From Octopus bimaculoides (taxonomy: Eukaryota), in assembly GCF_001194135.2 (NCBI RefSeq), contig NC_068993.1, positions 54,352,346 through 54,416,345 of the forward strand: a stretch of 64,000 nucleotides of DNA. Direction: 5' to 3'. Numbering within the stretch: position 1 is the first letter of the stretch; each line of letters opens with the position of its first letter. The position numbers and the translations under genes are program-made. Of the stretch, positions 1 through 64,000 are shown piece after piece. The notes below the pieces were generated by a model that was not told the origin of the DNA, did no database searches, and saw only the letters and a program-made list of their open reading frames with translations.

Positions 1-110
1 TAGATCGTGGTTTCAATTCCCAGACTGGCAGTGTGATGTGTCCTTGTGCAAGACACTTCATTTCATATTGTTCCAGTCCACTTGACCGTAAATGAGTAAC
101 TCCAGAGAAT
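1..110 (+). mobile_element. tRNA-derived SINE (second family), partial
   Basis: GGTTTCAATTCCCAGAC...CCTTG.GCAAGACACTT shared with copies at 61073 and 62053. Confidence 0.65.
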
Positions 111-200
111 GTTGTGATTTTAGTCACTCAAGCACTATGGAAACCAACCTGAGGAGTCAAGACCTAGGGCTACACAGCTACAGAACTACACAGCTTTCTA

Positions 201-417
201 TTGACCCCTTAGCATTCAGACTATTCTGTCAAATGTAAATTTTTATTTATTCACTTTGTTTTGAATTAATCTTGCATTGTCTTAGAGCTTTCAGATTTTT
301 ATGAGGTAACTGTTGATTTTTAGAATGATATTGTAGGGTAGACATGAGGGGCCAGATCTGGCCAGGTTGAATATAAAACAGGTAGAATATTTAAGCTGGA
401 TACATATACAAAGTTAA
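201..417. mobile_element. TTAA-ended MITE, second family (CCCTTTAGCATTCAGA)
   Basis: The same terminus recurs at about 7610-7632 and related blocks at 2570-2690 and 15470-15660. Confidence 0.5.
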
Positions 418-477
418 AGCACATTTGTTCTTCCCTTGACGAGTGTCATTCTAGCCACCACAGCACCAGATGCTCAC

Positions 478-658
478 CTGTAACTGCAACAATGTTTAAT
501 AAACGTCGCATGCTTCGAGGGTTGATATCACTGAAGTAATCGTTTTTAACCAAAGTGTGTGAAAGATCAAAGGTCGAGGTGGTCGTGTTGGACAGTTGGA
601 GACTGGCTGTACGCCATTGTTTGAGCTTCTTCAGTTTTGATTCTGCTGGTTCCTGATG
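478..658 (-). CDS. KIDINS220: KIDINS220 exon (…FDLSHTLVKNDYFSDINPRSMRRLLNIVAVTG); gene continues left of the window
   Basis: 181 bp, CAG/GTGAGC; F.DI.P..MRRLLNIV motif. A second AG 6 nt inside could be an alternative acceptor. Confidence 0.93.
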
Positions 659-1339
659 CTGCACACAAAACAGGAATGATAGAATTTAAATAATGTTGTA
701 CAAAGCCAGTGTGAGTATGATTGGTTTATAAATTCAGACATTTATTCATCAATTACTGGAAAAATAGATTTTTTTACTTATTTTACATATTTACGGTTTT
801 CTTATTTACACACACACACATGTATTTTCCCCACTCTTCTTAACATAAAACCAATGGTAGCCTTAATTCACAAATAAACAATACACACACACATACAAGG
901 AAGGGCTGAAAAGTTCCTGGTTTTAAGGGTATCGTGAAAGGCCTGGTTGGAGGCCCAACCTTCTGAGTTCTTTTGCAGGGCTTAGAAAAACTGAACGACT
1001 GCTGCAATATGTGTGAATCTGAGAGAGAAATATGTTGAATAAAATCATAATTAACTGATTCTCCTGTTAATGGCACAGATGCTAAAAATTAATTGAAACA
1101 AAGGCCATGTATTTCAAAACAAATATGGTAATGAAAGGGTTAATAAATTAACTGAAATAATAAATAATATTGTTCATAACACCATTTCTGTAAAGAGAGT
1201 ATTGTTAAAGCCACTTTTACCCTCATGCATTGCCTGACCCTTCACACAGCTATTAACTCCTGCTAGTTCCCCACTTAGACACATACACACTCATTCCAAC
1301 AAAGAAAACCCAAAATTGTGAAACCAGTTGAAGAATTAC

Positions 1340-2031
1340 CTTAAGTTTTCCTGGAGAATCTGTATAATCTGCTGTACTGAATGAGCTGAAAAGTAGTGAG
1401 TCCCCTTTCTGGACACGTAATCCCTGACTCTGTAGGAAGAATGGTAAATGTACAATGTTTCTTAGGTAGTCGTAACCATGAACATTGGAGTCCAGAACAG
1501 ACACTCGAAGATTCTGCTCGATTCCTTTAATGATGATATGAGGATCGACAGCTAGAATGGTGATAAATGGAGAGTTGTCGTCGGAGAACAAAGTCTTGAC
1601 CGTGTCCAGCACACTCAGTACTTTGCCCTGCTCACAGCTGTCGAGGCCGTCGACGATAACTACAAGTCTGGTTTGAGTTCCAGTGAATGAATCTAAGCAA
1701 AGGACCATTTTACTCATAAGATCAACTTCATGTTTCAGCTTCTGCATGAACCCGTCCATCTTTAGCAATTCGAGTTGGTCGGCAGCTCGAACGATCCGTT
1801 TCTTCTGTGATACAGTCAGTGATAGCAAAGCACGTCCCCATGTATGGATGTTCATAATGAAAGACAAGACAACTATACTGAACAAAGTGATTGTTGCTGC
1901 ATTTATTGACGTGTTCTTGGTGCCGTTCTTCACAAGAAGATACAAGGAAATACAGAAACAGACAAACACCAACATCGCTATCACAAAGTAAGGGATACAG
2001 CAGGCAGTTTTAAATTTACCTTTGCCTTTTT
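1340..2031 (-). CDS. KIDINS220: KIDINS220 large exon: TM3-4 and KAP NTPase Walker B (RLVVIVDGLDSCEQ) region
   Basis: 692 bp, TAG/GTAATT; LKHEVDLM, VDPHIIIKGIEQNL and GYDYLRNIVHLPFFL motifs. Confidence 0.96.
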
Positions 2032-2169
2032 CTACAAACAAAAAGAAACATTATAAATAGAAAGGAAACAAAACATACAAATAAGAATTTTCATTTAGTT
2101 GCATTCCATTTATTGGTCATATTTTATTGAGAAATATAGAAATGTCTAACAATTGATAAGAATAATTCT

Positions 2170-2330
2170 TTCTAAGGCAGTTAGCTGGTGGAATTGTTAT
2201 GCTGGGCAAAATACTTTGTGGCATTTCGTCCATCTTCACGTTTTGAGTTCAATTTCCACTGAGGTTGACTTTGCCTTTCATTCTTTTGGGGTCGACAAAA
2301 AAGTACCAGTCGAGCACTAGGGTTGCATCA
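2170..2330 (+). mobile_element. Nin-domain-type SINE, degraded
   Basis: Similar to 45443-45655. Confidence 0.65.
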
Positions 2331-2973
2331 TTTAGCAACTGCTTTCCATGCTGGTATGGGTTAGACGGTTCAACTGAAACTGGTAAGCTGGAGAGCTGTA
2401 CCAGGTTCCAATTTGATTTGGCATGGTTTCTATGGCTGGATGCCTTTCTTAATGCCAACCACTCCAAGAATGTAATTGGTGCCTCTTACATGCCACCAGC
2501 ATGAGGTGCCAGTTACGTGGCACCAGCATCAGCCATGACTACACTTGGCTTAACAAGTCTTCTGAAGTATGGCATATTGCCAAAGGTGTTGTAGAATGAT
2601 ATTGAGAGACCAGTTCTAGCCAGTTTGAACATAATACAGACAAAATATTTGGGTTGGAGATGGCTGGTTTAAAAGCTAAAGGATTAAAATGGGAAGTTTT
2701 TATCTAAGAACCAGGGTCAATCTCAGGCAGTTAGCTATTAAAAAGGTTAAACTTCATATCTGCAAACAACCAAAAGGCAGGTTGTTCAGGCTGACCGATA
2801 ATCTATAGGAAGACAAAGTGCTCATTGGTGACCTGACAACCAAGACAGTATTAATTCAAATGTACTGCAGTGTAGATGATGTTTGAAGGAGACAAAATAT
2901 GGTGAGGGTAAGGGTGGGTGGAGATGTGGATACATCAGTTGAGGAGGGGAATAAATGGGTTGATTATACTTAC

Positions 2974-3122
2974 TGTAAGACTGTGTCTTGACTATACGGA
3001 ATAGTCGAGCTACTACGACCCCATAAGATCGCTCTGCCTCATCACAAAGAGTCCCAATCATGGCAGCTAGGGACTTCTCACCTCCAACACTTGTCAAACG
3101 AGTACAGTCAGAGAAGAGAAAT
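2974..3122 (-). CDS. KIDINS220: KIDINS220 exon (FLFSDCTRLTSVGGEKSLAAMIGTLCDEAERSYGVVVARLFRIVK)
   Basis: 149 bp, CAG/GTAAGT; FLF.D..RL.SVGGE.SLA.MI motif. Confidence 0.95.
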
Positions 3123-3240
3123 CTGAAAGTGAAAAATGTCAGAGTTGTATGACATCAAGATATCAAACTATATAAATGATGGTGAAGATTAGGTCAAAGT
3201 TGACTCACAAGACTTTATACTACTACTATACTAGCACTCC

Positions 3241-3536
3241 GTTGGTTACAATGATGAATGTTCCAGCCTGCTCATGAAATTAATGTGCAAGTGGCTGAGT
3301 ATTCCACAGACATGTGTACCTTTAATGTAGTTCTCAGGGAGATCCAGTGTGACACAGAATGTGACAAGGCTGGCCCCTTTCAATTACAGGTATAACTCGC
3401 TTTTGCCAACTGAGTGAACTGGAGCAACGTGAAATAAAGTGTCTTGCTCAAGGACACAATATTCCATGAGGAATCGAACTCATGACCTTACGATTGTGAG
3501 CCAAACACCAAAACCACTAAGCCATACACCTTCACA
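3241..3536 (-). mobile_element. tRNA-derived SINE (second family)
   Basis: Near-identical blocks at 35746-36048, 44455-44745 and 61073-61430. Confidence 0.75.
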
Positions 3537-3834
3537 AGACTTTATATAGATAGGATAGAAGATAGGGTATAAAAGAAGACACAGTTTAGTCATCCTTTGT
3601 AAAGTGTTATTAGTGGATGATACTGTGAGCTGGCAGAAGTGTTAGCATGTGTATCAGGACAATTACCCACCATAGGGCAATTCCCCCGACGACAATTATC
3701 CCACTTGGTTAATTACCCCCTTTCCAAGATATTAAGAAGTTACAAATCATCATCTGTTGTCCTCAGGGGTAATTGTCTTGGGGGAGTTATTGTCCATGGT
3801 GGTGGTGGTAGTGGGGTAAATGACCTAGACTCGT

Positions 3835-4028
3835 TAGCACGATAGGTAAATTACTTGGTGGTATTTCATCTGTCTTCACATTCTGAGTTCAAACTCTGCG
3901 AAGGTCAACTTTGCCTTTCATCCTTTTGGGGGTCAATTAAATAAATATCAATTGAGCACTGGGGTGGATGTAACTGATTTATCCCCACCCCACAAAATTG
4001 CCAGCCTTGAGCCAAAATTTGAAGCCTT
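3835..4028 (+). mobile_element. Nin-domain-type SINE, degraded
   Basis: Similar to 33798-34011. Confidence 0.65.
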
Positions 4029-4225
4029 TGTTAGATGATACTGCACACAGAGGTGTGTGTAGCATCCTGTGGTCTCAAGGTATAATAGAAGACACTACAT
4101 ACAGGTGTGTGGCATTTTGAGGCAGTACTTTCTACTGTAGGCATTGACTAATAATGTCTTGTGAGTGAAATTTGGTTGACAGGTAAAGAATTTAAATTTG
4201 CCCTTAAGCAAGCACTGAGCCTTAC

Positions 4226-4379
4226 CTAACGTGAGGTACTTCATTAGAACTCAGTTTGCGAGGGTTCCAAAACAACAAGTACAGCAACATTTTCAAACTC
4301 TTCATCTGTCGTTGAAAAACGTGTGATATGCGTAAAGTGAATTGGTTGGAGTAACGGTGAGTAAAATATCTGATTACAG
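4226..4379 (-). CDS. KIDINS220: KIDINS220 exon (AVIRYFTHRYSNQFTLRISHVFQRQMKSLKMLLYLLFWNPRKLSSNEVPHVR)
   Basis: 154 bp, CAG/GTAAGG; phases 1 in and 2 out fit the flanking exons. Confidence 0.88.
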
Positions 4380-4500
4380 CTGAAAATATAAACAGAGACA
4401 CATGTATATATATCATCATCATCACACACACACATATCTGAAAGAAGAAGCACACTCTAAGATGTAGAGCAATATATATTAAAAATGGGGGAGGCTACTT

Positions 4501-4658
4501 TATGGGATTACCATAGGTTTCCTGTTCATAAACAGTTTAGCTTTATGGTGTATTGTCAGATCCCCAAAACCTATTGGCCTGTTAAAAATTTTGGGGGATT
4601 TGGCGATACACCATAAAAATAAACCCTTTATGGATGGGAAACCTAAGATAATCCCATA
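4501..4658. repeat. Palindromic MITE-like hairpin in a short KIDINS220 intron
   Basis: Imperfect arms of about 69 bp, TATGGGATTA...TAATCCCATA. Confidence 0.8.
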
Positions 4659-4757
4659 ACCAGCCTTCCCCATTTCTAATATATATATATGTATATATAC
4701 ATATTTACATGTATACACATTCATTCTGTACTGCAAAGAGTGCTGTAAAATACGTAC

Positions 4758-4937
4758 CAAAAACGATAGCCTGTAAGAATAACAATCCAAATCCAACACT
4801 GATTCCAACAATCCAGTTGAAAGCTAAACTGAGGCCAAACCCGATGATAAAGTTTAAGAAGAAGAGGAAGAATATCAAAGTTTTTGTGAAATGGAAGTTG
4901 ATTTTCTCATTCTGTTGTGTAAAAGATTTCATCTCCT
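4758..4937 (-). CDS. KIDINS220: KIDINS220 exon, transmembrane helices 1-2
   Basis: 180 bp, CAG/GTACGT; EMKSFTQQ then two hydrophobic segments; phase 1 at both ends fits the neighbours. Confidence 0.92.
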
Positions 4938-5097
4938 CTGTAAAATATTGGGAAAACAGTGACAAAGATTTTAACACAGCATTTTATTGCAGCAAACTTT
5001 GTTACAACAACAACAACAACGGAATCTGGGGGAGGGGATAAGTCGATTACATCAACCCTCAGTACTCAATTGGTACATGTGAGAGAAAGGAGGGCAG

Positions 5098-5346
5098 TAC
5101 AGTTCTATATTTAAGAGATGTGAAATTATTTACATTTGACAGATATTTGTCCTTATCGTGTTTGTTGTTAGCACAATGTTTTGGCTGATATACCCTCCAG
5201 CCTTCATCAGGTGTCTTGGGGAAATTTCGAACCTGGGTTTCCATTCCTAAGGTATTTTTTGATGTTATAATTATTCAGGTCACTACCTGGAATTGAACTC
5301 GGAATCTTGGGGTTGGTAGCCCGCGCTCTTAACCACTACACCATAT
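5098..5346 (-). mobile_element. tRNA-headed SINE with a hammerhead-bearing 3' part
   Basis: A box TGGTGTAGTGG and B box GAGTTCAATTCC at 5278-5345, followed by the motif at 5170-5215. Confidence 0.65.
5170..5215 (-). ncRNA. Decayed hammerhead motif inside a tRNA-headed SINE
   Basis: GACAC-CUGAUGA-A-GGCUG..CAGCC-AAAACAUU-GUGCU; two CpG-type changes separate it from GAAACGUU. Confidence 0.55.
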
Positions 5347-5404
5347 ATCAATTAGCCTTCATACTATGATTAATGTTTTAAAACAGTTCAGACACGCAGT
5401 ACAG

Positions 5405-5666
5405 CCGTGGTTCTCAATTGGGGTTCATAAAACCCTTGGGGTTTTATGGACATAAGATTTTGTTGTTAAAATGTATGCGCAATAAATTGGTAATTACTTC
5501 TGCAATGCACAAAATGTTTTAACAAGTTTTTTTATACGATTCCTAATAATATTTAATCATAAACATATAACAGAATTTTTATTAAACATTGAATGTCCAT
5601 GAGGGTCCACCTGAACAAAATAGGAATCAAAGGGATCCAGAGGTAAAAAATGGTTAGGAAGCACTG
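5405..5666. mobile_element. hAT/Charlie-like MITE
   Basis: Ends resemble CAGTGGTTCTCAA / TT.GGAA.CACTG. Confidence 0.45.
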
Positions 5667-5737
5667 CTCTATACTATGATCAAGGTATTAGGATCACCAA
5701 AGACAATTCAGGTCCCCTCTGAACAATTCAAACTTAC

Positions 5738-5899
5738 TTTGTAATTTGTTGATTAAAAAAGATTTTCCACTGCCCCACTTAGCATAGAGTCCAACTGTTA
5801 TTGGCATACTTAATGACGGTTCACTCAATACATCTGCCAAGGCACTACTGTAGATTTCATAACCAAGAAGGTTTTCAGCATCATTAGCATTCAAGTTTC
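5738..5899 (-). CDS. KIDINS220: KIDINS220 exon, start of KAP P-loop NTPase with Walker A ([11 protein letters not shown])
   Basis: 162 bp, CAG/GTAAGT; [17 protein letters not shown] and Walker A. Confidence 0.96.
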
Positions 5900-5958
5900 C
5901 TGGAAATAGTAAAGTATTTTAAAGAATATAATTAATAGACATGGAGGATTGGTATATA

Positions 5959-6176
5959 CGAGCGGGTGCTGAAAAGTTCCTGGCTTTGGGTAAAAGAAAA
6001 TACAGGAGGATCAGTTAATTATTGATTTTATTCAACATATTCCCCTCTCAGATTCACACACTCATTGCAGTGGTCCTTCAGCTTTTCTAAGCCCTGTAAA
6101 AGAACTCAGAAGGGTGGGCCTCCAACCAGGCCTTTTATGACACCCTCAAAGTCAGGAACTTTTCAGCACCCCCTCA
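5959..6176. mobile_element. Mariner-derived MITE
   Basis: TA-flanked TIRs CGAGCGGGTGCTGAAAAGTTCCTG / CAGGAACTTTTCAGCACCCCCTCA; a truncated, oppositely oriented copy lies at 896-1065. Confidence 0.8.
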
Positions 6177-6918
6177 TAAGTGGGAGATAGATGGAGAGAT
6201 GGTGGGGTATAAGTGATGGGAAATGGTACATAGGTGTGGGTAAGAAATGGTGTATAAGTGTGTGCATGAGGGTGGTGTTGGCAGTGATGTACAGGTGTAG
6301 GAGGCATCGGTGCATACAAGTGCAGAATAGAAATTGATAGATCTGAATGTTGGGCAGGTGGGAGAGCAGTTATGTATAGGTGAGCAGCAGTGATGCACAG
6401 GTATGTGGAGAGAACAATGGTTTAGATAAGTGTAAGGTAGAATTAACTTTTGAAATCCTGTTGAAAAGTCCAAAGCCCAGTGTTGTAATGATTGTTATAA
6501 AAGACGAATGATAGAAGAAGGGTTGAACTTTTCTCCCTTACTTCAGAGAAAATCCTCACTTCAAAATGAATGTAAACAAGGTTACTATGAATCTTGGGAT
6601 ACTGTTTTACATGCTGGTGCCATTTATAAAGCACCCATGCTGGTGCCGCATATAAGGCACTAGTTTTGGGGCCATGTAAACAGCACCCAATGCACTCTGC
6701 ATCAGGAGGAGCATCCAGCTGTAGAAATGATACCAAAACAGACAATTGGAGCCTGGTGCAGCTCCCCAGCTGGCCAGCACCTGTCGAACTGTCCAACCCA
6801 TGCCAGCATGGAAAACGGATATTAAATGGCGATGGTGATGAGTGAGTTTGTGCAGGTGTGTTTATGTGTAGGTGTGAATATCAATGTTTATGAGATAACT
6901 GTAAGAGATCTTACTTAC

Positions 6919-7096
6919 TGTGGCCAAAGATCTGTGTTAGTATTCCTTTATGGTAATAGGCATCAATACTATAGGGTGTCTCCCCTACTTTGTTGCCCTT
7001 GTATAACAGCTGGCTGTTTTTAGGGTTCCGTAATAGCATCTCGGTAATCCTTTTGCTCCGTGCCCGCAGAGCAATATGAAGGGCGGTGTCCCCTTT
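6919..7096 (-). CDS. KIDINS220: KIDINS220 exon, ankyrin repeat 11 plus linker ([45 protein letters not shown]...ILTQIFGH)
   Basis: 178 bp, CAG/GTAAGT; LLRNPK, GETPY.ID and ILTQIFG motifs. Confidence 0.95.
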
Positions 7097-7838
7097 CTGT
7101 TAGCAATACAATAGAACACAGTTGTGTCAGATAGAATATAGTTTCAGCAGAAAAAAATTTTAGTGTTTTATGTCATATATTATAGAGAATATAAAGTAAT
7201 AAATTAAATAATTACATATATACGAATTTATAGGTACAGGAATAGATACAAGTTGAGATTTTCAGGCCAAAATTTACAGCCAAAAAAAGGTCAACTAATA
7301 TAATCAGATGACTTTAGAAGATCAAAATTCAAAATATATTTTTTGAATGTTTACTTTTACGAAACCTCCTTATTTTAACGATTTAATGCACTAGCTTCTC
7401 TGATTGAAACATTAAAAAACCTAACGTGTGAAATGAGATGTAATAAAAAACAAAAAAATTGTTTAAAGTCTCTTCAATTGGTAGCCAGGGCATGTACCAC
7501 CCCCACTGCCCAGTTATGCTACTGATCACCTCATCGAAATCTTGAAGCCACAAGATAAGGCATGACTAATTCAAAACAATGAGAATGAATAATCTCTACG
7601 TGTGACAGAGAAATCTGAATGCTAAAGGGTTGAAATATAATGATTTATCTGATGTGAATAAACAATGGAACACCTGCAATGAAATTGAACTCAAGACCAA
7701 TGAGTTGGTACTCCAATACTGTATGCACTTGACTATTTCACTGTTTACTTAGACATAGCTGTAGATTAATAATAAATGCTGAAGAGAAAAGAGATTGAAC
7801 TGCTCAAGCCTTCACTGAAATGGACAATTCACACTGAC

Positions 7839-7937
7839 CTTGTCGACAGCTGATACTTTAGCTCCTTTTTCCAGCAACATATACACACACCCTTCATTTC
7901 GGTGTCGGACAGCCTTCAGTAATGGAGTGTCACCATC
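7839..7937 (-). CDS. KIDINS220: KIDINS220 exon, ankyrin repeat 10 ([33 protein letters not shown])
   Basis: 99 bp, AAG/GTCAGT; GAKVSAVDK matches the vertebrate protein as recalled. Confidence 0.93.
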
Positions 7938-8687
7938 CTTCATGTAAAGCAAATAATAATTTGATTATATATATGTACATATATCTATCTATATATATGT
8001 ATATATACATATGTATAAGTGTGTGTGTATATATATACACACATACATACATGAATGTATGTATGTATGTGTGTGTATATATGTATGTATGTATGTATAT
8101 ATATATATATTGTATTTGATGGCATTGAAGATGTGAAGGCATATTTGATGCTCCCTAATTCCAGGCAGCTCTTATTTAAGGAAAACGTTTTTAGTGCATT
8201 AAAGCTTATGGCAAGCCTAACCTTATATATAGAGCCAAGAGTTTTTTTTGGGGGGGGGGTGCATCTTATATGCCATCAAATATGGTCGTTTTTATAATCT
8301 TCTATTCCTTTCATACTACAATAAAACATTTTATATACTCAGTACACATCAACAAAACATTATATGCCACACACAAACACTTCAAGTAAGAAAAAAAATC
8401 ATACACAACATACAGCAATCTTCTATGCAGCAACAGAAGTGGGGTGGTTCCCAGGTATGTGTTTTATAGTTTACCTCCTTCAATATGTACACATAATTGA
8501 TGCTATTACAATACAAATAACGTTCAAACATCAAAGTATCATTCTCTCCATTTTAAGGTGCAATTTCTGATGTTAGTATGGGTTGGCAGAGTCTGGAAAA
8601 CAAGATAATTCTCGCTTCTTTTTATCTTGTCAACTCGTCTAAACATTGTGAAATCCAGTATTCACATTTCTTCCTGCATCTACCTTG

Positions 8688-8718
<31 letters not shown>

Positions 8719-8914
8719 GCATTTCACTGTCTTCATCCAAATGATATCAACTACCTCTTCTGCCTACGTCAACTTCATCCCTGTCCCATCATAGCTGACC
8801 TCAGTCTATAAAACAATAAACATCAACTGATGTCTACAAGAGTTTTCTCAACCAATGTCTGCTTTGTTTATTTTGGACAACCAACATATATCAATCAACA
8901 CATAATTGTTTCTA

Positions 8915-9095
8915 ATTTAGGCACAAGGCCAGCAATTTTGAGGAGAGCATCTCTGTAGTCAGAAGTTGTATTTTGATATTGTATTGACCTTGACAGAATA
9001 AAAGGTAAATTTGACCTTGGCAGGATTTGAACTCAGAATGAAAAAAGCTGGAAGAAATACACCAATATATTTTTTTTCTGATGTTACCAGTGCCG
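8915..9095 (-). mobile_element. Nin-domain-type SINE, degraded
   Basis: Reverse-complement similarity to 33798-34011. Confidence 0.6.
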
Positions 9096-9346
9096 CCTGA
9101 TTGGCTCCTGTGCCAGTGGTGCATAAAAGCACCATTTGAGCGTGGTCGTTGCCAGTGCCGCCTGAGTGGCTCCCATGTTCACACACAGATTCCTACCATT
9201 TCACATGTGACAACTTCACACACACATCATTCTGTATGTTACAGTGTCACACATACTTGCCAGTTCACCTCACACATACATAAATACCAGTAATTAGCCA
9301 CATGACCACCACTACTGAGATAAACAAAGAAATATGGCCAACTAAC

Positions 9347-9445
9347 CTTGTTACAGATCTCCAAGTCAGGGTCCATAGCCAGAAGTTGTTTGACGATATC
9401 ATTGTAGCCCTTATCGATGCCCCAGTAGAGTGCAGTTTTACCTTC
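9347..9445 (-). CDS. KIDINS220: KIDINS220 exon, ankyrin repeat 9 (EGKTALYWGIDKGYNDIVKQLLAMDPDLEICNK)
   Basis: 99 bp, CAG/GTTAGT; KTALYW motif. Confidence 0.94.
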
Positions 9446-9813
9446 CTGGATACATTATCGCCATCATCAACAGCATGAACAACATTGTAGAACAAAAAAG
9501 GTAAATTTATAGATTTCTCTTCACATACATGAACATCAGCAATATCAAAATCAAATCAAATGGAAATTGTAGTTGTGAGCCCCGTGCTGGTAGCACGTAA
9601 AAAGCACCATCTGATCGTGGTTGATGCCAGCTCCTCTGGCCCCTGTGCCGGTGGCATGTAACAAGCACCCACTACACTCTCAGAGTGGTTGGCGTTAGGA
9701 AGGGCATCCAGCTGTAGAAATACTGCCAGATCAGATTGGGGCCTGGTGCAGCCTCCTGGCTTCCCAGACCCTAGTCGAACCGTCCAACCCATGTTACAGT
9801 ATTATAAGTATAT

Positions 9814-10085
9814 GCGAGGGCATGTGGCCAAGTGATTAGGGTGTTGCACCCACGATTGCAAGATCATGGTTTCAGTTCCTAGTCTGGCGGTGTGTTGTCT
9901 TCTTGGGCATTGCTCCAGTCCGCTCAGCTGTAAATCGTTAACCCTGCGATGAACTGGTGTTCCATTCGGGGTAAATGTTGGCCTGTCAGCCTAACCAGCA
10001 GGTTGGCTTCATTTGAAAACTACAACAATGTGAGGAAGCACATTGTGACCAGTGGTGAATGACAGTATTCGATAGTCTGATTGAT
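9814..10085 (+). mobile_element. tRNA-derived SINE (second family), degraded
   Basis: tRNA-like head GGCCAAGTGATTAGGGTGTTGCAC. Confidence 0.55.
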
Positions 10086-10194
10086 TCAGTGATAGACACA
10101 TATACATACATATAAACATACACACATATGTAATTTGTGAAGGGGAATTACAGTGTTATAGTCTTCCAATAATAGAGAAATGTCCAATACTCAC

Positions 10195-10293
10195 TGAACC
10201 AGCAATATCTACATCAGCATGTTTACCAAGCAAAGCCTTGACGATATCAACGTGACCTCCTTTCACAGCATGAATCAATATTGTATCACTCGC
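10195..10293 (-). CDS. KIDINS220: KIDINS220 exon, ankyrin repeat 8 ([33 protein letters not shown])
   Basis: 99 bp, CAG/GTGAGT. Confidence 0.95.
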
Positions 10294-10511
10294 CTGGACA
10301 GAAAGAAAAAAAAAAAGAAAAAATATAAACAACAATATCAGACAATTCCTTAACCTTTTCGTTACCAACCCGGCTGAAACCGGCTCTGGTTCTGCAGTAC
10401 AAATGTCTTGTTTTCAAGTTCTAAATTAAAATCTTTCACCAAATCTTAGTCACAATTTATGCTCCTAACACCAGCTTAATGATAACTAAGTTATTTTACT
10501 AAATTCTGGTT

Positions 10512-10680
10512 GGGCAGAAGACAGGGGCTGGCTAGGCAGAAGACAGTGGTTGGCTAGGTAGAAGACAGGGGCTGGCTAGGTAGAAGACAGGGGCTGGCTA
10601 GGTAGAAGACAGTGGTTGGCTAGGTAGAAGACAGGGGCTGGCTAGGTAGAAGACAGGGGCTGGCTAGGCAGAAGACTGCA
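10512..10680. repeat. 22-bp minisatellite GGTAGAAGACAGGGGCTGGCTA, about 7.5 copies
   Basis: Direct reading of the sequence. Confidence 0.95.
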
Positions 10681-10855
10681 CTAGGCTCCACTGTCTGTTT
10701 TGGCAGGGTTTTTATGGTTGGCTGCCCTTCCTAAAACCAATATATAGTTATCTACAATTATATTTTCTAGTAGTTATGGACATCAAGAAACAACAACAAA
10801 AAACTTCACAAAATATTAGAAATATTAAGAGTAAAATAGTGAAAATGTGACTAAC

Positions 10856-10954
10856 TTTATCAACAATGTTAACATAAGCTCCTTTGGCTAGAAGAGCCTG
10901 TGAGATTTCAGTGTAACCTTCTTTGGCACTGATAGCAAGGGCTGTGAAACCATC
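10856..10954 (-). CDS. KIDINS220: KIDINS220 exon, ankyrin repeat 7 (DGFTALAISAKEGYTEISQALLAKGAYVNIVDK)
   Basis: 99 bp, TAG/GTTAGT. Confidence 0.93.
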
Positions 10955-11189
10955 CTAAAGGAAACAAAGCAGACAAATAGCATTGGTTATTCGTGTAATT
11001 TGTGGAAATTAATGAAAAATAATAAAACAAAAAACTTAACAACAAAACTCAACTGCATGTTTCAAAACATGAACAAAATTGTTAACTCATTTCTGTTTAT
11101 AGAAAACAAACAAGAAAAATATATATCATTTCTGACCCTCACAACATCTTAAAGATATAAACCAAGATTTTTCTGACAATTAAATATTC

Positions 11190-11375
11190 TTTCTACTTTT
11201 GGGGTTGATGTAATTGACTGCAGTACTTGATTGGTACTTATTTTATTTTATTGGCCTCGAAAGGGTGAAAGGCAAAGTTGACAAGAGTGGCATTTGAACT
11301 CAGAAACGTACAGAGCTGGAAGAAATGCTACAAAGCAATTCGTCTGGAACGGTAATGATTCTGCCAGCTTGCTAC
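11190..11375 (-). mobile_element. Nin-domain-type SINE, degraded
   Basis: Reverse-complement similarity to 45443-45655. Confidence 0.6.
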
Positions 11376-12332
11376 CTTTATAACATTAAATGTTGATTGG
11401 ACTGTGTGTGGAGATGCTGACTATACACAATGTATAGATGCAGGCTGGATAGATAGACATGCTGTCTACCCTGATGTTGATTTGACAAATAGACACAGTG
11501 TGTAGTAGTTGATTGGATAGAAAGACACAGTGTGTAGATGCAGGAGTGTCTGTGGAGAGAGTATGTTGAAGTTGCATGGATAGATATGGTACACACACGT
11601 TGATTGGATCGGCATTCACAATGTGTAAATGTTGACTGTATTGAGTAGATATTGACTTCATATTTTCAGGAGCAGCAAGTTTTAGGATTTGAACCCAGCT
11701 TTTTTTCTAAATTTGCTATCATGAGAGAATCACAACTGAGGCATGCATTTATCACATGAACTACAATTTATCTGAGAATCACAATTTTCAGGTGCATGTT
11801 CTATTTATCAACTGATCAGCTTGCAGCAGATCACACCACAAAGTTAGAACATAAGTGAATGTCCTTAAGATTTGTGTTCTTTTTTCTAGTTAAGCAGTTT
11901 AGTACTAAATAACCTTTGCAGAGTGTTGAGGGTAACTCAAGGATTCACATGCCTCACTTCTTATTAATGCAGATCAGGTAAATAACTAAAATAGGCCAAC
12001 AGCATGAATTATGAAGAATAAGTTAAGTTACTGTGCATTAAAAAGAAAGTTCTTAATAAATGGAAATTTCTTAGTTGGAGAAAGAAAGCAAAAACCTAGT
12101 GGAGATTGTTATCTCCCTTGTGTCTCATAGAAAAAGGGAGATAATTTTAAGACATGAATATTTTCTCAATCAATTTACACGAAGAGGAGAAAACAAATTG
12201 GTTCAATTTATTTGTTCAAAGATCAGATGAAAAGGAGAAAATCTGATCCTTGTCATGCAGGTAAGGGACAACCAAGGACATGTTTCAGTTTATTATTTTT
12301 AAAATGTTTAAAAAAAAAAAATCTTTCCTTAC

Positions 12333-12431
12333 TTTATCAACTGCATTAACATGGGGGTCTCTCTCAATTAATTTGTGCACAATTTCTGTGTAACCACCAC
12401 GAGTAGCAACAAGTAAGGCTGTCCATGAATT
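12333..12431 (-). CDS. KIDINS220: KIDINS220 exon, ankyrin repeat 6 ([33 protein letters not shown])
   Basis: 99 bp, TAG/GTAAGG, just left of the N-gap starting at 12471. Confidence 0.93.
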
Positions 12432-13259
12432 CTACAATAAAAATGACAAACGTTAGGAAAATGATAATGANNNNNNNNNNNNNNNNNNNNNNNNNNNNNN
12501 NNNNNNNNNNNNNNNNNNNNNNNNNNNNNNNNNNNNNNNNNNNNNNNNNNNNNNNNNNNNNNNNNNNNNNNNNNNNNNNNNNNNNNNNNNNNNNNNNNNN
12601 NNNNNNNNNNNNNNNNNNNNNNNNNNNNNNNNNNNNNNNNNNNNNNNNNNNNNNNNNNNNNNNNNNNNNNNNNNNNNNNNNNNNNNNNNNNNNNNNNNNN
12701 NNNNNNNNNNNNNNNNNNNNNNNNNNNNNNNNNNNNNNNNNNNNNNNNNNNNNNNNNNNNNNNNNNNNNNNNNNNNNNNNNNNNNNNNNNNNNNNNNNNN
12801 NNNNNNNNNNNNNNNNNNNNNNNNNNNNNNNNNNNNNNNNNNNNNNNNNNNNNNNNNNNNNNNNNNNNNNNNNNNNNNNNNNNNNNNNNNNNNNNNNNNN
12901 NNNNNNNNNNNNNNNNNNNNNNNNNNNNNNNNNNNNNNNNNNNNNNNNNNNNNNNNNNNNNNNNNNNNNNNNNNNNNNNNNNNNNNNNNNNNNNNNNNNN
13001 NNNNNNNNNNNNNNNNNNNNNNNNNNNNNNNNNNNNNNNNNNNNNNNNNNNNNNNNNNNNNNNNNNNNNNNNNNNNNNNNNNNNNNNNNNGTTCCAAATA
13101 TTTTTCTTAAATCATCTTCAAACCTGACTGGAGGTCTCCCAAGTGGTCTCTTCAGTTCAACAAATGCATGGGTCCACTGATTATCTGTGGACCTTGTGAC
13201 ATAACTGGCCTAACATAGCTTTGTGTGGTGGTATTCTGCGACAACATCCTTCACTCCAG

Positions 13260-13304
<45 letters not shown>

Positions 13305-13580
13305 TCATCATCATCATCGTTTAGCATCTGCCTTCCATGCTGGCATGGGTGGGGCAGTTTGATAGGAGCCGGCTAGGCAGAAGCTTGCACCAGATTTCTG
13401 TGACTGTTTTGGCAGGATGTTTACAACTGGATACCCTTCTAGTACCAACCACCCAGCAGAATATACACACACACACACTCGCCCTGCATTTTATCCATCT
13501 ATCTATTAAATTAATCAACCAAGCAACGCATCCTTAAGCTGAATATATACAATGTCAACAAATGCCAGACACTGACTTAC

Positions 13581-13679
13581 CATTCCTGAGATATCCACAT
13601 CAGCTCCGTGGTCCAATAATTTTTCAACAATGTTCAGATAACCTTTACGAGCTCCCCACACCAATGGTGTTGTTCCATA
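13581..13679 (-). CDS. KIDINS220: KIDINS220 exon, ankyrin repeat 5 (YGTTPLVWGARKGYLNIVEKLLDHGADVDISGM)
   Basis: 99 bp, CAG/GTAAGT; YGTTPLVW.ARKG motif. Confidence 0.95.
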
Positions 13680-14239
13680 CTGGAAAGACAATGAAAGCAG
13701 TGAAGCAGCAGAGAAATAACAACAAGCAAACAACATACGGCAATCATATACAGAAGATATACAAAAGATATGCAGAAGATATGCAGAAGATATACAAAAG
13801 ATATGCAGAAGATATATAGGTTTGGGGATACAAACAGGAAAATAGAACTCAAAACACAAGCATCTTGTATCTTTTATCTTTTACTTGTTCCAGTCATTAT
13901 ACTGTGGCCATGCTAGAGCACTGCCTTGAAGAAGTTTCCGTCAAATGAATTGAATCAAGTACTTGTTTTTTTTTAAAGCCTGGTACTTATTCTAGTGGTC
14001 ACTTTTGCTGAACCACTAAGTTACAGGGACATAAACACAAACATAAAGACACACACATACATACATATATATGACAGGCTTCTTTCAGTTTCCACCTACC
14101 GAATCTATTCACAAGGCTTTGGAGAGTCTGAGGCTATAGTAGAAGACACCTATCCAAGGTGCTTTATTTTATCGTCATTGCCTTACTGTCCTAAATAATA
14201 AAAAAAACCAACAACAAAGTGAGTAAAGACAGAAATTAC

Positions 14240-14338
14240 CTTGTCTGTGGCATTAACTTTAGCACCATGGTGTAATAAATCAGAGACGATCTCTGTGTAG
14301 CCTCTCCCAGAACTCCATGCAAGGCACGTCATATTATA
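14240..14338 (-). CDS. KIDINS220: KIDINS220 exon, ankyrin repeat 4 (YNMTCLAWSSGRGYTEIVSDLLHHGAKVNATDK)
   Basis: 99 bp, CAG/GTAATT, phase 0. Confidence 0.93.
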
Positions 14339-15021
14339 CTGTAATTAGAATAATGCGAAAATAGATATAACGGTTACCATGGATACAATGGTTAAAATAC
14401 AGAAATGAAAGTTTCTGCAGTAAATTTATTGTTCTTTTTAATTTTTTTACTGTTATAGTAATTTGTCGCGTGTGTGTGTGTGTGTGTGTAAACACATGAT
14501 TATGCTTATGCACATACATATCTATTCACATACATACATGTGTGGATACCGGAAGAGGTAAAAGATACAACAGCAGTGTGTGTGTGTGTGTTTGTAAGCA
14601 TCATCATCATTATTATTATTTAGCCTTTCATACAGGTATAGACTGGATGACGGTCATAATGTGTATCAGTCCTCATTTAAGGCTACTGTCCTCTTAGACA
14701 GGTGAGACAGAGAGCCATATCTCACATCTAGGCTCCATCTTTGGCTTGGTTTCTTAAGAGTGATTGAGGTTAGAGGTGAGAGAGAAGAGTGCTGGGTGGT
14801 AATTAGAGGCAATGGTCAGAGAAAGAGAGAGAGATTGATTGGCCGTAGAGAGAAAAATGGCAGTAGATAACAGCAAGCACAAATGGATCCAGTCAGAGCT
14901 GATCTGGAGTTAAACTGTAGCAACTAATTATTAATTTAATTGAAAAGCAACCAAAAAGATGATAAAAAACAAAACCAAAAAAAAAAAAAAGGTTCACATT
15001 GAAACTAAAATAAAATCTTAC

Positions 15022-15120
15022 CTCAGCTTTAATATTACAACTGGCATTTTTCTGTAGAAGTTCTTTCACTATATTATGATGACCAAGATAGCAGGCCCAC
15101 ATCAGAGCAGTCCAACCACA
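15022..15120 (-). CDS. KIDINS220: KIDINS220 exon, ankyrin repeat 3 (CGWTALMWACYLGHHNIVKELLQKNASCNIKAE)
   Basis: 99 bp, TAG/GTAAGA; GWTALMWACY motif is typical of KIDINS220. Confidence 0.95.
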
Positions 15121-15715
15121 CTAAATGAGAACAGAGACAATGTTATCAGCATACATTCATTTTGTTGTGATTTAGGAGACAAATCTTCATTAAAAACCAG
15201 TGAAAATGGACAGAAGAGAGGGTTGAACTAATTATGGTGAAAATGAAAAGCAACAATGATTATAGAAATTGAACTCAAAATGTTGAAATGTGAAATATAA
15301 AAACTATAAGACATATATTCTGTCACTCCTCAATTTCTGTTATGTCACAAACATTTTGAATAGTTAATATATTGGAAATTATACACCTTAACACATTTTA
15401 AAATTATGTCTTTTAGTCAAAATGTTTTCGTTGTGATGTTTGCTTATATAATGTAATATTATTCTGTATTTAAACTGGCCATATCCAGCTCAAACATTTT
15501 ACTTGTTTTATGTCAAAATTGGTCATATCTGACCTCTCATACTTACCCTACAAAGTCATTTTAGAAATAAGTAATTCCATCATCAAAATCTTGAAGCTAT
15601 GAAACAATGCATGATTAACTCTTTAGCATTTAAACTGGCCATATCAAGCCAAAATATTTTACATATTTTATGTTCATCAAAGAGAATTAATCTGGTGCTA
15701 AATACAAGAACTTAC

Positions 15716-15814
15716 CAAATCTCTGTGGTCAACAATGGCATGTTTCTCCAAGAGTTCTATCACAATTTCTTGATGTCCTTCTTTAGCTGCATACATAAGA
15801 ACTGTCCAGTTGTC
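15716..15814 (-). CDS. KIDINS220: KIDINS220 exon, ankyrin repeat 2 (DNWTVLMYAAKEGHQEIVIELLEKHAIVDHRDL)
   Basis: 99 bp, CAG/GTAAGT; not in the ORF track; matches vertebrate DNWTALISASKEGH as recalled. Confidence 0.93.
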
Positions 15815-16493
15815 CTGTGACCATAGACATAAAATATGTTAGACATATCTGACCAAGTAGATATTTGAGACTGGTGGTGGCAGAGTGAGGAGGGAGGGTC
15901 AACTTTTAAAACAAGTAATGAAGAGAGGGAGGGAGGGTCAACTTTTAAAACAAGTAATGAAGAGAGGGAGGGAGGGAGGGAGTGAGGGAGGGGAGAATTA
16001 TATATATATTTTTTATTTATTTGTTCACTGAAGTAGGAGGGTGTCATCATGGGATGACACTCATGATGTTTGTCACACTCCATGAAACACATGTGGTCTT
16101 TGAATAACTGAAAGTGTGTAAAGTCAAGACGGAGACATACAAATCAAGGTAAACTGAGGTAACTAAAGAATTATCATCATTAAATTCAAATTACGATGAA
16201 CGTAAACAAAAAAAAAGAAGTTTGCTTTAGAAGTGTTGAGATGTCTTAGAAAGTTAAAGAAGTGATTTTACATTTTCAATCGCAGAATAATGCTAATGAT
16301 ACATCCTCTTTTCCATGCTTGTATGGGTTGGATGAAGTTTATTGCAGCACATTATCTGCAGCTGGGTGCCTTTCCTGTTATCAATCCTTACTTGTTTTCA
16401 AGCAAGCTAATATTTTCCCACAACCAGAAACGTTTCATGCAAGTTTGGATATTTCATATTGTTGAAGCATATATATATATATATATATATATA

Positions 16494-16527
<34 letters not shown>

Positions 16528-16536
16528 CTAACAAAA

Positions 16537-16574
16537 CTGTCCGATGAACGGGAACGTGAAACTCAGAGTAACGG
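16537..16574 (+). ncRNA. Minimal hammerhead-like motif with variant core CCGAUGA
   Basis: CUGU-CCGAUGA-ACG GGAA CGU-GAA-ACUC A GAGU-A-ACGG; GUA triplet; all three stems pair. Confidence 0.6.
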
Positions 16575-16613
16575 TTTTTTTGTTATATTTCTGCTGCTTT
16601 TAAATAAAGCATA

Positions 16614-16649
<36 letters not shown>

Positions 16650-16927
16650 AGAATTCACAAAGAAAAAAACAAAAGACGAAGACAGGTGGTGTACACTACA
16701 CACACACAGACACACACATATATATCTAAGTGGGAAGACATATGGCCATGTGAGGGGGGTGTTGGAAACATGATAATTGAAATGTGAAAGATTAGTGGGT
16801 GTAAATAACTGGAATTTAAAGTGTTATAAAATGAACAGTGTGTGTGTGTGTGTGTGTATATAATTGGAAGGTCTATGATTGGTTGCTGTATATGTTGGTG
16901 AAATTTGGAAAGTAACAGAATACTTAC

Positions 16928-17026
16928 ATTATCAACATCATTGACATCCATATCAGCATCCAAAAGTTCATGGACAATTCTCAAGTCACCTTTTTCTGCA
17001 GCCAACATTAAGAAGGTGTGACCATC
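16928..17026 (-). CDS. KIDINS220: KIDINS220 exon, ankyrin repeat 1 (DGHTFLMLAAEKGDLRIVHELLDADMDVNDVDN)
   Basis: 99 bp, AG/GTAAGT, phase 0; ankyrin consensus. Confidence 0.93.
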
Positions 17027-17099
17027 CTAGGGTTACATAGAATAGAGAATATTATTAAAAATTTGTGTATGAGAGTGTGCATAAATATACATGTATAAT

Positions 17100-17553
17100 C
17101 ATCATCGTCGTCGTCATCGTTTAACGTCTGCTTTCCATGCTAGCATGGGTTGGACGATTTGACTAAGGAATGGTGAAACCAGATGGCTGCACCAGGCTCC
17201 AATCTGATTTGGCAGAGTTTCTAAAGCTGGATGCCCTTCCTAACGCCAACCACTCCGAGAGTGTAGTGGGTGCTTTTATGTGCCACATATATATATGTAT
17301 ATATATGTATGTATGTGTATATCTATGTAATGTATGTATGTATATATATATACATATATATATCATCATCATCATCATCGTTTAACGTCCGCTTTCCATG
17401 CTAGCATGGGTTGGACGATTTGACTGAGGACTGGTGAAACCGGCTGGCAACACCAGGCTCCAGTCTAATTTGGCAGAGTTTCTACAGCTGGATGCCCTTC
17501 CTAACGCCAACCACTCAGAGTGTGTAGTGGGTGCTTTTACGTGTCACCCGCAC
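17100..17553 (-). mobile_element. Two tandem RTE-type 3' tails separated by an (AT)n microsatellite
   Basis: CATCATCGTTTAACGTC.GCTTTCCATGCTAGCATGGGTTGGACG occurs twice. Related tails lie at about 2330-2545, 6600-6840, 9560-9795, 13308-13455 and 28548-28800. Confidence 0.7.
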
Positions 17554-17980
17554 NNNNNNNNNNNNNNNNNNNNNNNNNNNNNNNNNNNNNNNNNNNNNNN
17601 NNNNNNNNNNNNNNNNNNNNNNNNNNNNNNNNNNNNNNNNNNNNNNNNNNNNNNNNNNNNNNNNNNNNNNNNNNNNNNNNNNNNNNNNNNNNNNNNNNNN
17701 NNNNNNNACGGCCACGCTCAAAATGGTATATATATAATATATAAATACTTAGCAGAAACAACATAGTGACTCAAGGGTTGAGAGATTCATGTGTTAGCAT
17801 TTATCAAGCAAAACTCTCAGCCCTTGAGTCACCCTGTTACTTCTGCTAAGTATTAATATATATATACGTATACATTCATGTTTTAAGTTCTATTTTTCCT
17901 GTTTGCATCACCAAACCTATACACACACACACACACACACAACTGTAGTGGAAAGAAAGTATGTTAGGGAAAGATCTTAC

Positions 17981-18097
17981 CAGATCTCTTTCTTGTAAAT
18001 TAATGTTTCCGATGTCCAACAAATGTTTGACACTGTTGAGGTCACCCTTATGGATTGCTTCCCGCAACATGTCACCTTTGAAAGTTGTCACTGCCAT
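17981..18097 (-). CDS. KIDINS220: KIDINS220/ARMS first coding exon (MAVTTFKGDMLREAIHKG...QERDL)
   Basis: ATG at 18097; donor GTAAGA after 17981, phase 0; likely acceptor at 18195-18196 (TTTTCATACCAG). Reads in frame into the ankyrin exons. Confidence 0.85.
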
Positions 18098-18379
18098 CTT
18101 TTCTTTATCTTATACTCACTTATTGAAGAAAATTCAGCAGAAATATTGAAACATTGGTACAACTCAACTTAGCCATATTGCCTTCTTCATCTCCCTGGTA
18201 TGAAAATAGAAATATTGATGTAGAATGGGTATAGACATGTACAGTGAAATGATTAACTATTGCATGTGTATGAGTATATGTCTTAAACAGTTTACAAAAA
18301 AAAAAAATAAAGGAAATGTTGAATGCAGAATAGCTGTGAAAAACAGCTTAGAAGATTGGGTAAACAATCTTGGAAGATG

Positions 18380-18800
18380 GAGATCATCATTACATCCATT
18401 TTTTCCATGTTAGCTTGGGTTGGACAAGTTTTTTTTTTCAAGTACAATGTTCTTGTGGTCTTTTGTCATCTTTATGAGGTTCTACTTTCTGAAGCCAGCT
18501 TTCACCACTTCTGTCTCTTTTGCAGATCTTTTGCACTTAGGTTCTGTGGTACTTCTTCACCCAACTGTAAATTTTCATGCATGACATGTGTGTGTACCAG
18601 AGAAATCTTCCTCTTGTCCACATTCAGGCTCATCTTGTATCCGGTTTTTCTCTCAGCTCATTTAGAATCATCCATGCACACTATTATTGCACTTTCAATG
18701 AAGCATGCTTGCTACATTTCTACCCAGACATTTTACACATCCTATCCATTCAAAGACCATGTATTCCTACCATGCAACATCACACTCCACAGACAAGCAT
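18380..18800 (-). mobile_element. RTE-like LINE 3' fragment (C-terminal coding remnant plus (GAT)n tail)
   Basis: Minus-strand remnants MLHGRNTWSL and EVVKA; joined to the CATCATCAT..CCATG.TAGC..GGGTTGGAC tail that recurs across the window. Confidence 0.6.
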
Positions 18801-18887
18801 TATAAAATCTGCCTTTCAGAGAGAGAGAAACTCTTTGTTGCCAGTAGCGCTAGATCTCAGAACTTTTTCAACCCCATTCTTACTTTG

Positions 18888-19102
18888 GTTACTACACTTT
18901 CAGAGCACCTATATCCACTGTTAATTAGGTTACCTAGCTAGATTATTACTTTAGGAGCACCTGTATCCACTGTTAATTAGGTCACCAAGCTAGGCTACTA
19001 TGCATTTAGAACACCTGTATCCACCATGAATTTATGTCACCTAGCTAGGTTATTACACTTTCAGGGCACCTGTGTTTACTGTTAATTATGTCATCTAGCT
19101 AA
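18888..19102. repeat. Diverged tandem repeat of about 55 bp, 4 copies
   Basis: GCACCT.TATCCACTGTTAATTAGGT.ACCTAGCTAG recurs. Confidence 0.85.
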
Positions 19103-19299
19103 GAGAAGATATCAGCAGTCCAAGTATTTCAAATATATTATGTGTTGTCTAACTGCTAAACACACCTGTGCACCTGTCACATATGATACCCTTTCCAGTT
19201 ACTCTATCTGTGAGCTCATTATACCTCTTGTGCACTCAATTTACATAGGGTACATCATATGGAATTCTTATCTGCCTTTGTTTTTTGGCATATCAAGTA

Positions 19300-19700
19300 T
19301 GTTTACTTCCCTGACGACAATAATATCTTGATATCTTTCCTGCTAAAACTTTTGCCATTATTCAAATAACTTTGAAGTTTCTCAGTTCTAGGTTTTGCTT
19401 CTCTGTATAAAATTTCTTGTCTAAATCTTTGATAGATTAGGCATAGATTTCCTATGGACAGCTGATGTTAAACTCCTCTGTTATAGCTTGGAGGAACTAT
19501 AGCAGGTGGGGGCTGAATAGTTTTCTTACTGACCACCAGATTACACAGCATATCAAATCTTTCTTCAGATTAAAGGTTACTGTCTTTTCAGTCGGAATAT
19601 CTTGCTTCTTTCTTCTTTGAGGCTTATTTCCTTCAATAATGGCTTGTCTCTAAAAGTATTTACAGTGTGGTGGCAAGAAGAAGGAAGCTTATAGAAAAAT
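19300..19700 (-). mobile_element. Possible highly degraded mariner transposase fragment
   Basis: Minus-strand fragment ICCVIWWSVRK resembles mariner MLCIWWSV.G; many stops. Confidence 0.35.
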
Positions 19701-20076
19701 GGTTGGTTCAATAGGAGTGTATGAATTCTTATGATTGGCAGATTTGGGTCATAACTGGAAAAATAGTGGCTCCCACCCTGTAATGATTTGTTAAAACAGA
19801 GTGCGCAGAGAGGTCACACTTGTCAAGATAAGGAGAGTGGGTGCGTCATACTTGTCAAGATAAGAGCAGGATGTACTTCAAGGATGTAGATTGTACTTGT
19901 TGGAATGGGAGGATAAAGTCTACAATTGATGTGGTTAGTCATTATTGGTCTCGCGTCCAACAGAGACGGAGAACATATATATATAGGGAGAGAATTCACC
20001 AAAAAACAAAAGACGAAGACAGGTGGTGTAGACAACAAACAGATGTATTAGCATAATGCTCAGGAAGTGAAAAAGT

Positions 20077-20112
20077 CTTTAACGTTTCGAGCCTACACTC
20101 TTCCACAGAAAG
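20077..20112 (-). ncRNA. Minimal hammerhead-like motif with variant core CUGUGGA
   Basis: CUUU-CUGUGGA-A-GAGU GUAG GCUC-GA-AACGUU-AAAG; stems I, II and palindromic III all pair. Confidence 0.55.
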
Positions 20113-20226
20113 GAACACGGAGAGAAAATAAAGAATGTGTAGTGACCAGCGATCTAAGGACAACAAACACTAAGGCAAGACAAACATCTCAAGTTATATA
20201 TGTTATTATTATTAGAAAAATTTAAA

Positions 20227-20282
20227 GTCTTACAGCTGTTTCTGGGATATCCCAAAATATGGGATATTCCGTCATCAGAGAC
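20227..20282 (-). ncRNA. Minimal type-I hammerhead ribozyme motif, canonical core
   Basis: Minus strand GUCU-CUGAUGA-stem II (AUAUCCCA/UGGGAUAU)-GAA-ACAGCUGU-A-AGAC: stem I pairs, stem III is palindromic, cleavage triplet GUA. Confidence 0.72.
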
Positions 20283-20405
20283 AAATAGGGAAAATGTGAA
20301 GGGTATAGATTAAGGAAACGATGAAATAAAGGACTGGAGAAAAGGAATAAAGAAATGAACAAAAAGAAGAAAAAAGAAGCATATATATATATATATATAT
20401 ATATA

Positions 20406-21679
20406 CATAGGCATGCAGGAAGTAAACAGACATCTTTAATTTTCAAAATCTTTTATTTAATACACAAAGTGAAGAATTGAAATGTAATCGATAGGTAGGA
20501 CTACATACTTTTGTATTTAGTTGACATTCCCTTTGCAGTTTTTAATTCAGAAACTCTTTTTGGCATTGAACAGATGAGCTTTGTGATTGTCTCTTGTGGA
20601 ATTTCTGCCCACTTTTCACGCAACAATCGAAATAATTCATCTTTAGATTTAGGTTTCTGTCAAGCTTTTCACATAGCTCTATCTAGTATGCTCCAAAGAC
20701 TTTCAATTGGGTTCATGTCAGGAGATTGGCTCAGCCAAGGAAGCTTTTTGATCCCATTTTCAGTCAGCCATTGTTGATTCCTTTCACTGTGTGGCATGGA
20801 GCCCCATCTTCCATGAATAAAAACTCATTTTTCGTTATTTTATCATATAAATACATCAGAAGTAGTCCTTGCTTAAGTATTTCGATGTATTTTTCAGAGT
20901 TTATGGTTCCAACACATTCGATCAGCTCAGAACGATCATTGCTGGTGACAGCTCCTCATACCATTACAGAGATGCTGCCATGTTTCACAGTTGGTTGGAG
21001 TCGTTTCAAATCAAATTCTTGATTGGGAAGCCTCCAGACCCAAACACGTCTACTGTCTGAAAATAATGCAAACCTGGATTCATCTGAGAAAATCACTCTA
21101 TCCCAAAATGAACTGGATTTTTCAGACATCTCCTTAGCCCATTTCTTTCTTTTCATGATATTAATTGGTTGAAGGAGAGGTTTTCTTCTAGCTGTTTGTC
21201 CATAATACCCAAGCTTATGCAGATATGTAACGCACGTTCTTGGACTAACTGCTAGCTTTTTTGCAATGTCAGAAGCCTTCGAATGGGGTTTGTTTTCCAC
21301 AATTCTCTTCAAACAGTGAAGCTTCCTTTCTGAGGGTCCAGGTTGGCTGGGACGAGAATCTGTTGATTCTTTTCCTTGGTTTTTGAATTGCACTATAATT
21401 CTATTAACAGTTGCAAGAGGAATTTGAAGACTTTTGGCAATATTTCGCTGGCTAAGGCCAGCCTCAGATTGCCCAGCAATATGACTTCTTTGAAAATCTG
21501 ACAGTTCTGCTGAACTTTTTGCGTGTGGCATGGTTACTCTTCGCAAATGTTTAATATAATGGCATCTGGAATGAAAAAGAATAATTACATTGTAAATTCT
21601 ACACCCCTGAAAACATTAAGATGCTTAGATCAGAAATTTTGAAAATTAAAGGTGTCTATTTACTTTCTGCATGTCTGTG
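20406..21679 (-). mobile_element. Tc1-family (DD34E) DNA transposon, full length, transposase inactivated
   Basis: About 45-bp imperfect TIRs (CAYAGRCATGCAGRAAGTAAA...) flanked by TA. Transposase from about 21531 with paired-type [21 protein letters not shown] and SPDMNPIE; TGG>TGA stop at 20956-20958 and a later frameshift. Confidence 0.92.
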
Positions 21680-21721
21680 TATATATACATAGAAGGTTGA
21701 AAAGTAAAATATGAGATGATA

Positions 21722-22186
21722 TGTATAGGGAAAATAAGACAAGTTAGAAAATGCTAAAATAATTCTTTCATGCAATACATTTTGTAACGGTTAGTATTGG
21801 TTTCAGTTTTCTCAACTAAGAGTAAAACAAGAAAAACAATTAAATTTCAGAAAAAATTAAATGGAATGTTTTGTAAATATTTCCATAGTCTTCAAATAGG
21901 TAAGGCAATGTCCTTTTTTCTGTTTCTTTCTCTTTTCCTTTGTGAAGCAGATCTGAAAGAATAGCGTTTATGGATGCAGAACCAAATTGAAGGCTATGGA
22001 AATATTTACAAAGCATTTCATTTAATTTTTTCTGAAATTTAATTGTTTTTCTTCTTAATATCCACCTTTGTTTTACTCATAATTGAAAAAAGTTGAAAAG
22101 ACTGAAACCGGTACTAACTGTTACAAAATATATTTCATAATAAAATTATTTTAGCATTTTCTACCTTGTCTTATTTTCCTTACATG
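21722..22186. repeat. Long foldback element (arms of about 185 bp)
   Basis: GGAAAATAAGACAAG.TAGAAAATGCTAAAATAATT... is mirrored at the right end. Confidence 0.85.
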
Positions 22187-22507
22187 TATATATATATATG
22201 TGTATACATATATATATAAAGCTTGGGAAGGTGAGAAAGTTTCGAGCTTACTCCCTTCAACAGAAAGGAACATGAGAAAATAAACAGAGAGAATAAAAAA
22301 AGCTTTAGTGGCTAGAGGTATACACACACAGAGTATGCAATATAAAAGGGCAAAGAGTTAACTGTAGGAATAAAAGTAACATAAAAAGAAAATAATTGAT
22401 AATTGAAAGACTTCCCAGAGAAGAGAGAAAGAAAGAGATATGCCATGTCCATGAGTCATGAAGTTTGAACATGTATCAATCACATAAAATGAATTCAAAT
22501 GAATTAC

Positions 22508-22538
<31 letters not shown>

Positions 22539-22904
22539 TAGAGAGAGCTGACTGTATCTCTTGTGTGTCTGATACAAATGGCTAACCTTGATTTTGACCC
22601 ACTGTTGTTCCAGCCACTTCTGACATCTCTAACATCCTCTAATTTTAAGGATTGTCTCTTCCACTGAGATCTGGATTTCAACAAACCACTTTGTCACATT
22701 TCACATTAGTAGAAAGTGATCACTGGACTGATGATTATGATGACCTTTGACATGGCTGGACAACTAATCCTAATCAATCATGGTTCACATTACAGGTTCT
22801 ACTATTCATCCTCTTGATTGATGAATAAAAGACATGGCTAACGAGACCTCCATTTGGGTGATTTTCCTGAGTCTCCATCTCACCCTTGTATGCTAATCTC
22901 TCAC

Positions 22905-23048
22905 AAGGTTACCCATTTGCAGCTGAGTGGACTGGGGCAACATAAAATGAAATGTTTTGCTGAAGAATACAATGCACAGCCAATCTGGGAACTGAAACCA
23001 AAATCTCGCAATTGGGAGTGCAACACCCTAACCACTGGGCTATGTACT
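22905..23048 (-). mobile_element. tRNA-derived SINE head (second family)
   Basis: Reverse complement of the head seen at 62053. Confidence 0.6.
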
Positions 23049-23399
23049 TGACTGAGTGACCAATGACTTCTTTATACTGTCTTCAAGACTAACTTTTGGG
23101 CATTTAAAATGTTCCACATTGGTTCCAAAATCTGTGTAAATCATGTAGGTGGAAATGTATTGAATGGTAAACACGAAAAAATTGGCTGGAGGATAAAAAG
23201 GAAAAAACTTATTGGCAATTGCTGGTAACTCTCAAAGATAATTCCATGAAATTAATAATTGGTTCTGCAGAAAATCTAATTTTTATGCTTAGGAAAACAA
23301 ACTCATCTTTGAAAACAAGACATTTGTATAACAGAGCCAGAAGCGGTTTCAGCTGGATTGGTATCAAAAGGGTTAAGAATGGTTTCTCTATTATATATT

Positions 23400-23628
23400 T
23401 TGACCCTTTTGTTACAATATTTCTGTTGAGATGCTCTGTGTTTCTTTCAATTAATTTTAAATATAACAAAAAATTTAGTAAAATAACTTAGTTATCATTA
23501 AGCTAGTGTTAGAAACATAAATTGTGACTAAGGTTTGATGGAAGATTTTAATTCAAAACTTATGAAAACAAGACATTTGTACTCAGAGCCAGAACCGGTT
23601 TCAGCTGGGTTGGTAATGAAAGGGTTAA
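23400..23628. mobile_element. piggyBac-like (TTAA-CCCTTT ends) MITE
   Basis: TTGACCCTTTTGTTAC ... AATGAAAGGGTTAA; related partial copies at 10350-10507 and about 23240-23376. Confidence 0.7.
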
Positions 23629-23644
23629 CTCTACTTAACTCCAT

Positions 23645-23850
23645 ATTCTTTCCTATTATAGGCACAAGGCTTGAGATTTTGGGGGAGGGGAGACAGTTGA
23701 TTACATTGACCCCAGTGTATGACTGGTACTTATTCCATTGATTCTGAAAGGATGAAAAACAAAGTTGATCTCGATGGAATTTGAACTCAGTACGTGAAAA
23801 TGGGTAAAATGCTGCCAAGCATTTTTATCCAGCATGCTAAAGACTCTGCT
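23645..23850 (-). mobile_element. Nin-domain-type SINE, degraded
   Basis: Reverse-complement similarity to 33798-34011. Confidence 0.65.
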
Positions 23851-24559
23851 AACTCATTGTCTCTACTTAAATCTATATTAACAACCATTCTTGTCCATGC
23901 TACTCATTATCTATGTCTATTCTATTAAGTCAACAACAGAGCATCCCTTATCAGTCAACCTGCTAGAAACAACAGTCATATTTTCTAAAAATCACATCTC
24001 ACCGTCTTAAAAAACCGAAAGTGATGACCACCGCAACTTACAGGTTTCTCTAAAATACACAAGTTGAGGGTGGTCGCAACAAGAATGTCCTTCCTCAAAA
24101 GTTGTTCAATCACGGCTGACCCGGAGTTAAACAAATTCTACTCCAGTTACCATCCACTACCAACAATCTCTACTGTAGCTACCATTCACTGCTACGGTAG
24201 CTATTTTACACTATTCTCTAGTTACCATCTAATAATATGTATCTCTGCTGTAGGTACCATGCACTACTATTGAACTCTAGTTACCAGCCAATACCATCTA
24301 CCTTTACTCCAGATGCCACCCACCTCTCCATCAACCATCCACCACTGTTAAAAAGTTCCTAAAATATCAACCGATATTATGGACAACTGTTTACTCGGAT
24401 TACAGGTATTTATTATTGGACAAAAATTTTGTGAAAGAAATAAAATACTGTAAATGGGAATTGCTTGAAAAGTCAAATTTTCTCACTTATTTTGTGAATA
24501 TAATTCTTGAATTTAAGGTGTGCGTAGGAAAGTGAAGGGATTGATAAAGCAAAAAGAAA

Positions 24560-24608
<49 letters not shown>

Positions 24609-27600
24609 ATACCTATGACCTAATTTGAACACTAAATATATCTAGACTTATCTTAGAGGTGAAGTATAATGACATTGGAAGAAATAGAACAGCTATTAAT
24701 AGCTTTGGGGCTAGAGGAAACAAGTTCAATCTCAGCTAACAGTGGACGATAGCTTGGCTCACTTTTCCCACTGCAATTAGGTCAGTGTTATTTTTGTTTA
24801 GAAACAAATGAGTTCTAAATGAGTGGACCAGAGATCATAGGCATTCCAAATGTGACCATTCCTTCTTTATTTTGGCTGGTGTAAATAGTACTATGCTATA
24901 TAATGTGTTCCTTTTTTTCAAGATATGTATGATTTGGGAGAGATTCCTGAAGTAGATCCAATGGAAGTGTACCACAACTGCAGATGACAACAGGTAGCCT
25001 AAACAGTGCCGGTGCTCTACCCAACATTTAAACACTAATCGACTTATATTTATTTGTTCAATCAATCAGTCTGTCTGTCTGTCAGTATCTATCTATCTAG
25101 CTATCTATGTATATACACACACATCAGCATTTTTATGTCAACTTTTCCATGCTAGCATGGGTCAGACAGAATTTGTCAAAAGTAGATTTTTTTTTATGGC
25201 TAGCTGCCATAAAAGTTGACATAAAAATGTTCTCAAGCAAGGTTACTATTTTCCCCATAGCTGGACATGTTTACACAGAAGATTGGAAACAAAAGACACC
25301 TCTTGTAGCATAGTGACAGTTGCTTGCAATTATCATATGATGTCAAAACAAAGAGAGAGACAAACAAACACACATATGTGTGCAATGGGCTTCTTTCAGT
25401 TTCCTTCTACTATATCCACTTACACAGCTTTAGTCAGCCCAAGGTTACAGAAGACATTTACCAAAGGTGTCAACAGTGACTTTTGCTGTTCAAGCTGGAA
25501 AATACAGACATGATAAGAAAGTAGCTGCTGTTTTATCAGACAGACTGTTGATCTTGTCTGGTCATTCCTATCTGTTAAGGTGACATATTTCATATAAAGT
25601 CATTAACTTTATCATCGTCGTCACTGAAAAATAATGTATATATTTCCATTGTTTGTTGGGAACTAAAGTATGAACAGTTACTGGTGAATGGACACCGGTG
25701 ACCAGCTACAGGTCATTAAATACTAACAATGGACAGCCAAAGGAGAAAGTAGTGACCAGTTATTAGTAAAAAAAAACACCTGTGGACTACTAGTTGTGAT
25801 TGAACACCTACATGTTCGAGAGGCAGTAGTAGCAGAAGCATAGACAAGTTCTATAGTGGGGAAAAGCTCATAACAAAAAAAGGCGCTGTGACACATATTA
25901 AATAATTGTTAAACTCATATCTCAATTGTTGAAGAAGGACCAATTTTGAAAAATGTGTTTGGGGGTGGTGAGGTGCCACTCCCCTTGCTCCCATTAGCCG
26001 AGCCACTGAGGAGTAGTAGTAGTGGTGGTGGTGCTGATAGTAGTAGTAATGGATGTAGTGGTGGTGATGGTGGTAGCAGTGGCAACAGTAAGAATCTAGG
26101 TGGATGTTGTTTACGTGATTAATATACTAAGCAAGATTAGTAAACCAGATCTATCACTATTCATGCTAAAACCTTCAGATTATCAGTTACTACAAAACTA
26201 CTTGTTTGCCAGTTCTCAGATGCAATATTTTCACTTCATCTTTGCTTTGCTGATGTCTTTGGAAAAGGCATAAATGTTACAAATACCAACTATTCACGTT
26301 CCTTCAAAATATGCCAAACTTCTTGGTTGTTTCTGATGAATTAATTAAACTCTGTTTCTCTTTTTTTGTATTTCACCTAATCTATATTTAGAGGATTAAG
26401 CCACTGCAGTCGGCCTAACAAGTAAACCCGACCCAAATTAAGTCAAGGTAGCCACTGTCTCTTTGAAATAGTAGCTAAATCACCTCCATATCCATACATT
26501 GTCTTAAAAAGAAGGACACATTACATAACATAGATTCTTTGATACATGGTCTGAAACTAAAAAGGAACAGTCAGTTGAAATGTTTATGATCACATGCAGA
26601 GCTTATTTGATTGCCAAACAATGTTGCCCAATTCTCAGGCAGAGAGTTCCAAACTAAGACCCACTACTAGCTGAGACAGAACCTATTTCTTCTACCACCA
26701 AAGCCCATTCTATTGCAGAGTGTTTCTATCTCTTCCAATGTCATTGTAGTTCACCTTTGGGGTAGGTCTAGATATATTTAGCATTCTAATTAGGTCAAAG
26801 CTATATCGTCTCCCCCTCTCTCTCAAGTATCAGCTTTATCAGTTCTCTCCTCACTTTCTTACACAGGCCCTTTATTCAAGAATTACATTGACAAGATATG
26901 AAAGGCATTCTAGTCATGATTATGTAGTTTTCAAAGGTATATAATGTGTCCTTTCCCTTTTTAAAATGATACAATGTGATTTGAGTGGGATTTGGCAGCT
27001 ATTTCTAGCAGGTCAAGCAACTACATGGAGGTTTCCTCATTTACGCTTGGGAAGACATAGTAGTTGTTGTTGGTGGTGGTGGATGTAGGCTAAAATGATG
27101 TCCCAGGGAGAAGCAGATAAAACCTGAAAATTTTAAGATTTACATGTACGATGACGACACAGAATGGAGATGTTTACAGTTCAGGAGTTGAACCACTGAG
27201 CCCCAGGATGTTGAAGAGAAACCTTGACTAAGCAATAACATGAACCTGCACAACTGACACAACTCTAATTGATAATGGATTTTCCTCTCATTCACAGGGG
27301 AATAATTATTGGTTTGAAGCACAAAGACTATTCAGATTAACAATGTGAAAATGTAGATATTTGTATAACCATTCTACCCATACAGGAAAAATGTAATCAC
27401 AGTAAAATGGACATAAAACGATGAGGATGATGATTAATAATGCTTCACTGCATTTTGTAGAAGAGAAAGTAAATTCTTGGCAAAGTAAAAAAAATCAGTA
27501 AACTAGTTTCTATTTCTAGATACAACTGTTTCCTTTGTATGACTCATGCCCAAGTAAAGGTTACAAACTTCCCTAAAATTTTGGCTTCTCTGAATATTCT

Positions 27601-27849
27601 CTGAATTGTTGTTTGATAGAATATATATTTCTGTAGCTGATTGTACTGGGTTTACATTCTGCTCAGGATGATTCAGTTGTTTGTCATTTTGCATGTATGT
27701 ATATGTGTGGATGTATGTGAATGTGAGTATGTGTGTGTGCACACGCATGTGCACATACCTGTGTGTGTGTATGTCTCCTTTGTTTTGACATTACACAATA
27801 ATTGTATGTAAGTGGCATCATCATACAAGTGACTCTAAGATATGGTTTT

Positions 27850-29200
27850 GCCTAGAGAGATCGTCAGTGGTAGTAAAGCCCAGCATTTGGAGTGACTGCG
27901 AGGGCTGCAGCTGAGTAAGCTCATGTTTAGTCATGGGTATGGTGCAGTGATGTTTTCTTGATATGAGTAATGCTTGAGTGCTTTTGCTGTTAATAGAAAC
28001 AAGACTGGCATGGGCCCCACTGACGGACGCTCTTAAGATCTTTGTTCATGGAGTCAATGCAGGTTTGGTGTGAGGTGTCTGGGCTGCACATAGATGATGC
28101 ATGATTGGGGAAAGTTAAGGAGGAATAAAGGCTTATGTCACCTGCATGAGAATAGCTATTGTTGGGTGTGGCAGCAAGTAGGTCTTTGATAGAAGGAAGT
28201 GAGTGTCAGACAAAACAAAACATTGAGGAACATCAGAACTCATTGAGAATGGGGAGGAGAAAGAGTTTTGTCAACAGATGATCAGATGGTACAATTAGAT
28301 AGAAGGGTATCATCTCGCACTGCATCAGTATGAGATGATTGCAAGAGCCATGAGTTGTGAATAGTGAAGTTGTTGAGGACAATGACTACAGAGAGGAGAG
28401 GAAAGAGGTGAGATAAACGTTCTCAATGCAAGAGATGTGGTCAAAGGAGTAGCCGTGGTCTGAAAAGTTTGGAGAGCAACAAGGGGAGCAGATGTATTCG
28501 GGGGAATGAGGATGGGAGACTTTGAGCCAAGTTAATGGGAAGGTATCATCATCATTTAATGTTCGTTTTCCATGGCATGGGTTGAATGGTTTGACAGGAG
28601 CTGGTAAGACTAGGAATTGCACCAGGTTCCATGGTCTGTTTTGGCTTAGTTTCTATAGTTAGATGTCCTTCCTAATGCCAACCACTTTACAGAGTATACT
28701 GGGTGCTTTTAACATGGCACCATCACCAGTGCTTTTTATGTAGCACCATCATCAGTGCTTTTTATATGACACCATCACTAGTGCATTTTACGGGGCACCA
28801 GTATCATTGCAGAAATCCAGGTGAGAGAGGTGAAAGGCAGAAAGAGTGGACTCCATATATAGTAAGACTCCACCTTTTGAAGTGAAATCTGGGTAGAGTG
28901 TGTATCCTGGACAGTAGAAATGGGTTGAAGATCAGGGTCAAGAAATTTGTGCATCAAAGAGAAATGTATGGGATCTAGATTGGAGAGAAGACCTTGGATG
29001 TTTGAGAAGAGGGAAGGGGTAGAATTGGTTGTGGGATCTGGATCTATTATTTTTGGCATTGAAGGAACTGTAGTAGGGAATAGTCAAGTAGATCCTTGTG
29101 CTAGAAGTCTGGTCTGAATGCTTGCAATGGAAACAAACTTTGCCAATGCCACTCAAGGACCAGAAGATGGTGCTAAATCAGGCAACATGGTGCACCTATC
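27850..29200 (-). mobile_element. Degraded, internally deleted CR1/L2-like LINE, interrupted by an RTE tail
   Basis: Endonuclease-start-like SNIQGLLSNL near 29000; RT-like YSHAGD (YADD-like) and NKDLKSVRQWG near 28000-28200. Confidence 0.5.
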
Positions 29201-31343
29201 CCCACCCTGAAAGGGGACATTCCAAGCTCAACAGAAGGTCCATTTTAGTTGCAAAAGGATGAACAATAGAACGAGAGAGAGAGAGATCATAGTGGTAGTA
29301 ATGACGTCTTTAATGTACCTGGACAAACTATCATTACATTTGTCTTTTCTCTTCTTCGGTAAGCATTATTGGAAAAGGTAGTACAATTAATGCAAGAGGA
29401 CGTAGTTTCGACTCTTCCCGGGCCTTTCACTCATTTTAAAGAGTTCTGATGTTGCTATAAACAATATACTTCGATAATGGATGTTGTGAATTTTAGTCCA
29501 CACCAAGCTGAATTCCTCTTTCAGCCACCCAGAGCTTATTCCAGTCATGAAATGTGTCGAACCAATTGACTAAGAACCAGGAATAAATTGTGAAAGAATG
29601 GTCAGTGCCTTCACTAATTTATCATTATTAATGATGTTAGTCAACACAAGAGGGAATAGGAAATTGCATCTAGGTTTCAATCCTTAGCTACCAAACTTTT
29701 GTTCATAATTAACTGTGTAATTTCATATTTAAGAAATTATATTATTATTCTGACAGAATAAAACAACCTTAATATATAGTAGCACGTTACTCCAATCACG
29801 AGTTTCGATTTAAAAATATGAGTCAAGTTGAGTAGGATACACACAAACACACACATTGGAAATTAGTTTGTATAATCATTCCTTGAATATTAAAACTGAT
29901 TTCTGTTGTTTAGAGAGATGGCAGGTTAATAACAAATTTAGGAATAAAACAAGAAATATTTTTTCTTCGAAGAAACGTTGGAGTTCACGTCTCCAGAAGT
30001 TACGAGTATTTGAATATTTTGACTTATTTACAATCAATTCCACAATAACTGATAGAACACAAACAGAAATATTTTATCGCAAAACCTGACAGAAAGTGCT
30101 CCAGTTAAGATGTAAACGATATTTAAATGTAGAGAGAGAGAGAGAGAAAGAGAGAGAATATAAGATTTAATTCAAAAATGAAATACATAAAATTTGTGCA
30201 CCAGGTCCGAGACCGGGTTTTGTGTAGAAGTGGTGGTGGTGCGTGCGTGCGTGCATGCATGTGTGTATGCGTGAGTGTACGCATTGTGTATATGTGTGTG
30301 CGTACGCGTGCGAAAAATGAGTTGTTTTCTTTGGCGCTGGAAAAATAATAATTAGATAAAAGAGGTCGATTCAATGACACTCCGATGAACCAAGGAATAA
30401 TAGTGCACACCAATTAAATCGAAGTACTATTTCTGTTTCCTATATGAATACACCGAAAGAGTGTTAGCAAAAATAAGTACTCACCATGTGACTTAGGTGG
30501 TCCGATCTAGTCTTCACTTTGATTATAGAGAGGAGTAATTAAGCAAGACATTAAAACTGCCACCATTGGAGTGTTGACAAAAGATTTCATATAATTACTA
30601 TTCGTGTCCGTTATAAATGAAAATCATAGAAACCGTAGGGTATATATCTCACGTAGAGGTGGAAACAGAGACAGAGAATGTCATAATGAGATGATTTACT
30701 ATAAATATAAAGTTAAAACACACAGAAGTGTGTTTGTGTGTTGTTTACATGTTGGTAAAAATTAGATAACTTTCGCATGCAAAACGCAATATTGTTCTTC
30801 CGGTGTCATAAATAAGTATGTCTTCATTAGTCTTATCGTCCACCGGTCATATGAATAGATATGTCACCTTCATTTTATATTTCTTCTATTCTCGTCAGAT
30901 GAATTCCTGGGAACGATAGCCTATACAAAAATCGGTGTAGTTTATATGAAAAGAGGGTTAGAAATATATAAATACTTAATATGTGTATTAGATTATATGT
31001 GCCAGGTGCTTGTCTCCAGAACTAATACTTAATGTAACTTTGTTTATGTAACAACAAATGGGAAGTTGTAATTTGATGTTAATAACCTTGCAAGCCGAGG
31101 TGATATATATAATAGTATATTCTGCAGTCTCGTAGACTACTTTTAACGTTGCTCAGCAAATTTAATCATTGGTGACATAACTCGCATACGCATCTATCTA
31201 TCTATCTGTCTGTCTGTCTGTGTATGTATGTATGTATGTATGTATCTGTGTGTATGTTGGACAAAACAAAAGAAAACACCACTTTGTATTTAACTATTTG
31301 CTTTCTATTGGCAGTACGACATATTCAAAACTGTTGCAGTCTG

Positions 31344-31378
<35 letters not shown>

Positions 31379-31724
31379 NNNNNNNNNNNNNNNNNNNNNN
31401 NNNNNNNNNNNNNNNNNNNNNNNNNNNNNNNNNNNNNNNNNNNNNNNNNNNNNNNNNNNNNNGTTTATATGCATTATGTATGTCTTGATATTGTCACCCG
31501 TTTCCCTCCCTTTTCACTCCCCAGATATTTAAGTGAGTTAAAATGCGTGCGACCTATCTGATTTATGAAGAGGACAAATTGTTGGAGTGAAGATGGCTAC
31601 AGCTTCAGTTATAAAAATTGTGAAATTGTGTAAGATTTTGGGAGGTAATCTCTAAAATGATGTTCGAATTGGTACTCAAATTCCAAAAACCAAAATAAAA
31701 TCAGCTCTGGCAAGCATAATTGTG

Positions 31725-32140
31725 AACGAAAGGCAAAGCTTGGAAGGACCGCGGAATGGTGAAACGTATTGTGTCTAAAACCTTTTGAATTACGGCAGCA
31801 ATAGTGACTCCAGAGTTAAACGACCATCTTGCCGACCAACCATATTTCTATTAAAGCCATTCGTCTTGAGTCCCATAAAGTTGGATGCTATAAGAGTGCT
31901 GTAATTATTAAATCTCTCCTGTCACTCATCAACACTGATAAGTAGAACTTACTCTTTTCCTCACACTTCAGAATGAGTTTATATCTGGAGGCAGTTCAAA
32001 GAAGCCTTCTATTCTGTTTGGCTCCTACCATGAACCGTGGCGGTAGCTGTGTAATCATTTGGGCAGCCAAATTACGGAATTCTCTTGGCTGTTTAGTTGT
32101 TCTGCATGGCAGAATTAACACCAAGGATTATCATGTCCAT
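31725..32140 (+). mobile_element. Degraded Tc1-like transposase fragment
   Basis: Fragments ...MVKRIVSK..ITAAIVTPELNDHL and CLAPTMNRGGSCVIIWAA resemble Tc1 TVKHGGGSVMIWAA. Confidence 0.65.
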
Positions 32141-33797
32141 CCTACGGTATTATCGTGAGGACGCTTTATTCACCATTGTGGTGATAGTTGCTTGTTGGTG
32201 TGTGTGTGTTGTTGTTGACCACTGTCTTGTGTATATAACAAATGAAGCAACTGACGAACTTTTAACATATTTATTGCTGGAAATAATTTACTGCGTTGGC
32301 TGTTTACAAAAGAAAGATGCTGATAATATGTCTACCAACCAGGAAGAGAGAACCGTGATGTGTCTTGTTAAAAGCTAGCTGTCGTACATCGTGTGTGAGT
32401 GTCCAAAGCTATCTCTTGCTCGGCATGATCTGTCCGATATGGTCTACGCGAATACCCAAGGCCGTCTGGCTGAGTTAAGAACTAAACGGTTTTTGTAAAG
32501 TGAAAAGGGGATGAATTTTAAATAATCTGAGGAGCCATATTATACCATAGCTTTGCGCTGATTGGTCGATTTATAGATCAATTACGTGAAACTGTGGTGG
32601 CTCGCTTGTCGGGGTTCGAATCCCCACAGAATAAATGTTATTCACTGATGGTAGTATGATCATCCAGGATAATAATGTATCAATTCACGCGGCTAATATT
32701 ATTTAAAATTAGTACGAAGAGCACAAAAGTGTAGTTGACCATTTTGATTAGCTCCCACAAGCAACGGATCTCAATATAATTGGACATTAATGGTGCTGTG
32801 GACCTTGATAGCTGGGAGCTGTATACCTGTTCAGGCTGCAATATTGTTTCCTTTATAAAATCAAGTTATAATATTCAGTTTTCAATGAATCATATTTATT
32901 TCTAAAATGATGTTACAGAGGTTACTTGCTGAAAGCTCTTCAGCTGAATGTCAGGGGAGTGTTTATGTAGGAAGAGAGGAGAAAATGTAAATCTTCATTA
33001 TCAGGTGAGGTGGTCTTTTAACTCGCTGTCGAGTGCCATGGCTGACCAAAAATTCTCTGCAAAGTTTCTGCATTCATTTGTCTCCCCCTCTACTGCCACC
33101 GTCTTCAACCAATGCTAATTCTACTCTGTTTTATATTTTCCACGCATATCGATTTATAACCATCATTTCGCTCGATACTCTATTGTAGGATTTCCCATTA
33201 CTCTTAACCCCACTACAAAAATACACCAGGATAGCAATTGGCTAAATGCAGGCAGAGATCACCCGATGTGAACTATCGCTATCAAATATAGAAATTTGAT
33301 ATGTAGTGGTTTTTGTCTGTTACAAAACTATCACGGTCTCGAAAACTAAGTTACAGCAGCACTAACAACGGATATTTCTTGGGTTATCTAAGTTGATCTG
33401 AACTTGACTCAAGGTGGTGAGGAAGTTGACAGCTGATTTTCTAGAGAACAACGAAAAGAAGCATTCAGACTGAGGCTTCAATTCCCGATCGAGAATCCAG
33501 GATCTAATCGCTTCATATATCAACAGTGACCTTAATATATTGTTTTAAATGCAGAGCCCGTTTTTGTGTAGTTTCCATTAATTCTTTTTTAAGTTATTAC
33601 ATGTGTTTATTCTCCTTCCCACAACTCTCTATATCTCTCAAGTTATCTCTGTTAGCCTGCACAAATGATGGAGAAATTATTCTTAGCAGAGAAGATCTAA
33701 TTAGACTAAAACCATATTCAGAGTTGTCACCGTATAGCCAATATCAGATTCGCTTCCCTCTGCATTGACCATATTCTATTTTTAATTAATTGATTAA

Positions 33798-34011
33798 GGG
33801 GGCGAGCTGGCAGAATCGATAGAAAACCGGGCAAAATGCCTAGCGGCATTTCGTCCGTCTTTACGTTCTGAGTTCAAATTTTGCCGATGTCGACCCCGTC
33901 TTCCATCCGTTCGGGGGCGATAAAAAAGAATACTAGTAGGTGCATTGGGGTCAATATAATCGACTTATCCCGCCCCAGATATTACTAGCCTTGTGCCAAA
34001 ATTTGAAACCC
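33798..34011 (+). mobile_element. Nin-domain-type tRNA SINE
   Basis: 13-bp TSD ATTAATTGATTAA on both sides; tRNA-like head. Confidence 0.8.
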
Positions 34012-35423
34012 ATTAATTGATTAATTAATTAATTAAAATTCAGGGATTGTCTTGTTTGCCTTTCTTGACCATAACTGATCTTTGAGCTAATGATAATTTA
34101 AAACAATTGCAGCGTGGAAGACACAAGTTAACCATTCAGAAACACAGAAAGACAGCTAACTCCACTTAAAATTGATTGTAATATGGTGTCGAAATTTTTG
34201 TCGTTCAAAACTGCGACTTAAGCACCCACAACATTCCCCACTACGGTGCGATTTGAATTATTTAAATCGAAACTTATTGGTCCACTACAGTAAGTATGTA
34301 AGTAGCAGACAACAGTCAGACAAAGAGATAGATAGTGATCCAATCAATACGGCTTTCAGTTGTAGGATGACATCAGTAACGTTTCATTCCCTCCATCCAC
34401 CCTTCCATCTTTATCCAGTCATCTATCCGTATCAACCCTTATCTACGACCCTAATGCTCAATGTAACTTTTACACTTAACTTCAACCCTAATCTTAATCT
34501 AAACCTTAAACCCCACGTCTTTAGCGAGGGATAACACCAGAAATAGCTATGAGGAAAACGTCACGAGGAGAACGTCATGAAACTATGAGCTGGACTGTGT
34601 GACAAAAGGAGACTGTTGTTTGTGAGATACAGTATATCTGTTGCTTTTGTAATATGTACTTTTAAGTCTGTATTGGATTTCGCGATAACATGATCCACAC
34701 CAAAAGCTACTGTTCCTGCTCATAATATTGTTCTACACAAAATAGACCAGACACGATGCGCATGACTTGACCTATACGTAATTATAGACGTATGTATGAC
34801 AGTCTTCTTTTTTTTTTTTTTAGAAATAAATTCTTTGAATTTTTCCACCAAAGAAAAGGCTGTTGTCTAACGATGAGAGTAAAAGCTATCAGAATTTAGA
34901 TATCAACATGTTGAACATTAGTGAAAGCTTTCCTATTTCACTTATTTTGTAGGATCAATATTTGGTGGTCTTTTCTTTTCAAGGAAACCCAACCTTTAAA
35001 AGATTATTGAATATTTAGTAATATACGCAAGTCCACCGATAATCACAAGTACGAATGAATAATCCGAGGAGAGGAAAGAACGGACTTATTCCCCACTAAA
35101 ACGCCCGTATTTAATTAAAATTCCAGGGTTGTCTCCCTTGGTCGATCATTCCGCTGTTTCTCCCATCAGTTGCAATTATGATTTTTTTTGGCTCACTATA
35201 CCATGTATGACTTTACAATTGAATTTTCACGCAGAGCATGTCCCTGGGGTTCTCACTGATTTGTTTTTCAAATGTTCATCGGCTGTGCAGCTGATCTTAA
35301 CAACAGTTGGGAGGCTTTTTTCTCTCTTAACTACTTGAAACCTGAGTATAAGCATTTAGTGGAATATTGATGGGAGTTCGTGTGTTGAAGCATATTCTGT
35401 TGTGTCTAGGGAAAGCCATTCTC

Positions 35424-35551
35424 TTTTGGTGCCTTATAATTTAACATACTCACCGATAAAATTTCCACACACAACGAAAATTTTACAAAAAATAAAAAAG
35501 AAATAAGTGGAAATTTTACCAGTGAGTGTGTTAAATTATAAGGCACCAAAG
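35424..35551. repeat. Short palindromic MITE-like element
   Basis: TTTGGTGCCTTATAATTTAACA...TGTTAAATTATAAGGCACCAAA. Confidence 0.75.
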
Positions 35552-35745
35552 AAAAATAAATTGATGGGAATATTCCACCAATATTCTTTTGTCCTGGATC
35601 AGTTCTTCTTGCTCTGGGACAAGTACATGGTCTTGTACATTGTTTTAGCAATAACGTCATATCACCCAGGAAGGCAATATCTTAATGACGTCTTGGGGGA
35701 GACTATTTCATTACACTCTACATCGTCCATAAAAAAAAAAAGTGG

Positions 35746-36048
35746 CACTCGATCGGTTACAACGACAAAGGTTCCAGTCGATCCGATCAATGGAACAGCC
35801 AGCTCGTGAAGCTATCGTGCAAGTGGCTGAACACTCCACTGAGGGCCAGGAGATTCAGTGTAGCACAGAATTTGACAAGGCTGTCCTCTTTGAAATACAG
35901 GTAAAACTCCTTTTTGTGAGGTGAACGAACTGGAGCAACATGAAATAAAATATCTTGTTCAAGGAACACGACATACCGCTGGGAACCGAACACGCGACCT
36001 TACGATCGGGAGCCAAATACCCTAGCCACTAAGCCACGCGCCTTCACA
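35746..36048 (-). mobile_element. tRNA-derived SINE (second family)
   Basis: Head GGCGCGTGGCTTAGTGGCTAGGG...; body shared with 3241-3536. Confidence 0.78.
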
Positions 36049-36393
36049 TACTATCGTCCACAGATATATGAATTAATGGATATTAACCCTTTGAGACCGT
36101 AACAATGGTTTATCCGTGAATGGCTTATTTTTCTCTATACCGTAGCATCGCTCTATACGGTAGCACCGATGAAGAGTACTTTTTGGCTATCTCACCCCCA
36201 TTAAAAATTTGCCATTAAAAAACTGGATTAACTTCCACTAAAAAATTGAGTTTGTGTGGCAACAAGAATTTGGATTAAAGAGTTAGATCCGTTTGATTCT
36301 ATACTTCAAGACATTGTTGACGTTTGGTCTCCTCAATAGGCATGGTATGGTTTGTTATAAAGATCTTATCAGATCCAGTAAGATGTTTAATTA

Positions 36394-37787
36394 AGGCGGC
36401 GGACTAGCAGAAACGTTAGCACACCAGTCGAACTGCTTCGCGGTATAACGGCTCTGTGAATTATTGTGAATACTATTGTGTTACTTTGTGAAAACTGTCG
36501 GTGAATAATTGTGATTTTTGTGGAATTATTACGGTTGCATTTCACGCGAGCTGCTGCATTTTTCCCAGCTATGGCAAGTGGTAGTGTCTCCAGTATGGAG
36601 AGCTACGCCAAAGCCACTGCGGTGAGGAAGCCAGCGCTGCTAGAAACCAAGTTAATCAAGTTGGATATGGAGGAGGTGACCAGAAGCAGGAATTTGATAG
36701 AAGTTGAGGGAGACTCGTACAAATTGTGTCCCCCAAAAGAGACTAAAGAAAATAAAATTCTGAGGACAGTAGTGTATCGTACACAGGCTGTCGAAACTGG
36801 TAAAATTGAAATGGTGACGGAAGAGGAAATCGAGGAGTGCCTGGGTGAAATTGTCAATGAAGCCACGTACATCAATAGAGGAAGAAAGTTCTGTACGGTT
36901 GAGGTGAGGTTCGCCACTGTAGAAGAGGCAACCAAGCCTGCGACCAACATTTTAAGAAGTGAGAAAATAGCATTGCTACCAAGTTATAGAGGAAGAAGAA
37001 GTGTGAAAATACGAATTCCCAGAGTTACACCAGAAATTAAACCAGAGTNNNNNNNNNNNNNNNNNNNNNNNNNNNNNNNNNNNNNNNNNNNNNNNNAGTA
37101 CGAGAATTGCGAGCAGATGGAGAGAAAAGTCGAGAGGTTAAAAGAAATAATAAGAGTGAAAATGCCAGAGAAATGTGCTGAAAAATGCATTTTGATACGT
37201 GAGGAAAGATGCTTCGGGTGCATAAAAGAACTTGGTGAAAATATAATAACGAAACGGATATGGTTGGTGGAGACACCACCCCCTAGAACTGATTATTTGC
37301 AGTTGTTAAGGACGGACGTAACAATGATTAATGGAAGAAAGGTAACGCGAGTGTTTGGATTTTTTGAGTTACAAAACCGTTAAAATGTTTACATGACGTT
37401 GAACGTAAAAGTGAAAAACTGGATAAATGTAACCACCCGACTTCGGGGATCGAGTGGATATTGCGCCTCATTTTTTTTACATTCTTGCATATAGTCATTT
37501 TATTTTAATTACCCCGATTTTATGTTTGCGTTTTCTACTGTCTTTATGTTTTGTGATGTCTTAAAAATTCTTTGTATAGCCCTTTATGGGTAATAAAGAA
37601 ATCGGCATTTCGTCTGCCGTTACGTTCTGAGTTCAAATTCCGCCGAGGTCGACTTTGCTTTTCATCCTATCGAGGTGGAATGAAATAAGTACCAGTTACG
37701 CACTGGAGTCGATGTAATCGACTTAATTCCGTTGTCTACCTTTGTTTGTCCTCTTTATGTTTAGCCCCTTGTGGGCAATAAAGAGAC
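36394..37787 (+). mobile_element. Nin-domain-type tRNA SINE split by the insertion
   Basis: Perfect 14-bp TSD AAGATGTTTAATTA at 36380-36393 and 37788-37801; core GTCGACTTTGC..CATCC..GAGG. Confidence 0.85.
36447..37602 (+). mobile_element. Non-autonomous LINE derivative carrying an ORF1-like frame, inserted in a SINE
   Basis: ORF 36571-37383 (contains a 48-N gap) with RRM-like TVEVRFATVEEA; interrupts a SINE at cggtat/cggcat; ends in an AATAAAGAAAT tail. Confidence 0.6.
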
Positions 37788-38994
37788 AAGATGTTTAATT
37801 ATTTCAGTTTTCGTGTTTATTAATCTTTTCAGTTTTGTATGATTTGTTATAAAAATATTATCAGATTCAATACAAGGTTTCATCGTGTCACTTTTTTTGT
37901 TTTGTTTTATTAAGGGTTTAACAATTTTTTTTTTTTAGTTGAGGGAGATAACCAAAAGTACCAATATGTCTCAGCAAACGTGGGGAGATAACCCGATATT
38001 TTAATGTGGGTGCGATAACCAAAAGGTGCCCCGGTGGAGTGCCAGATATATGGTAAAATATGGTCCAGGTGGTCAGGGCTTAATTTGGTCTCGTCTTGAA
38101 AGTTTATAGATTTCAGTGTCTTGAACTGCAAACGTGTTGTCTTTAAAATATAACGAATCCTACAGAAACGTCACTTCTTGTTGATGTTGGAATGGTTCTT
38201 AAGTTTCAAGGAGATAAACCCATGCGTCGTGACTTTTCTTTGATATCTGTTATCGTTTACTTGTTTCAGTTATTGGGCTACGGCCAGGCTGGGGCACCGC
38301 TCGAAGATTCTTTTAGAAAATTTTAATTTTAGCTGATCAGATCAATCCCAGTGCTTTGTTTTTCTTTTGAAAAGTTTGGTACTTATTCTATCGGTCTGTT
38401 TTGCCGAACTACTGCGTTACGGCAACGTAAACGAACCAACACGGTCGCCAAGCGGTGGCGGGGGTGGGGGGGGAACAAAACACAGACACATATACTCTCC
38501 CTACCTTTCTCTCTCTCNNNNNNNNNNNNNNNNNNNNNNNNNNNNNNNNNNNNNNNNNNNNNNNNNNNNNNNNNNNNNNNNNNNNNNNNNNNNNNNNNNN
38601 NNNNNNNNNNNNNNNNNNNNNNNNNNNNNNNNNNNNNNNNNNNNNNNNNNNNNNNNNNNNNNNNNNNNNNNNNNNNNNNNNNNNNNNNNNNNNNNNNNNN
38701 NNNNNNNNNNNNNNTTGTTTCAGTTATTGGGCTACGGCCAGGCTGGGGCACCGCTCGAAGATTCTTTTAGAAAATTTTAATTTTAGCTGATCAGATCAAT
38801 CCCAGTGCTTTGTTTTTCTTTTGAAAAGTTTGGTACTTATTCTATCGGTCTGTTTTGCCGAACTACTGCGTTACGGCAACGTAAACGAACCAACACGGTC
38901 GCCAAGCGGTGGCGGGGGTGGGGGGGGAACAAAACACAGACACATATACTCTCCCTACCTTTCTCTCTCTCCCCACACTCTCCCTTTCTCTAAC

Positions 38995-40260
38995 ACACGC
39001 TCTTTCGTTGGTGTCTGTGGTTATGCTAAGACCGAAAGTTTTCATCATTTGGATAATGTCCTTCATAAACCGATCTTGTGCTGGTCCATTGGTATTTGCG
39101 GTTAAAGCTAGGGCATCATCTTTGTAAATGGCAAAATATACGTCAGGAAAAGTCTTGCCCAACGTATCGAGTAGGAATAGTCCAATGTGATCGCATATGC
39201 CTGCTCCATCATATGACCCCCATGCTCACATCGAAAGCACCCTCTGTGTCAATAGTCTTGACCCACTCTACGTTCTCACTGGAGAGTAATGTCTTTCTAG
39301 CATGGAAGATTATGTCCTTATCTTGCGCACTAATTTCTATAAATTTGCTTGTGAAGGTGAGGGCTTTATCTAGCAGTTCCTTAGAGATAGAGGCTTGAAA
39401 ATCGACAATATCGAATTGCGTAAATCTCGCTTTATTCTTATTCTTAATAGTTTTAAACCAGTCAACGACTTCTATACTATTGGACCATTGTACTAACCTA
39501 GTAGCATTCCTGACTTGCGCATTGATTTTTCTTAAAATTTCTTTACTAATAATACCAATTTCTGACTAAGGTTAATAAGCCTAAATTTAGGATTAGATAG
39601 GAAGTTCTTTTTACAGTCCTTGATAGTTATAAAGGCCTCTTTTTTTGGAAGGACCTCTATTTTTAAAATCTAATTTTAGTCTGGCGGCGATAATGCTAGC
39701 TTCTTTATTAATTTCGTTATAAATTTGTGGCCTAGCTTTGGTGTAATTCTTGATGATGCTGTTGTGTAGGAGTCGTGAATATGTGCTGTTTTCTACAAGG
39801 TATAATTTCTTCGTTTTATCAGAAGAAATTTTTTTTTTAACTCTTTATGTATTTGATATCTTTTTTTCAGTTGTTGTTGAAAAGTGTTAAAGGACTTACG
39901 AAATTTTATTTTGTTCCTGAGCTTCAGTAGGTCCGCTTCGAAGTCTTCCAAGCCTTTGATATTTGGAGGGAATTTCTTTGATTTAATTCCATAGAATATG
40001 TTCTCTGTAGTGTCCTCTTCCATGTTGTAAAAGAAAGCTTTCCATCTCATATGCTTAATAAGATCTGTAATTTTCTCCAAAAGTTTCTTAGAGTATAGTT
40101 CCCTGGATGGTATAGGTATGCTTTTCATAGAATAATCGATATTGAATTCTCCTGCGGGGTAGAGTCCTCAACCAATTTATAGCGATTTTCCAAAATAAAC
40201 TGTATTAGCTTTTACGGAAAAATAGCGGTGTACGGAAGGTAACTTATTAATAGTAATAGT
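38995..40260 (-). mobile_element. Penelope-like element reverse transcriptase remnant (frameshifted, 3' part missing)
   Basis: IDYSMKSIPIPS, RWKAFF, AFITIKD, FRLIN, FTQFDIVDF, FDVSMGSYDGA and IYKDDAL are Penelope-type RT motifs. Confidence 0.88.
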
Positions 40261-40433
40261 AAGACAACAAAAGAATGAAATATATATATAAGGATTTACT
40301 TTTCGGATATATATATAAGGATAAAATCTGTATAAGAATTTATCAAGTAGCCAGCGTGAAAAGCCAGTTCAGGAAAAAATTAATGCAAAATATATAATTT
40401 TTCCCTTTAAATACAAATACATTCATTATATTA

Positions 40434-40663
40434 GGGGCTATTACCACACGTAAATGCCTCACGCTGTAATGGGACTCTGAAGTCAAACTACTTCAATAAA
40501 TATAGACGGCACCGAAAGCGGGCGAACCACGAAATCATTAATGATTTGCGACTAAACCTGTTTTTAAAAGGTAGCTTCCAAGTTGCATTCCCGCCTCTTT
40601 CGGTGTCGTGTATATTTATAAAAGTGTGAGGCATTTTTACGCGTATACGTGTAGTAATAGCCC
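40434..40663. mobile_element. PIF/Harbinger (Tourist)-like MITE
   Basis: TTA TSD; TIR GGGCTATTACYACACGTA with long subterminal inverted similarity. Confidence 0.6.
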
Positions 40664-42143
40664 TTAATATAATTAATATATTTATATATAATGCGAGAGA
40701 GTTAGGGGTTGAGGATTCAATCCACTAAGGGATAGTATCTATCCAATATACTGCTGGGAGGGTACCCAATTATTGTTACACTAGTGTTATACCAAGTGCA
40801 ATAAGTGGGTGCGGGTAAAAGGGGGTTATTTTTACTCTAAATTTATATAGCAATGAGAAATAGTTGTGCGCGCGCGTATGTGTTCGGCGATTTCCAGCAT
40901 ATGAAAGACATTGCCGAACACAGAAATATATATATATTAAAAAAAATAAAAAAAATCCGTTTAACACTTGTCATACTTGAAACTAAAGAATGCCCTTATA
41001 ACCGATATGATCGACCAAAGACCCTTCCTTCCCTATAGGCAGTACTCCACCGTGGAGTCGCGATATGAGCGAAATCAGTAAAAGAGTAACATAACTATAT
41101 CGGGTAAAATTCATTGAATTTATTTGCTTTCAGCAACTTCCTTCTCCCTTCTGTCGCCTGATGTCTTTTGTTAATATAATTGATATAGCTGATAATATAA
41201 AACATAAGACAGAGAGATGTGATACAATTCATTGTTATTAGTGACAGAAATATCTTAACTGATAAGTCGTGCAGTGCTGAGCATAATTAACTTTCTAAAA
41301 GTACAAAACCCATTCAACAATCGCGATAGTATCACAATAACAGCAACAGTTCTCTCACCATTGTATCGAAGTTTTGTGGAAAATCTCGATATAATATTAA
41401 TACTTTAGTATCAATAATGATTGTTGTTTGAGTGGTCATTTGTGGTATTATAAGAGGTTTCAGTTCCTCGATACAGCTTGTACAGTTAAATCTGGTTCTG
41501 ATTACAGAAACAGTGTTATTTTTAACCATGTGAAGCTAAAAAACCTTAATGTCAATTCCATATTTACATCATAATGATATATCCATAGTTACACATTCAA
41601 TAATTTCAAACAAATCTCAGTAATATAGTATTTTTGTCGTATATAATATATGTATGTATATATATTGATATTTTCCTTATTTATTGATTATTGTCTTTAA
41701 TCAGTAAGCTAATATAATTATAAATGTGAAAAGCAAATTTAGAATTTGCAAACGAATACACAGTAATCTGCAACCAGTGTTCCAAAATATAGCTTGCACT
41801 CTGAAAATCACCTGTTCTTTACCTTTGTATTAAGATTATGCTAGAGGTTAGGAACGCGAATAAACCTGGATCCTCCAACATTCTTCTCGAAGTTTTTTAC
41901 TCTTTCTCATCGGTACAGTTTTGTAGTCATAACTTGAACCCGTTACCCCAAGGTAGTAGCTTTCTTATCACTGCTTAACCATTTTCATTATAGAAAAAAT
42001 ACTCGAGTCAAAAACTCCAACAATCTTAGATTAGTATTATTATTATAATTTTTTTTTTTCTGTTAAGAATACTTTAATTAGTTAAATTCTGTATTCACAA
42101 CGTGCGTTGCAGAAAAAAACCAGTTTGAAATGTTATCTGGAGA

Positions 42144-43277
42144 TCAAAAGGATAAGAGGGAAATATTTGAGTAGCACTTTATAGGAGAATCGTTAGATCC
42201 TCTATCGGTAAATTCTTTTGCCTGACAATCACTGGAATTGCAGAGAGGATTTCTACCTGATCGTACTGATTCTGAAGAGCTTTCTAATTCATAGTTTTCA
42301 GTTAGAATGCGTCCTTTACGATTCTTTTGAGTCATTGCTATGGAGTGGTTCTGCTTGGACGAAAAGCCATCTTTATGTTTGCCTCTTTCTTTTAGATTGG
42401 CATTGAAATAAGCACAGGCATTGGTATACCATTCTTTCTTCGAATTCCATGTCATAAAGGAGGTGATTTCTTCAGCAACTGTCTCAACACGCCATAATTC
42501 TAGGAGCCGCCGATACAACTCTCCATTTCCATGCTTCTGGAACGTCTTTTCCATACTTTCATCAATTTTCTTGTATTTCGTTGCACTTTTTTGCACCTTA
42601 TGAAGAAGCATCAAAGTCTCTGCTTTGAAGCAGAGGGGTATAAGATACTCCCCTAGTTCTGCTAGTGCTGATATATCGCCACAAGGAGCATTACTGGCTG
42701 AAAGAATATTCAAAACAGTAGCTGCTTGGTTGCTCCAGTTCATATTTATTTTGGCCAGTTGAAAGTTTTTTAAAGCGCGCCAGAATGAGTGTTTTCGTTT
42801 CGTGAGGTTAGCAATACGTTCCTCCTGCAGCATATCGTACACCTTACGGGCATCCACCCTGAGATTTTTGTCCTCCAACGATTCATTGGTGTTTGAAGAT
42901 TCACAAGGTAACTGCGACAAATTCGAGGACGTTACTGGCGACTGGTTCATGATGGAATTAGTGTCATTGAATGTTGGTGAACTGGTGTGAGGTAGAACTA
43001 TGCCGACCATTGAGGGACAATCATTGTCATCACTTGCGTGTGAACGCATTTCTTGTTGTTGTAAGATATTTGCTTCACCGTTGCTGTCCCGACAGAGGTG
43101 AAGCTGCAGTGGAGTACACCTCTCCACTGCAGCTGTCAAGTTTCGATCGTGGTTCATGCTCATTGCTGCCGAGAAAATATCGCAGCTCTCTTCACTGTCG
43201 GTGAAATTTGAGGAGCTCGTTGATGGCGAGACAGTAAAAATCATGCTGTCATGGTTTTCCATCTCAGGAATCTCCAT
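42144..43277 (-). CDS. Intronless uncharacterised protein A (377 aa from the ATG at 43277), paralog of 49397-50914
   Basis: Uninterrupted ORF over 1.1 kb in AT-rich DNA; ungapped similarity to ORF B (81/137 identical); no transposon motifs recognised. The track start at 43328 is GTG. Confidence 0.78.
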   Translation of the reverse strand: MEIPEMENHDSMIFTVSPSTSSSNFTDSEESCDIFSAAMSMNHDRNLTAAVERCTPLQLHLCRDSNGEANILQQQEMRSHASDDNDCPSMVGIVLPHTSSPTFNDTNSIMNQSPVTSSNLSQLPCESSNTNESLEDKNLRVDARKVYDMLQEERIANLTKRKHSFWRALKNFQLAKINMNWSNQAATVLNILSASNAPCGDISALAELGEYLIPLCFKAETLMLLHKVQKSATKYKKIDESMEKTFQKHGNGELYRRLLELWRVETVAEEITSFMTWNSKKEWYTNACAYFNANLKERGKHKDGFSSKQNHSIAMTQKNRKGRILTENYELESSSESVRSGRNPLCNSSDCQAKEFTDRGSNDSPIKCYSNISLLSF

Positions 43278-43366
43278 CTTTGTCGAGTAGTCGCAATGTA
43301 AGGGATATAAACGTTGGATAAAAATCACACGCAGTTCAATCCTTTCCCTACATCACTTCCTTTCTG

Positions 43367-43378
43367 TATGACGTCATA
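43367..43378. promoter_or_regulatory. CRE palindrome TGACGTCA (extended TATGACGTCATA) about 90 bp upstream of ORF A
   Basis: Exact 12-bp palindrome; ETS-like CACTTCC just left of it. Function is inferred. Confidence 0.45.
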
Positions 43379-44116
43379 AGCAAACTAATAACTAACTCCT
43401 CCTCCTCTCTCACTTCATCATGCAATACCAACATCTCAGCAGACGACAGCAACACAGTCTGTGAGTTCTAGCGGATATTTATTCTTCCTTTTTCAGCCTT
43501 CTTTTTATTCCTCGTCGTTTATCCTCTCCTAGGAAAACAGTCACCTCTTCATGATGTTTCATGTTTTAATGTCCTTATATGTGTGTGTGTATGTGTGCGT
43601 GCGTGTGTGTGTGTGCGTGTGTGTGTGTGTGTGTTTGTGTGTGTGCGTGTGCGTGTAGGTGATGGTAGTGGAGTTGCTATATTGGGGACGGCAGCAGTGG
43701 CGGTGGTGGTATAATGCTGGTAGATTGTGTATTGGCGTAGTGAGTTGGTATAGTAATGGTGGCCATACGATGGTCTAATGAAATTCGTATGCAGTGCAGT
43801 GGAGGTACATATGCAAACGAAAATACTAAGTGGGGAAAAAGATCTACATGGACACGTGAAAAACATTGTTTAAAAAAAAAAATTAATTTGCAAGCTTCAA
43901 CTTCTTACATTCCATGTCACTGCATGGATAATCACTTCCAAACACCCAGAAACACAAGCAAATCCCCAGAGCACAATCGCAACAACATCTGCTTGCCCAC
44001 TCACCCTAAACAAGCCTAAGGAACACATACGAAAACTGACGTGTACTGAGGGGTAAACTTCTTACGATAAGGGCAGAAGAATAACACGTTTTGTTTAGAA
44101 CGAGGACTTCCACTAG

Positions 44117-44260
44117 AGGCGCTTGGCTTAGTGGTTAGGGAGTTGTGCTTTCGATTCCGGGACCGGGCGACGCGTTGTGCTTTTTTTTTTAAAGCAAAAC
44201 ACTTCATTTCATGTTACTCCAGTCCACTGAGCTGGCAAAAATGAGTAATCTTGCGACGGC
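44117..44260 (+). mobile_element. tRNA-derived SINE head (second family)
   Basis: GGCGCTTGGCTTAGTGGTTAGGG..TTCGATTCC. Confidence 0.7.
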
Positions 44261-44454
44261 GGGGATTTATACGTCAGGGAAGCCGGTCCTTATGAGTCGA
44301 CATGACTCTAGAAGATGACTATTACTCTACCTTTTACTGAGTCCTTCTTACCCATCTCTACAGTGGCCACAACATGAACCTATGGGTCACACAGATTGTA
44401 ACCCAGCAACTCGGATGCACACGACATTCCACCGGTTATAACGGTGTGAGTTCC

Positions 44455-44745
44455 AGTTGATTCGCTCAACGGAACAGCCAGCTCGTGAAATTATCGTGCA
44501 ACTGGCTGAGAATTCCACAGACACGCGTACACTAAACCTAGTTCTCAGGGAGATTCAGCGTGACACAGAATGTGACAAGGCTGTCTCCTTTGAATTACAA
44601 GTATAACACATTTTTGCCGGTTTAGTGGACTGGAGCAACGTGAAATAAATTGTCTTGCTCAAGAACACATCGCGCTACCGGGAATCGAACATTCGACTAC
44701 GATCGAGAGCCGAATATCCTAACCATTAAGCCAAACGCCTGCACA
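44455..44745 (-). mobile_element. tRNA-derived SINE (second family)
   Basis: Similar to 35746-36048. Confidence 0.75.
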
Positions 44746-45442
44746 CACAGTCAATATACCAATAAATGCACCATCACATAACCAAACTGACATACTACTC
44801 CTGATGCTTTACGAACACACACCCTACCTTCACTGCACCGCATAAGACTTTCATTAGGCCACCATGACGAAACCAACTCACTACGCCAATACACAATTTA
44901 CCAGCATTGTACCACCACTACTGCCATAGCAGCAACTCTCACCACCATCACCTACACGCCAAGACATTAGCACCATCGTTGTAGTAAGACACTACCACCG
45001 TGACTATTATACCAGCACACCACACTACTGTTACCCTTACATCAACACACACACACACCACTCATCACTGTACTAACGCAATATAATTTATGTTAAGACC
45101 AGGCGATCTCTCTCGTTTTCAGGCTGTGGATTGTTTCTTTGCAGGAAATATTCTCGACTCGGTTCCGGACACCATTTGTAACTGTTTTCTCTTCTGTTAC
45201 CCAAACACTTCCAAATGCGGACTTAACTGTCGCTTGTGCGCTTCTATATGGCACATAAGATTGTGGTTATTTCTCCGCCAGGTAGAAAATAGGAAATTGC
45301 TTGTATAACAAGTATTCACAAACGTCAGAAACTGTAAAGGAGTGCAAAGAAAAATGCGTGGATCCAACGGAACTTGAACACAAGGTGAGCTCCTTCTGAA
45401 CAGAATATATACTTCCGGCCATGACAATTTCATCTTTAATAG

Positions 45443-45655
45443 AGGCAGTGAGCTGGCAGAAACGTTAGCACGCCGGGCGAAATGCTTAGCGGTATTTCGT
45501 CTATCTTTACGTTCTGAGTTCAAATTCCGCCGAGGTCGACTTTGCCTTTTTATCCTTTCGGCATCGATAAATTAAGTACCAGTCGCTTACTGAGGTTGAT
45601 CTAATCGACTGGCCCGCTCCCCCCCCCCCCAAATTTCGGGCCTTGTACCTAGAGT
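45443..45655 (+). mobile_element. Nin-domain-type tRNA SINE (well preserved)
   Basis: GAGCTGGCAGAAACGTTAGC...GAGTTCAAATTCC...GTCGACTTTGCC. Confidence 0.8.
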
Positions 45656-47447
45656 AGAAAAGAATATAGGCAGTGTATATAGGACATGATATCTGCTATG
45701 TTAAACTCGTTGTAAGACAATAGATGATTTAGGGAAGATTAGTTTTCTATTTCTAGCATGTCAAGCGACCACGTAGAGGCTCTTTGGTTGAACGTATTTA
45801 AGTATGTTTAACATTTGTCTTCGTTGAACTCCAAACAATGAAATACTCGCACCAAACGGACTATCGAGGGTGCATTTATATGGTTTCTCGTTTAACTAGC
45901 CAGAAATAGCAGCCAGATCATATCGTACCCTCTCAGAGGATGGAATGATACATTTGATAATCTAGTTCTAGAGAAACTGTAGAGAAATCACGGTAGAGTA
46001 GTGGCTGAAACGTTTCGATCGTAAGTATGTCTACTCGGTCGTGTCTGACTTGGCGCCAAACAACAGAAACAATTACAACCATTTTGGAGTCTGATTTAAA
46101 ACTGAAGGGGGAAGAAATGCGCAAGGATGCCGAGGGAGAGAGATAGGGCTTAGATTTGACTATTGCAATGTTAGAAAGAGGCACAGAGAATGGTATCAAC
46201 AAAGGTCTGCGAATGTTGTTGAGAGAAAAAAAATAGGGTCAACTCCAGTTTCAGATCCGGACAAAATTTTTTTTTAAATAGCGTAATATGTGTAAAACTT
46301 TTTTTTGTTTTGGTGTGAAACCGGAGTGTAACCGAAAATACAATACTATGGGAGGACATGGTGCTATGATTGATACGTGGAAGGTGTCTCATCCAGAAAT
46401 AAGGATGCAGAGCACGGACAGTAATATGTCGTGATTCACGAACAGGAATATGTCAACCCACAGACAATAACATTTTAGAAGGGTATAAAGTCGACTGAAT
46501 CTATCATAAAGCTTGCCTAGAACTAATTTTATTGGCCCAAAGCGAAATATCAAAACTTTTCCCTGTCGGGATTTGAACTAAGAACGTAACCACACTCCAG
46601 ATTTTTATAATATACCATACACATAACTGCGGGAACGAAATTTGCTTGGAGGGTGCAAACCCAGATTTTTAGGAGGAAGTTCAAAGCGTTTACATTGCCC
46701 CTCCCCCAACCTCGCTACAAATTTCCCGACCATGACCATAAAGTATTTTAACCCTACTCTTTTGATTTTTTTACTATCAATCGCCTCTTTTATAGTAATT
46801 TTTCATTCTTTTTAACCTCTGATGATATTTATAGGTAAATTATATTCAGCTTTATTCATGCAAACGCAATATGAATCGTTAGTTTTTTTTAAAAATATTT
46901 CCAATAAAAACAAATGTCGTGGCGATGAACGGGACGTTATACAACGGCATCAGAAATTTACATACAAATTAAGAAACAATCATAAATGCATATAAAGACA
47001 ACACATAATAAATGTTTTAAATACTTTCTTTAAAAATGAAGACAAAAAGCAACAACAGTAGCAGCCGCAACAATAAAAATATAAAAGTGTTGAGTGAAGA
47101 AAGTTCCTCTTTATTGAAACCATCTGTAATAGCAGGCAGACTCCAGTAAAGTGTAAATATACATCTAGACTATAATTAATTGCTATTTTTTAACCAGGCA
47201 CATAGGAAGGGCTATCGTCTATGTATGGCTCTACCACAGAATATCACTGGTACTTGTATTAAGGCACCGTCATAGGTTAACTTCATCGCGAGATGAAAGT
47301 TTTTCTTTTATTCTTGTTTAAAAAAACATAAAAGGGATTTAAATTGCAAATATTTTCTCTGTTTTAGAGAAACTTCCGTCAGATTTGTCCGTTTCTTTGG
47401 GAACGCTGTGTGTGTGTGTGTATATGTATGTTGGATTAGATATGTAC

Positions 47448-47480
<33 letters not shown>

Positions 47481-47876
47481 CATGTACGTACGAATGTATA
47501 TATGCATGCGTGTGTGTGTCTGTGTGTGTATCTATGTCCGTGCGCGTACGTGTGTGTGTCAGTAATAATATCAATAAATCTATGTATCGTATACCATGGG
47601 TTTAACAGAGATCCTCAGTAAATGTAAATTATAGGGATACAAATAGCATGGAGTGAATTTATATAGTCTCACACACACATGCACACGCATTGTATATGTA
47701 CATATATGCATATATATTATATATATATATAGTTGGGAAAAGATTAGAGGTCTATACAAATAATTTTTTTTATAAATGAAAGATGGAGGTGGAAATAGCA
47801 CAGAAGTAAATCTAAAACATTTCAATTTAAGAAGGAATTTAATAAAAAGGATTTTTAAAATTATATATATAAAAAA

Positions 47877-47919
47877 AATTTTACCGGTTTCGATAATGAA
47901 TTTCATCTTATCAAATATC
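47877..47919 (-). ncRNA. Hammerhead-like motif with U3-A8 core (left arm of foldback)
   Basis: GAUAU-UUGAUAA-GAUGA loop UUAUC-GAA-ACCGGU-A; palindromic stem III ACCGGU. Confidence 0.5.
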
Positions 47920-48014
47920 AGTAAAAATTTATAAAAAATTTAAGTAAAAACGTGTTTGTGACCCCGAGACAGAAGTTAAATTGTTTTTACTTTAAATTTT
48001 TATAAATTTTTACT

Positions 48015-48057
48015 GATATTTGATAAGATGAGATTCATCATCGAAACTGGTAATATT
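48015..48057 (+). ncRNA. Hammerhead-like motif with compensatory U3-A8 core (right arm of foldback)
   Basis: GAUAU-UUGAUAA-GAUGA loop UCAUC-GAA-ACUGGU-A-AUAUU. Confidence 0.5.
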
Positions 48058-48364
48058 TTCTTTATATAATTTTTAAAAATAGCTTTTATTTGATTCCTTC
48101 TTAAATTGAAATGTCTTAGATTTACTTGTGTCATTTCCACCTCCATCTTATAAGATGTATGTACATATATNNNNNNNNNNNNNNNNNNNNNNNNNNNNNN
48201 NNNNNNNNNNNNNNNNNNNNNNNNNNNNNNNNNNNNNNNNNNNNNNNNNNNNNNNNNNNNNNNNNNNNNNNNNNNNNNNNNNNNNNNNNNNNNNNNNNNN
48301 NNNNNNNNNNNNATACTACACACACACATACATATATATACGTACATACATATATATATATACA

Positions 48365-48397
<33 letters not shown>

Positions 48398-48472
48398 CAC
48401 ATTTATACATACATATATTTATGAATACATATATATGCATATATTTGCATGCATTATATATGTATAGATTAC

Positions 48473-48504
<32 letters not shown>

Positions 48505-49396
48505 ATATATGTTCATATGTGTATATTTCTGTTATATGCATATGTATCTATGTTTCGTAACGTGTCTATGTTAATGTATATACAGGTATATGTGTATATC
48601 ACATGCTATGTACTAGTATGTGTATATATATGCATGTTTAGGTTACGCACTATAAAGTATATAGTGCTTAAATGTTACGTAATGTGTATATACACGTGCA
48701 TACGTAATGTGTCGTCATACATGTATATACATTCTATCTAAGGTATATTCATATATAACAGCTTTTGCAGTTTTATGCACTACCTAGTATGGGTGAGTAT
48801 GGGTAACCTCTCTCCAAATATGGTTGATTCGCAGAGATTCTTGGAAAGAAGGGCACCACTGGGGGGTAATTCCTGAAAATATTCTGTTTGTTTGGTACAA
48901 ATTTGTATGTATGCTTTTGCCCTGTGTAAAAATATATGTGTATGTGTACGTGTGTGTGTGTTTGCAAGGGGGGGATAGAAGAGATAGAGGAGATTGACCG
49001 CACGCACATGCTTGTGATTAAGGGTGTGGTTCACAAATATCAGAAACATTCCACTGTGGAAAGTCTAATAAAACCACTATTTTCCATTCAACCTGTTTTT
49101 TTAAAATAAATATTTATGTATTCTTTTTTGATTTTTACTTTTCTCTTTTTAAATTTTTTTTTTTTTGTTAATGACTTTTCTTTTTTAAAAACACATTCTT
49201 CGTACCGAAACCAGAAGGCGAGATTAATCCTGAAGTAAGAAGAGAAGAAAGCTGGGTCAGTCAGGTATCAGATGTATCGTCCATCGGGAATGTCTGGGCA
49301 GACGATTTGATTTCACCACTTTGCTCGGAATAATTCACCAAGTCTTGTGGGAACCGAATTTGTAATATTTTGATTTTGGTTAAATTCGTTGTGGAA

Positions 49397-50914
49397 TCAC
49401 TTTAAGAATCTCCTAGCTCCACGACGCATATCAGCACAGTGTATCTCTCGCATGGCACTATAGGAATGGTTTGGATAATTATCATTCGAGAAATTCTTTT
49501 TCCTCTGGCAGTGTACGGTTCTGATGTGGCGTGTGGTTCGCCTGTAGTTCCTTTCAGTTTTTGGAGTCTTCGACTCCAGCGAATTCACGTGTATATAATT
49601 GCATTTTGCATTAGATTCTTTAGATTTTCTTTTGGTGACAATAACTGAGTCACTCCTAAATTTATAATTCCTTCCTTGATATTTCGTCTCTCTTGGATAA
49701 ACAGTTTGGCGAAAAGACCTACGTTTGGTTCGATTTGTAATTTGCTCAGGAAGTCTGGAGCGTTTTGATTGATCACTATTTATTTTCAGTTGCCAATTGA
49801 CATTCTTTCTGGAATCTCTTGGATCATTCTTGAAGCAGGACCAGACGTTATTACTATACCATTCTTCTTTTGAATTCCACGTCAAAAACGATGTAATTTC
49901 CTCAGCGTCTGTCCCAACACGCCATAACTCAATGAGGCGTCTACAAACTTCCCCGCTACTGTAAAATTTGAAAAGATTCTGCATGATTTCGTCAATTTGT
50001 TTATACTTGGAAATGTTTTTTTGAACTTTTTGCAGCAGAATCACTGTTTCCATTTTGAAACAGAGTGTCGTCAAACATTCTGCTAATTCTTCAATGGCTG
50101 ATTTACTCCCTTGAGACGTTTCAGTTGTAGAGATCATATACACTAGAGGTGGATTCACATTGCTCCAATTCATATTTAGTTCAGCTAAGTGAAAATTTTT
50201 TACTGCGTGCCAGAATGAATATTTCCTTTTCGTCAGGTTTGCCAAATGTTCAGTTTGAAGCATATCACTCAGAGACTGCACATGATAATGGATGTCATCC
50301 TCATTTGCTGAAGATATAGGAGAGGGATGCAATAAAAATGTCATTTCTGCTTCGTCAGTCTCTTCAGCCATTTCATCACTAGATATTTGTGAACCAGTCG
50401 ACGGCGAAACAGTAAATATCATACTTTGGTGGCTTTCGTTTTCATTATTAATATATTCCACATCGTTTTTAGTAGTTTCTCTTGTCTGATTAGCTTCGTT
50501 CAATGTGTCTTCTGCATCTTCTTGCGTTTCTTTTTCAAACTCTGGTAAAACCGGTAATGACAGTTCTTCGATGTTGTAATCATTATATTGGTTCGGCTCT
50601 TCAGAATAGTTCTCGTTATTCATATTCAAATCTTTATTCGAGGCGTGAATCGCTTTCGGCTCCATTATATCTCTTACTTCAGTCAGCTGATCTGCATCAA
50701 TAATTGTCTTCATTTCCATCAGTAGATTCTGCATCTTATCTCCGTCCAACTCGGCAATTTCTGTAAACATTGCATTGGAGAAAAGCTCCTCTCTCAGTTG
50801 TGCCATCATGACTTTGAGACCTTTATCGATTTGTTGGCTTGTATTCCGAAGCATTTTGTACATTTCACTCATATCTGACCGTGTTGGTCCAGATTTGAAG
50901 TGCAAGTGAGACAT
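49397..50914 (-). CDS. Intronless uncharacterised protein B (505 aa): acidic N-terminus, shared helical domain, basic C-terminus
   Basis: 1518-bp ORF; ATG in an A-rich context (AAAATAATG); paralogous to 42144-43277. Confidence 0.8.
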   Translation of the reverse strand: MSHLHFKSGPTRSDMSEMYKMLRNTSQQIDKGLKVMMAQLREELFSNAMFTEIAELDGDKMQNLLMEMKTIIDADQLTEVRDIMEPKAIHASNKDLNMNNENYSEEPNQYNDYNIEELSLPVLPEFEKETQEDAEDTLNEANQTRETTKNDVEYINNENESHQSMIFTVSPSTGSQISSDEMAEETDEAEMTFLLHPSPISSANEDDIHYHVQSLSDMLQTEHLANLTKRKYSFWHAVKNFHLAELNMNWSNVNPPLVYMISTTETSQGSKSAIEELAECLTTLCFKMETVILLQKVQKNISKYKQIDEIMQNLFKFYSSGEVCRRLIELWRVGTDAEEITSFLTWNSKEEWYSNNVWSCFKNDPRDSRKNVNWQLKINSDQSKRSRLPEQITNRTKRRSFRQTVYPRETKYQGRNYKFRSDSVIVTKRKSKESNAKCNYIHVNSLESKTPKTERNYRRTTRHIRTVHCQRKKNFSNDNYPNHSYSAMREIHCADMRRGARRFLK

Positions 50915-51054
50915 TATTTTATTGTTTCTACCCCGTCTTGTCGACTATCGATGATACTTGTACAAAATATAACCGTCAAAGAACATAATAAAACAAAACA
51001 AAACAAAAACTAATTCTGCGACAAACGCAGCTTCACGTTGAACATGGTGCTAAG

Positions 51055-51069
51055 CCACGTGTCACGTGG
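51055..51069. promoter_or_regulatory. Tandem E-boxes CCACGTGTCACGTGG about 140 bp upstream of ORF B
   Basis: Two CACGTG hexamers 1 bp apart in a CpG-rich upstream region. Confidence 0.45.
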
Positions 51070-52689
51070 TTTCACAAACAACAAGATTTTCCGAAGCAAC
51101 ACATTCTAACGGTTATTCCTCGTTGTTCCGTAACTGACGTTAAAGATTTCACGAACAGATTCGATTTCCTTCCCATAATTTTCTTAGTTATAAATCACAA
51201 ATATTTAGTTAACAAGTTAATAATATCGAGCAACAATATATATTGTATTGCTTCAATGAGCTTGTTGACTATTTCGTATTAGAGTATGAGACAATGAAAT
51301 AAATTACAATAGAGCCACTATCTACATTTTGTGGTATTAAACTTCATTTCCTTACATTTTGAGTTCAAAACACACAGTGATCGATCTCGCATTAAAAACA
51401 TTGTCGAGGGTTCGGTAAAATAAATTCCATTGAAGTCATTATTACTAAGTTATTATTGCGAACTTTGTTATAAAATTTATACTATAAAATATATTACGAT
51501 AGTGGAATGACAACGCAGATAGAATACTCTAATAGACGTCTTTCGGCGTATAGTTAGGTCACTTTACGTCCTGAGTTCAAATCTTGCTAGGGCCTCGTTA
51601 ATTCCAAATACTTCTCCGTTTAATAATAATAATAAAAAAAAGAAAGAAAAAGAAACCCAACAGATATGTACCAACGTTAAAAATTTATATTTTACTATTA
51701 AAACACATGTGTACACTTCCTCAGGGAATAAATTGTAAATTCTCACATGATAGGAACAAGCACTGGACAACTGGAACAATCAAGATTTGTCTCCTGTCAC
51801 CGGAACTGCATCGTAAAGGTTCACAACTGACAATTTATGATTGTTTTCTGACCCTTTTTAGCATCCTATTGTGGGTGATATTTAGCTTTTAACTCGATGT
51901 AAACTAGGGTTAAACCCTGGGTCCGTAAGATTTGTGAAGAAAAATGACCTTTTTTGATACAGATATCATTAAAAATTAATTGTATAGCAGAAGGCACGGG
52001 AAAGGAAGGGAAGTAACTCATAACGACAGCGGCATAATAGTTTTTAAAGATTTACGTCCCCTGTAATTTTTTTTTAAGCAAAAGCCAATAAATAAATAAT
52101 TTCAAAGATAACATTGCTGAAAATTGGGAAATGAAAGAGTAAAATCTAACAATAACAACAACATCAACATCTACTACTACTACTACTATGACGACGACAA
52201 CGACGTCGAAGTGATGCCAGGCGGAACGACCAACTTGCGAGCAATGAAACAAGTAAGTTAGTTTAACATAGAGGCAAAAGTGAATAGCGTGAAACTTATA
52301 CAAAAATTTGGGACTACCCCCAAAATACGTACCACATCACGCTCTATAGTGCATGCCGAAACTGCAAAACTGAATCACTTGAGGCCAGGCTTCCCGTGAA
52401 TGGATTCACCCGTCGAGAGAGAAAAAGGGACGCTTTAGCATGCTGTTCATTGAATTAGCGAATAAACTGGCCGAGGGTTCCACAGACACACGCATCTTTA
52501 ACGGGATACTCAAGCAGAATCAGTGTGACAAGGCTACACATTTGAATCACCTGTAGAGTCTACTTAACAGGTTTCTAAATACTGTCCATTGACATAAGCT
52601 TTGCACACGCACATAAATAATTGTGATGGTGATGAGGCAGCAACTCTTGATGGAATTGTAGGGATGCTGATTTCTTTCAGTGTGTCTGT

Positions 52690-52967
52690 GTGTGTAAGAG
52701 AGAGAGAGAGGAGACAGGAGAGTGTGTGTGTGTGTGTGAAGGACTGTGTGTGTGTGTGTGTGAGGAACTGTGTGTGTATGTGTGAGAGAGAGAGTGTGTG
52801 TGAGGGACTGTGTGTTATGTGAGCGAGAGTGTGTGTGAGGGCTGTGTGTGTATGTGAGAGAGAGAGAGTGTGTGTGTGTATGTGAGCGAGAGTGTATGTG
52901 AGGGACTGTGTGTGTGTATGTGAGAGAGAGAGTGTGTGTGTGAGGGACTGTGTGTGTGTGTGAGAGC

Positions 52968-53003
<36 letters not shown>

Positions 53004-53005
53004 GA
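52690..53005. repeat. Compound (GT)/(GA) minisatellite with GAGGGACT spacers
   Basis: Direct reading of the sequence. Confidence 0.85.
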
Positions 53006-53182
53006 TTGACCCAGATCCATAATTAGTTCTATAGTAATTGCACTGGAAAAGATGAAAAGCAACAAAGTTTGCCTTGGAAGGAACTGAACTAACAACCCAC
53101 CAGAATGAACATGACAAAGCATTCTATTTAATATTGTAATGATTTTGTAATAATTATATATATGTATGGTTGTATGTTATAT

Positions 53183-53580
53183 GAAGGCTGATGGCTCAGT
53201 GGTTAGAGTTTCGGGCTCACAATAAGAAGGTAGTAAGTTCAATTCTTAGACTAGGCTGTGTTGTGTTGTGCAAGACACTTTATTTCATGTTGCTCCAGTT
53301 CACTCAGTTGTAGAAATGAGTTGCAATGTCACTGGTGTCAGGCTGTATCAGCCTTTGCCATTCTCTTGGATGACATTCATGGCACGGAGAAGGTAGACAG
53401 GTCATGCATGGGTGACTGCTAGTCTTCCATAAACAATTTCGCCTGACTTGTGCCTCAGAAGGTAACTATGCCTTAGAGGGTAACTGATGCACAGTTATCC
53501 TCTGGTAACTGTGCCTCAGAGGGTAACTTTCTAGGTGTAATCCCATGGTCATTCATGACTGAAAGGGGTCTATGTGTATG
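53183..53580 (+). mobile_element. tRNA-derived SINE with a different 3' body
   Basis: Shared head; body contains three GTGCCT.AGAGGGTAAC-like repeats. Confidence 0.6.
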
Positions 53581-53746
53581 TTATATTCAGTAAGACTCAG
53601 CTCAAAGAAAAAGGATGGATAAGGAAGAACAACAAAACTAAAATTGTTAAGATTAAAATGTTTTATTGGAGTTACAGAGAAAAATGAGTGGATGTGGTTG
53701 AAATTGGATAATCATAGAATTTGACATGGTGGTTCTCCTGGTTGCT

Positions 53747-53777
<31 letters not shown>

Positions 53778-54629
53778 ATGTATGTGTATCTGTGTACATG
53801 TTTGTGCATGTGCAGGCACACGATAGATACATACCCAGTAACACATACATATATATGAACACATAAGTATATATATATATATATATATATGTAGATTGAG
53901 ATAGAAAGTAAGAAAAGAGTATATTTATGAGAGACAAAAAATGGGATATATANNNNNNNNNNNNNNNNNNNNNNNNNNNNNNNNNNNNNNNNNNNNNNNN
54001 NNNNNNNNNNNNNNNNNNNNNNNNNNNNNNNNNNNNNNNNNNNNNNNNNNNNNNNNNNNNNNNNNNNNNNNNNNNNNNNNNNNNNNNNNNNNNNNNNNNN
54101 NNNNNNNNNNNNNNNNNNNNNNNNNNNNNNNNNNNNNNNNNNNNNNNNNNNNNNNNNNNNNNNNNNNNNNNNNNNNNNNNNNNNNNNNNNNNNNNNNNNN
54201 NNNNNNNNNNNNNNNNNNNNNNNNNNNNNNNNNNNNNNNNNNNNNNNNNNNNNNNNNNNNNNNNNNNNNNNNNNNNNNNNNNNNNNNNNNNNNNNNNNNN
54301 NNNNNNNNNNNNNNNNNNNNNNNNNNNNNNNNNNNNNNNNNNNNNNNNNNNNNNNNNNNNNNNNNNNNNNNNNNNNNNNNNNNNNNNNNNNNNNNNNNNN
54401 NNNNNNNNNNNNNNNNNNNNNNNNNNNNNNNNNNNNNNNNNNNNNNNNNNNNNNNNNNNNNNNNNNNNNNNNNNNNNNNNNNNNNNNNNNNNNNNNNNNN
54501 NNNNNNNNNNNNNNNNNNNNNNNNNNNNNNNNNNNNNNNNNNNNNNNNNNNNNNNNNNNAAGAGAGCGAACAAAGAAAGAGAGAACGAGTGAAGTTGTGG
54601 TTAATTAAAGGAGAGGCAAAAACAATGCT

Positions 54630-54734
54630 TTATCTGGCGATGATCATGGTGCTGATGTTGATGATGATGATGGAGACGATATCGATGATGGCGATGCTAG
54701 TGATGATAACGATGATGATGATAAATATTGCGAC

Positions 54735-54769
<35 letters not shown>

Positions 54770-54772
54770 CAA
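54630..54772. repeat. (GAT)n microsatellite region
   Basis: Direct reading of the sequence. Confidence 0.9.
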
Positions 54773-55392
54773 CGGGATTGCTTTTTATATTTACTTTGCT
54801 TGCATTTTCATTTCACCATCTTTCTGCTCTCCCCTGCCTCAGCCCCTCCCCCCTCGTCTGAAAAGTTAGTGTTTTTTTTTTTTTAATTGGATAGGATTGC
54901 AACCAGGGATGACAGCAGTGAATATTAAAGGACTTTGGCTTAAACATACATATTTCATGTGAATAAATACATATCTCTTATGCTTACATATGTATATTTA
55001 TGTTTGCGTATATATGTGTGTGTGTGTTTGTATGCATATCAGAATATGAATACACACAATCTCACAAATATATACATACAAAGGAGAGGGTGAGAGACAA
55101 GGGGAGATAATTGTACTTTCCTTAATGTTTGCTGTTGTATGGGGTAGAAGAAGATTGAGCCGGGTAGTATGGATTGGCATTCATGTCCACACATACATGC
55201 AGACGTGCATATGCACATACACATGTGCATTACACACATATGCCACACAGGCATGCACCATACACAAATATATAGACGTGTTGACTGATAGACATAAAAA
55301 CATACAACCACATTCATATATACACTACATGTGTGTATCATGTATAGTGTAAGCATTCATGTTGCACACGCACAGACACATACATCAAGTGT

Positions 55393-55438
<46 letters not shown>

Positions 55439-56349
55439 ACTCTAGCATTATTGACATGCGTACATTTTAACATACATACACTAATACACCTACATGCATA
55501 CATACATATGTACATACGTACATACATACACATGTACATATGTACACAGAAAGCTTTATTGAAAATATGAGTGATGAAGAATTTTAGTTGAGTAAAGTGG
55601 AATAGCTGCCCTACCCCACAAACAGCATCTTCAGCATTACCAAGCACTGGATTTGATCCAGAGAACAAGATGGTAAAAGAAATGGAAAGAAAGGTAATAT
55701 ATTGCAATGTTTTTGTTAGATCAGAATATTTTTTTTTCATTTGTCATTCAATTTCTCTAGAGACCATCTTCAGATATACAGTGGATATAAGTGTGTTGAA
55801 GTGACCACCACGACTGCTTCTACTGCCCTAGCAGGCAGAATGTGTTCTAGATTTAAAGGGGTCAACATTTATTATGAGATGAGCACTTTCACAAGGGGGA
55901 TCAGAAGCCCAGTGGTCAGTGAAAGGCCATTAATTTGTGCATATCAGCCAATAAAGGTAAGTAGCTGGTCATCTTCAATTACACATCTTTCATATACTGA
56001 CCTTCTCCCACAACACCACGTGCGTATAAAATGAATGTACCTCTCATTCTATGTAATGGTCAGTTTATGCGGACCAGGCAATCTTTATCAAGGGTTATAA
56101 AATAATATAAATTATGCCACCATCAGACTAACAGTAAGCTCGGGCCATTGGTGGTTTATCCTCAGTGATATAGCGGTCACTTATGCTCACTAGACTGTCC
56201 ATTTCAACTCTGTCCACTGGTTGAGTAGCTGGTTTGTTGGGCCAGCAACCACAGATCATTATTACAATACAATACATATATAAGTGGTAACAGCTGTAAC
56301 GTGTGTATGAGGAGGTTCTGTGTTGTTATGTCATGATAATGTTTTCTTT

Positions 56350-57300
56350 ATTGTAGACAGCATGACAGGTCTTCATATAACACAAACCTCTTATTACATA
56401 GTGTCACAAAACTGTTATATTATACATTCAACTTGTTACACACAATGTCACAAAACTGCTATGTAACACACACCACTGGTTACATAACATCACCGTACAG
56501 TTATGTAACACAGACCACTCGTTACAAAGTGTCACCAAACTTATGTAATACAAACATTATTTGTTACACATGTTACAAAACTGCAATGTAACATTGAGCA
56601 CTTGTTACACATCCTATTACACAATTGTAGTGTAACACCAATAAATTTGTTATATAAACTGTCATGTATTGTCATCAAATACTTGTGTAACAGCAATAAA
56701 ATGTTTCATATCATAATGCTATGTAGTATGTGACCAACTGGCACAGGTAGTGTAACACCGATTGCATGTTTTATCGGTACAAACTCCAATGTAACAACAA
56801 CAATATGTTACTTCCTCACAAAAATCTAACATAACAGCAACTGTATTTTAAAACAGAAATATTACTACATATTGTAACATCAAAACTATGTTACACTATT
56901 TCTAAACTCTAGTGTAACACCAACATTATGTTACACTAGTTAATTAATGCTAGTGTAACACACAAAAATCTATGTTACACTATCACTAAATTCTTGTGCA
57001 ATCTTCATATCAGAGTAACACATTGTGTTAGTAACTGTTACTATGACCACAACACTATATTACATAACCTTTCAACTCTAGTGTCACATATTGTTACAGC
57101 TTTATGTCACATATTGTTACAGCTTTATGTCACATATTGTTACAGCTTTATGTCACATACTGTTACAGCTTTATATCACATATTGATACAAATTTCCAGC
57201 ATAACATAGACTGTATTTCATATATTAGGCTTGAAAAAAAAAAACCTACTGTAACATGACTTGTATGTTACATATCATGTCACACACCTTATGTGTAATA
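56350..57300. repeat. Degenerate TGTAACA/TGTTACA-rich array with a young 23-bp tandem at 57082-57190
   Basis: Many TGTAACA/TGTTACA motifs; TGTCACATATTGTTACAGCTTTA repeated about 4.5 times. Confidence 0.8.
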
Positions 57301-57429
57301 TCAAATGCATATTACAGAAGATGTGACTGCTGTTGCATCTCAGTGCTGATACTTCCCTCGCAAACAATGAAATATGTTGTCCCACCATAATCCTCTACAA
57401 CAAATAACAACAACAAAAAGAATAAAATC

Positions 57430-57473
57430 TATCCCACCCCCTGCCAGATTACATGTATATATGTGTGAATGTA

Positions 57474-57506
<33 letters not shown>

Positions 57507-57633
57507 TGTGTGTGTTTATGTATGTGCATATGTATATATACACACACATACACATACATGTTTATGTGTGTATATACATGTATATACATATGTATATGTG
57601 TACATATATATATATATATACGTACATATGTGA

Positions 57634-57669
<36 letters not shown>

Positions 57670-57692
57670 GTGCATAAAAATGTATTTATGTA

Positions 57693-57778
<86 letters not shown>

Positions 57779-58583
57779 TGTATATGTATGTACATATATA
57801 TATATATCGATGTGTATATTATATATGTGTATGCATAGATTTTATATACATATGCCTTACATATATATACAAATACATATGTACACACATATATGTATGT
57901 AAATATATATATATGTACAAAATATATGTATGTATATACGTATACACATAAACATGTATATATGTATCTGTTCTGTTGATATGGTTTGGTTATGAATATT
58001 GATGGAAAAAAATGAATAATACAATGTAATAAACTGTTACTATCAAAATAGAGAGTAAAGATAAATTTCACATCTATATATATATATATATATATATNNN
58101 NNNNNNNNNNNNNNNNNNNNNNNNNNNNNNNNNNNNNNNNNNNNNNNNNNNNNNNNNNNNNNNNNNNNNNNNNNNNNNNNNNNNNNNNNNNNNNNNNNNN
58201 NNNNNNNNNNNNNNNNNNNNNNNNNNNNNNNNNNNNNNNNNNNNNNNNNNNNNNNNNNNNNNNNNNNNNNNNNNNNNNNNNNNNNNNNNNNNNNNNNNNN
58301 NNNNNNNNNNNNNNNNNNNNNNNNNNNNNNNNNNNNNNNNNNNNNNNNNNNNNNNNNNNNNNNNNNNNNNNNNNNNNNNNNNNNNNNNNNNNNNNNNNNN
58401 NNNNNNNNNNNNNNNNNNNNNNNNNNNNNNNNNNNNNNNNNNNNNNNNNNNNNNNNNNNNNNNNNNNNNNNNNNNNNNNNNNNNNNNNNNNNNNNNNNNN
58501 NNNNNNNNNNNNNNNNNNNNNNNNNNNNNNNNNNNNNNNNNNNNNNNNNNNNNNNNNNNNNNNNNNNNNNNNNNNNNNNNNNN

Positions 58584-58618
<35 letters not shown>

Positions 58619-59042
58619 CATATATACATATACATACACACAGACACACACTCACACATCAGTGGCATTTCCTGGATAAAATCAAGGCACGCAATGACAT
58701 GCACAAGTTGTGATAGTGAATGCATAATAGAACGAAATCAATTTTTAAGTAAATCCTTCAGTTTTCACAAGTGATACCTGGAAAGTGGGTACATGCAGGC
58801 TATGTGTACACCCTATTTAAATTGTATGGTTTTTTTTTTTTTTTTTGATCTTTAAAATTGCATGCTCAGGTTTATGCACTAAGAAGCACCACTGATACAC
58901 ACATACATATATATGTATATATATGTGTGTATATATGAATATTGAATATGTACACATATACATATATGTGTGTGTGCGTGTGGATATATATATGTGTATA
59001 TATATATATATATGTGTATATATATAATATATATAATATATA

Positions 59043-59100
<58 letters not shown>

Positions 59101-59743
59101 NNNNNNNNNNNNNNNNNNNNNNNNNNNNNNNNNNNNNNNNNNNNNNNNNNNNNNNNNNNNNNNNNNNNNNNNNNNNNNNNNNNNNNNNNNNNNNNNNNNN
59201 NNNNNNNNNNNNNNNNNNNNNNNNNNNNNNNNNNNNNNNNNNNNNNNNNNNNNNNNNNNNNNNNNNNNNNNNNNNNNNNNNNNNNNNNNNNNNNNNNNNN
59301 NNNNNNNNNNNNNNNNNNNNNNNNNNNNNNNNNNAAAAAAAAAAAAAAAAAAAAGAATGGATTAAAAGACAACCAAAAAGAAAAAAAAAGGGTAAATAAA
59401 TAAATAAAAATAAGATGAATGAATAACAATTGGTTCCTCTCTCTTTTTGTTTGTAATAATTCTTGTTGTTGTTGGTTGTTTTCCGTGTTCTTATTGTTCT
59501 TCTAGTTTCATAATGCTTTGGACATATTGTATTATCTGGGTTGTGTTATCTTCTTTCCTTTCATTATGTCTTGTTCTTTTGTTTCCATTCCATCCATCCA
59601 TCCCCCAGAGTATATCATACAAATAAGAGTTTTGGCTTGTAATAATAATAATTATTAATTTAATTAATTAATATTTGCTTCAGACCAGAAAGGGGATTGA
59701 AATGTTAGCGTGACAATGATTTGGTAAGTATTCTTATATATGG

Positions 59744-59796
<53 letters not shown>

Positions 59797-59909
59797 TGTG
59801 ATTTAGAAATGATTTAGTGAAATATTTTATATATAGATGTATGTATATATACATACATACCATACATGAACACACACATAGACAGATAATACATATATGT
59901 ATATAAATA

Positions 59910-59955
<46 letters not shown>

Positions 59956-60546
59956 GTATATATATATGTATATATATGTATGTATGTATAGTATGTATAT
60001 GTGTATGAATATGTATATATAAAAATAATACAAATGTTTGAGGGACATTTCATTGGTTTTGGTGATAAATGTTTAATTTGTTAAACCAACTGGACTTCTT
60101 ACTTGTTAGATTAAAGTATATAGGCTGAATATTGCGCCCTTGAAAAGCCCAGGCTGAATATTGGACCAATAACACATTAATTTAAGAAGTAATCCGCCAT
60201 AGCATGTATCCTTAATGTAATTATTGAGTGAAATCAGCATGACAAGAAAGTGAAAAGTGTGGCTCTTTAAATTACAGCGACTATGGGCTTCCATAGTTTC
60301 TGTTTAGATAGTTTCACACACAAGCCTTGGGTTGAGGCAAGGCTCTGACAAGGGACACTCAAATCAGCTGCGAGAACCTCATGATTGCGAAGCAAGCTTC
60401 TTGATCACTTGGTTATATCTGCATCCATGACATGTATAATAACATACACACATGTATCTATCCTATATATGTGTGTGTATATATCTGTATTACATTATTA
60501 TATCTATTCTTATATATATATATATATGTATGTATATGTAATATAC

Positions 60547-60587
<41 letters not shown>

Positions 60588-60720
60588 TTATATATATAAT
60601 ATACATATATATATTATATATATATATGTATGTGTTTACACACATATATATATACACATGCACATATATATGTACACATATATACACATCACACATGTGC
60701 ATACACATATATAAATGTAA
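57430..60720. repeat. Extensive (AT)n/(ATAC)n/(GT)n microsatellite fields with N-gaps
   Basis: Direct reading; explains the IYIY/HTHT ORFs in the track. Confidence 0.9.
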
Positions 60721-61072
60721 ATAAATAAAAGTTACAAAAATTTAGAAAGAAAAGAATTAAAAAAAAGGAAAGAATAAAAGTGAAAAATAAAATATGGAAT
60801 CCTCATTCTCGTCAGATAACAGTTGCTTTAAAAGTGCCCAATTTTGTTTAATCCTTCCAGTTTTAGTGGGCAGAGATATGTATTTAATGTGTCCCATCTC
60901 CCACCCGAACCTTGTATGTATCCCAGAGAGTTTGTCGTTGATCTTAGGTGACATAGAATAAGCAATTTACTATACTCTGTCTTCAGAACATGAACATACA
61001 ACCTATAAATTCTAATATTTTATCCACTTGACCATTTCGTCTTTACTTTCTTTTGAATTATCTAAAATAATG

Positions 61073-61430
61073 TGGAGGCACAATGGCCCAGTGGTTAGGG
61101 CAGCGGACTCGCAATCATAGGATCGCAGTTTCAATTCCCAGACCGGGTGTTGTGAGTGTTTATTGAGCGAAAACACCTAAAAACTCCACGAGGCTCCAGC
61201 AGGGGTTGGTGGCGAACCCTGTTGTACTCTTTTACCACAACTTTCTCTCACTCTTTCTTCCTGTTGCTGTTGTGCCTGTAATTCAAAGGGCCAGCCTTGT
61301 CACACTCTGTGTCACACTGAATCTCCCTGAGAACTACGTTAAGGGTACACGTGTCTGTGGAGTGCTCAGCCACTTGCACGTTAATTTCACTAGCAGGCTG
61401 TTCCATTAATCGGATCAACTGGAACCGACG
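61073..61430 (+). mobile_element. tRNA-derived SINE (second family)
   Basis: Head GGCGCAATGGCCCAGTGGTTAGGG-like; body shared with 3241-3536. Confidence 0.75.
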
Positions 61431-62052
61431 GAGTGCCACGAACTAAAATAATAAATTATAAAACAGGTACAACACCTACTTTTTGGACACAGATGTCCCG
61501 GAACCCATCATAATCTGCACTAATTTATAAGCAGAAACTTCAGATTCATGTAACCAACAGATTAGTTTACTGGTACCTTGTATAGACTAGTATCTTGCAC
61601 AATATGATATTAATAAATTTGTATCATTTATACTAATGCACTTGATTTTATCTAGTTTAGAAGGATGACTGGTAACGTTGACTTCAGTAGAGCTTGAAGT
61701 CAGAATGAAACAAGACATAACTAAAAACTGCAAAGAATTTTGTCTGGCATTCCATTAATTCTACCATTCACAACCGTGGTTGTTTTACCCTAGTACTCTA
61801 CTGATTCCACCACTGACAACTTTGGCATTTGACACTTTACCAATTCTACTATCCACAACCCTAGCATTCTACTAATTCTACCATTCTGTAACCCTTAATA
61901 ATGGAAAAAAATTCTGATTAAAATTGGTTTTTGGTGGTGAAAATTTGTGTTTATGAAATTTTAATTCTGATGGAAATAAACTGTTCATGTTGGCCGAACT
62001 GGGATGATACTGAGCGGTCTTCATGCCTGTCTCCACATTATTTATATAATCA

Positions 62053-62280
62053 CTGTGAAGGCGCTTGGCCTAGTGGTTAGACTGTTGCACTCATGAGCAG
62101 AAGATTGTGGTTTCAATTCCCAGACTGGGTGGTGCATTGTGTTCTTGAGCAAAACTCTTTGTTTCATGTTGCTCTACAATCACTTCAGTATCGAATGTGT
62201 GGTACACCATGCACCTGTACAGGTAATGTTGATTTGATGGAGGGAATGAGCTAATGTACACCACGGACATTTGATCACTT
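62053..62280 (+). mobile_element. tRNA-derived SINE
   Basis: Head GGCGCTTGGCCTAGTGGTTAG..GGTTTCAATTCCC. Confidence 0.65.
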
Positions 62281-62769
62281 TGATTTGTTTAAAATCATCT
62301 GTGTTTATTGCTCACCAAGAAATTGTGGAATCCTCAACTGCTTTCTATTTCAGAAGAGTTCACCACATATCACTAAGAGGGAGCTGGTCACAACCAATAA
62401 ATGAAACATTGATTTCCTATATTATAGCAAGGTTGTGGATTTATAAGGGAGTAGAAAGCCGGGGCTGAAGGGGAGAGATTAATGACCATCTTCGTCAATG
62501 GCATTAACGATGTAAGTCACTGTTGGATGCTACAAATGGTTTCCACTGGGTTTGAAACACACTTCTGTAGGTTCTACTGCTTCAGAACTTGTCTACAGGC
62601 ATCACCACATGAAATGATAATAATAATATTAATAATAATAATAATAATAATAATAGTAGTAGTTTTTATTGTAAATGTTTCCATTTTATTTGGAATTAAA
62701 AAACAAACAAGCAAATTTTTTTTTTTTTTGTTCTGAGAATATCTACAAATATAAGTTTTAGAACATTCC

Positions 62770-63365
62770 ATACTGTACAGTACTGTACTGACCATGATTA
62801 TACTGCACTATCAACCAACTCTGCACTATTGTCAACAGCTTCACTATACTGTCAATAACCCTACTGTACTATCAATAACTCTGCTGTACAGTCAACTTTA
62901 CTCTGTTGTCAATAATCCTGCTGTACTATATTATTAATAACATTACTGTCAATAACTCAACTGTACTGTTAATGACTACTGTAATGTCAATAATTCTGCT
63001 GTACTGTATTGTCAACAAATCCATTGTAATGTCAATGACTCTAACTGTATAACTCTGTTGTCAACAACTCCCTCTACTATATATTCTCACTACTTCTACT
63101 GTAAAAGTCTGCCTATAGCTCAACAGGCCATGAATAACTGCTGCATTGCACTGTCAATGACTTTATTGTATAGTTCTGTCAGTGTAGTCTCCTGTACTGT
63201 CAAAACAGTTGACTGTACTGTCAAGAACCATCCACTGTACTGTCAATACTATCTACTGTACTATCAAAGACATTTAGTGTCACACTTCTATGATACTAAA
63301 CTGTCAATACCTCTATGTATACTGCAGTGTACTGTTAATGCCTCTTTTGTACTGTACTGGAAATT
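62770..63365. repeat. Degenerate ACTGTCAATAAC/TACTGT array
   Basis: Recurring CTGTCAA and TACTGT units. Confidence 0.75.
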
Positions 63366-64000
63366 AATTACAAAATATTTAACAAAACACAAAACAACAT
63401 TAACAACAAAAAGAAAAAAAGAAATAAAAGAAAAGTTTTGTTTGAAAGAAAACAAAAGTAAACAAAAAAAAAACAAGAAAAACTGAAGAAACCATTATAT
63501 ATATATGCATATTTGTGTGTGTGTATGTGAGTGAATATATATATGTGTGTGTGTATGTATCAGTATGGCTAGTGTGTATATCTCTTCATATCTGTTTGTT
63601 CAGTTAAAACATGACGGAAAGATAATTCTTTCACTTTCTAACGAAACTGCTATGTCAACAAGAAGGAAGAATATATATCTATATAACGTTTCCTATGATA
63701 AATGTAATGGAGGGACAGTGAGTCACACGTTTCTGTGTCTTTGATAAGCCATCATCGGAGCAAGGGTGATTGTGTTTGTCTTGGAGAAATAACTTACAGG
63801 TGAACGGAAATCGATCGAAGATAGATACTCGAATATTTGGTCGAAACCACGTTGAAACGAGTCTGTTGAGTGGTGAAAAAGGGAGTATTGTAACAACGTG
63901 AAATACACTCCGATGATGCCCCAAACTTGTTCAGTCCTTCCATAACAGTTAACTTAAGGGCATTAAGAATACAGACTTTCCTCCAAATTATCAGCAGTTT

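What the first reader, a model, noticed from the sequence alone, without database searches (positions are those of the whole stretch)
42426..50266. Tandem pair of intronless genes sharing an unrecognised 137-aa domain
Seen: two long minus-strand ORFs about 6 kb apart. From DMLQ to EWY they align without gaps at 81/137 identity (hand count; A nt 42426-42836, B nt 49856-50266), with conserved W, F, C and amphipathic blocks (ANLTKRK.SFW, NMNWSN, LCFK.ET, ELWRV.T.AEEITSF.TWNSK.EWY). The flanks are unalignable, low-complexity and differ in length. I recognise no transposase, RT, viral or Pfam motif. Inference: an old duplication of a lineage-restricted gene family with a novel helical domain between disordered arms. 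Single-exon structure contrasts with the exon-rich neighbour.
Basis: partly seen in the sequence, partly recalled or inferred. Interest (0 to 1): 0.85.

Follow-up and report, generated by a model that had tools for sequence, protein, structure and literature searches.

The report
Octopus genes derived from Penelope retrotransposon ORF1
Two neighbouring single-exon octopus genes share a helical domain that also occurs in the little-studied first reading frame (ORF1) of Penelope-like retrotransposons, yet they lack the rest of the transposon and are kept intact by strong purifying selection, so they look like transposon genes taken over by the host.

Summary
ORF A (42144-43277, minus strand, 377 aa) and ORF B (49397-50914, minus strand, 505 aa) align gap-free at 81/137 identity. 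BLASTP gives E 8e-55. The assembly gap lies in intergenic microsatellite DNA and touches neither ORF.

The domain is not lineage-restricted. A profile of the cephalopod domain finds about 80 further protein clusters. In 4 of the 4 whose context I could read, the protein is ORF1 of a Penelope-like element (PLE), sitting just upstream of the RT/GIY-YIG ORF. A profile built only from the non-cephalopod sequences hits A (78 bits) and B (74 bits). hhalign gives 99.7% probability.

A and B have no RT, endonuclease or ribozyme nearby. They are low-copy and keep the order B, A, KIDINS220 in Octopus vulgaris. Their dN/dS is 0.03-0.08 across three Octopus taxa. Each has a counterpart in a much more distant sample, and a third paralogue is 93% identical between Octopus and Argonauta.

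Best reading: an old cephalopod gene family derived from PLE ORF1, keeping the acidic arm, helical domain and basic tail. Its function (probably self-associating and RNA-binding) is inferred, not shown. I could not establish expression.

The parts
49397..50914 (-). Gene B, single-exon CDS, 505 aa
   Evidence: ORF. An identical-length 505-aa gene is annotated at the syntenic O. vulgaris site (L015 1991-3508). dN/dS is 0.05-0.08.
50672..50881 (-). B N-terminal helical region (aa 12-81), shared with the C-type paralogue and absent from A
   Evidence: AF2 helices 12-44, 48-53 and 58-81, with 10-residue block-mean pLDDT 53-85 over residues 11-70 and 42 over 71-80. A profile of the B and C N-termini finds only B-type and C-type proteins, E 1e-32 to 1e-45.
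50396..50425 (-). Short motif SMIFTVSPST in B (aa 164-173)
   Evidence: SMIFTVS and ST are invariant in A, B, A' and B', with one P/S difference in B'.
49847..50302 (-). B: PLE-ORF1-like helical domain (aa 205-356)
   Evidence: Profile hit P0001 205-356. A profile built from non-cephalopod sequences only gives 73.6 bits. hhalign 99.7%. AF2 helices 205-253, 271-318 and 322-361, with 10-residue block-mean pLDDT 69-91 apart from the loop at residues 251-270 (57, 50) and the last block 341-350 (62).
49400..49846 (-). B: disordered basic C-terminal tail (aa 357-505)
   Evidence: pI 10.9, net charge +27. pLDDT below 50.
42144..43277 (-). Gene A, single-exon CDS, 377 aa from the ATG at 43277
   Evidence: ORF. 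Identical to P0093, 377 aa. The read-through ORF reaches the same stop in O. vulgaris. dN/dS is 0.03-0.06.
43218..43247 (-). Short motif SMIFTVSPST in A (aa 11-20)
42417..42872 (-). A: PLE-ORF1-like helical domain (aa 136-287)
   Evidence: Profile hit P0004 136-287. A profile built from non-cephalopod sequences only gives 77.6 bits, E 7e-24.
42147..42416 (-). A: C-terminal tail, mildly basic
   Evidence: pI 9.0.
48171..48312 (.). Assembly gap in intergenic microsatellite DNA; not part of either gene

Best explanation
A and B are tandem paralogues of a small, old cephalopod gene family that descends from ORF1 of a Penelope-like retrotransposon (PLE). The donor was a Neptune/Nematis-like type. 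The ancestral copy lost the reverse-transcriptase/GIY-YIG ORF and became a fixed single-exon host gene. It then duplicated into at least three lineages: A and B in tandem next to KIDINS220, and C on another chromosome.

The proteins keep the three-part ORF1 layout: an acidic disordered N-arm, a helical domain of about 150 aa, and a basic disordered C-tail.

Inferred mechanism (not shown): the helical domain mediates self-association or bundle formation, and the basic tail binds RNA. That would make the proteins RNP-forming, chaperone-like factors used for a host purpose. A constitutive cellular RNA-handling role is more likely than an arms-race restriction role, because selection is strongly purifying.
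For: Homology to PLE ORF1 (shown):
- A profile of four cephalopod domains finds 91 clusters at E<=1e-3, most with full-domain coverage.
- The non-cephalopod hits whose contexts could be read lie 48-315 nt upstream of, or overlapping, an ORF with RVT_1, HTH_animal, GIY-YIG and the GLKFTPTP and DKGG motifs. This held in 4 of 4 cases.
- One of these ORF1 clusters has 26 near-identical members on many Mb-sized contigs.
- A profile built without any cephalopod sequence hits only A (77.6 bits) and B (73.6 bits) among 273 window ORFs.
- hhalign gives 99.7%, E 1.7e-25, over 151 columns.
- The acidic arm / domain / basic tail charge layout is shared.
- ORF2 carries CX3CxxC upstream of GIY-YIG, the Neptune/Nematis feature described in PMC8557442.

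Host-gene status (shown):
- No RT or endonuclease similarity in the window, in 51 kb of O. vulgaris, or around the C-type gene.
- No hammerhead ribozyme or other Rfam hit.
- The order B, A, KIDINS220 is conserved in O. vulgaris.
- A shows 17-36 synonymous against 2-8 nonsynonymous differences; B shows 3-15 against 1-4. dN/dS is 0.03-0.08, while the flanks differ at 4-9% of sites.

Age (shown):
- A-type (P0003) and B-type (P0002) proteins both occur in one distant sample, with dS saturated.
- The C-type is 390/420 identical between O. vulgaris and Argonauta hians.
- A, B and C form a clade with 100% bootstrap support.
Against: - Expression is not shown. The Logan contigs that carry the genes end in microsatellites or repeats and are colinear with the genome, so they may be genomic reads.
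- The function of PLE ORF1 itself is unknown, so the mechanism rests on analogy and charge layout only.
- The AF2 model is moderate for the domain in the full-length context and poor for the domain alone (pLDDT 45). Foldseek finds only generic helical bundles.
- The direction of transfer (transposon to host) is inferred from distribution, not proven.
- The A-type counterpart does not group with A in the domain tree.
- A stop-riddled retroelement-like relic lies 2 kb downstream of A on the same strand. It is absent from O. vulgaris.
Confidence: 0.72

Rival explanations
1. A lineage-restricted, de novo or orphan cephalopod gene family with a novel domain unrelated to any mobile element.
For: No Pfam, PDB-sequence or fold match. 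Word-indexed searches find only cephalopod proteins.
Against: The exhaustive profile search, the reciprocal profile and hhalign all link the domain to ORF1 of PLEs. The contexts were 4 of 4 upstream of a PLE ORF2.
Confidence: 0.04
2. A and B are not host genes. They are ORF1 remnants of decayed PLE copies, or ORF1-only non-autonomous elements, whose frames are still open by chance or through recent activity.
For: Single-exon CDS. Homology to a transposon protein. A retroelement-like relic lies 2 kb downstream of A on the same strand. PLEs are abundant in octopus genomes (PMC13282606, PMC8967140).
Against: The position is syntenic in a second species. dN/dS is 0.03-0.08 between orthologues, while the flanks diverge 4-9%. 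Only about four paralogue groups are seen in Octopus. The relic is absent from the O. vulgaris locus and does not match the PLE ORF2 significantly (E 0.23). dS between A and B is saturated, yet both frames remain intact.
Confidence: 0.07
3. The transfer ran the other way: an ancestral host gene of this family was captured by a PLE lineage as its ORF1, and the cephalopod genes are the original host form.
For: Retroelements are known to capture extra ORFs (PMC5408684 describes this for bdelloid LTR elements). B-type and C-type proteins carry an N-terminal region not detected in PLE ORF1.
Against: About 80 divergent ORF1 clusters, versus host-like copies seen only in cephalopods. The cephalopod clade is long-branched, and A, B and C have lost the PILPRKF/GEPE block that is conserved across the ORF1s and in the D-type. 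An intronless CDS fits a retroelement origin.
Confidence: 0.12
4. Same origin but a different job: the proteins act as dominant-negative restriction factors that co-assemble with PLE ORF1 protein and block retrotransposition, like Fv1 or other gag-derived restriction genes.
For: Retained homology to the transposon protein's presumptive assembly domain. Tandem duplication, with a faster-evolving A lineage.
Against: Very low dN/dS among Octopus species, and 93% identity of the C-type across Octopus and Argonauta. This is unlike arms-race genes. No functional data.
Confidence: 0.15

Closest known systems
ORF1 of Penelope-like elements (Neptune/Nematis-type, C-terminal GIY-YIG PLEs)
   Same: Homologous helical domain of about 150 aa, with motifs RK..FW, W, ID..M and LW....EE.S..W..K.W. 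Same acidic arm / domain / basic tail layout and similar length.
   Different: A and B have no downstream RT/GIY-YIG ORF, are not multi-copy, have no ribozyme, and sit at fixed syntenic positions under purifying selection. A, B and C have also lost the PILPRKF...GEPE block. PLE ORF1 itself is barely described: it is mentioned in the Fig. 1 legend of PMC8557442, and PMC12602865 reports 'no similarity in any database' for a Neptune ORF1.
L1TD1 (mammalian host gene derived from LINE-1 ORF1p); comparison from my own knowledge
   Same: A host gene derived from the non-enzymatic ORF1 of a retrotransposon that has no LTRs, having lost ORF2. Expected to be an RNA-binding, self-associating protein.
   Different: No sequence or fold relationship. 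L1 ORF1p has a coiled coil, an RRM and a C-terminal domain, whereas this domain is all-helical. The donor class is PLE, not LINE. Function is untested here.
Gag-derived domesticated genes (Arc, PEG10/RTL family, Fv1); comparison from my own knowledge
   Same: Structural retroelement proteins retained as single-exon host genes, sometimes as small paralogous families.
   Different: Those derive from LTR-retrotransposon or retroviral capsid folds. Here there is no capsid-like fold and no match in the PDB or viral structure libraries.

Membership tests
PLE ORF1 protein family (sequence family) | Significant homology across the whole helical domain of about 150 aa | tested here: met
   Forward profile E 1e-10 to 1e-3 against 1.8 billion proteins, with full coverage. 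Reciprocal profile 77.6 and 73.6 bits. hhalign 99.7%.
PLE ORF1 protein family (sequence family) | Acidic N-arm, helical domain and basic disordered C-tail | tested here: met
   Charge and pI by segment in five PLE ORF1s and in A, B, A', B' and C.
Penelope-like element (a mobile-element copy) | RT plus GIY-YIG ORF directly downstream of ORF1 | tested here: not met
   tblastn and a profile of three PLE ORF2s against the window: best E 0.23. Nothing in L015 or L021. The positive control on L011 worked.
Penelope-like element (a mobile-element copy) | Hammerhead ribozyme motifs or pseudo-LTRs | tested here: not met
   No Rfam family reaches gathering score anywhere in the window. Apart from a 32-nt match over the SMIFTVSPST motif (L009 vs window), nucleotide similarity between the A and B loci is confined to the domain, at about 67%.
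Penelope-like element (a mobile-element copy) | Multi-copy and dispersed, with copies not orthologous between species | tested here: not met
   Two copies in the window. About four paralogue groups among Octopus proteins. Syntenic with O. vulgaris. Whole-genome copy counts could not be run.
Domesticated transposon-derived host gene | Orthologues at a conserved locus, under purifying selection | tested here: met
   The order B, A, KIDINS220 is shared with O. vulgaris. dN/dS is 0.03-0.08, with binomial P from 4e-15 to 4e-06 for five pairs and 0.05 for the pair with only 4 differences.
Domesticated transposon-derived host gene | Transcribed and translated, with a host function | not testable with these tools
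   The Logan contigs cannot be assigned to RNA or DNA. No expression data were available.
Any Pfam family or solved structure | Match above the curated threshold | tested here: not met
   Pfam: best hits 12-15 bits, below cut-off. PDB sequence search: 0 hits. Foldseek PDB and BFVD: no hit at E<=1e-3.

The most novel reading that the evidence does not exclude
This is the first recognised case of host genes derived from the ORF1 of Penelope-like retroelements. On this reading it is an ancient coleoid-wide family (A, B, C and possibly D) whose duplication predates deep cephalopod splits. Its conservation would also give the first handle on what PLE ORF1 does, as a self-assembling, RNA-binding helical module, and would define a cross-phylum ORF1 domain that is still missing from Pfam.
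Probability: 0.5. Interest if true: 0.65.

Novelty: new variant of a known kind. Interest (0 to 1): 0.55.

Why it matters
Host genes derived from transposon structural proteins are well known for LTR elements (Arc, PEG10) and LINE-1 (L1TD1). I found no report of one from Penelope-like elements in the paper library.

PLE ORF1 is essentially uncharacterised. One recent paper found no database similarity for a Neptune ORF1 (PMC12602865).

A conserved, selected host copy gives a stable protein on which to test what this module does. The alignment built here defines an ORF1 domain family that could improve transposon annotation in invertebrate genomes.

For cephalopod biology, it adds a small, old, strongly constrained gene family of unknown role beside KIDINS220.

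Tried and rejected
1. A 5'UTR intron in gene B. The first 29 nt of contig L001 do not match upstream of window 51269, and the genome has ...AATAG there. I rejected this reading. Those 29 nt are a dispersed repeat found at several places in the window and in L015. All contigs start exactly k-1 bases into it, and the 3' ends lie in microsatellites. This is how a de Bruijn assembly breaks, not a splice.

2. Using the Logan contigs as evidence of transcription. Rejected for the same reason.

3. The search for homologous proteins with a 31-sequence alignment returned a single hit. The same tool with P0005 returned only P0005 and P0006. Its word index does not reach this family; only the exhaustive profile search did.

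4. Structure. The full-length AF2 model is usable only in its helical parts. The domain-only model failed, with pLDDT 45. Foldseek against the PDB and viral libraries gave only generic long-helix matches.

5. dN/dS between A and B, or against the distant counterparts. dS is saturated: NG86 and YN00 fail, and ML gives dS of 2.7 to 19. Only the qualitative statement dS >> dN is used.

6. Looking for an RT relic that would tie A to an element. A degenerate retroelement-like stretch lies at about 39212-40128 on the minus strand. It has no Pfam hit, matches the PLE ORF2 profile only at E 0.23, and is absent from O. vulgaris. I treat it as an unrelated insertion.

7. Species of the distant samples. 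The accession search found nothing. The C'-type protein comes from other samples than A' and B', so the depth of the split is inferred from saturation only.
Full report
**1. The observation**

The region holds two long minus-strand ORFs. A is listed as 42144-43328 from a GTG. The biologically sensible start is the ATG at 43277, which gives 377 aa, identical to database protein P0093. B is 49397-50914, 505 aa.

At the DNA level 271/411 bases match, and the differences fall 42/23/75 on codon positions 1/2/3. BLASTP of the whole ORFs gives E 8e-55 over 198 residues. It also finds a second short shared motif, SMIFTVSPST. No further copy is in the window.

The assembly gap at 48171-48312 sits in (TA)n/(CA)n microsatellite DNA between the genes. 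The two sides are colinear with a gap-free Octopus vulgaris chromosome. The gap therefore affects neither reading frame nor the order of the genes.

**2. Where the window comes from and what surrounds the genes**

The window aligns block by block, at 85-94% identity, with O. vulgaris chromosome OX597826.1. Gene order there is B (505 aa, one exon), then A, then KIDINS220, all on one strand. The same order holds in the window, where a KAP-NTPase exon lies at 1253-2041.

The window species is a close relative of O. vulgaris. It is probably O. bimaculoides, because the exact A protein is already in UniRef/MetaClust. That assignment is an inference.

**3. What the domain is**

Standard searches gave nothing:
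- Pfam: nothing above threshold.
- PDB sequences: no hit.
- Word-indexed protein search: only three cephalopod clusters.

A profile of four cephalopod domain sequences, searched exhaustively against 1.8 billion representatives, gave 91 hits at E<=1e-3. The top eight are cephalopod paralogues:
- A-type: P0004, which is O. vulgaris CAI9732184.1, and P0003.
- B-type: P0001 and P0002.
- C-type: P0005, which is O. vulgaris CAI9721000.1 and also has an Argonauta hians member, and P0006.
- D-type (more distant): P0071 from O. bimaculoides, and P0007.

Most of the other roughly 80 clusters are 250-460 aa proteins (a few are shorter fragments or longer; two were spurious) that align over the whole domain. 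Their shared motifs are W..L..RK.AFW, Y..W, ID.EM and LW..E...EE.S..W..K.W.

I could read the genomic context of four of these proteins. All four lie directly upstream of a Penelope-like element ORF, or overlap its start:
- P0010 (L011) and P0024 (L014): the downstream ORF carries RVT_1, HTH_animal and GIY-YIG.
- P0013 (L012): the downstream ORF is 47-59% identical to those two.
- P0012 (L013): the frame overlapping the stop codon encodes the typical ORF2 start, INLSSRDL..E..LLKLGLKFTPTP.

The P0010 cluster alone has 26 near-identical members on many Mb-sized contigs, so it is multi-copy. The downstream ORFs carry GLKF, DKGG and a CX3CxxC motif before GIY-YIG. According to Craig et al. 2021 (PMC8557442), that motif marks the Neptune/Nematis types. 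The same paper's Fig. 1 legend notes an ORF1 that can be separated by a frameshift.

The homology holds in reverse. A profile built only from 45 non-cephalopod sequences hits A (77.6 bits, E 7e-24) and B (73.6 bits), and nothing else among 273 window ORFs. hhalign gives 99.7% probability, E 1.7e-25, over 151 columns.

The overall layout is shared too: an acidic N-arm (pI about 4), the domain, and a basic tail (pI 10-12).

**4. Are A and B transposon copies or host genes?**

Evidence that they are not transposon copies:
- No RT or GIY-YIG similarity exists in the window, in 51 kb of the O. vulgaris locus, or within 10 kb of the C-type gene. The same queries find both copies in the control locus.
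- No Rfam family, including hammerhead ribozymes, reaches threshold.
- Copy number is low.

Selection is strongly purifying. I compared three Octopus taxa: the window species, O. vulgaris and the SRR118693xx sample.

| Gene | Synonymous differences | Nonsynonymous differences | dN/dS |
|---|---|---|---|
| A | 17-36 | 2-8 | 0.03-0.06 |
| B | 3-15 | 1-4 | 0.05-0.08 |

The immediate flanks differ at 4-9% of aligned sites. Purifying selection on orthologous, syntenic copies is selection at the level of the host.

**5. Age and family history**

- dS between A and B is saturated (dN 0.26, ML dS about 2.7).
- One distant sample (ERR12374250) carries both a B-type protein and an A-type protein. The B-type (P0002) has the same N-terminal region. 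The A-type (P0003) has the same start, MEIPE..DHDSMIFTVSPSTSSS.FTDS. The duplication therefore predates that split, and dS to those counterparts is also saturated.
- The C-type is a single-exon gene on another chromosome, with no neighbour within 10 kb. It is 390/420 identical between O. vulgaris and Argonauta hians.
- In a neighbour-joining tree, A, B and C form a clade with 100% support, B groups with B' (86%), and the C-types group at 99%.
- The A-type counterpart does not group with A in that tree, so A-A' orthology rests on N-terminal architecture.
- B and C share an extra N-terminal helical region of about 70 aa. A lacks it, and I could not detect it in PLE ORF1s.

**6. Structure and likely mechanism**

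The AlphaFold model of B predicts three long helices across the domain (205-253, 271-318, 322-361; block-mean pLDDT mostly 69-91) and helices at 12-81. Everything else is predicted disordered. The domain modelled alone was poor. Fold searches returned only generic helical bundles.

Shown: homology to PLE ORF1, the helical character of the domain, and the charge layout.

Inferred: the helical domain drives self-association, the basic tail binds RNA, and the host uses this RNP-forming module. Because dN/dS is very low and the C-type is 93% identical across distant octopods, a constitutive cellular role seems more likely than an arms-race restriction role. Nothing here tests that.

**7. Limits**

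- Expression is not established. An apparent 5'UTR splice in contig L001 turned out to be a dispersed repeat at a de Bruijn contig end.
- The O. vulgaris annotation of A joins a last exon 31 kb away. The read-through frame to the same stop is fully conserved, so the single-exon model is preferred.
- The species behind the distant counterparts and behind the PLE ORF1 clusters are unknown.
- The direction of transfer is inferred from two things: ORF1 diversity is broad while host-like copies are confined to cephalopods, and the CDS has no introns.

**8. Comparison with what is known, and novelty**

The domain belongs to the PLE ORF1 sequence family, but A and B fail every test for being an element copy (see the membership table). 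The closest analogue in kind is L1TD1, a host gene derived from LINE-1 ORF1; this comparison is from my own knowledge. Gag-derived genes such as Arc and PEG10 are a broader analogue.

PLEs are part of the ancient repeat set of coleoid genomes (PMC8967140, PMC13282606). I found no paper describing host genes derived from PLE ORF1, and a 2025 paper found no database similarity for a Neptune ORF1 (PMC12602865).

I rate this a new variant of a known kind: transposon-gene domestication from a new donor class. Interest is moderate.

Noticed in passing
window 1253-2041 (-): Exon encoding a KAP-family P-loop NTPase domain (Pfam E 1.3e-26). It corresponds to KIDINS220, the exon-rich neighbour. The order B, A, KIDINS220 is the same in O. 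vulgaris.
   Followed up: partly
window 20956-21546 (-): 196-aa ORF with Tc1/mariner-type transposase HTH domains (HTH_Tnp_Tc3_2, E 2.4e-11). It is a DNA-transposon fragment in the stretch between gene A and KIDINS220.
   Followed up: partly
window ~39212-40128 (-): Stop-riddled retroelement-like relic (…PKFRLINLSQ…FTQFDIVDFQASISKELLDKAL…FDVSMG…) 2 kb downstream of gene A on the same strand. It has no Pfam hit and matches the N-terminus of a PLE ORF2 profile only at E 0.23. It is absent from the syntenic O. vulgaris locus.
   Followed up: partly
window 36511-37383 (+): 290-aa ORF interrupted by the N gap at 37049-37096. No Pfam match; nature unknown.
   Followed up: partly
window 49397-50914 vs L015 1991-3508: Gene B differs from its O. 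vulgaris orthologue at only 3 synonymous and 1 nonsynonymous sites (dS 0.010). Its own flanks differ at 4-5.6% of sites, and gene A has dS 0.076. Possible causes are constraint on synonymous sites (for example RNA editing or RNA structure), gene conversion, or chance.
   Followed up: no
window 50396-50425 and 43218-43247 (-): Short motif SMIFTVS(P/S)ST lies in the otherwise unalignable N-arms of A, B and their distant counterparts. The C-type has SIFPV at the equivalent place. It may be a short linear interaction motif.
   Followed up: partly
window 3627-3646 and 45450-45469; L015 8518-8545, 13065-13092 and others: Dispersed repeat beginning GCTAACGCTTCTGCCAGCTCG… It also forms the first 29 nt of the Logan contigs for gene B and mimicked a spliced leader.
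   Followed up: partly
L015 10001-41051 (O. vulgaris annotation of gene A, CAI9732184.1): The annotation splices …SESVRS to an exon 31 kb away, next to KIDINS220. The unspliced frame instead runs to the same stop as in the window and is fully conserved. This is probably a mis-joined gene model.
   Followed up: partly
L011 8001-11503; L012; L013; L014: The PLE ORF1 family itself has no Pfam model. In these elements the ORF2 start (INLS.R.L..E..L.KGLKFTPTP) lies in another frame, at or overlapping the ORF1 stop. This fits the frameshift arrangement mentioned in PMC8557442. L011 also holds a second, inverted partial PLE copy at 11953-13809.
   Followed up: partly
window 12471-13090, 17554-17707, 31379-31462, 37049-37096, 38518-38714, 53953-54559, 58098-58583, 59101-59334: Eight further assembly gaps. 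Very AT-rich microsatellite tracts make up much of 54-60 kb (GC falls to 0.15-0.30), and the long 'ORFs' listed there are artefacts of repeats and N runs.
   Followed up: no

What the first reader, a model, noticed from the sequence alone, without database searches (positions are those of the whole stretch)
43218..50425. Isolated motif SMIFTVSPST identical in both paralogs, with only synonymous differences
Seen: A 43218-43247 reads AGC ATG ATT TTT ACT GTC TCG CCA TCA ACG; B 50396-50425 reads AGT ATG ATA TTT ACT GTT TCG CCG TCG ACT. That is six synonymous and no nonsynonymous differences in 10 codons. The motif sits 127 aa (A) versus 43 aa (B) before the shared domain, in otherwise unalignable sequence. 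This is direct evidence of protein-level selection. Inference: a short linear docking motif or proline-directed phosphosite.
Basis: partly seen in the sequence, partly recalled or inferred. Interest (0 to 1): 0.7.

Follow-up and report, generated by a model that had tools for sequence, protein, structure and literature searches.

The report
Conserved peptide motif in octopus paralogs
Two neighbouring octopus genes, apparently descended from the first gene of a Penelope-like jumping element, share a ten-residue peptide (SMIFTVSPST). It has stayed almost unchanged since before octopus and cuttlefish diverged, although everything around it has changed, so it is very probably a functional short peptide motif whose partner is still unknown.

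Summary
Both copies lie on the minus strand in two intact ORFs: A (42144-43277) and B (49397-50914). They differ at six third-codon positions and at no amino acid. The assembly gap lies in the intergenic microsatellite between the genes and touches neither ORF.

Chance, recent duplication, gene conversion and a DNA- or RNA-level element are all excluded:
- Synonymous sites are saturated across both genes.
- Third-position identity in the motif (4/10) equals the gene-wide mean.
- The motif is the only 10/10 window and the longest identical run in the pair.

Cuttlefish orthologues keep it: A has SMIFTVSPST and B has SMIFTVSSST. Protein-level selection is therefore well supported, but the proline is not essential.

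AlphaFold places the motif in a disordered acidic region, not docked on the protein's own domain. It fits no motif class that I tested.

The shared "family domain" is a confidently predicted helical bundle. It is homologous to ORF1 proteins that sit directly upstream of RT + GIY-YIG ORFs, which is the layout of Penelope-like retroelements. A, B and a third paralogue C are stand-alone, syntenic cephalopod genes, so they are probably domesticated ORF1 genes. The element-borne ORF1s lack the motif.

Best reading: a new short linear interaction motif with an unknown partner.

The parts
43218..43247 (-). Motif copy A: SMIFTVSPST, residues 11-20 of protein A counted from the ATG at 43277
50396..50425 (-). 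Motif copy B: SMIFTVSPST, residues 164-173 of protein B
43194..43277 (-). A-type N-terminal conserved block MEIPEMENHDSMIFTVSPSTSSSNFTDS. It is nearly identical in cuttlefish A (MEIPESEDHDSMIFTVSPSTSSSDFTDS), and the first 5 codons show 3 synonymous and 0 nonsynonymous differences
42144..43277 (-). Gene A coding ORF (377 aa from MEIPE; the mechanical ORF begins at a GTG at 43328). The O. vulgaris model P0004 (99% identical) starts at MEIPE and uses a donor CAG|GTAGAA just after SESVRS (exon end about 42257)
49397..50914 (-). Gene B coding ORF, 505 aa and uninterrupted. It is called as a gene in O. vulgaris directly upstream of A
42387..42887 (-). A: shared helical-bundle domain, residues 131-297 (pLDDT about 98), homologous to Penelope-like element ORF1
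49835..50302 (-). B: the same domain, residues 205-360
50663..50881 (-). B-only N-terminal helical region, residues 12-84. It is conserved in cuttlefish B, shared with paralogue C and absent from A
48477..51268 (-). Extent of B transcript-like contigs. Five independent Logan contigs are colinear with the window, and their unmatched first 29 nt begin exactly at an acceptor AG (51270-51269), which indicates a spliced 5'UTR
48171..48312 (.). Assembly gap in the intergenic TG/TA microsatellite between B and A. It is not part of either gene, and its flanks are colinear in O. vulgaris

Best explanation
SMIFTVSPST is a short linear peptide motif held by strong purifying selection. It sits in the disordered, acidic, Ser/Thr-rich region of two ancient tandem paralogues, A and B. 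These belong to a small gene family so far found only in coleoid cephalopods.

The family's helical-bundle domain is homologous to ORF1 of Penelope-like retroelements, so the genes are most likely domesticated ORF1 genes (inferred). The motif arose in the A/B lineage, possibly from a weaker I-[FL]-P-[VL]-D core still visible in paralogue C (inferred). The element-borne ORF1s do not have it.

Most likely mechanism (inferred, not shown): the hydrophobic, beta-prone core M-I-F-T-V is the only contact-competent patch in an otherwise polar segment. It docks as an added strand or short hydrophobic peptide onto a partner shared by both paralogues. The invariant flanking Ser/Thr residues and the acidic N-flank could tune that binding through phosphorylation. 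The proline is dispensable.
For: Shown:
- The 10/10 amino-acid identity comes with 6 synonymous differences.
- The motif is the only 10/10 window and the longest identical run in the pair; the next longest, inside the domain, is 7.
- Codon positions 1+2 are 20/20 identical against a mean of 12.7. Position 3 is 4/10 against a mean of 3.9.
- pN is 0 in the motif, 0.52 in the linker and 0.24 in the domain, with pS saturated.
- Cuttlefish A (P0003, P0103-P0105) has SMIFTVSPST and cuttlefish B (P0002, P0100-P0102) has SMIFTVSSST, using different codons. By hand count on the four genes, that is at least 11 synonymous changes against 1 nonsynonymous.
- The motif is predicted disordered in both models, with pLDDT 36-44.
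- In both B orthologues it is among the top hydropathy peaks before the domain. The surrounding regions have pI 4.1-4.4 and the C-terminal tails pI 9-10.9.
- None of the 63 more distant hits carries it.

Family context:
- HMM search of 1.84 billion representative proteins gave 69 hits.
- hhalign of the cephalopod alignment against the element ORF1 alignment gave probability 99.4% and E 6e-22 over 154 columns.
- Homologues P0008, P0019 and P0011 lie immediately upstream of ORFs with RVT_1 and GIY-YIG.
- No such ORF2 lies near A, B or C in the window or in loci L007, L011, L012.
- The order B-A-KIDINS220 is the same in O. vulgaris.
- B has spliced transcript-like contigs.
- A, B and C form one clade apart from the element ORF1s.
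Against: - No partner is known and nothing was tested biochemically.
- The motif matches none of the motif-class patterns I could write from memory: SUMO-interaction, LC3-interaction, FBW7, beta-TrCP, polo-box, RVxF, B56 and ABBA.
- Orthologue sampling is thin. It covers only Octopus (window and O. vulgaris) and two or three cuttlefish, with no squid, Nautilus or vampire squid.
- In A the motif is not the strongest hydrophobic patch before the domain.
- The domestication reading rests on remote homology (23% identity in hhalign). The members of the element alignment were chosen by the same profile, which is partly circular. The taxa that host those elements could not be identified.
Confidence: 0.6

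Rival explanations
1. The motif is an intramolecular or self-association element. It packs as a strand or short segment against the protein's own three-helix bundle or against another subunit, for example to regulate oligomerisation or to mask the basic C-terminal tail, rather than binding an external partner.
For: The motif always travels with the same domain, and both are conserved. The opposite charge of the acidic motif region and the basic tail would allow autoinhibition. ORF1 proteins of retroelements generally multimerise (general knowledge, not tested here).
Against: In both AlphaFold2 monomer models the motif is coil with pLDDT 36-44 and is not placed on the domain, although the domain itself reaches pLDDT about 98. 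The distance to the domain differs roughly threefold between A and B, and A lacks B's N-terminal helices. Element-borne ORF1s with the same domain have no such motif.
Confidence: 0.2
2. The essential feature is a phosphorylation site or phosphodegron, either a proline-directed S-P site or a Ser/Thr cluster, with the hydrophobic residues serving only as kinase or ligase context.
For: S-P is present in three of the four genes. S164, S170, S172 and T173 (B numbering) are invariant. The downstream sequence is rich in Ser and acidic residues.
Against: Pro is replaced by Ser in all four cuttlefish B sequences, so a strictly proline-directed site is not conserved. The invariant M-I-F-T-V run is longer and more hydrophobic than kinase consensus sites need. 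There was no match to FBW7, beta-TrCP or polo-box patterns written from memory.
Confidence: 0.15
3. The Met inside the motif is a conserved alternative translation start. What is conserved would then be an N-terminal MIFTV... signal, for example for N-terminal acetylation, targeting or a degron.
For: The Sepia pharaonis annotation (CAE1269485.1 = P0103) starts the protein at this Met. Both octopus copies have A at position -3.
Against: The residues upstream of the Met are conserved at the protein level. S and E-x-E are invariant across paralogues. MEIPE is identical between octopus and cuttlefish A despite 3 synonymous changes. The S. pharaonis genome encodes MEIPESEDHDS in frame upstream. In B the motif lies 163 residues into an ORF whose N-terminal helices are conserved.
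Confidence: 0.04
4. The identity is not due to selection on the protein. It would instead reflect chance, recent duplication or gene conversion, or a conserved DNA/RNA element such as a splicing or regulatory signal.
For: None found.
Against: The shuffle test gave a maximum of 6 against the observed 10, with an expectation of 6e-8. Every nucleotide difference falls at a third position, and third-position identity equals the gene-wide background. pS is saturated in the motif and the flanks. The same peptide is encoded by different codons in cuttlefish.
Confidence: 0.01

Closest known systems
Short linear motifs (SLiMs / ELM-type docking motifs) in intrinsically disordered regions
   Same: It is about 10 residues long and forms an island of conservation in a predicted disordered, fast-evolving region. 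It has a hydrophobic core flanked by phosphorylatable and acidic residues, and its distance to the folded domain varies.
   Different: It matches no class I could test by pattern (patterns written from memory, not from the ELM database). Ten nearly invariant consecutive residues is long for a SLiM. No partner is known.
Phospho-regulated SUMO-interaction motifs (e.g. PML VVVISSSEDSD, RAP80 FIVISDSD; from general knowledge)
   Same: A four- to five-residue beta-prone hydrophobic core is followed by a Ser-rich and acidic stretch and preceded by acidic residues.
   Different: The core I-F-T-V has Phe where [VIL] is required, and both SUMO-interaction patterns fail. This is a resemblance only, not membership.
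ORF1 of Penelope-like retroelements (PLEs; ORF1 with coiled coil noted in Craig et al. 2021, PMC8557442, Fig. 1 legend)
   Same: The helical domain of A, B and C is homologous to ORF1s directly upstream of RT + GIY-YIG ORFs. B and C also keep an N-terminal helix and B a basic tail, as the element ORF1s do.
   Different: A, B and C have no adjacent RT/GIY-YIG ORF. They were found only as single syntenic loci, are conserved between octopus and cuttlefish, and form their own clade. The element ORF1s lack the SMIFTV motif.
L1TD1, a mammalian host gene derived from LINE-1 ORF1 (from general knowledge)
   Same: It is a stand-alone host gene descended from the first ORF of a non-LTR-type retroelement, kept without the RT ORF.
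   Different: The element class (PLE, not L1) and the fold are different, with no sequence relationship. This is an analogy only.

Membership tests
Short linear motif (generic definition) | Short stretch (about 3-12 residues) lying in an intrinsically disordered region | tested here: met
   pLDDT is 36-44 with no secondary structure in two AlphaFold2 models. The context is acidic and Ser/Thr-rich.
Short linear motif (generic definition) | Conserved island relative to fast-evolving flanks, across orthologues and paralogues | tested here: met
   pN is 0 against 0.52 in the linker. It is the only 10/10 window. It is retained 10/10 in cuttlefish A and 9/10 in cuttlefish B.
Short linear motif (generic definition) | Mediates binding to a defined partner domain or serves as a modification site | not testable with these tools
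Proline-directed phosphosite ([ST]-P) | S/T-P dipeptide conserved in orthologues | tested here: not met
   S-P is present in octopus A and B and in cuttlefish A. Cuttlefish B has S-S in P0002 and P0100-P0102.
SUMO-interaction motif (ELM LIG_SUMO_SIM, pattern from memory) | [VIL]-rich four-residue core in the psi-psi-x-psi or psi-x-psi-psi arrangement with acidic/Ser flanks | tested here: not met
   There is no regex match in any of the four sequences, because Phe occupies a [VIL] position. The flanks do fit.
LC3-interacting region | [WFY]-x-x-[ILV] core preceded by acidic or Ser/Thr residues | tested here: not met
   The core reads F-T-V-S, with Ser at the fourth position.
Penelope-like element ORF1 (as a protein homology family) | Significant sequence or profile homology to ORF1 proteins of PLEs | tested here: met
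   The best remote hits to the 5-sequence profile have E 7.5e-12 to about 1e-10 in 1.84 billion proteins. hhalign gave probability 99.4% and E 6e-22. Three homologues were verified as adjacent to RT + GIY-YIG ORFs.
Penelope-like element (being part of an active or decayed element copy) | An ORF2 with RT and GIY-YIG directly downstream, and multiple dispersed copies | tested here: not met
   tblastn with three PLE ORF2s finds nothing in the window or in L007, L008, L011 or L012. The window holds only one copy each of A and B. The locus is syntenic with O. vulgaris.
Domesticated transposable-element gene | Orthologous, intact, selectively constrained copies at a syntenic locus in distant species | tested here: inconclusive
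   Octopus and cuttlefish both have intact orthologues, with domain pN 0.21-0.31 against saturated pS. Synteny was shown only between two close Octopus genomes. In cuttlefish, 10-kb flanks did not reach the other paralogue.

The most novel reading that the evidence does not exclude
A, B and C are a coleoid-cephalopod family of host genes domesticated from the ORF1 of a Penelope-like retroelement. I found no report of such a domestication. After domestication the family acquired a new, nearly invariant docking peptide (SMIFTVS-x-ST) that links these RNA-binding-like proteins to a host pathway, for example retroelement control or RNA handling in cephalopod tissues.
Probability: 0.35. Interest if true: 0.65.

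Novelty: new member of a known kind. Interest (0 to 1): 0.45.

Why it matters
The motif is a clean natural experiment. Two paralogues have diverged to saturation, one of them has lost the whole N-terminal region, and yet both keep one ten-residue peptide. That marks the peptide as the handle for finding what these uncharacterised cephalopod proteins bind.

The wider result is that the 'family domain', which has no Pfam or PDB relative, is the ORF1 domain of Penelope-like elements. This gives a first possible example of a host gene derived from PLE ORF1. It also provides a confident structural model, a three-helix bundle, for an ORF1 type that the literature describes as poorly characterised.

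Tried and rejected
- Pfam scans of A, B, ten remote homologues and the 20-member element alignment gave nothing above threshold.
- A PDB sequence search with the family profile gave no hit.
- Foldseek of both models against PDB, and of the good model against BFVD, returned only generic long-helix bundles such as Smac, syntaxin Habc and ExbB. E-values were at least 0.0025 and TM-scores were low.
- A third word-indexed protein search with the six-sequence alignment added no new orthologues, so squid and Nautilus retention could not be checked.
- Cuttlefish synteny could not be settled. Ten-kb flanks around cuttlefish B (L011) and S. pharaonis A (L012) did not contain the other paralogue.
- The organisms behind the element-bearing samples could not be identified from the literature.
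- An exact look-up of the window's 394-aa A ORF found no record.
- The 29-nt putative 5' exon of B transcripts was not found in the window at up to 3 mismatches.
- Motif-class regexes written from memory gave no specific match.
- The reading that MAFFT's alignment of A's 'EIPE' with B's 'LPE/MPE' is meaningful was dropped as too weak.


Full report
**1. The observation**

They lie in two long minus-strand ORFs:
- A: 42144..43328 as the mechanical ORF, 394 aa from a GTG. The biological start is very probably the ATG at 43277, giving MEIPEMENHDSMIFTV...
- B: 49397..50914, 505 aa.

The ten codons differ at six positions, all third positions and all synonymous. By the Nei-Gojobori method, Sd is 6.0 of 7.3 synonymous sites and Nd is 0 of 22.7 nonsynonymous sites. 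BLASTP of the two proteins gives the shared domain (47% identity over 198 aa, E 8e-55). It also gives a separate 18-residue match around the motif with 14/18 identities (E 7e-5), so the conserved block reaches a little beyond the ten residues: E-x-E-x-H-[DQ]-SMIFTVSPST-x-S.

**2. The gap**

The window has nine N runs. The one at 48171-48312 lies between the stop codon of B and the start of A, in TG/TA microsatellite. On Octopus vulgaris chromosome OX597826.1 the same region is colinear. The blocks ending at window 48322 and 48108 map 111 bp apart. The sequence is therefore continuous across the gap, and the gap does not affect either reading frame. Transcript-like contigs of B end at 48477, just before it.

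**3. More than chance, and not a DNA-level effect**

- In 5000 shuffles of the two pre-domain regions the longest shared substring never exceeded 6, against 10 observed. The expected number of exact 10-mers is 6e-8.
- With the motif masked, the longest identical run anywhere in the two proteins is 7.
- In a sliding window of ten aligned codons the motif is the only 10/10 window. Its first and second codon positions are 20/20 identical (gene-wide mean 12.7). Its third positions are 4/10 identical (mean 3.9).
- Synonymous sites are saturated everywhere (pS 0.7-0.85). pN is 0 in the motif, 0.52 in the linker, 0.24 in the domain and 0.58 in the C-terminal tail.

Recent duplication, gene conversion and a conserved DNA or RNA element are therefore excluded. 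What is conserved is the peptide.

**4. Orthologues**

Database searches found very few relatives:
- P0004 is an Octopus vulgaris hypothetical protein, 99% identical to A.
- P0001 is 99% identical to B.
- P0002 and P0003 are two proteins from one other sample. P0003 clusters at 90% with a Sepia (Acanthosepion) pharaonis protein, so that sample is a cuttlefish.

P0003 is the A orthologue. It starts MEIPESEDHDSMIFTVSPSTSSSDFTDS and has no N-terminal helices. P0002 is the B orthologue. It has the conserved N-terminal helical region, and its motif at residue 165 reads SMIFTVSSST. Further cuttlefish sequences agree, and the S. pharaonis genome encodes MEIPESEDHDS in frame ahead of the annotated start.

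The four genes use different codons. By hand count on the four-gene tree there are at least 11 synonymous changes and one nonsynonymous change, Pro to Ser in cuttlefish B. The A/B duplication thus appears to predate the octopus-cuttlefish split, which from general knowledge lies in the order of 250-300 million years ago. The rough NJ tree does not recover A as one clade (section 6), so this rests on the shared A-type N-terminal block and architecture. The motif has been held since then, while the linker around it is only about 20-30% identical even between orthologues. The proline, however, is not invariant.

**5. Structural context**

AlphaFold2 of B with a 5-sequence alignment gave the following:
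- N-terminal helices at 12-44 and 58-84.
- A helical domain at 205-360 with pLDDT 70-90.
- The motif in coil with pLDDT of about 36.

AlphaFold2 of A with a 49-sequence alignment gave these results:
- A very confident domain at residues 131-297, pLDDT about 98.
- Helices at 134-149, 151-183, 186-193, 202-249 and 252-297, which together form an elongated three-helix bundle.
- The motif (residues 11-20) again in coil, at pLDDT of about 42.

So there is no sign that the motif docks on its own domain in a monomer.

The regions before the domain are acidic (pI 4.1-4.4) and rich in Ser/Thr, and the C-terminal tails are basic (pI 9-10.9). In both B orthologues SMIFTVS is among the top hydropathy peaks before the domain. 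Patterns written from memory for SUMO-interaction, LC3-interaction, FBW7, beta-TrCP, polo-box, RVxF, B56 and ABBA motifs do not match. Only the generic S-P (absent in cuttlefish B) and low-information CK2/GSK3 patterns do.

**6. What the family is**

Neither protein has a Pfam match or a PDB relative by sequence or by fold. A full HMMER search of 1.84 billion representative proteins with the family profile gave 69 hits. The closest were P0005 and P0006:
- P0005 is O. vulgaris CAI9721000.1 on another chromosome, also present in Argonauta hians.
- P0006 comes from a cuttlefish-like sample.
- Together they represent a third paralogue, C, with a B-like N-terminal helix.
- At the same relative position C has SQSIFPVD in octopus and SALILPLD in cuttlefish. 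This is possibly a degenerate relative of the motif core.

The remaining hits (E 7.5e-12 to 1e-3) are 150-550-residue proteins with an N-terminal helix, the same domain and low-complexity basic tails. Three that I could place in their genomic context lie immediately upstream of an ORF carrying RVT_1 and GIY-YIG:
- P0008 in L006.
- P0019 in L009, where ORF2 starts 15 nt after ORF1.
- P0011 in L010, with the GIY-YIG end of a preceding copy upstream.

[quoted passage not shown] An ORF1 with a coiled coil is drawn for some PLEs by Craig et al. 2021 (PMC8557442). A 2025 study of a Neptune element found no database similarity for its ORF1 (PMC12602865). Profile-profile comparison of the cephalopod alignment with an alignment of 20 such ORF1s gives probability 99.4% and E 6e-22 over 154 columns.

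In contrast to those elements:
- A and B have no RT/GIY-YIG ORF anywhere in the window, and neither do the C locus or the cuttlefish loci.
- A and B each occur once in the window.
- The order B - A - KIDINS220-like gene is the same in O. vulgaris.
- Five independent contigs of B break exactly at an acceptor AG at 51270-51269, as expected of spliced transcripts.
- In a rough NJ tree of the domain, A, B and C form one clade, with C sister to A+B, separate from 40 more distant homologues. That tree does not resolve A as monophyletic, which I attribute to the fast-evolving cuttlefish A.

The most economical reading is a cephalopod gene family domesticated from PLE ORF1. None of the 63 more distant sequences carries the motif, so it is an innovation of the host-gene lineage.

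**7. How it most likely works**

Shown: the peptide is under strong purifying selection, it lies in a disordered acidic segment, it is absent from the element ancestors, and it is shared by two paralogues that otherwise share only the bundle domain.

Inferred: it is a docking motif. The beta-prone hydrophobic core M-I-F-T-V would bind a partner common to A and B. The invariant Ser/Thr residues and the acidic flank could modulate binding by phosphorylation. The layout recalls phospho-regulated SUMO-interaction motifs, but that pattern is not met.

The rivals are self-association, a phosphosite or degron as the essential feature, an alternative start at the internal Met, and non-protein explanations. 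They are weighed in the Rival explanations section. The last is refuted, and the alternative start is made unlikely by the conserved residues upstream.

**8. Novelty and verdict**

I found no description of this motif, of this gene family or of a domesticated PLE ORF1. The motif is a new member of a known kind, a short linear motif, in an undescribed family that is probably derived from a transposable element. Interest is moderate. The evidence for selection is unusually clean and the family origin is a useful by-product. The function remains unknown, and orthologue sampling is limited to two cephalopod orders.

Noticed in passing
window 1253-2041 (-): This ORF has a KAP family P-loop NTPase domain (E 1.3e-26). 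In O. vulgaris the gene next to A is a 1524-aa Ank-repeat / KAP_NTPase / SAM_KIDINS220 protein, so this is an exon of the KIDINS220-like neighbour.
   Followed up: partly
window 20956-21546 (-): A 196-aa ORF with Tc1/mariner-type transposase HTH domains (HTH_Tnp_Tc3_2, HTH_SB). It looks like a transposon remnant.
   Followed up: no
window 36511-37383 (+): A 290-aa ORF interrupted by the gap at 37049-37096, with no Pfam hit on its first 178 residues. Its N-terminus (...SMESYAKATAVRKP) resembles the 'TYAxVV'-type motif seen in the tails of the retroelement ORF1 proteins, so it may be another element-derived ORF.
   Followed up: no
window 30484-30568 (-) and L018 (O. vulgaris): The O. vulgaris model of A (P0004) splices after SESVRS to a terminal exon about 30 kb away, next to the start of KIDINS220. 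In the window the only similarity to that exon is a fragment with stops and frameshifts. The annotated last exon may be a repeat-derived mis-join, and the unspliced ORF end (stop at 42144) may be the real one.
   Followed up: partly
L012 (Sepia pharaonis CAHIKZ030001605.1) 9968-11116: The public annotation names this A orthologue 'FBN2_3' and starts it at the Met inside the motif. The genome has MEIPESEDHDS in frame upstream, so both the name and the start look wrong.
   Followed up: yes
L008 8001-8978 (cuttlefish-like assembly ERZ21867824): P0007 (325 aa) is a more distant family member (E 7.5e-12) in the same assembly that holds a B orthologue. It has no RT/GIY-YIG nearby and two unannotated flanking ORFs. 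It is either a fourth host paralogue or a decayed element.
   Followed up: partly
L007 (O. vulgaris OX597817.1) 10001-11263: Paralogue C (P0005) lies on a different chromosome from A and B and is also present in Argonauta hians. Its 90% cluster also lists unrelated 52-aa bacterial 'DUF2164' proteins, which looks like a clustering artefact of the database.
   Followed up: no
window 43549-43866, 47308-47621, 48000-48741, 52547-53122, 57374-59429: Long (CA/TG)n and (TA)n microsatellite tracts produce many spurious 'THTHTH' / 'YIYIYI' ORFs, and most of the assembly gaps sit inside them.
   Followed up: no
window vs L018 and L013-L017: Across 30-52 kb of the window, aligned blocks are about 85-94% identical in DNA to O. 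vulgaris OX597826.1, while protein B differs at no more than one residue. The RNA-like contigs from SRR118693xx are 93-97% identical. The window therefore probably comes from a close relative or a divergent haplotype of O. vulgaris, not from that assembly itself.
   Followed up: partly
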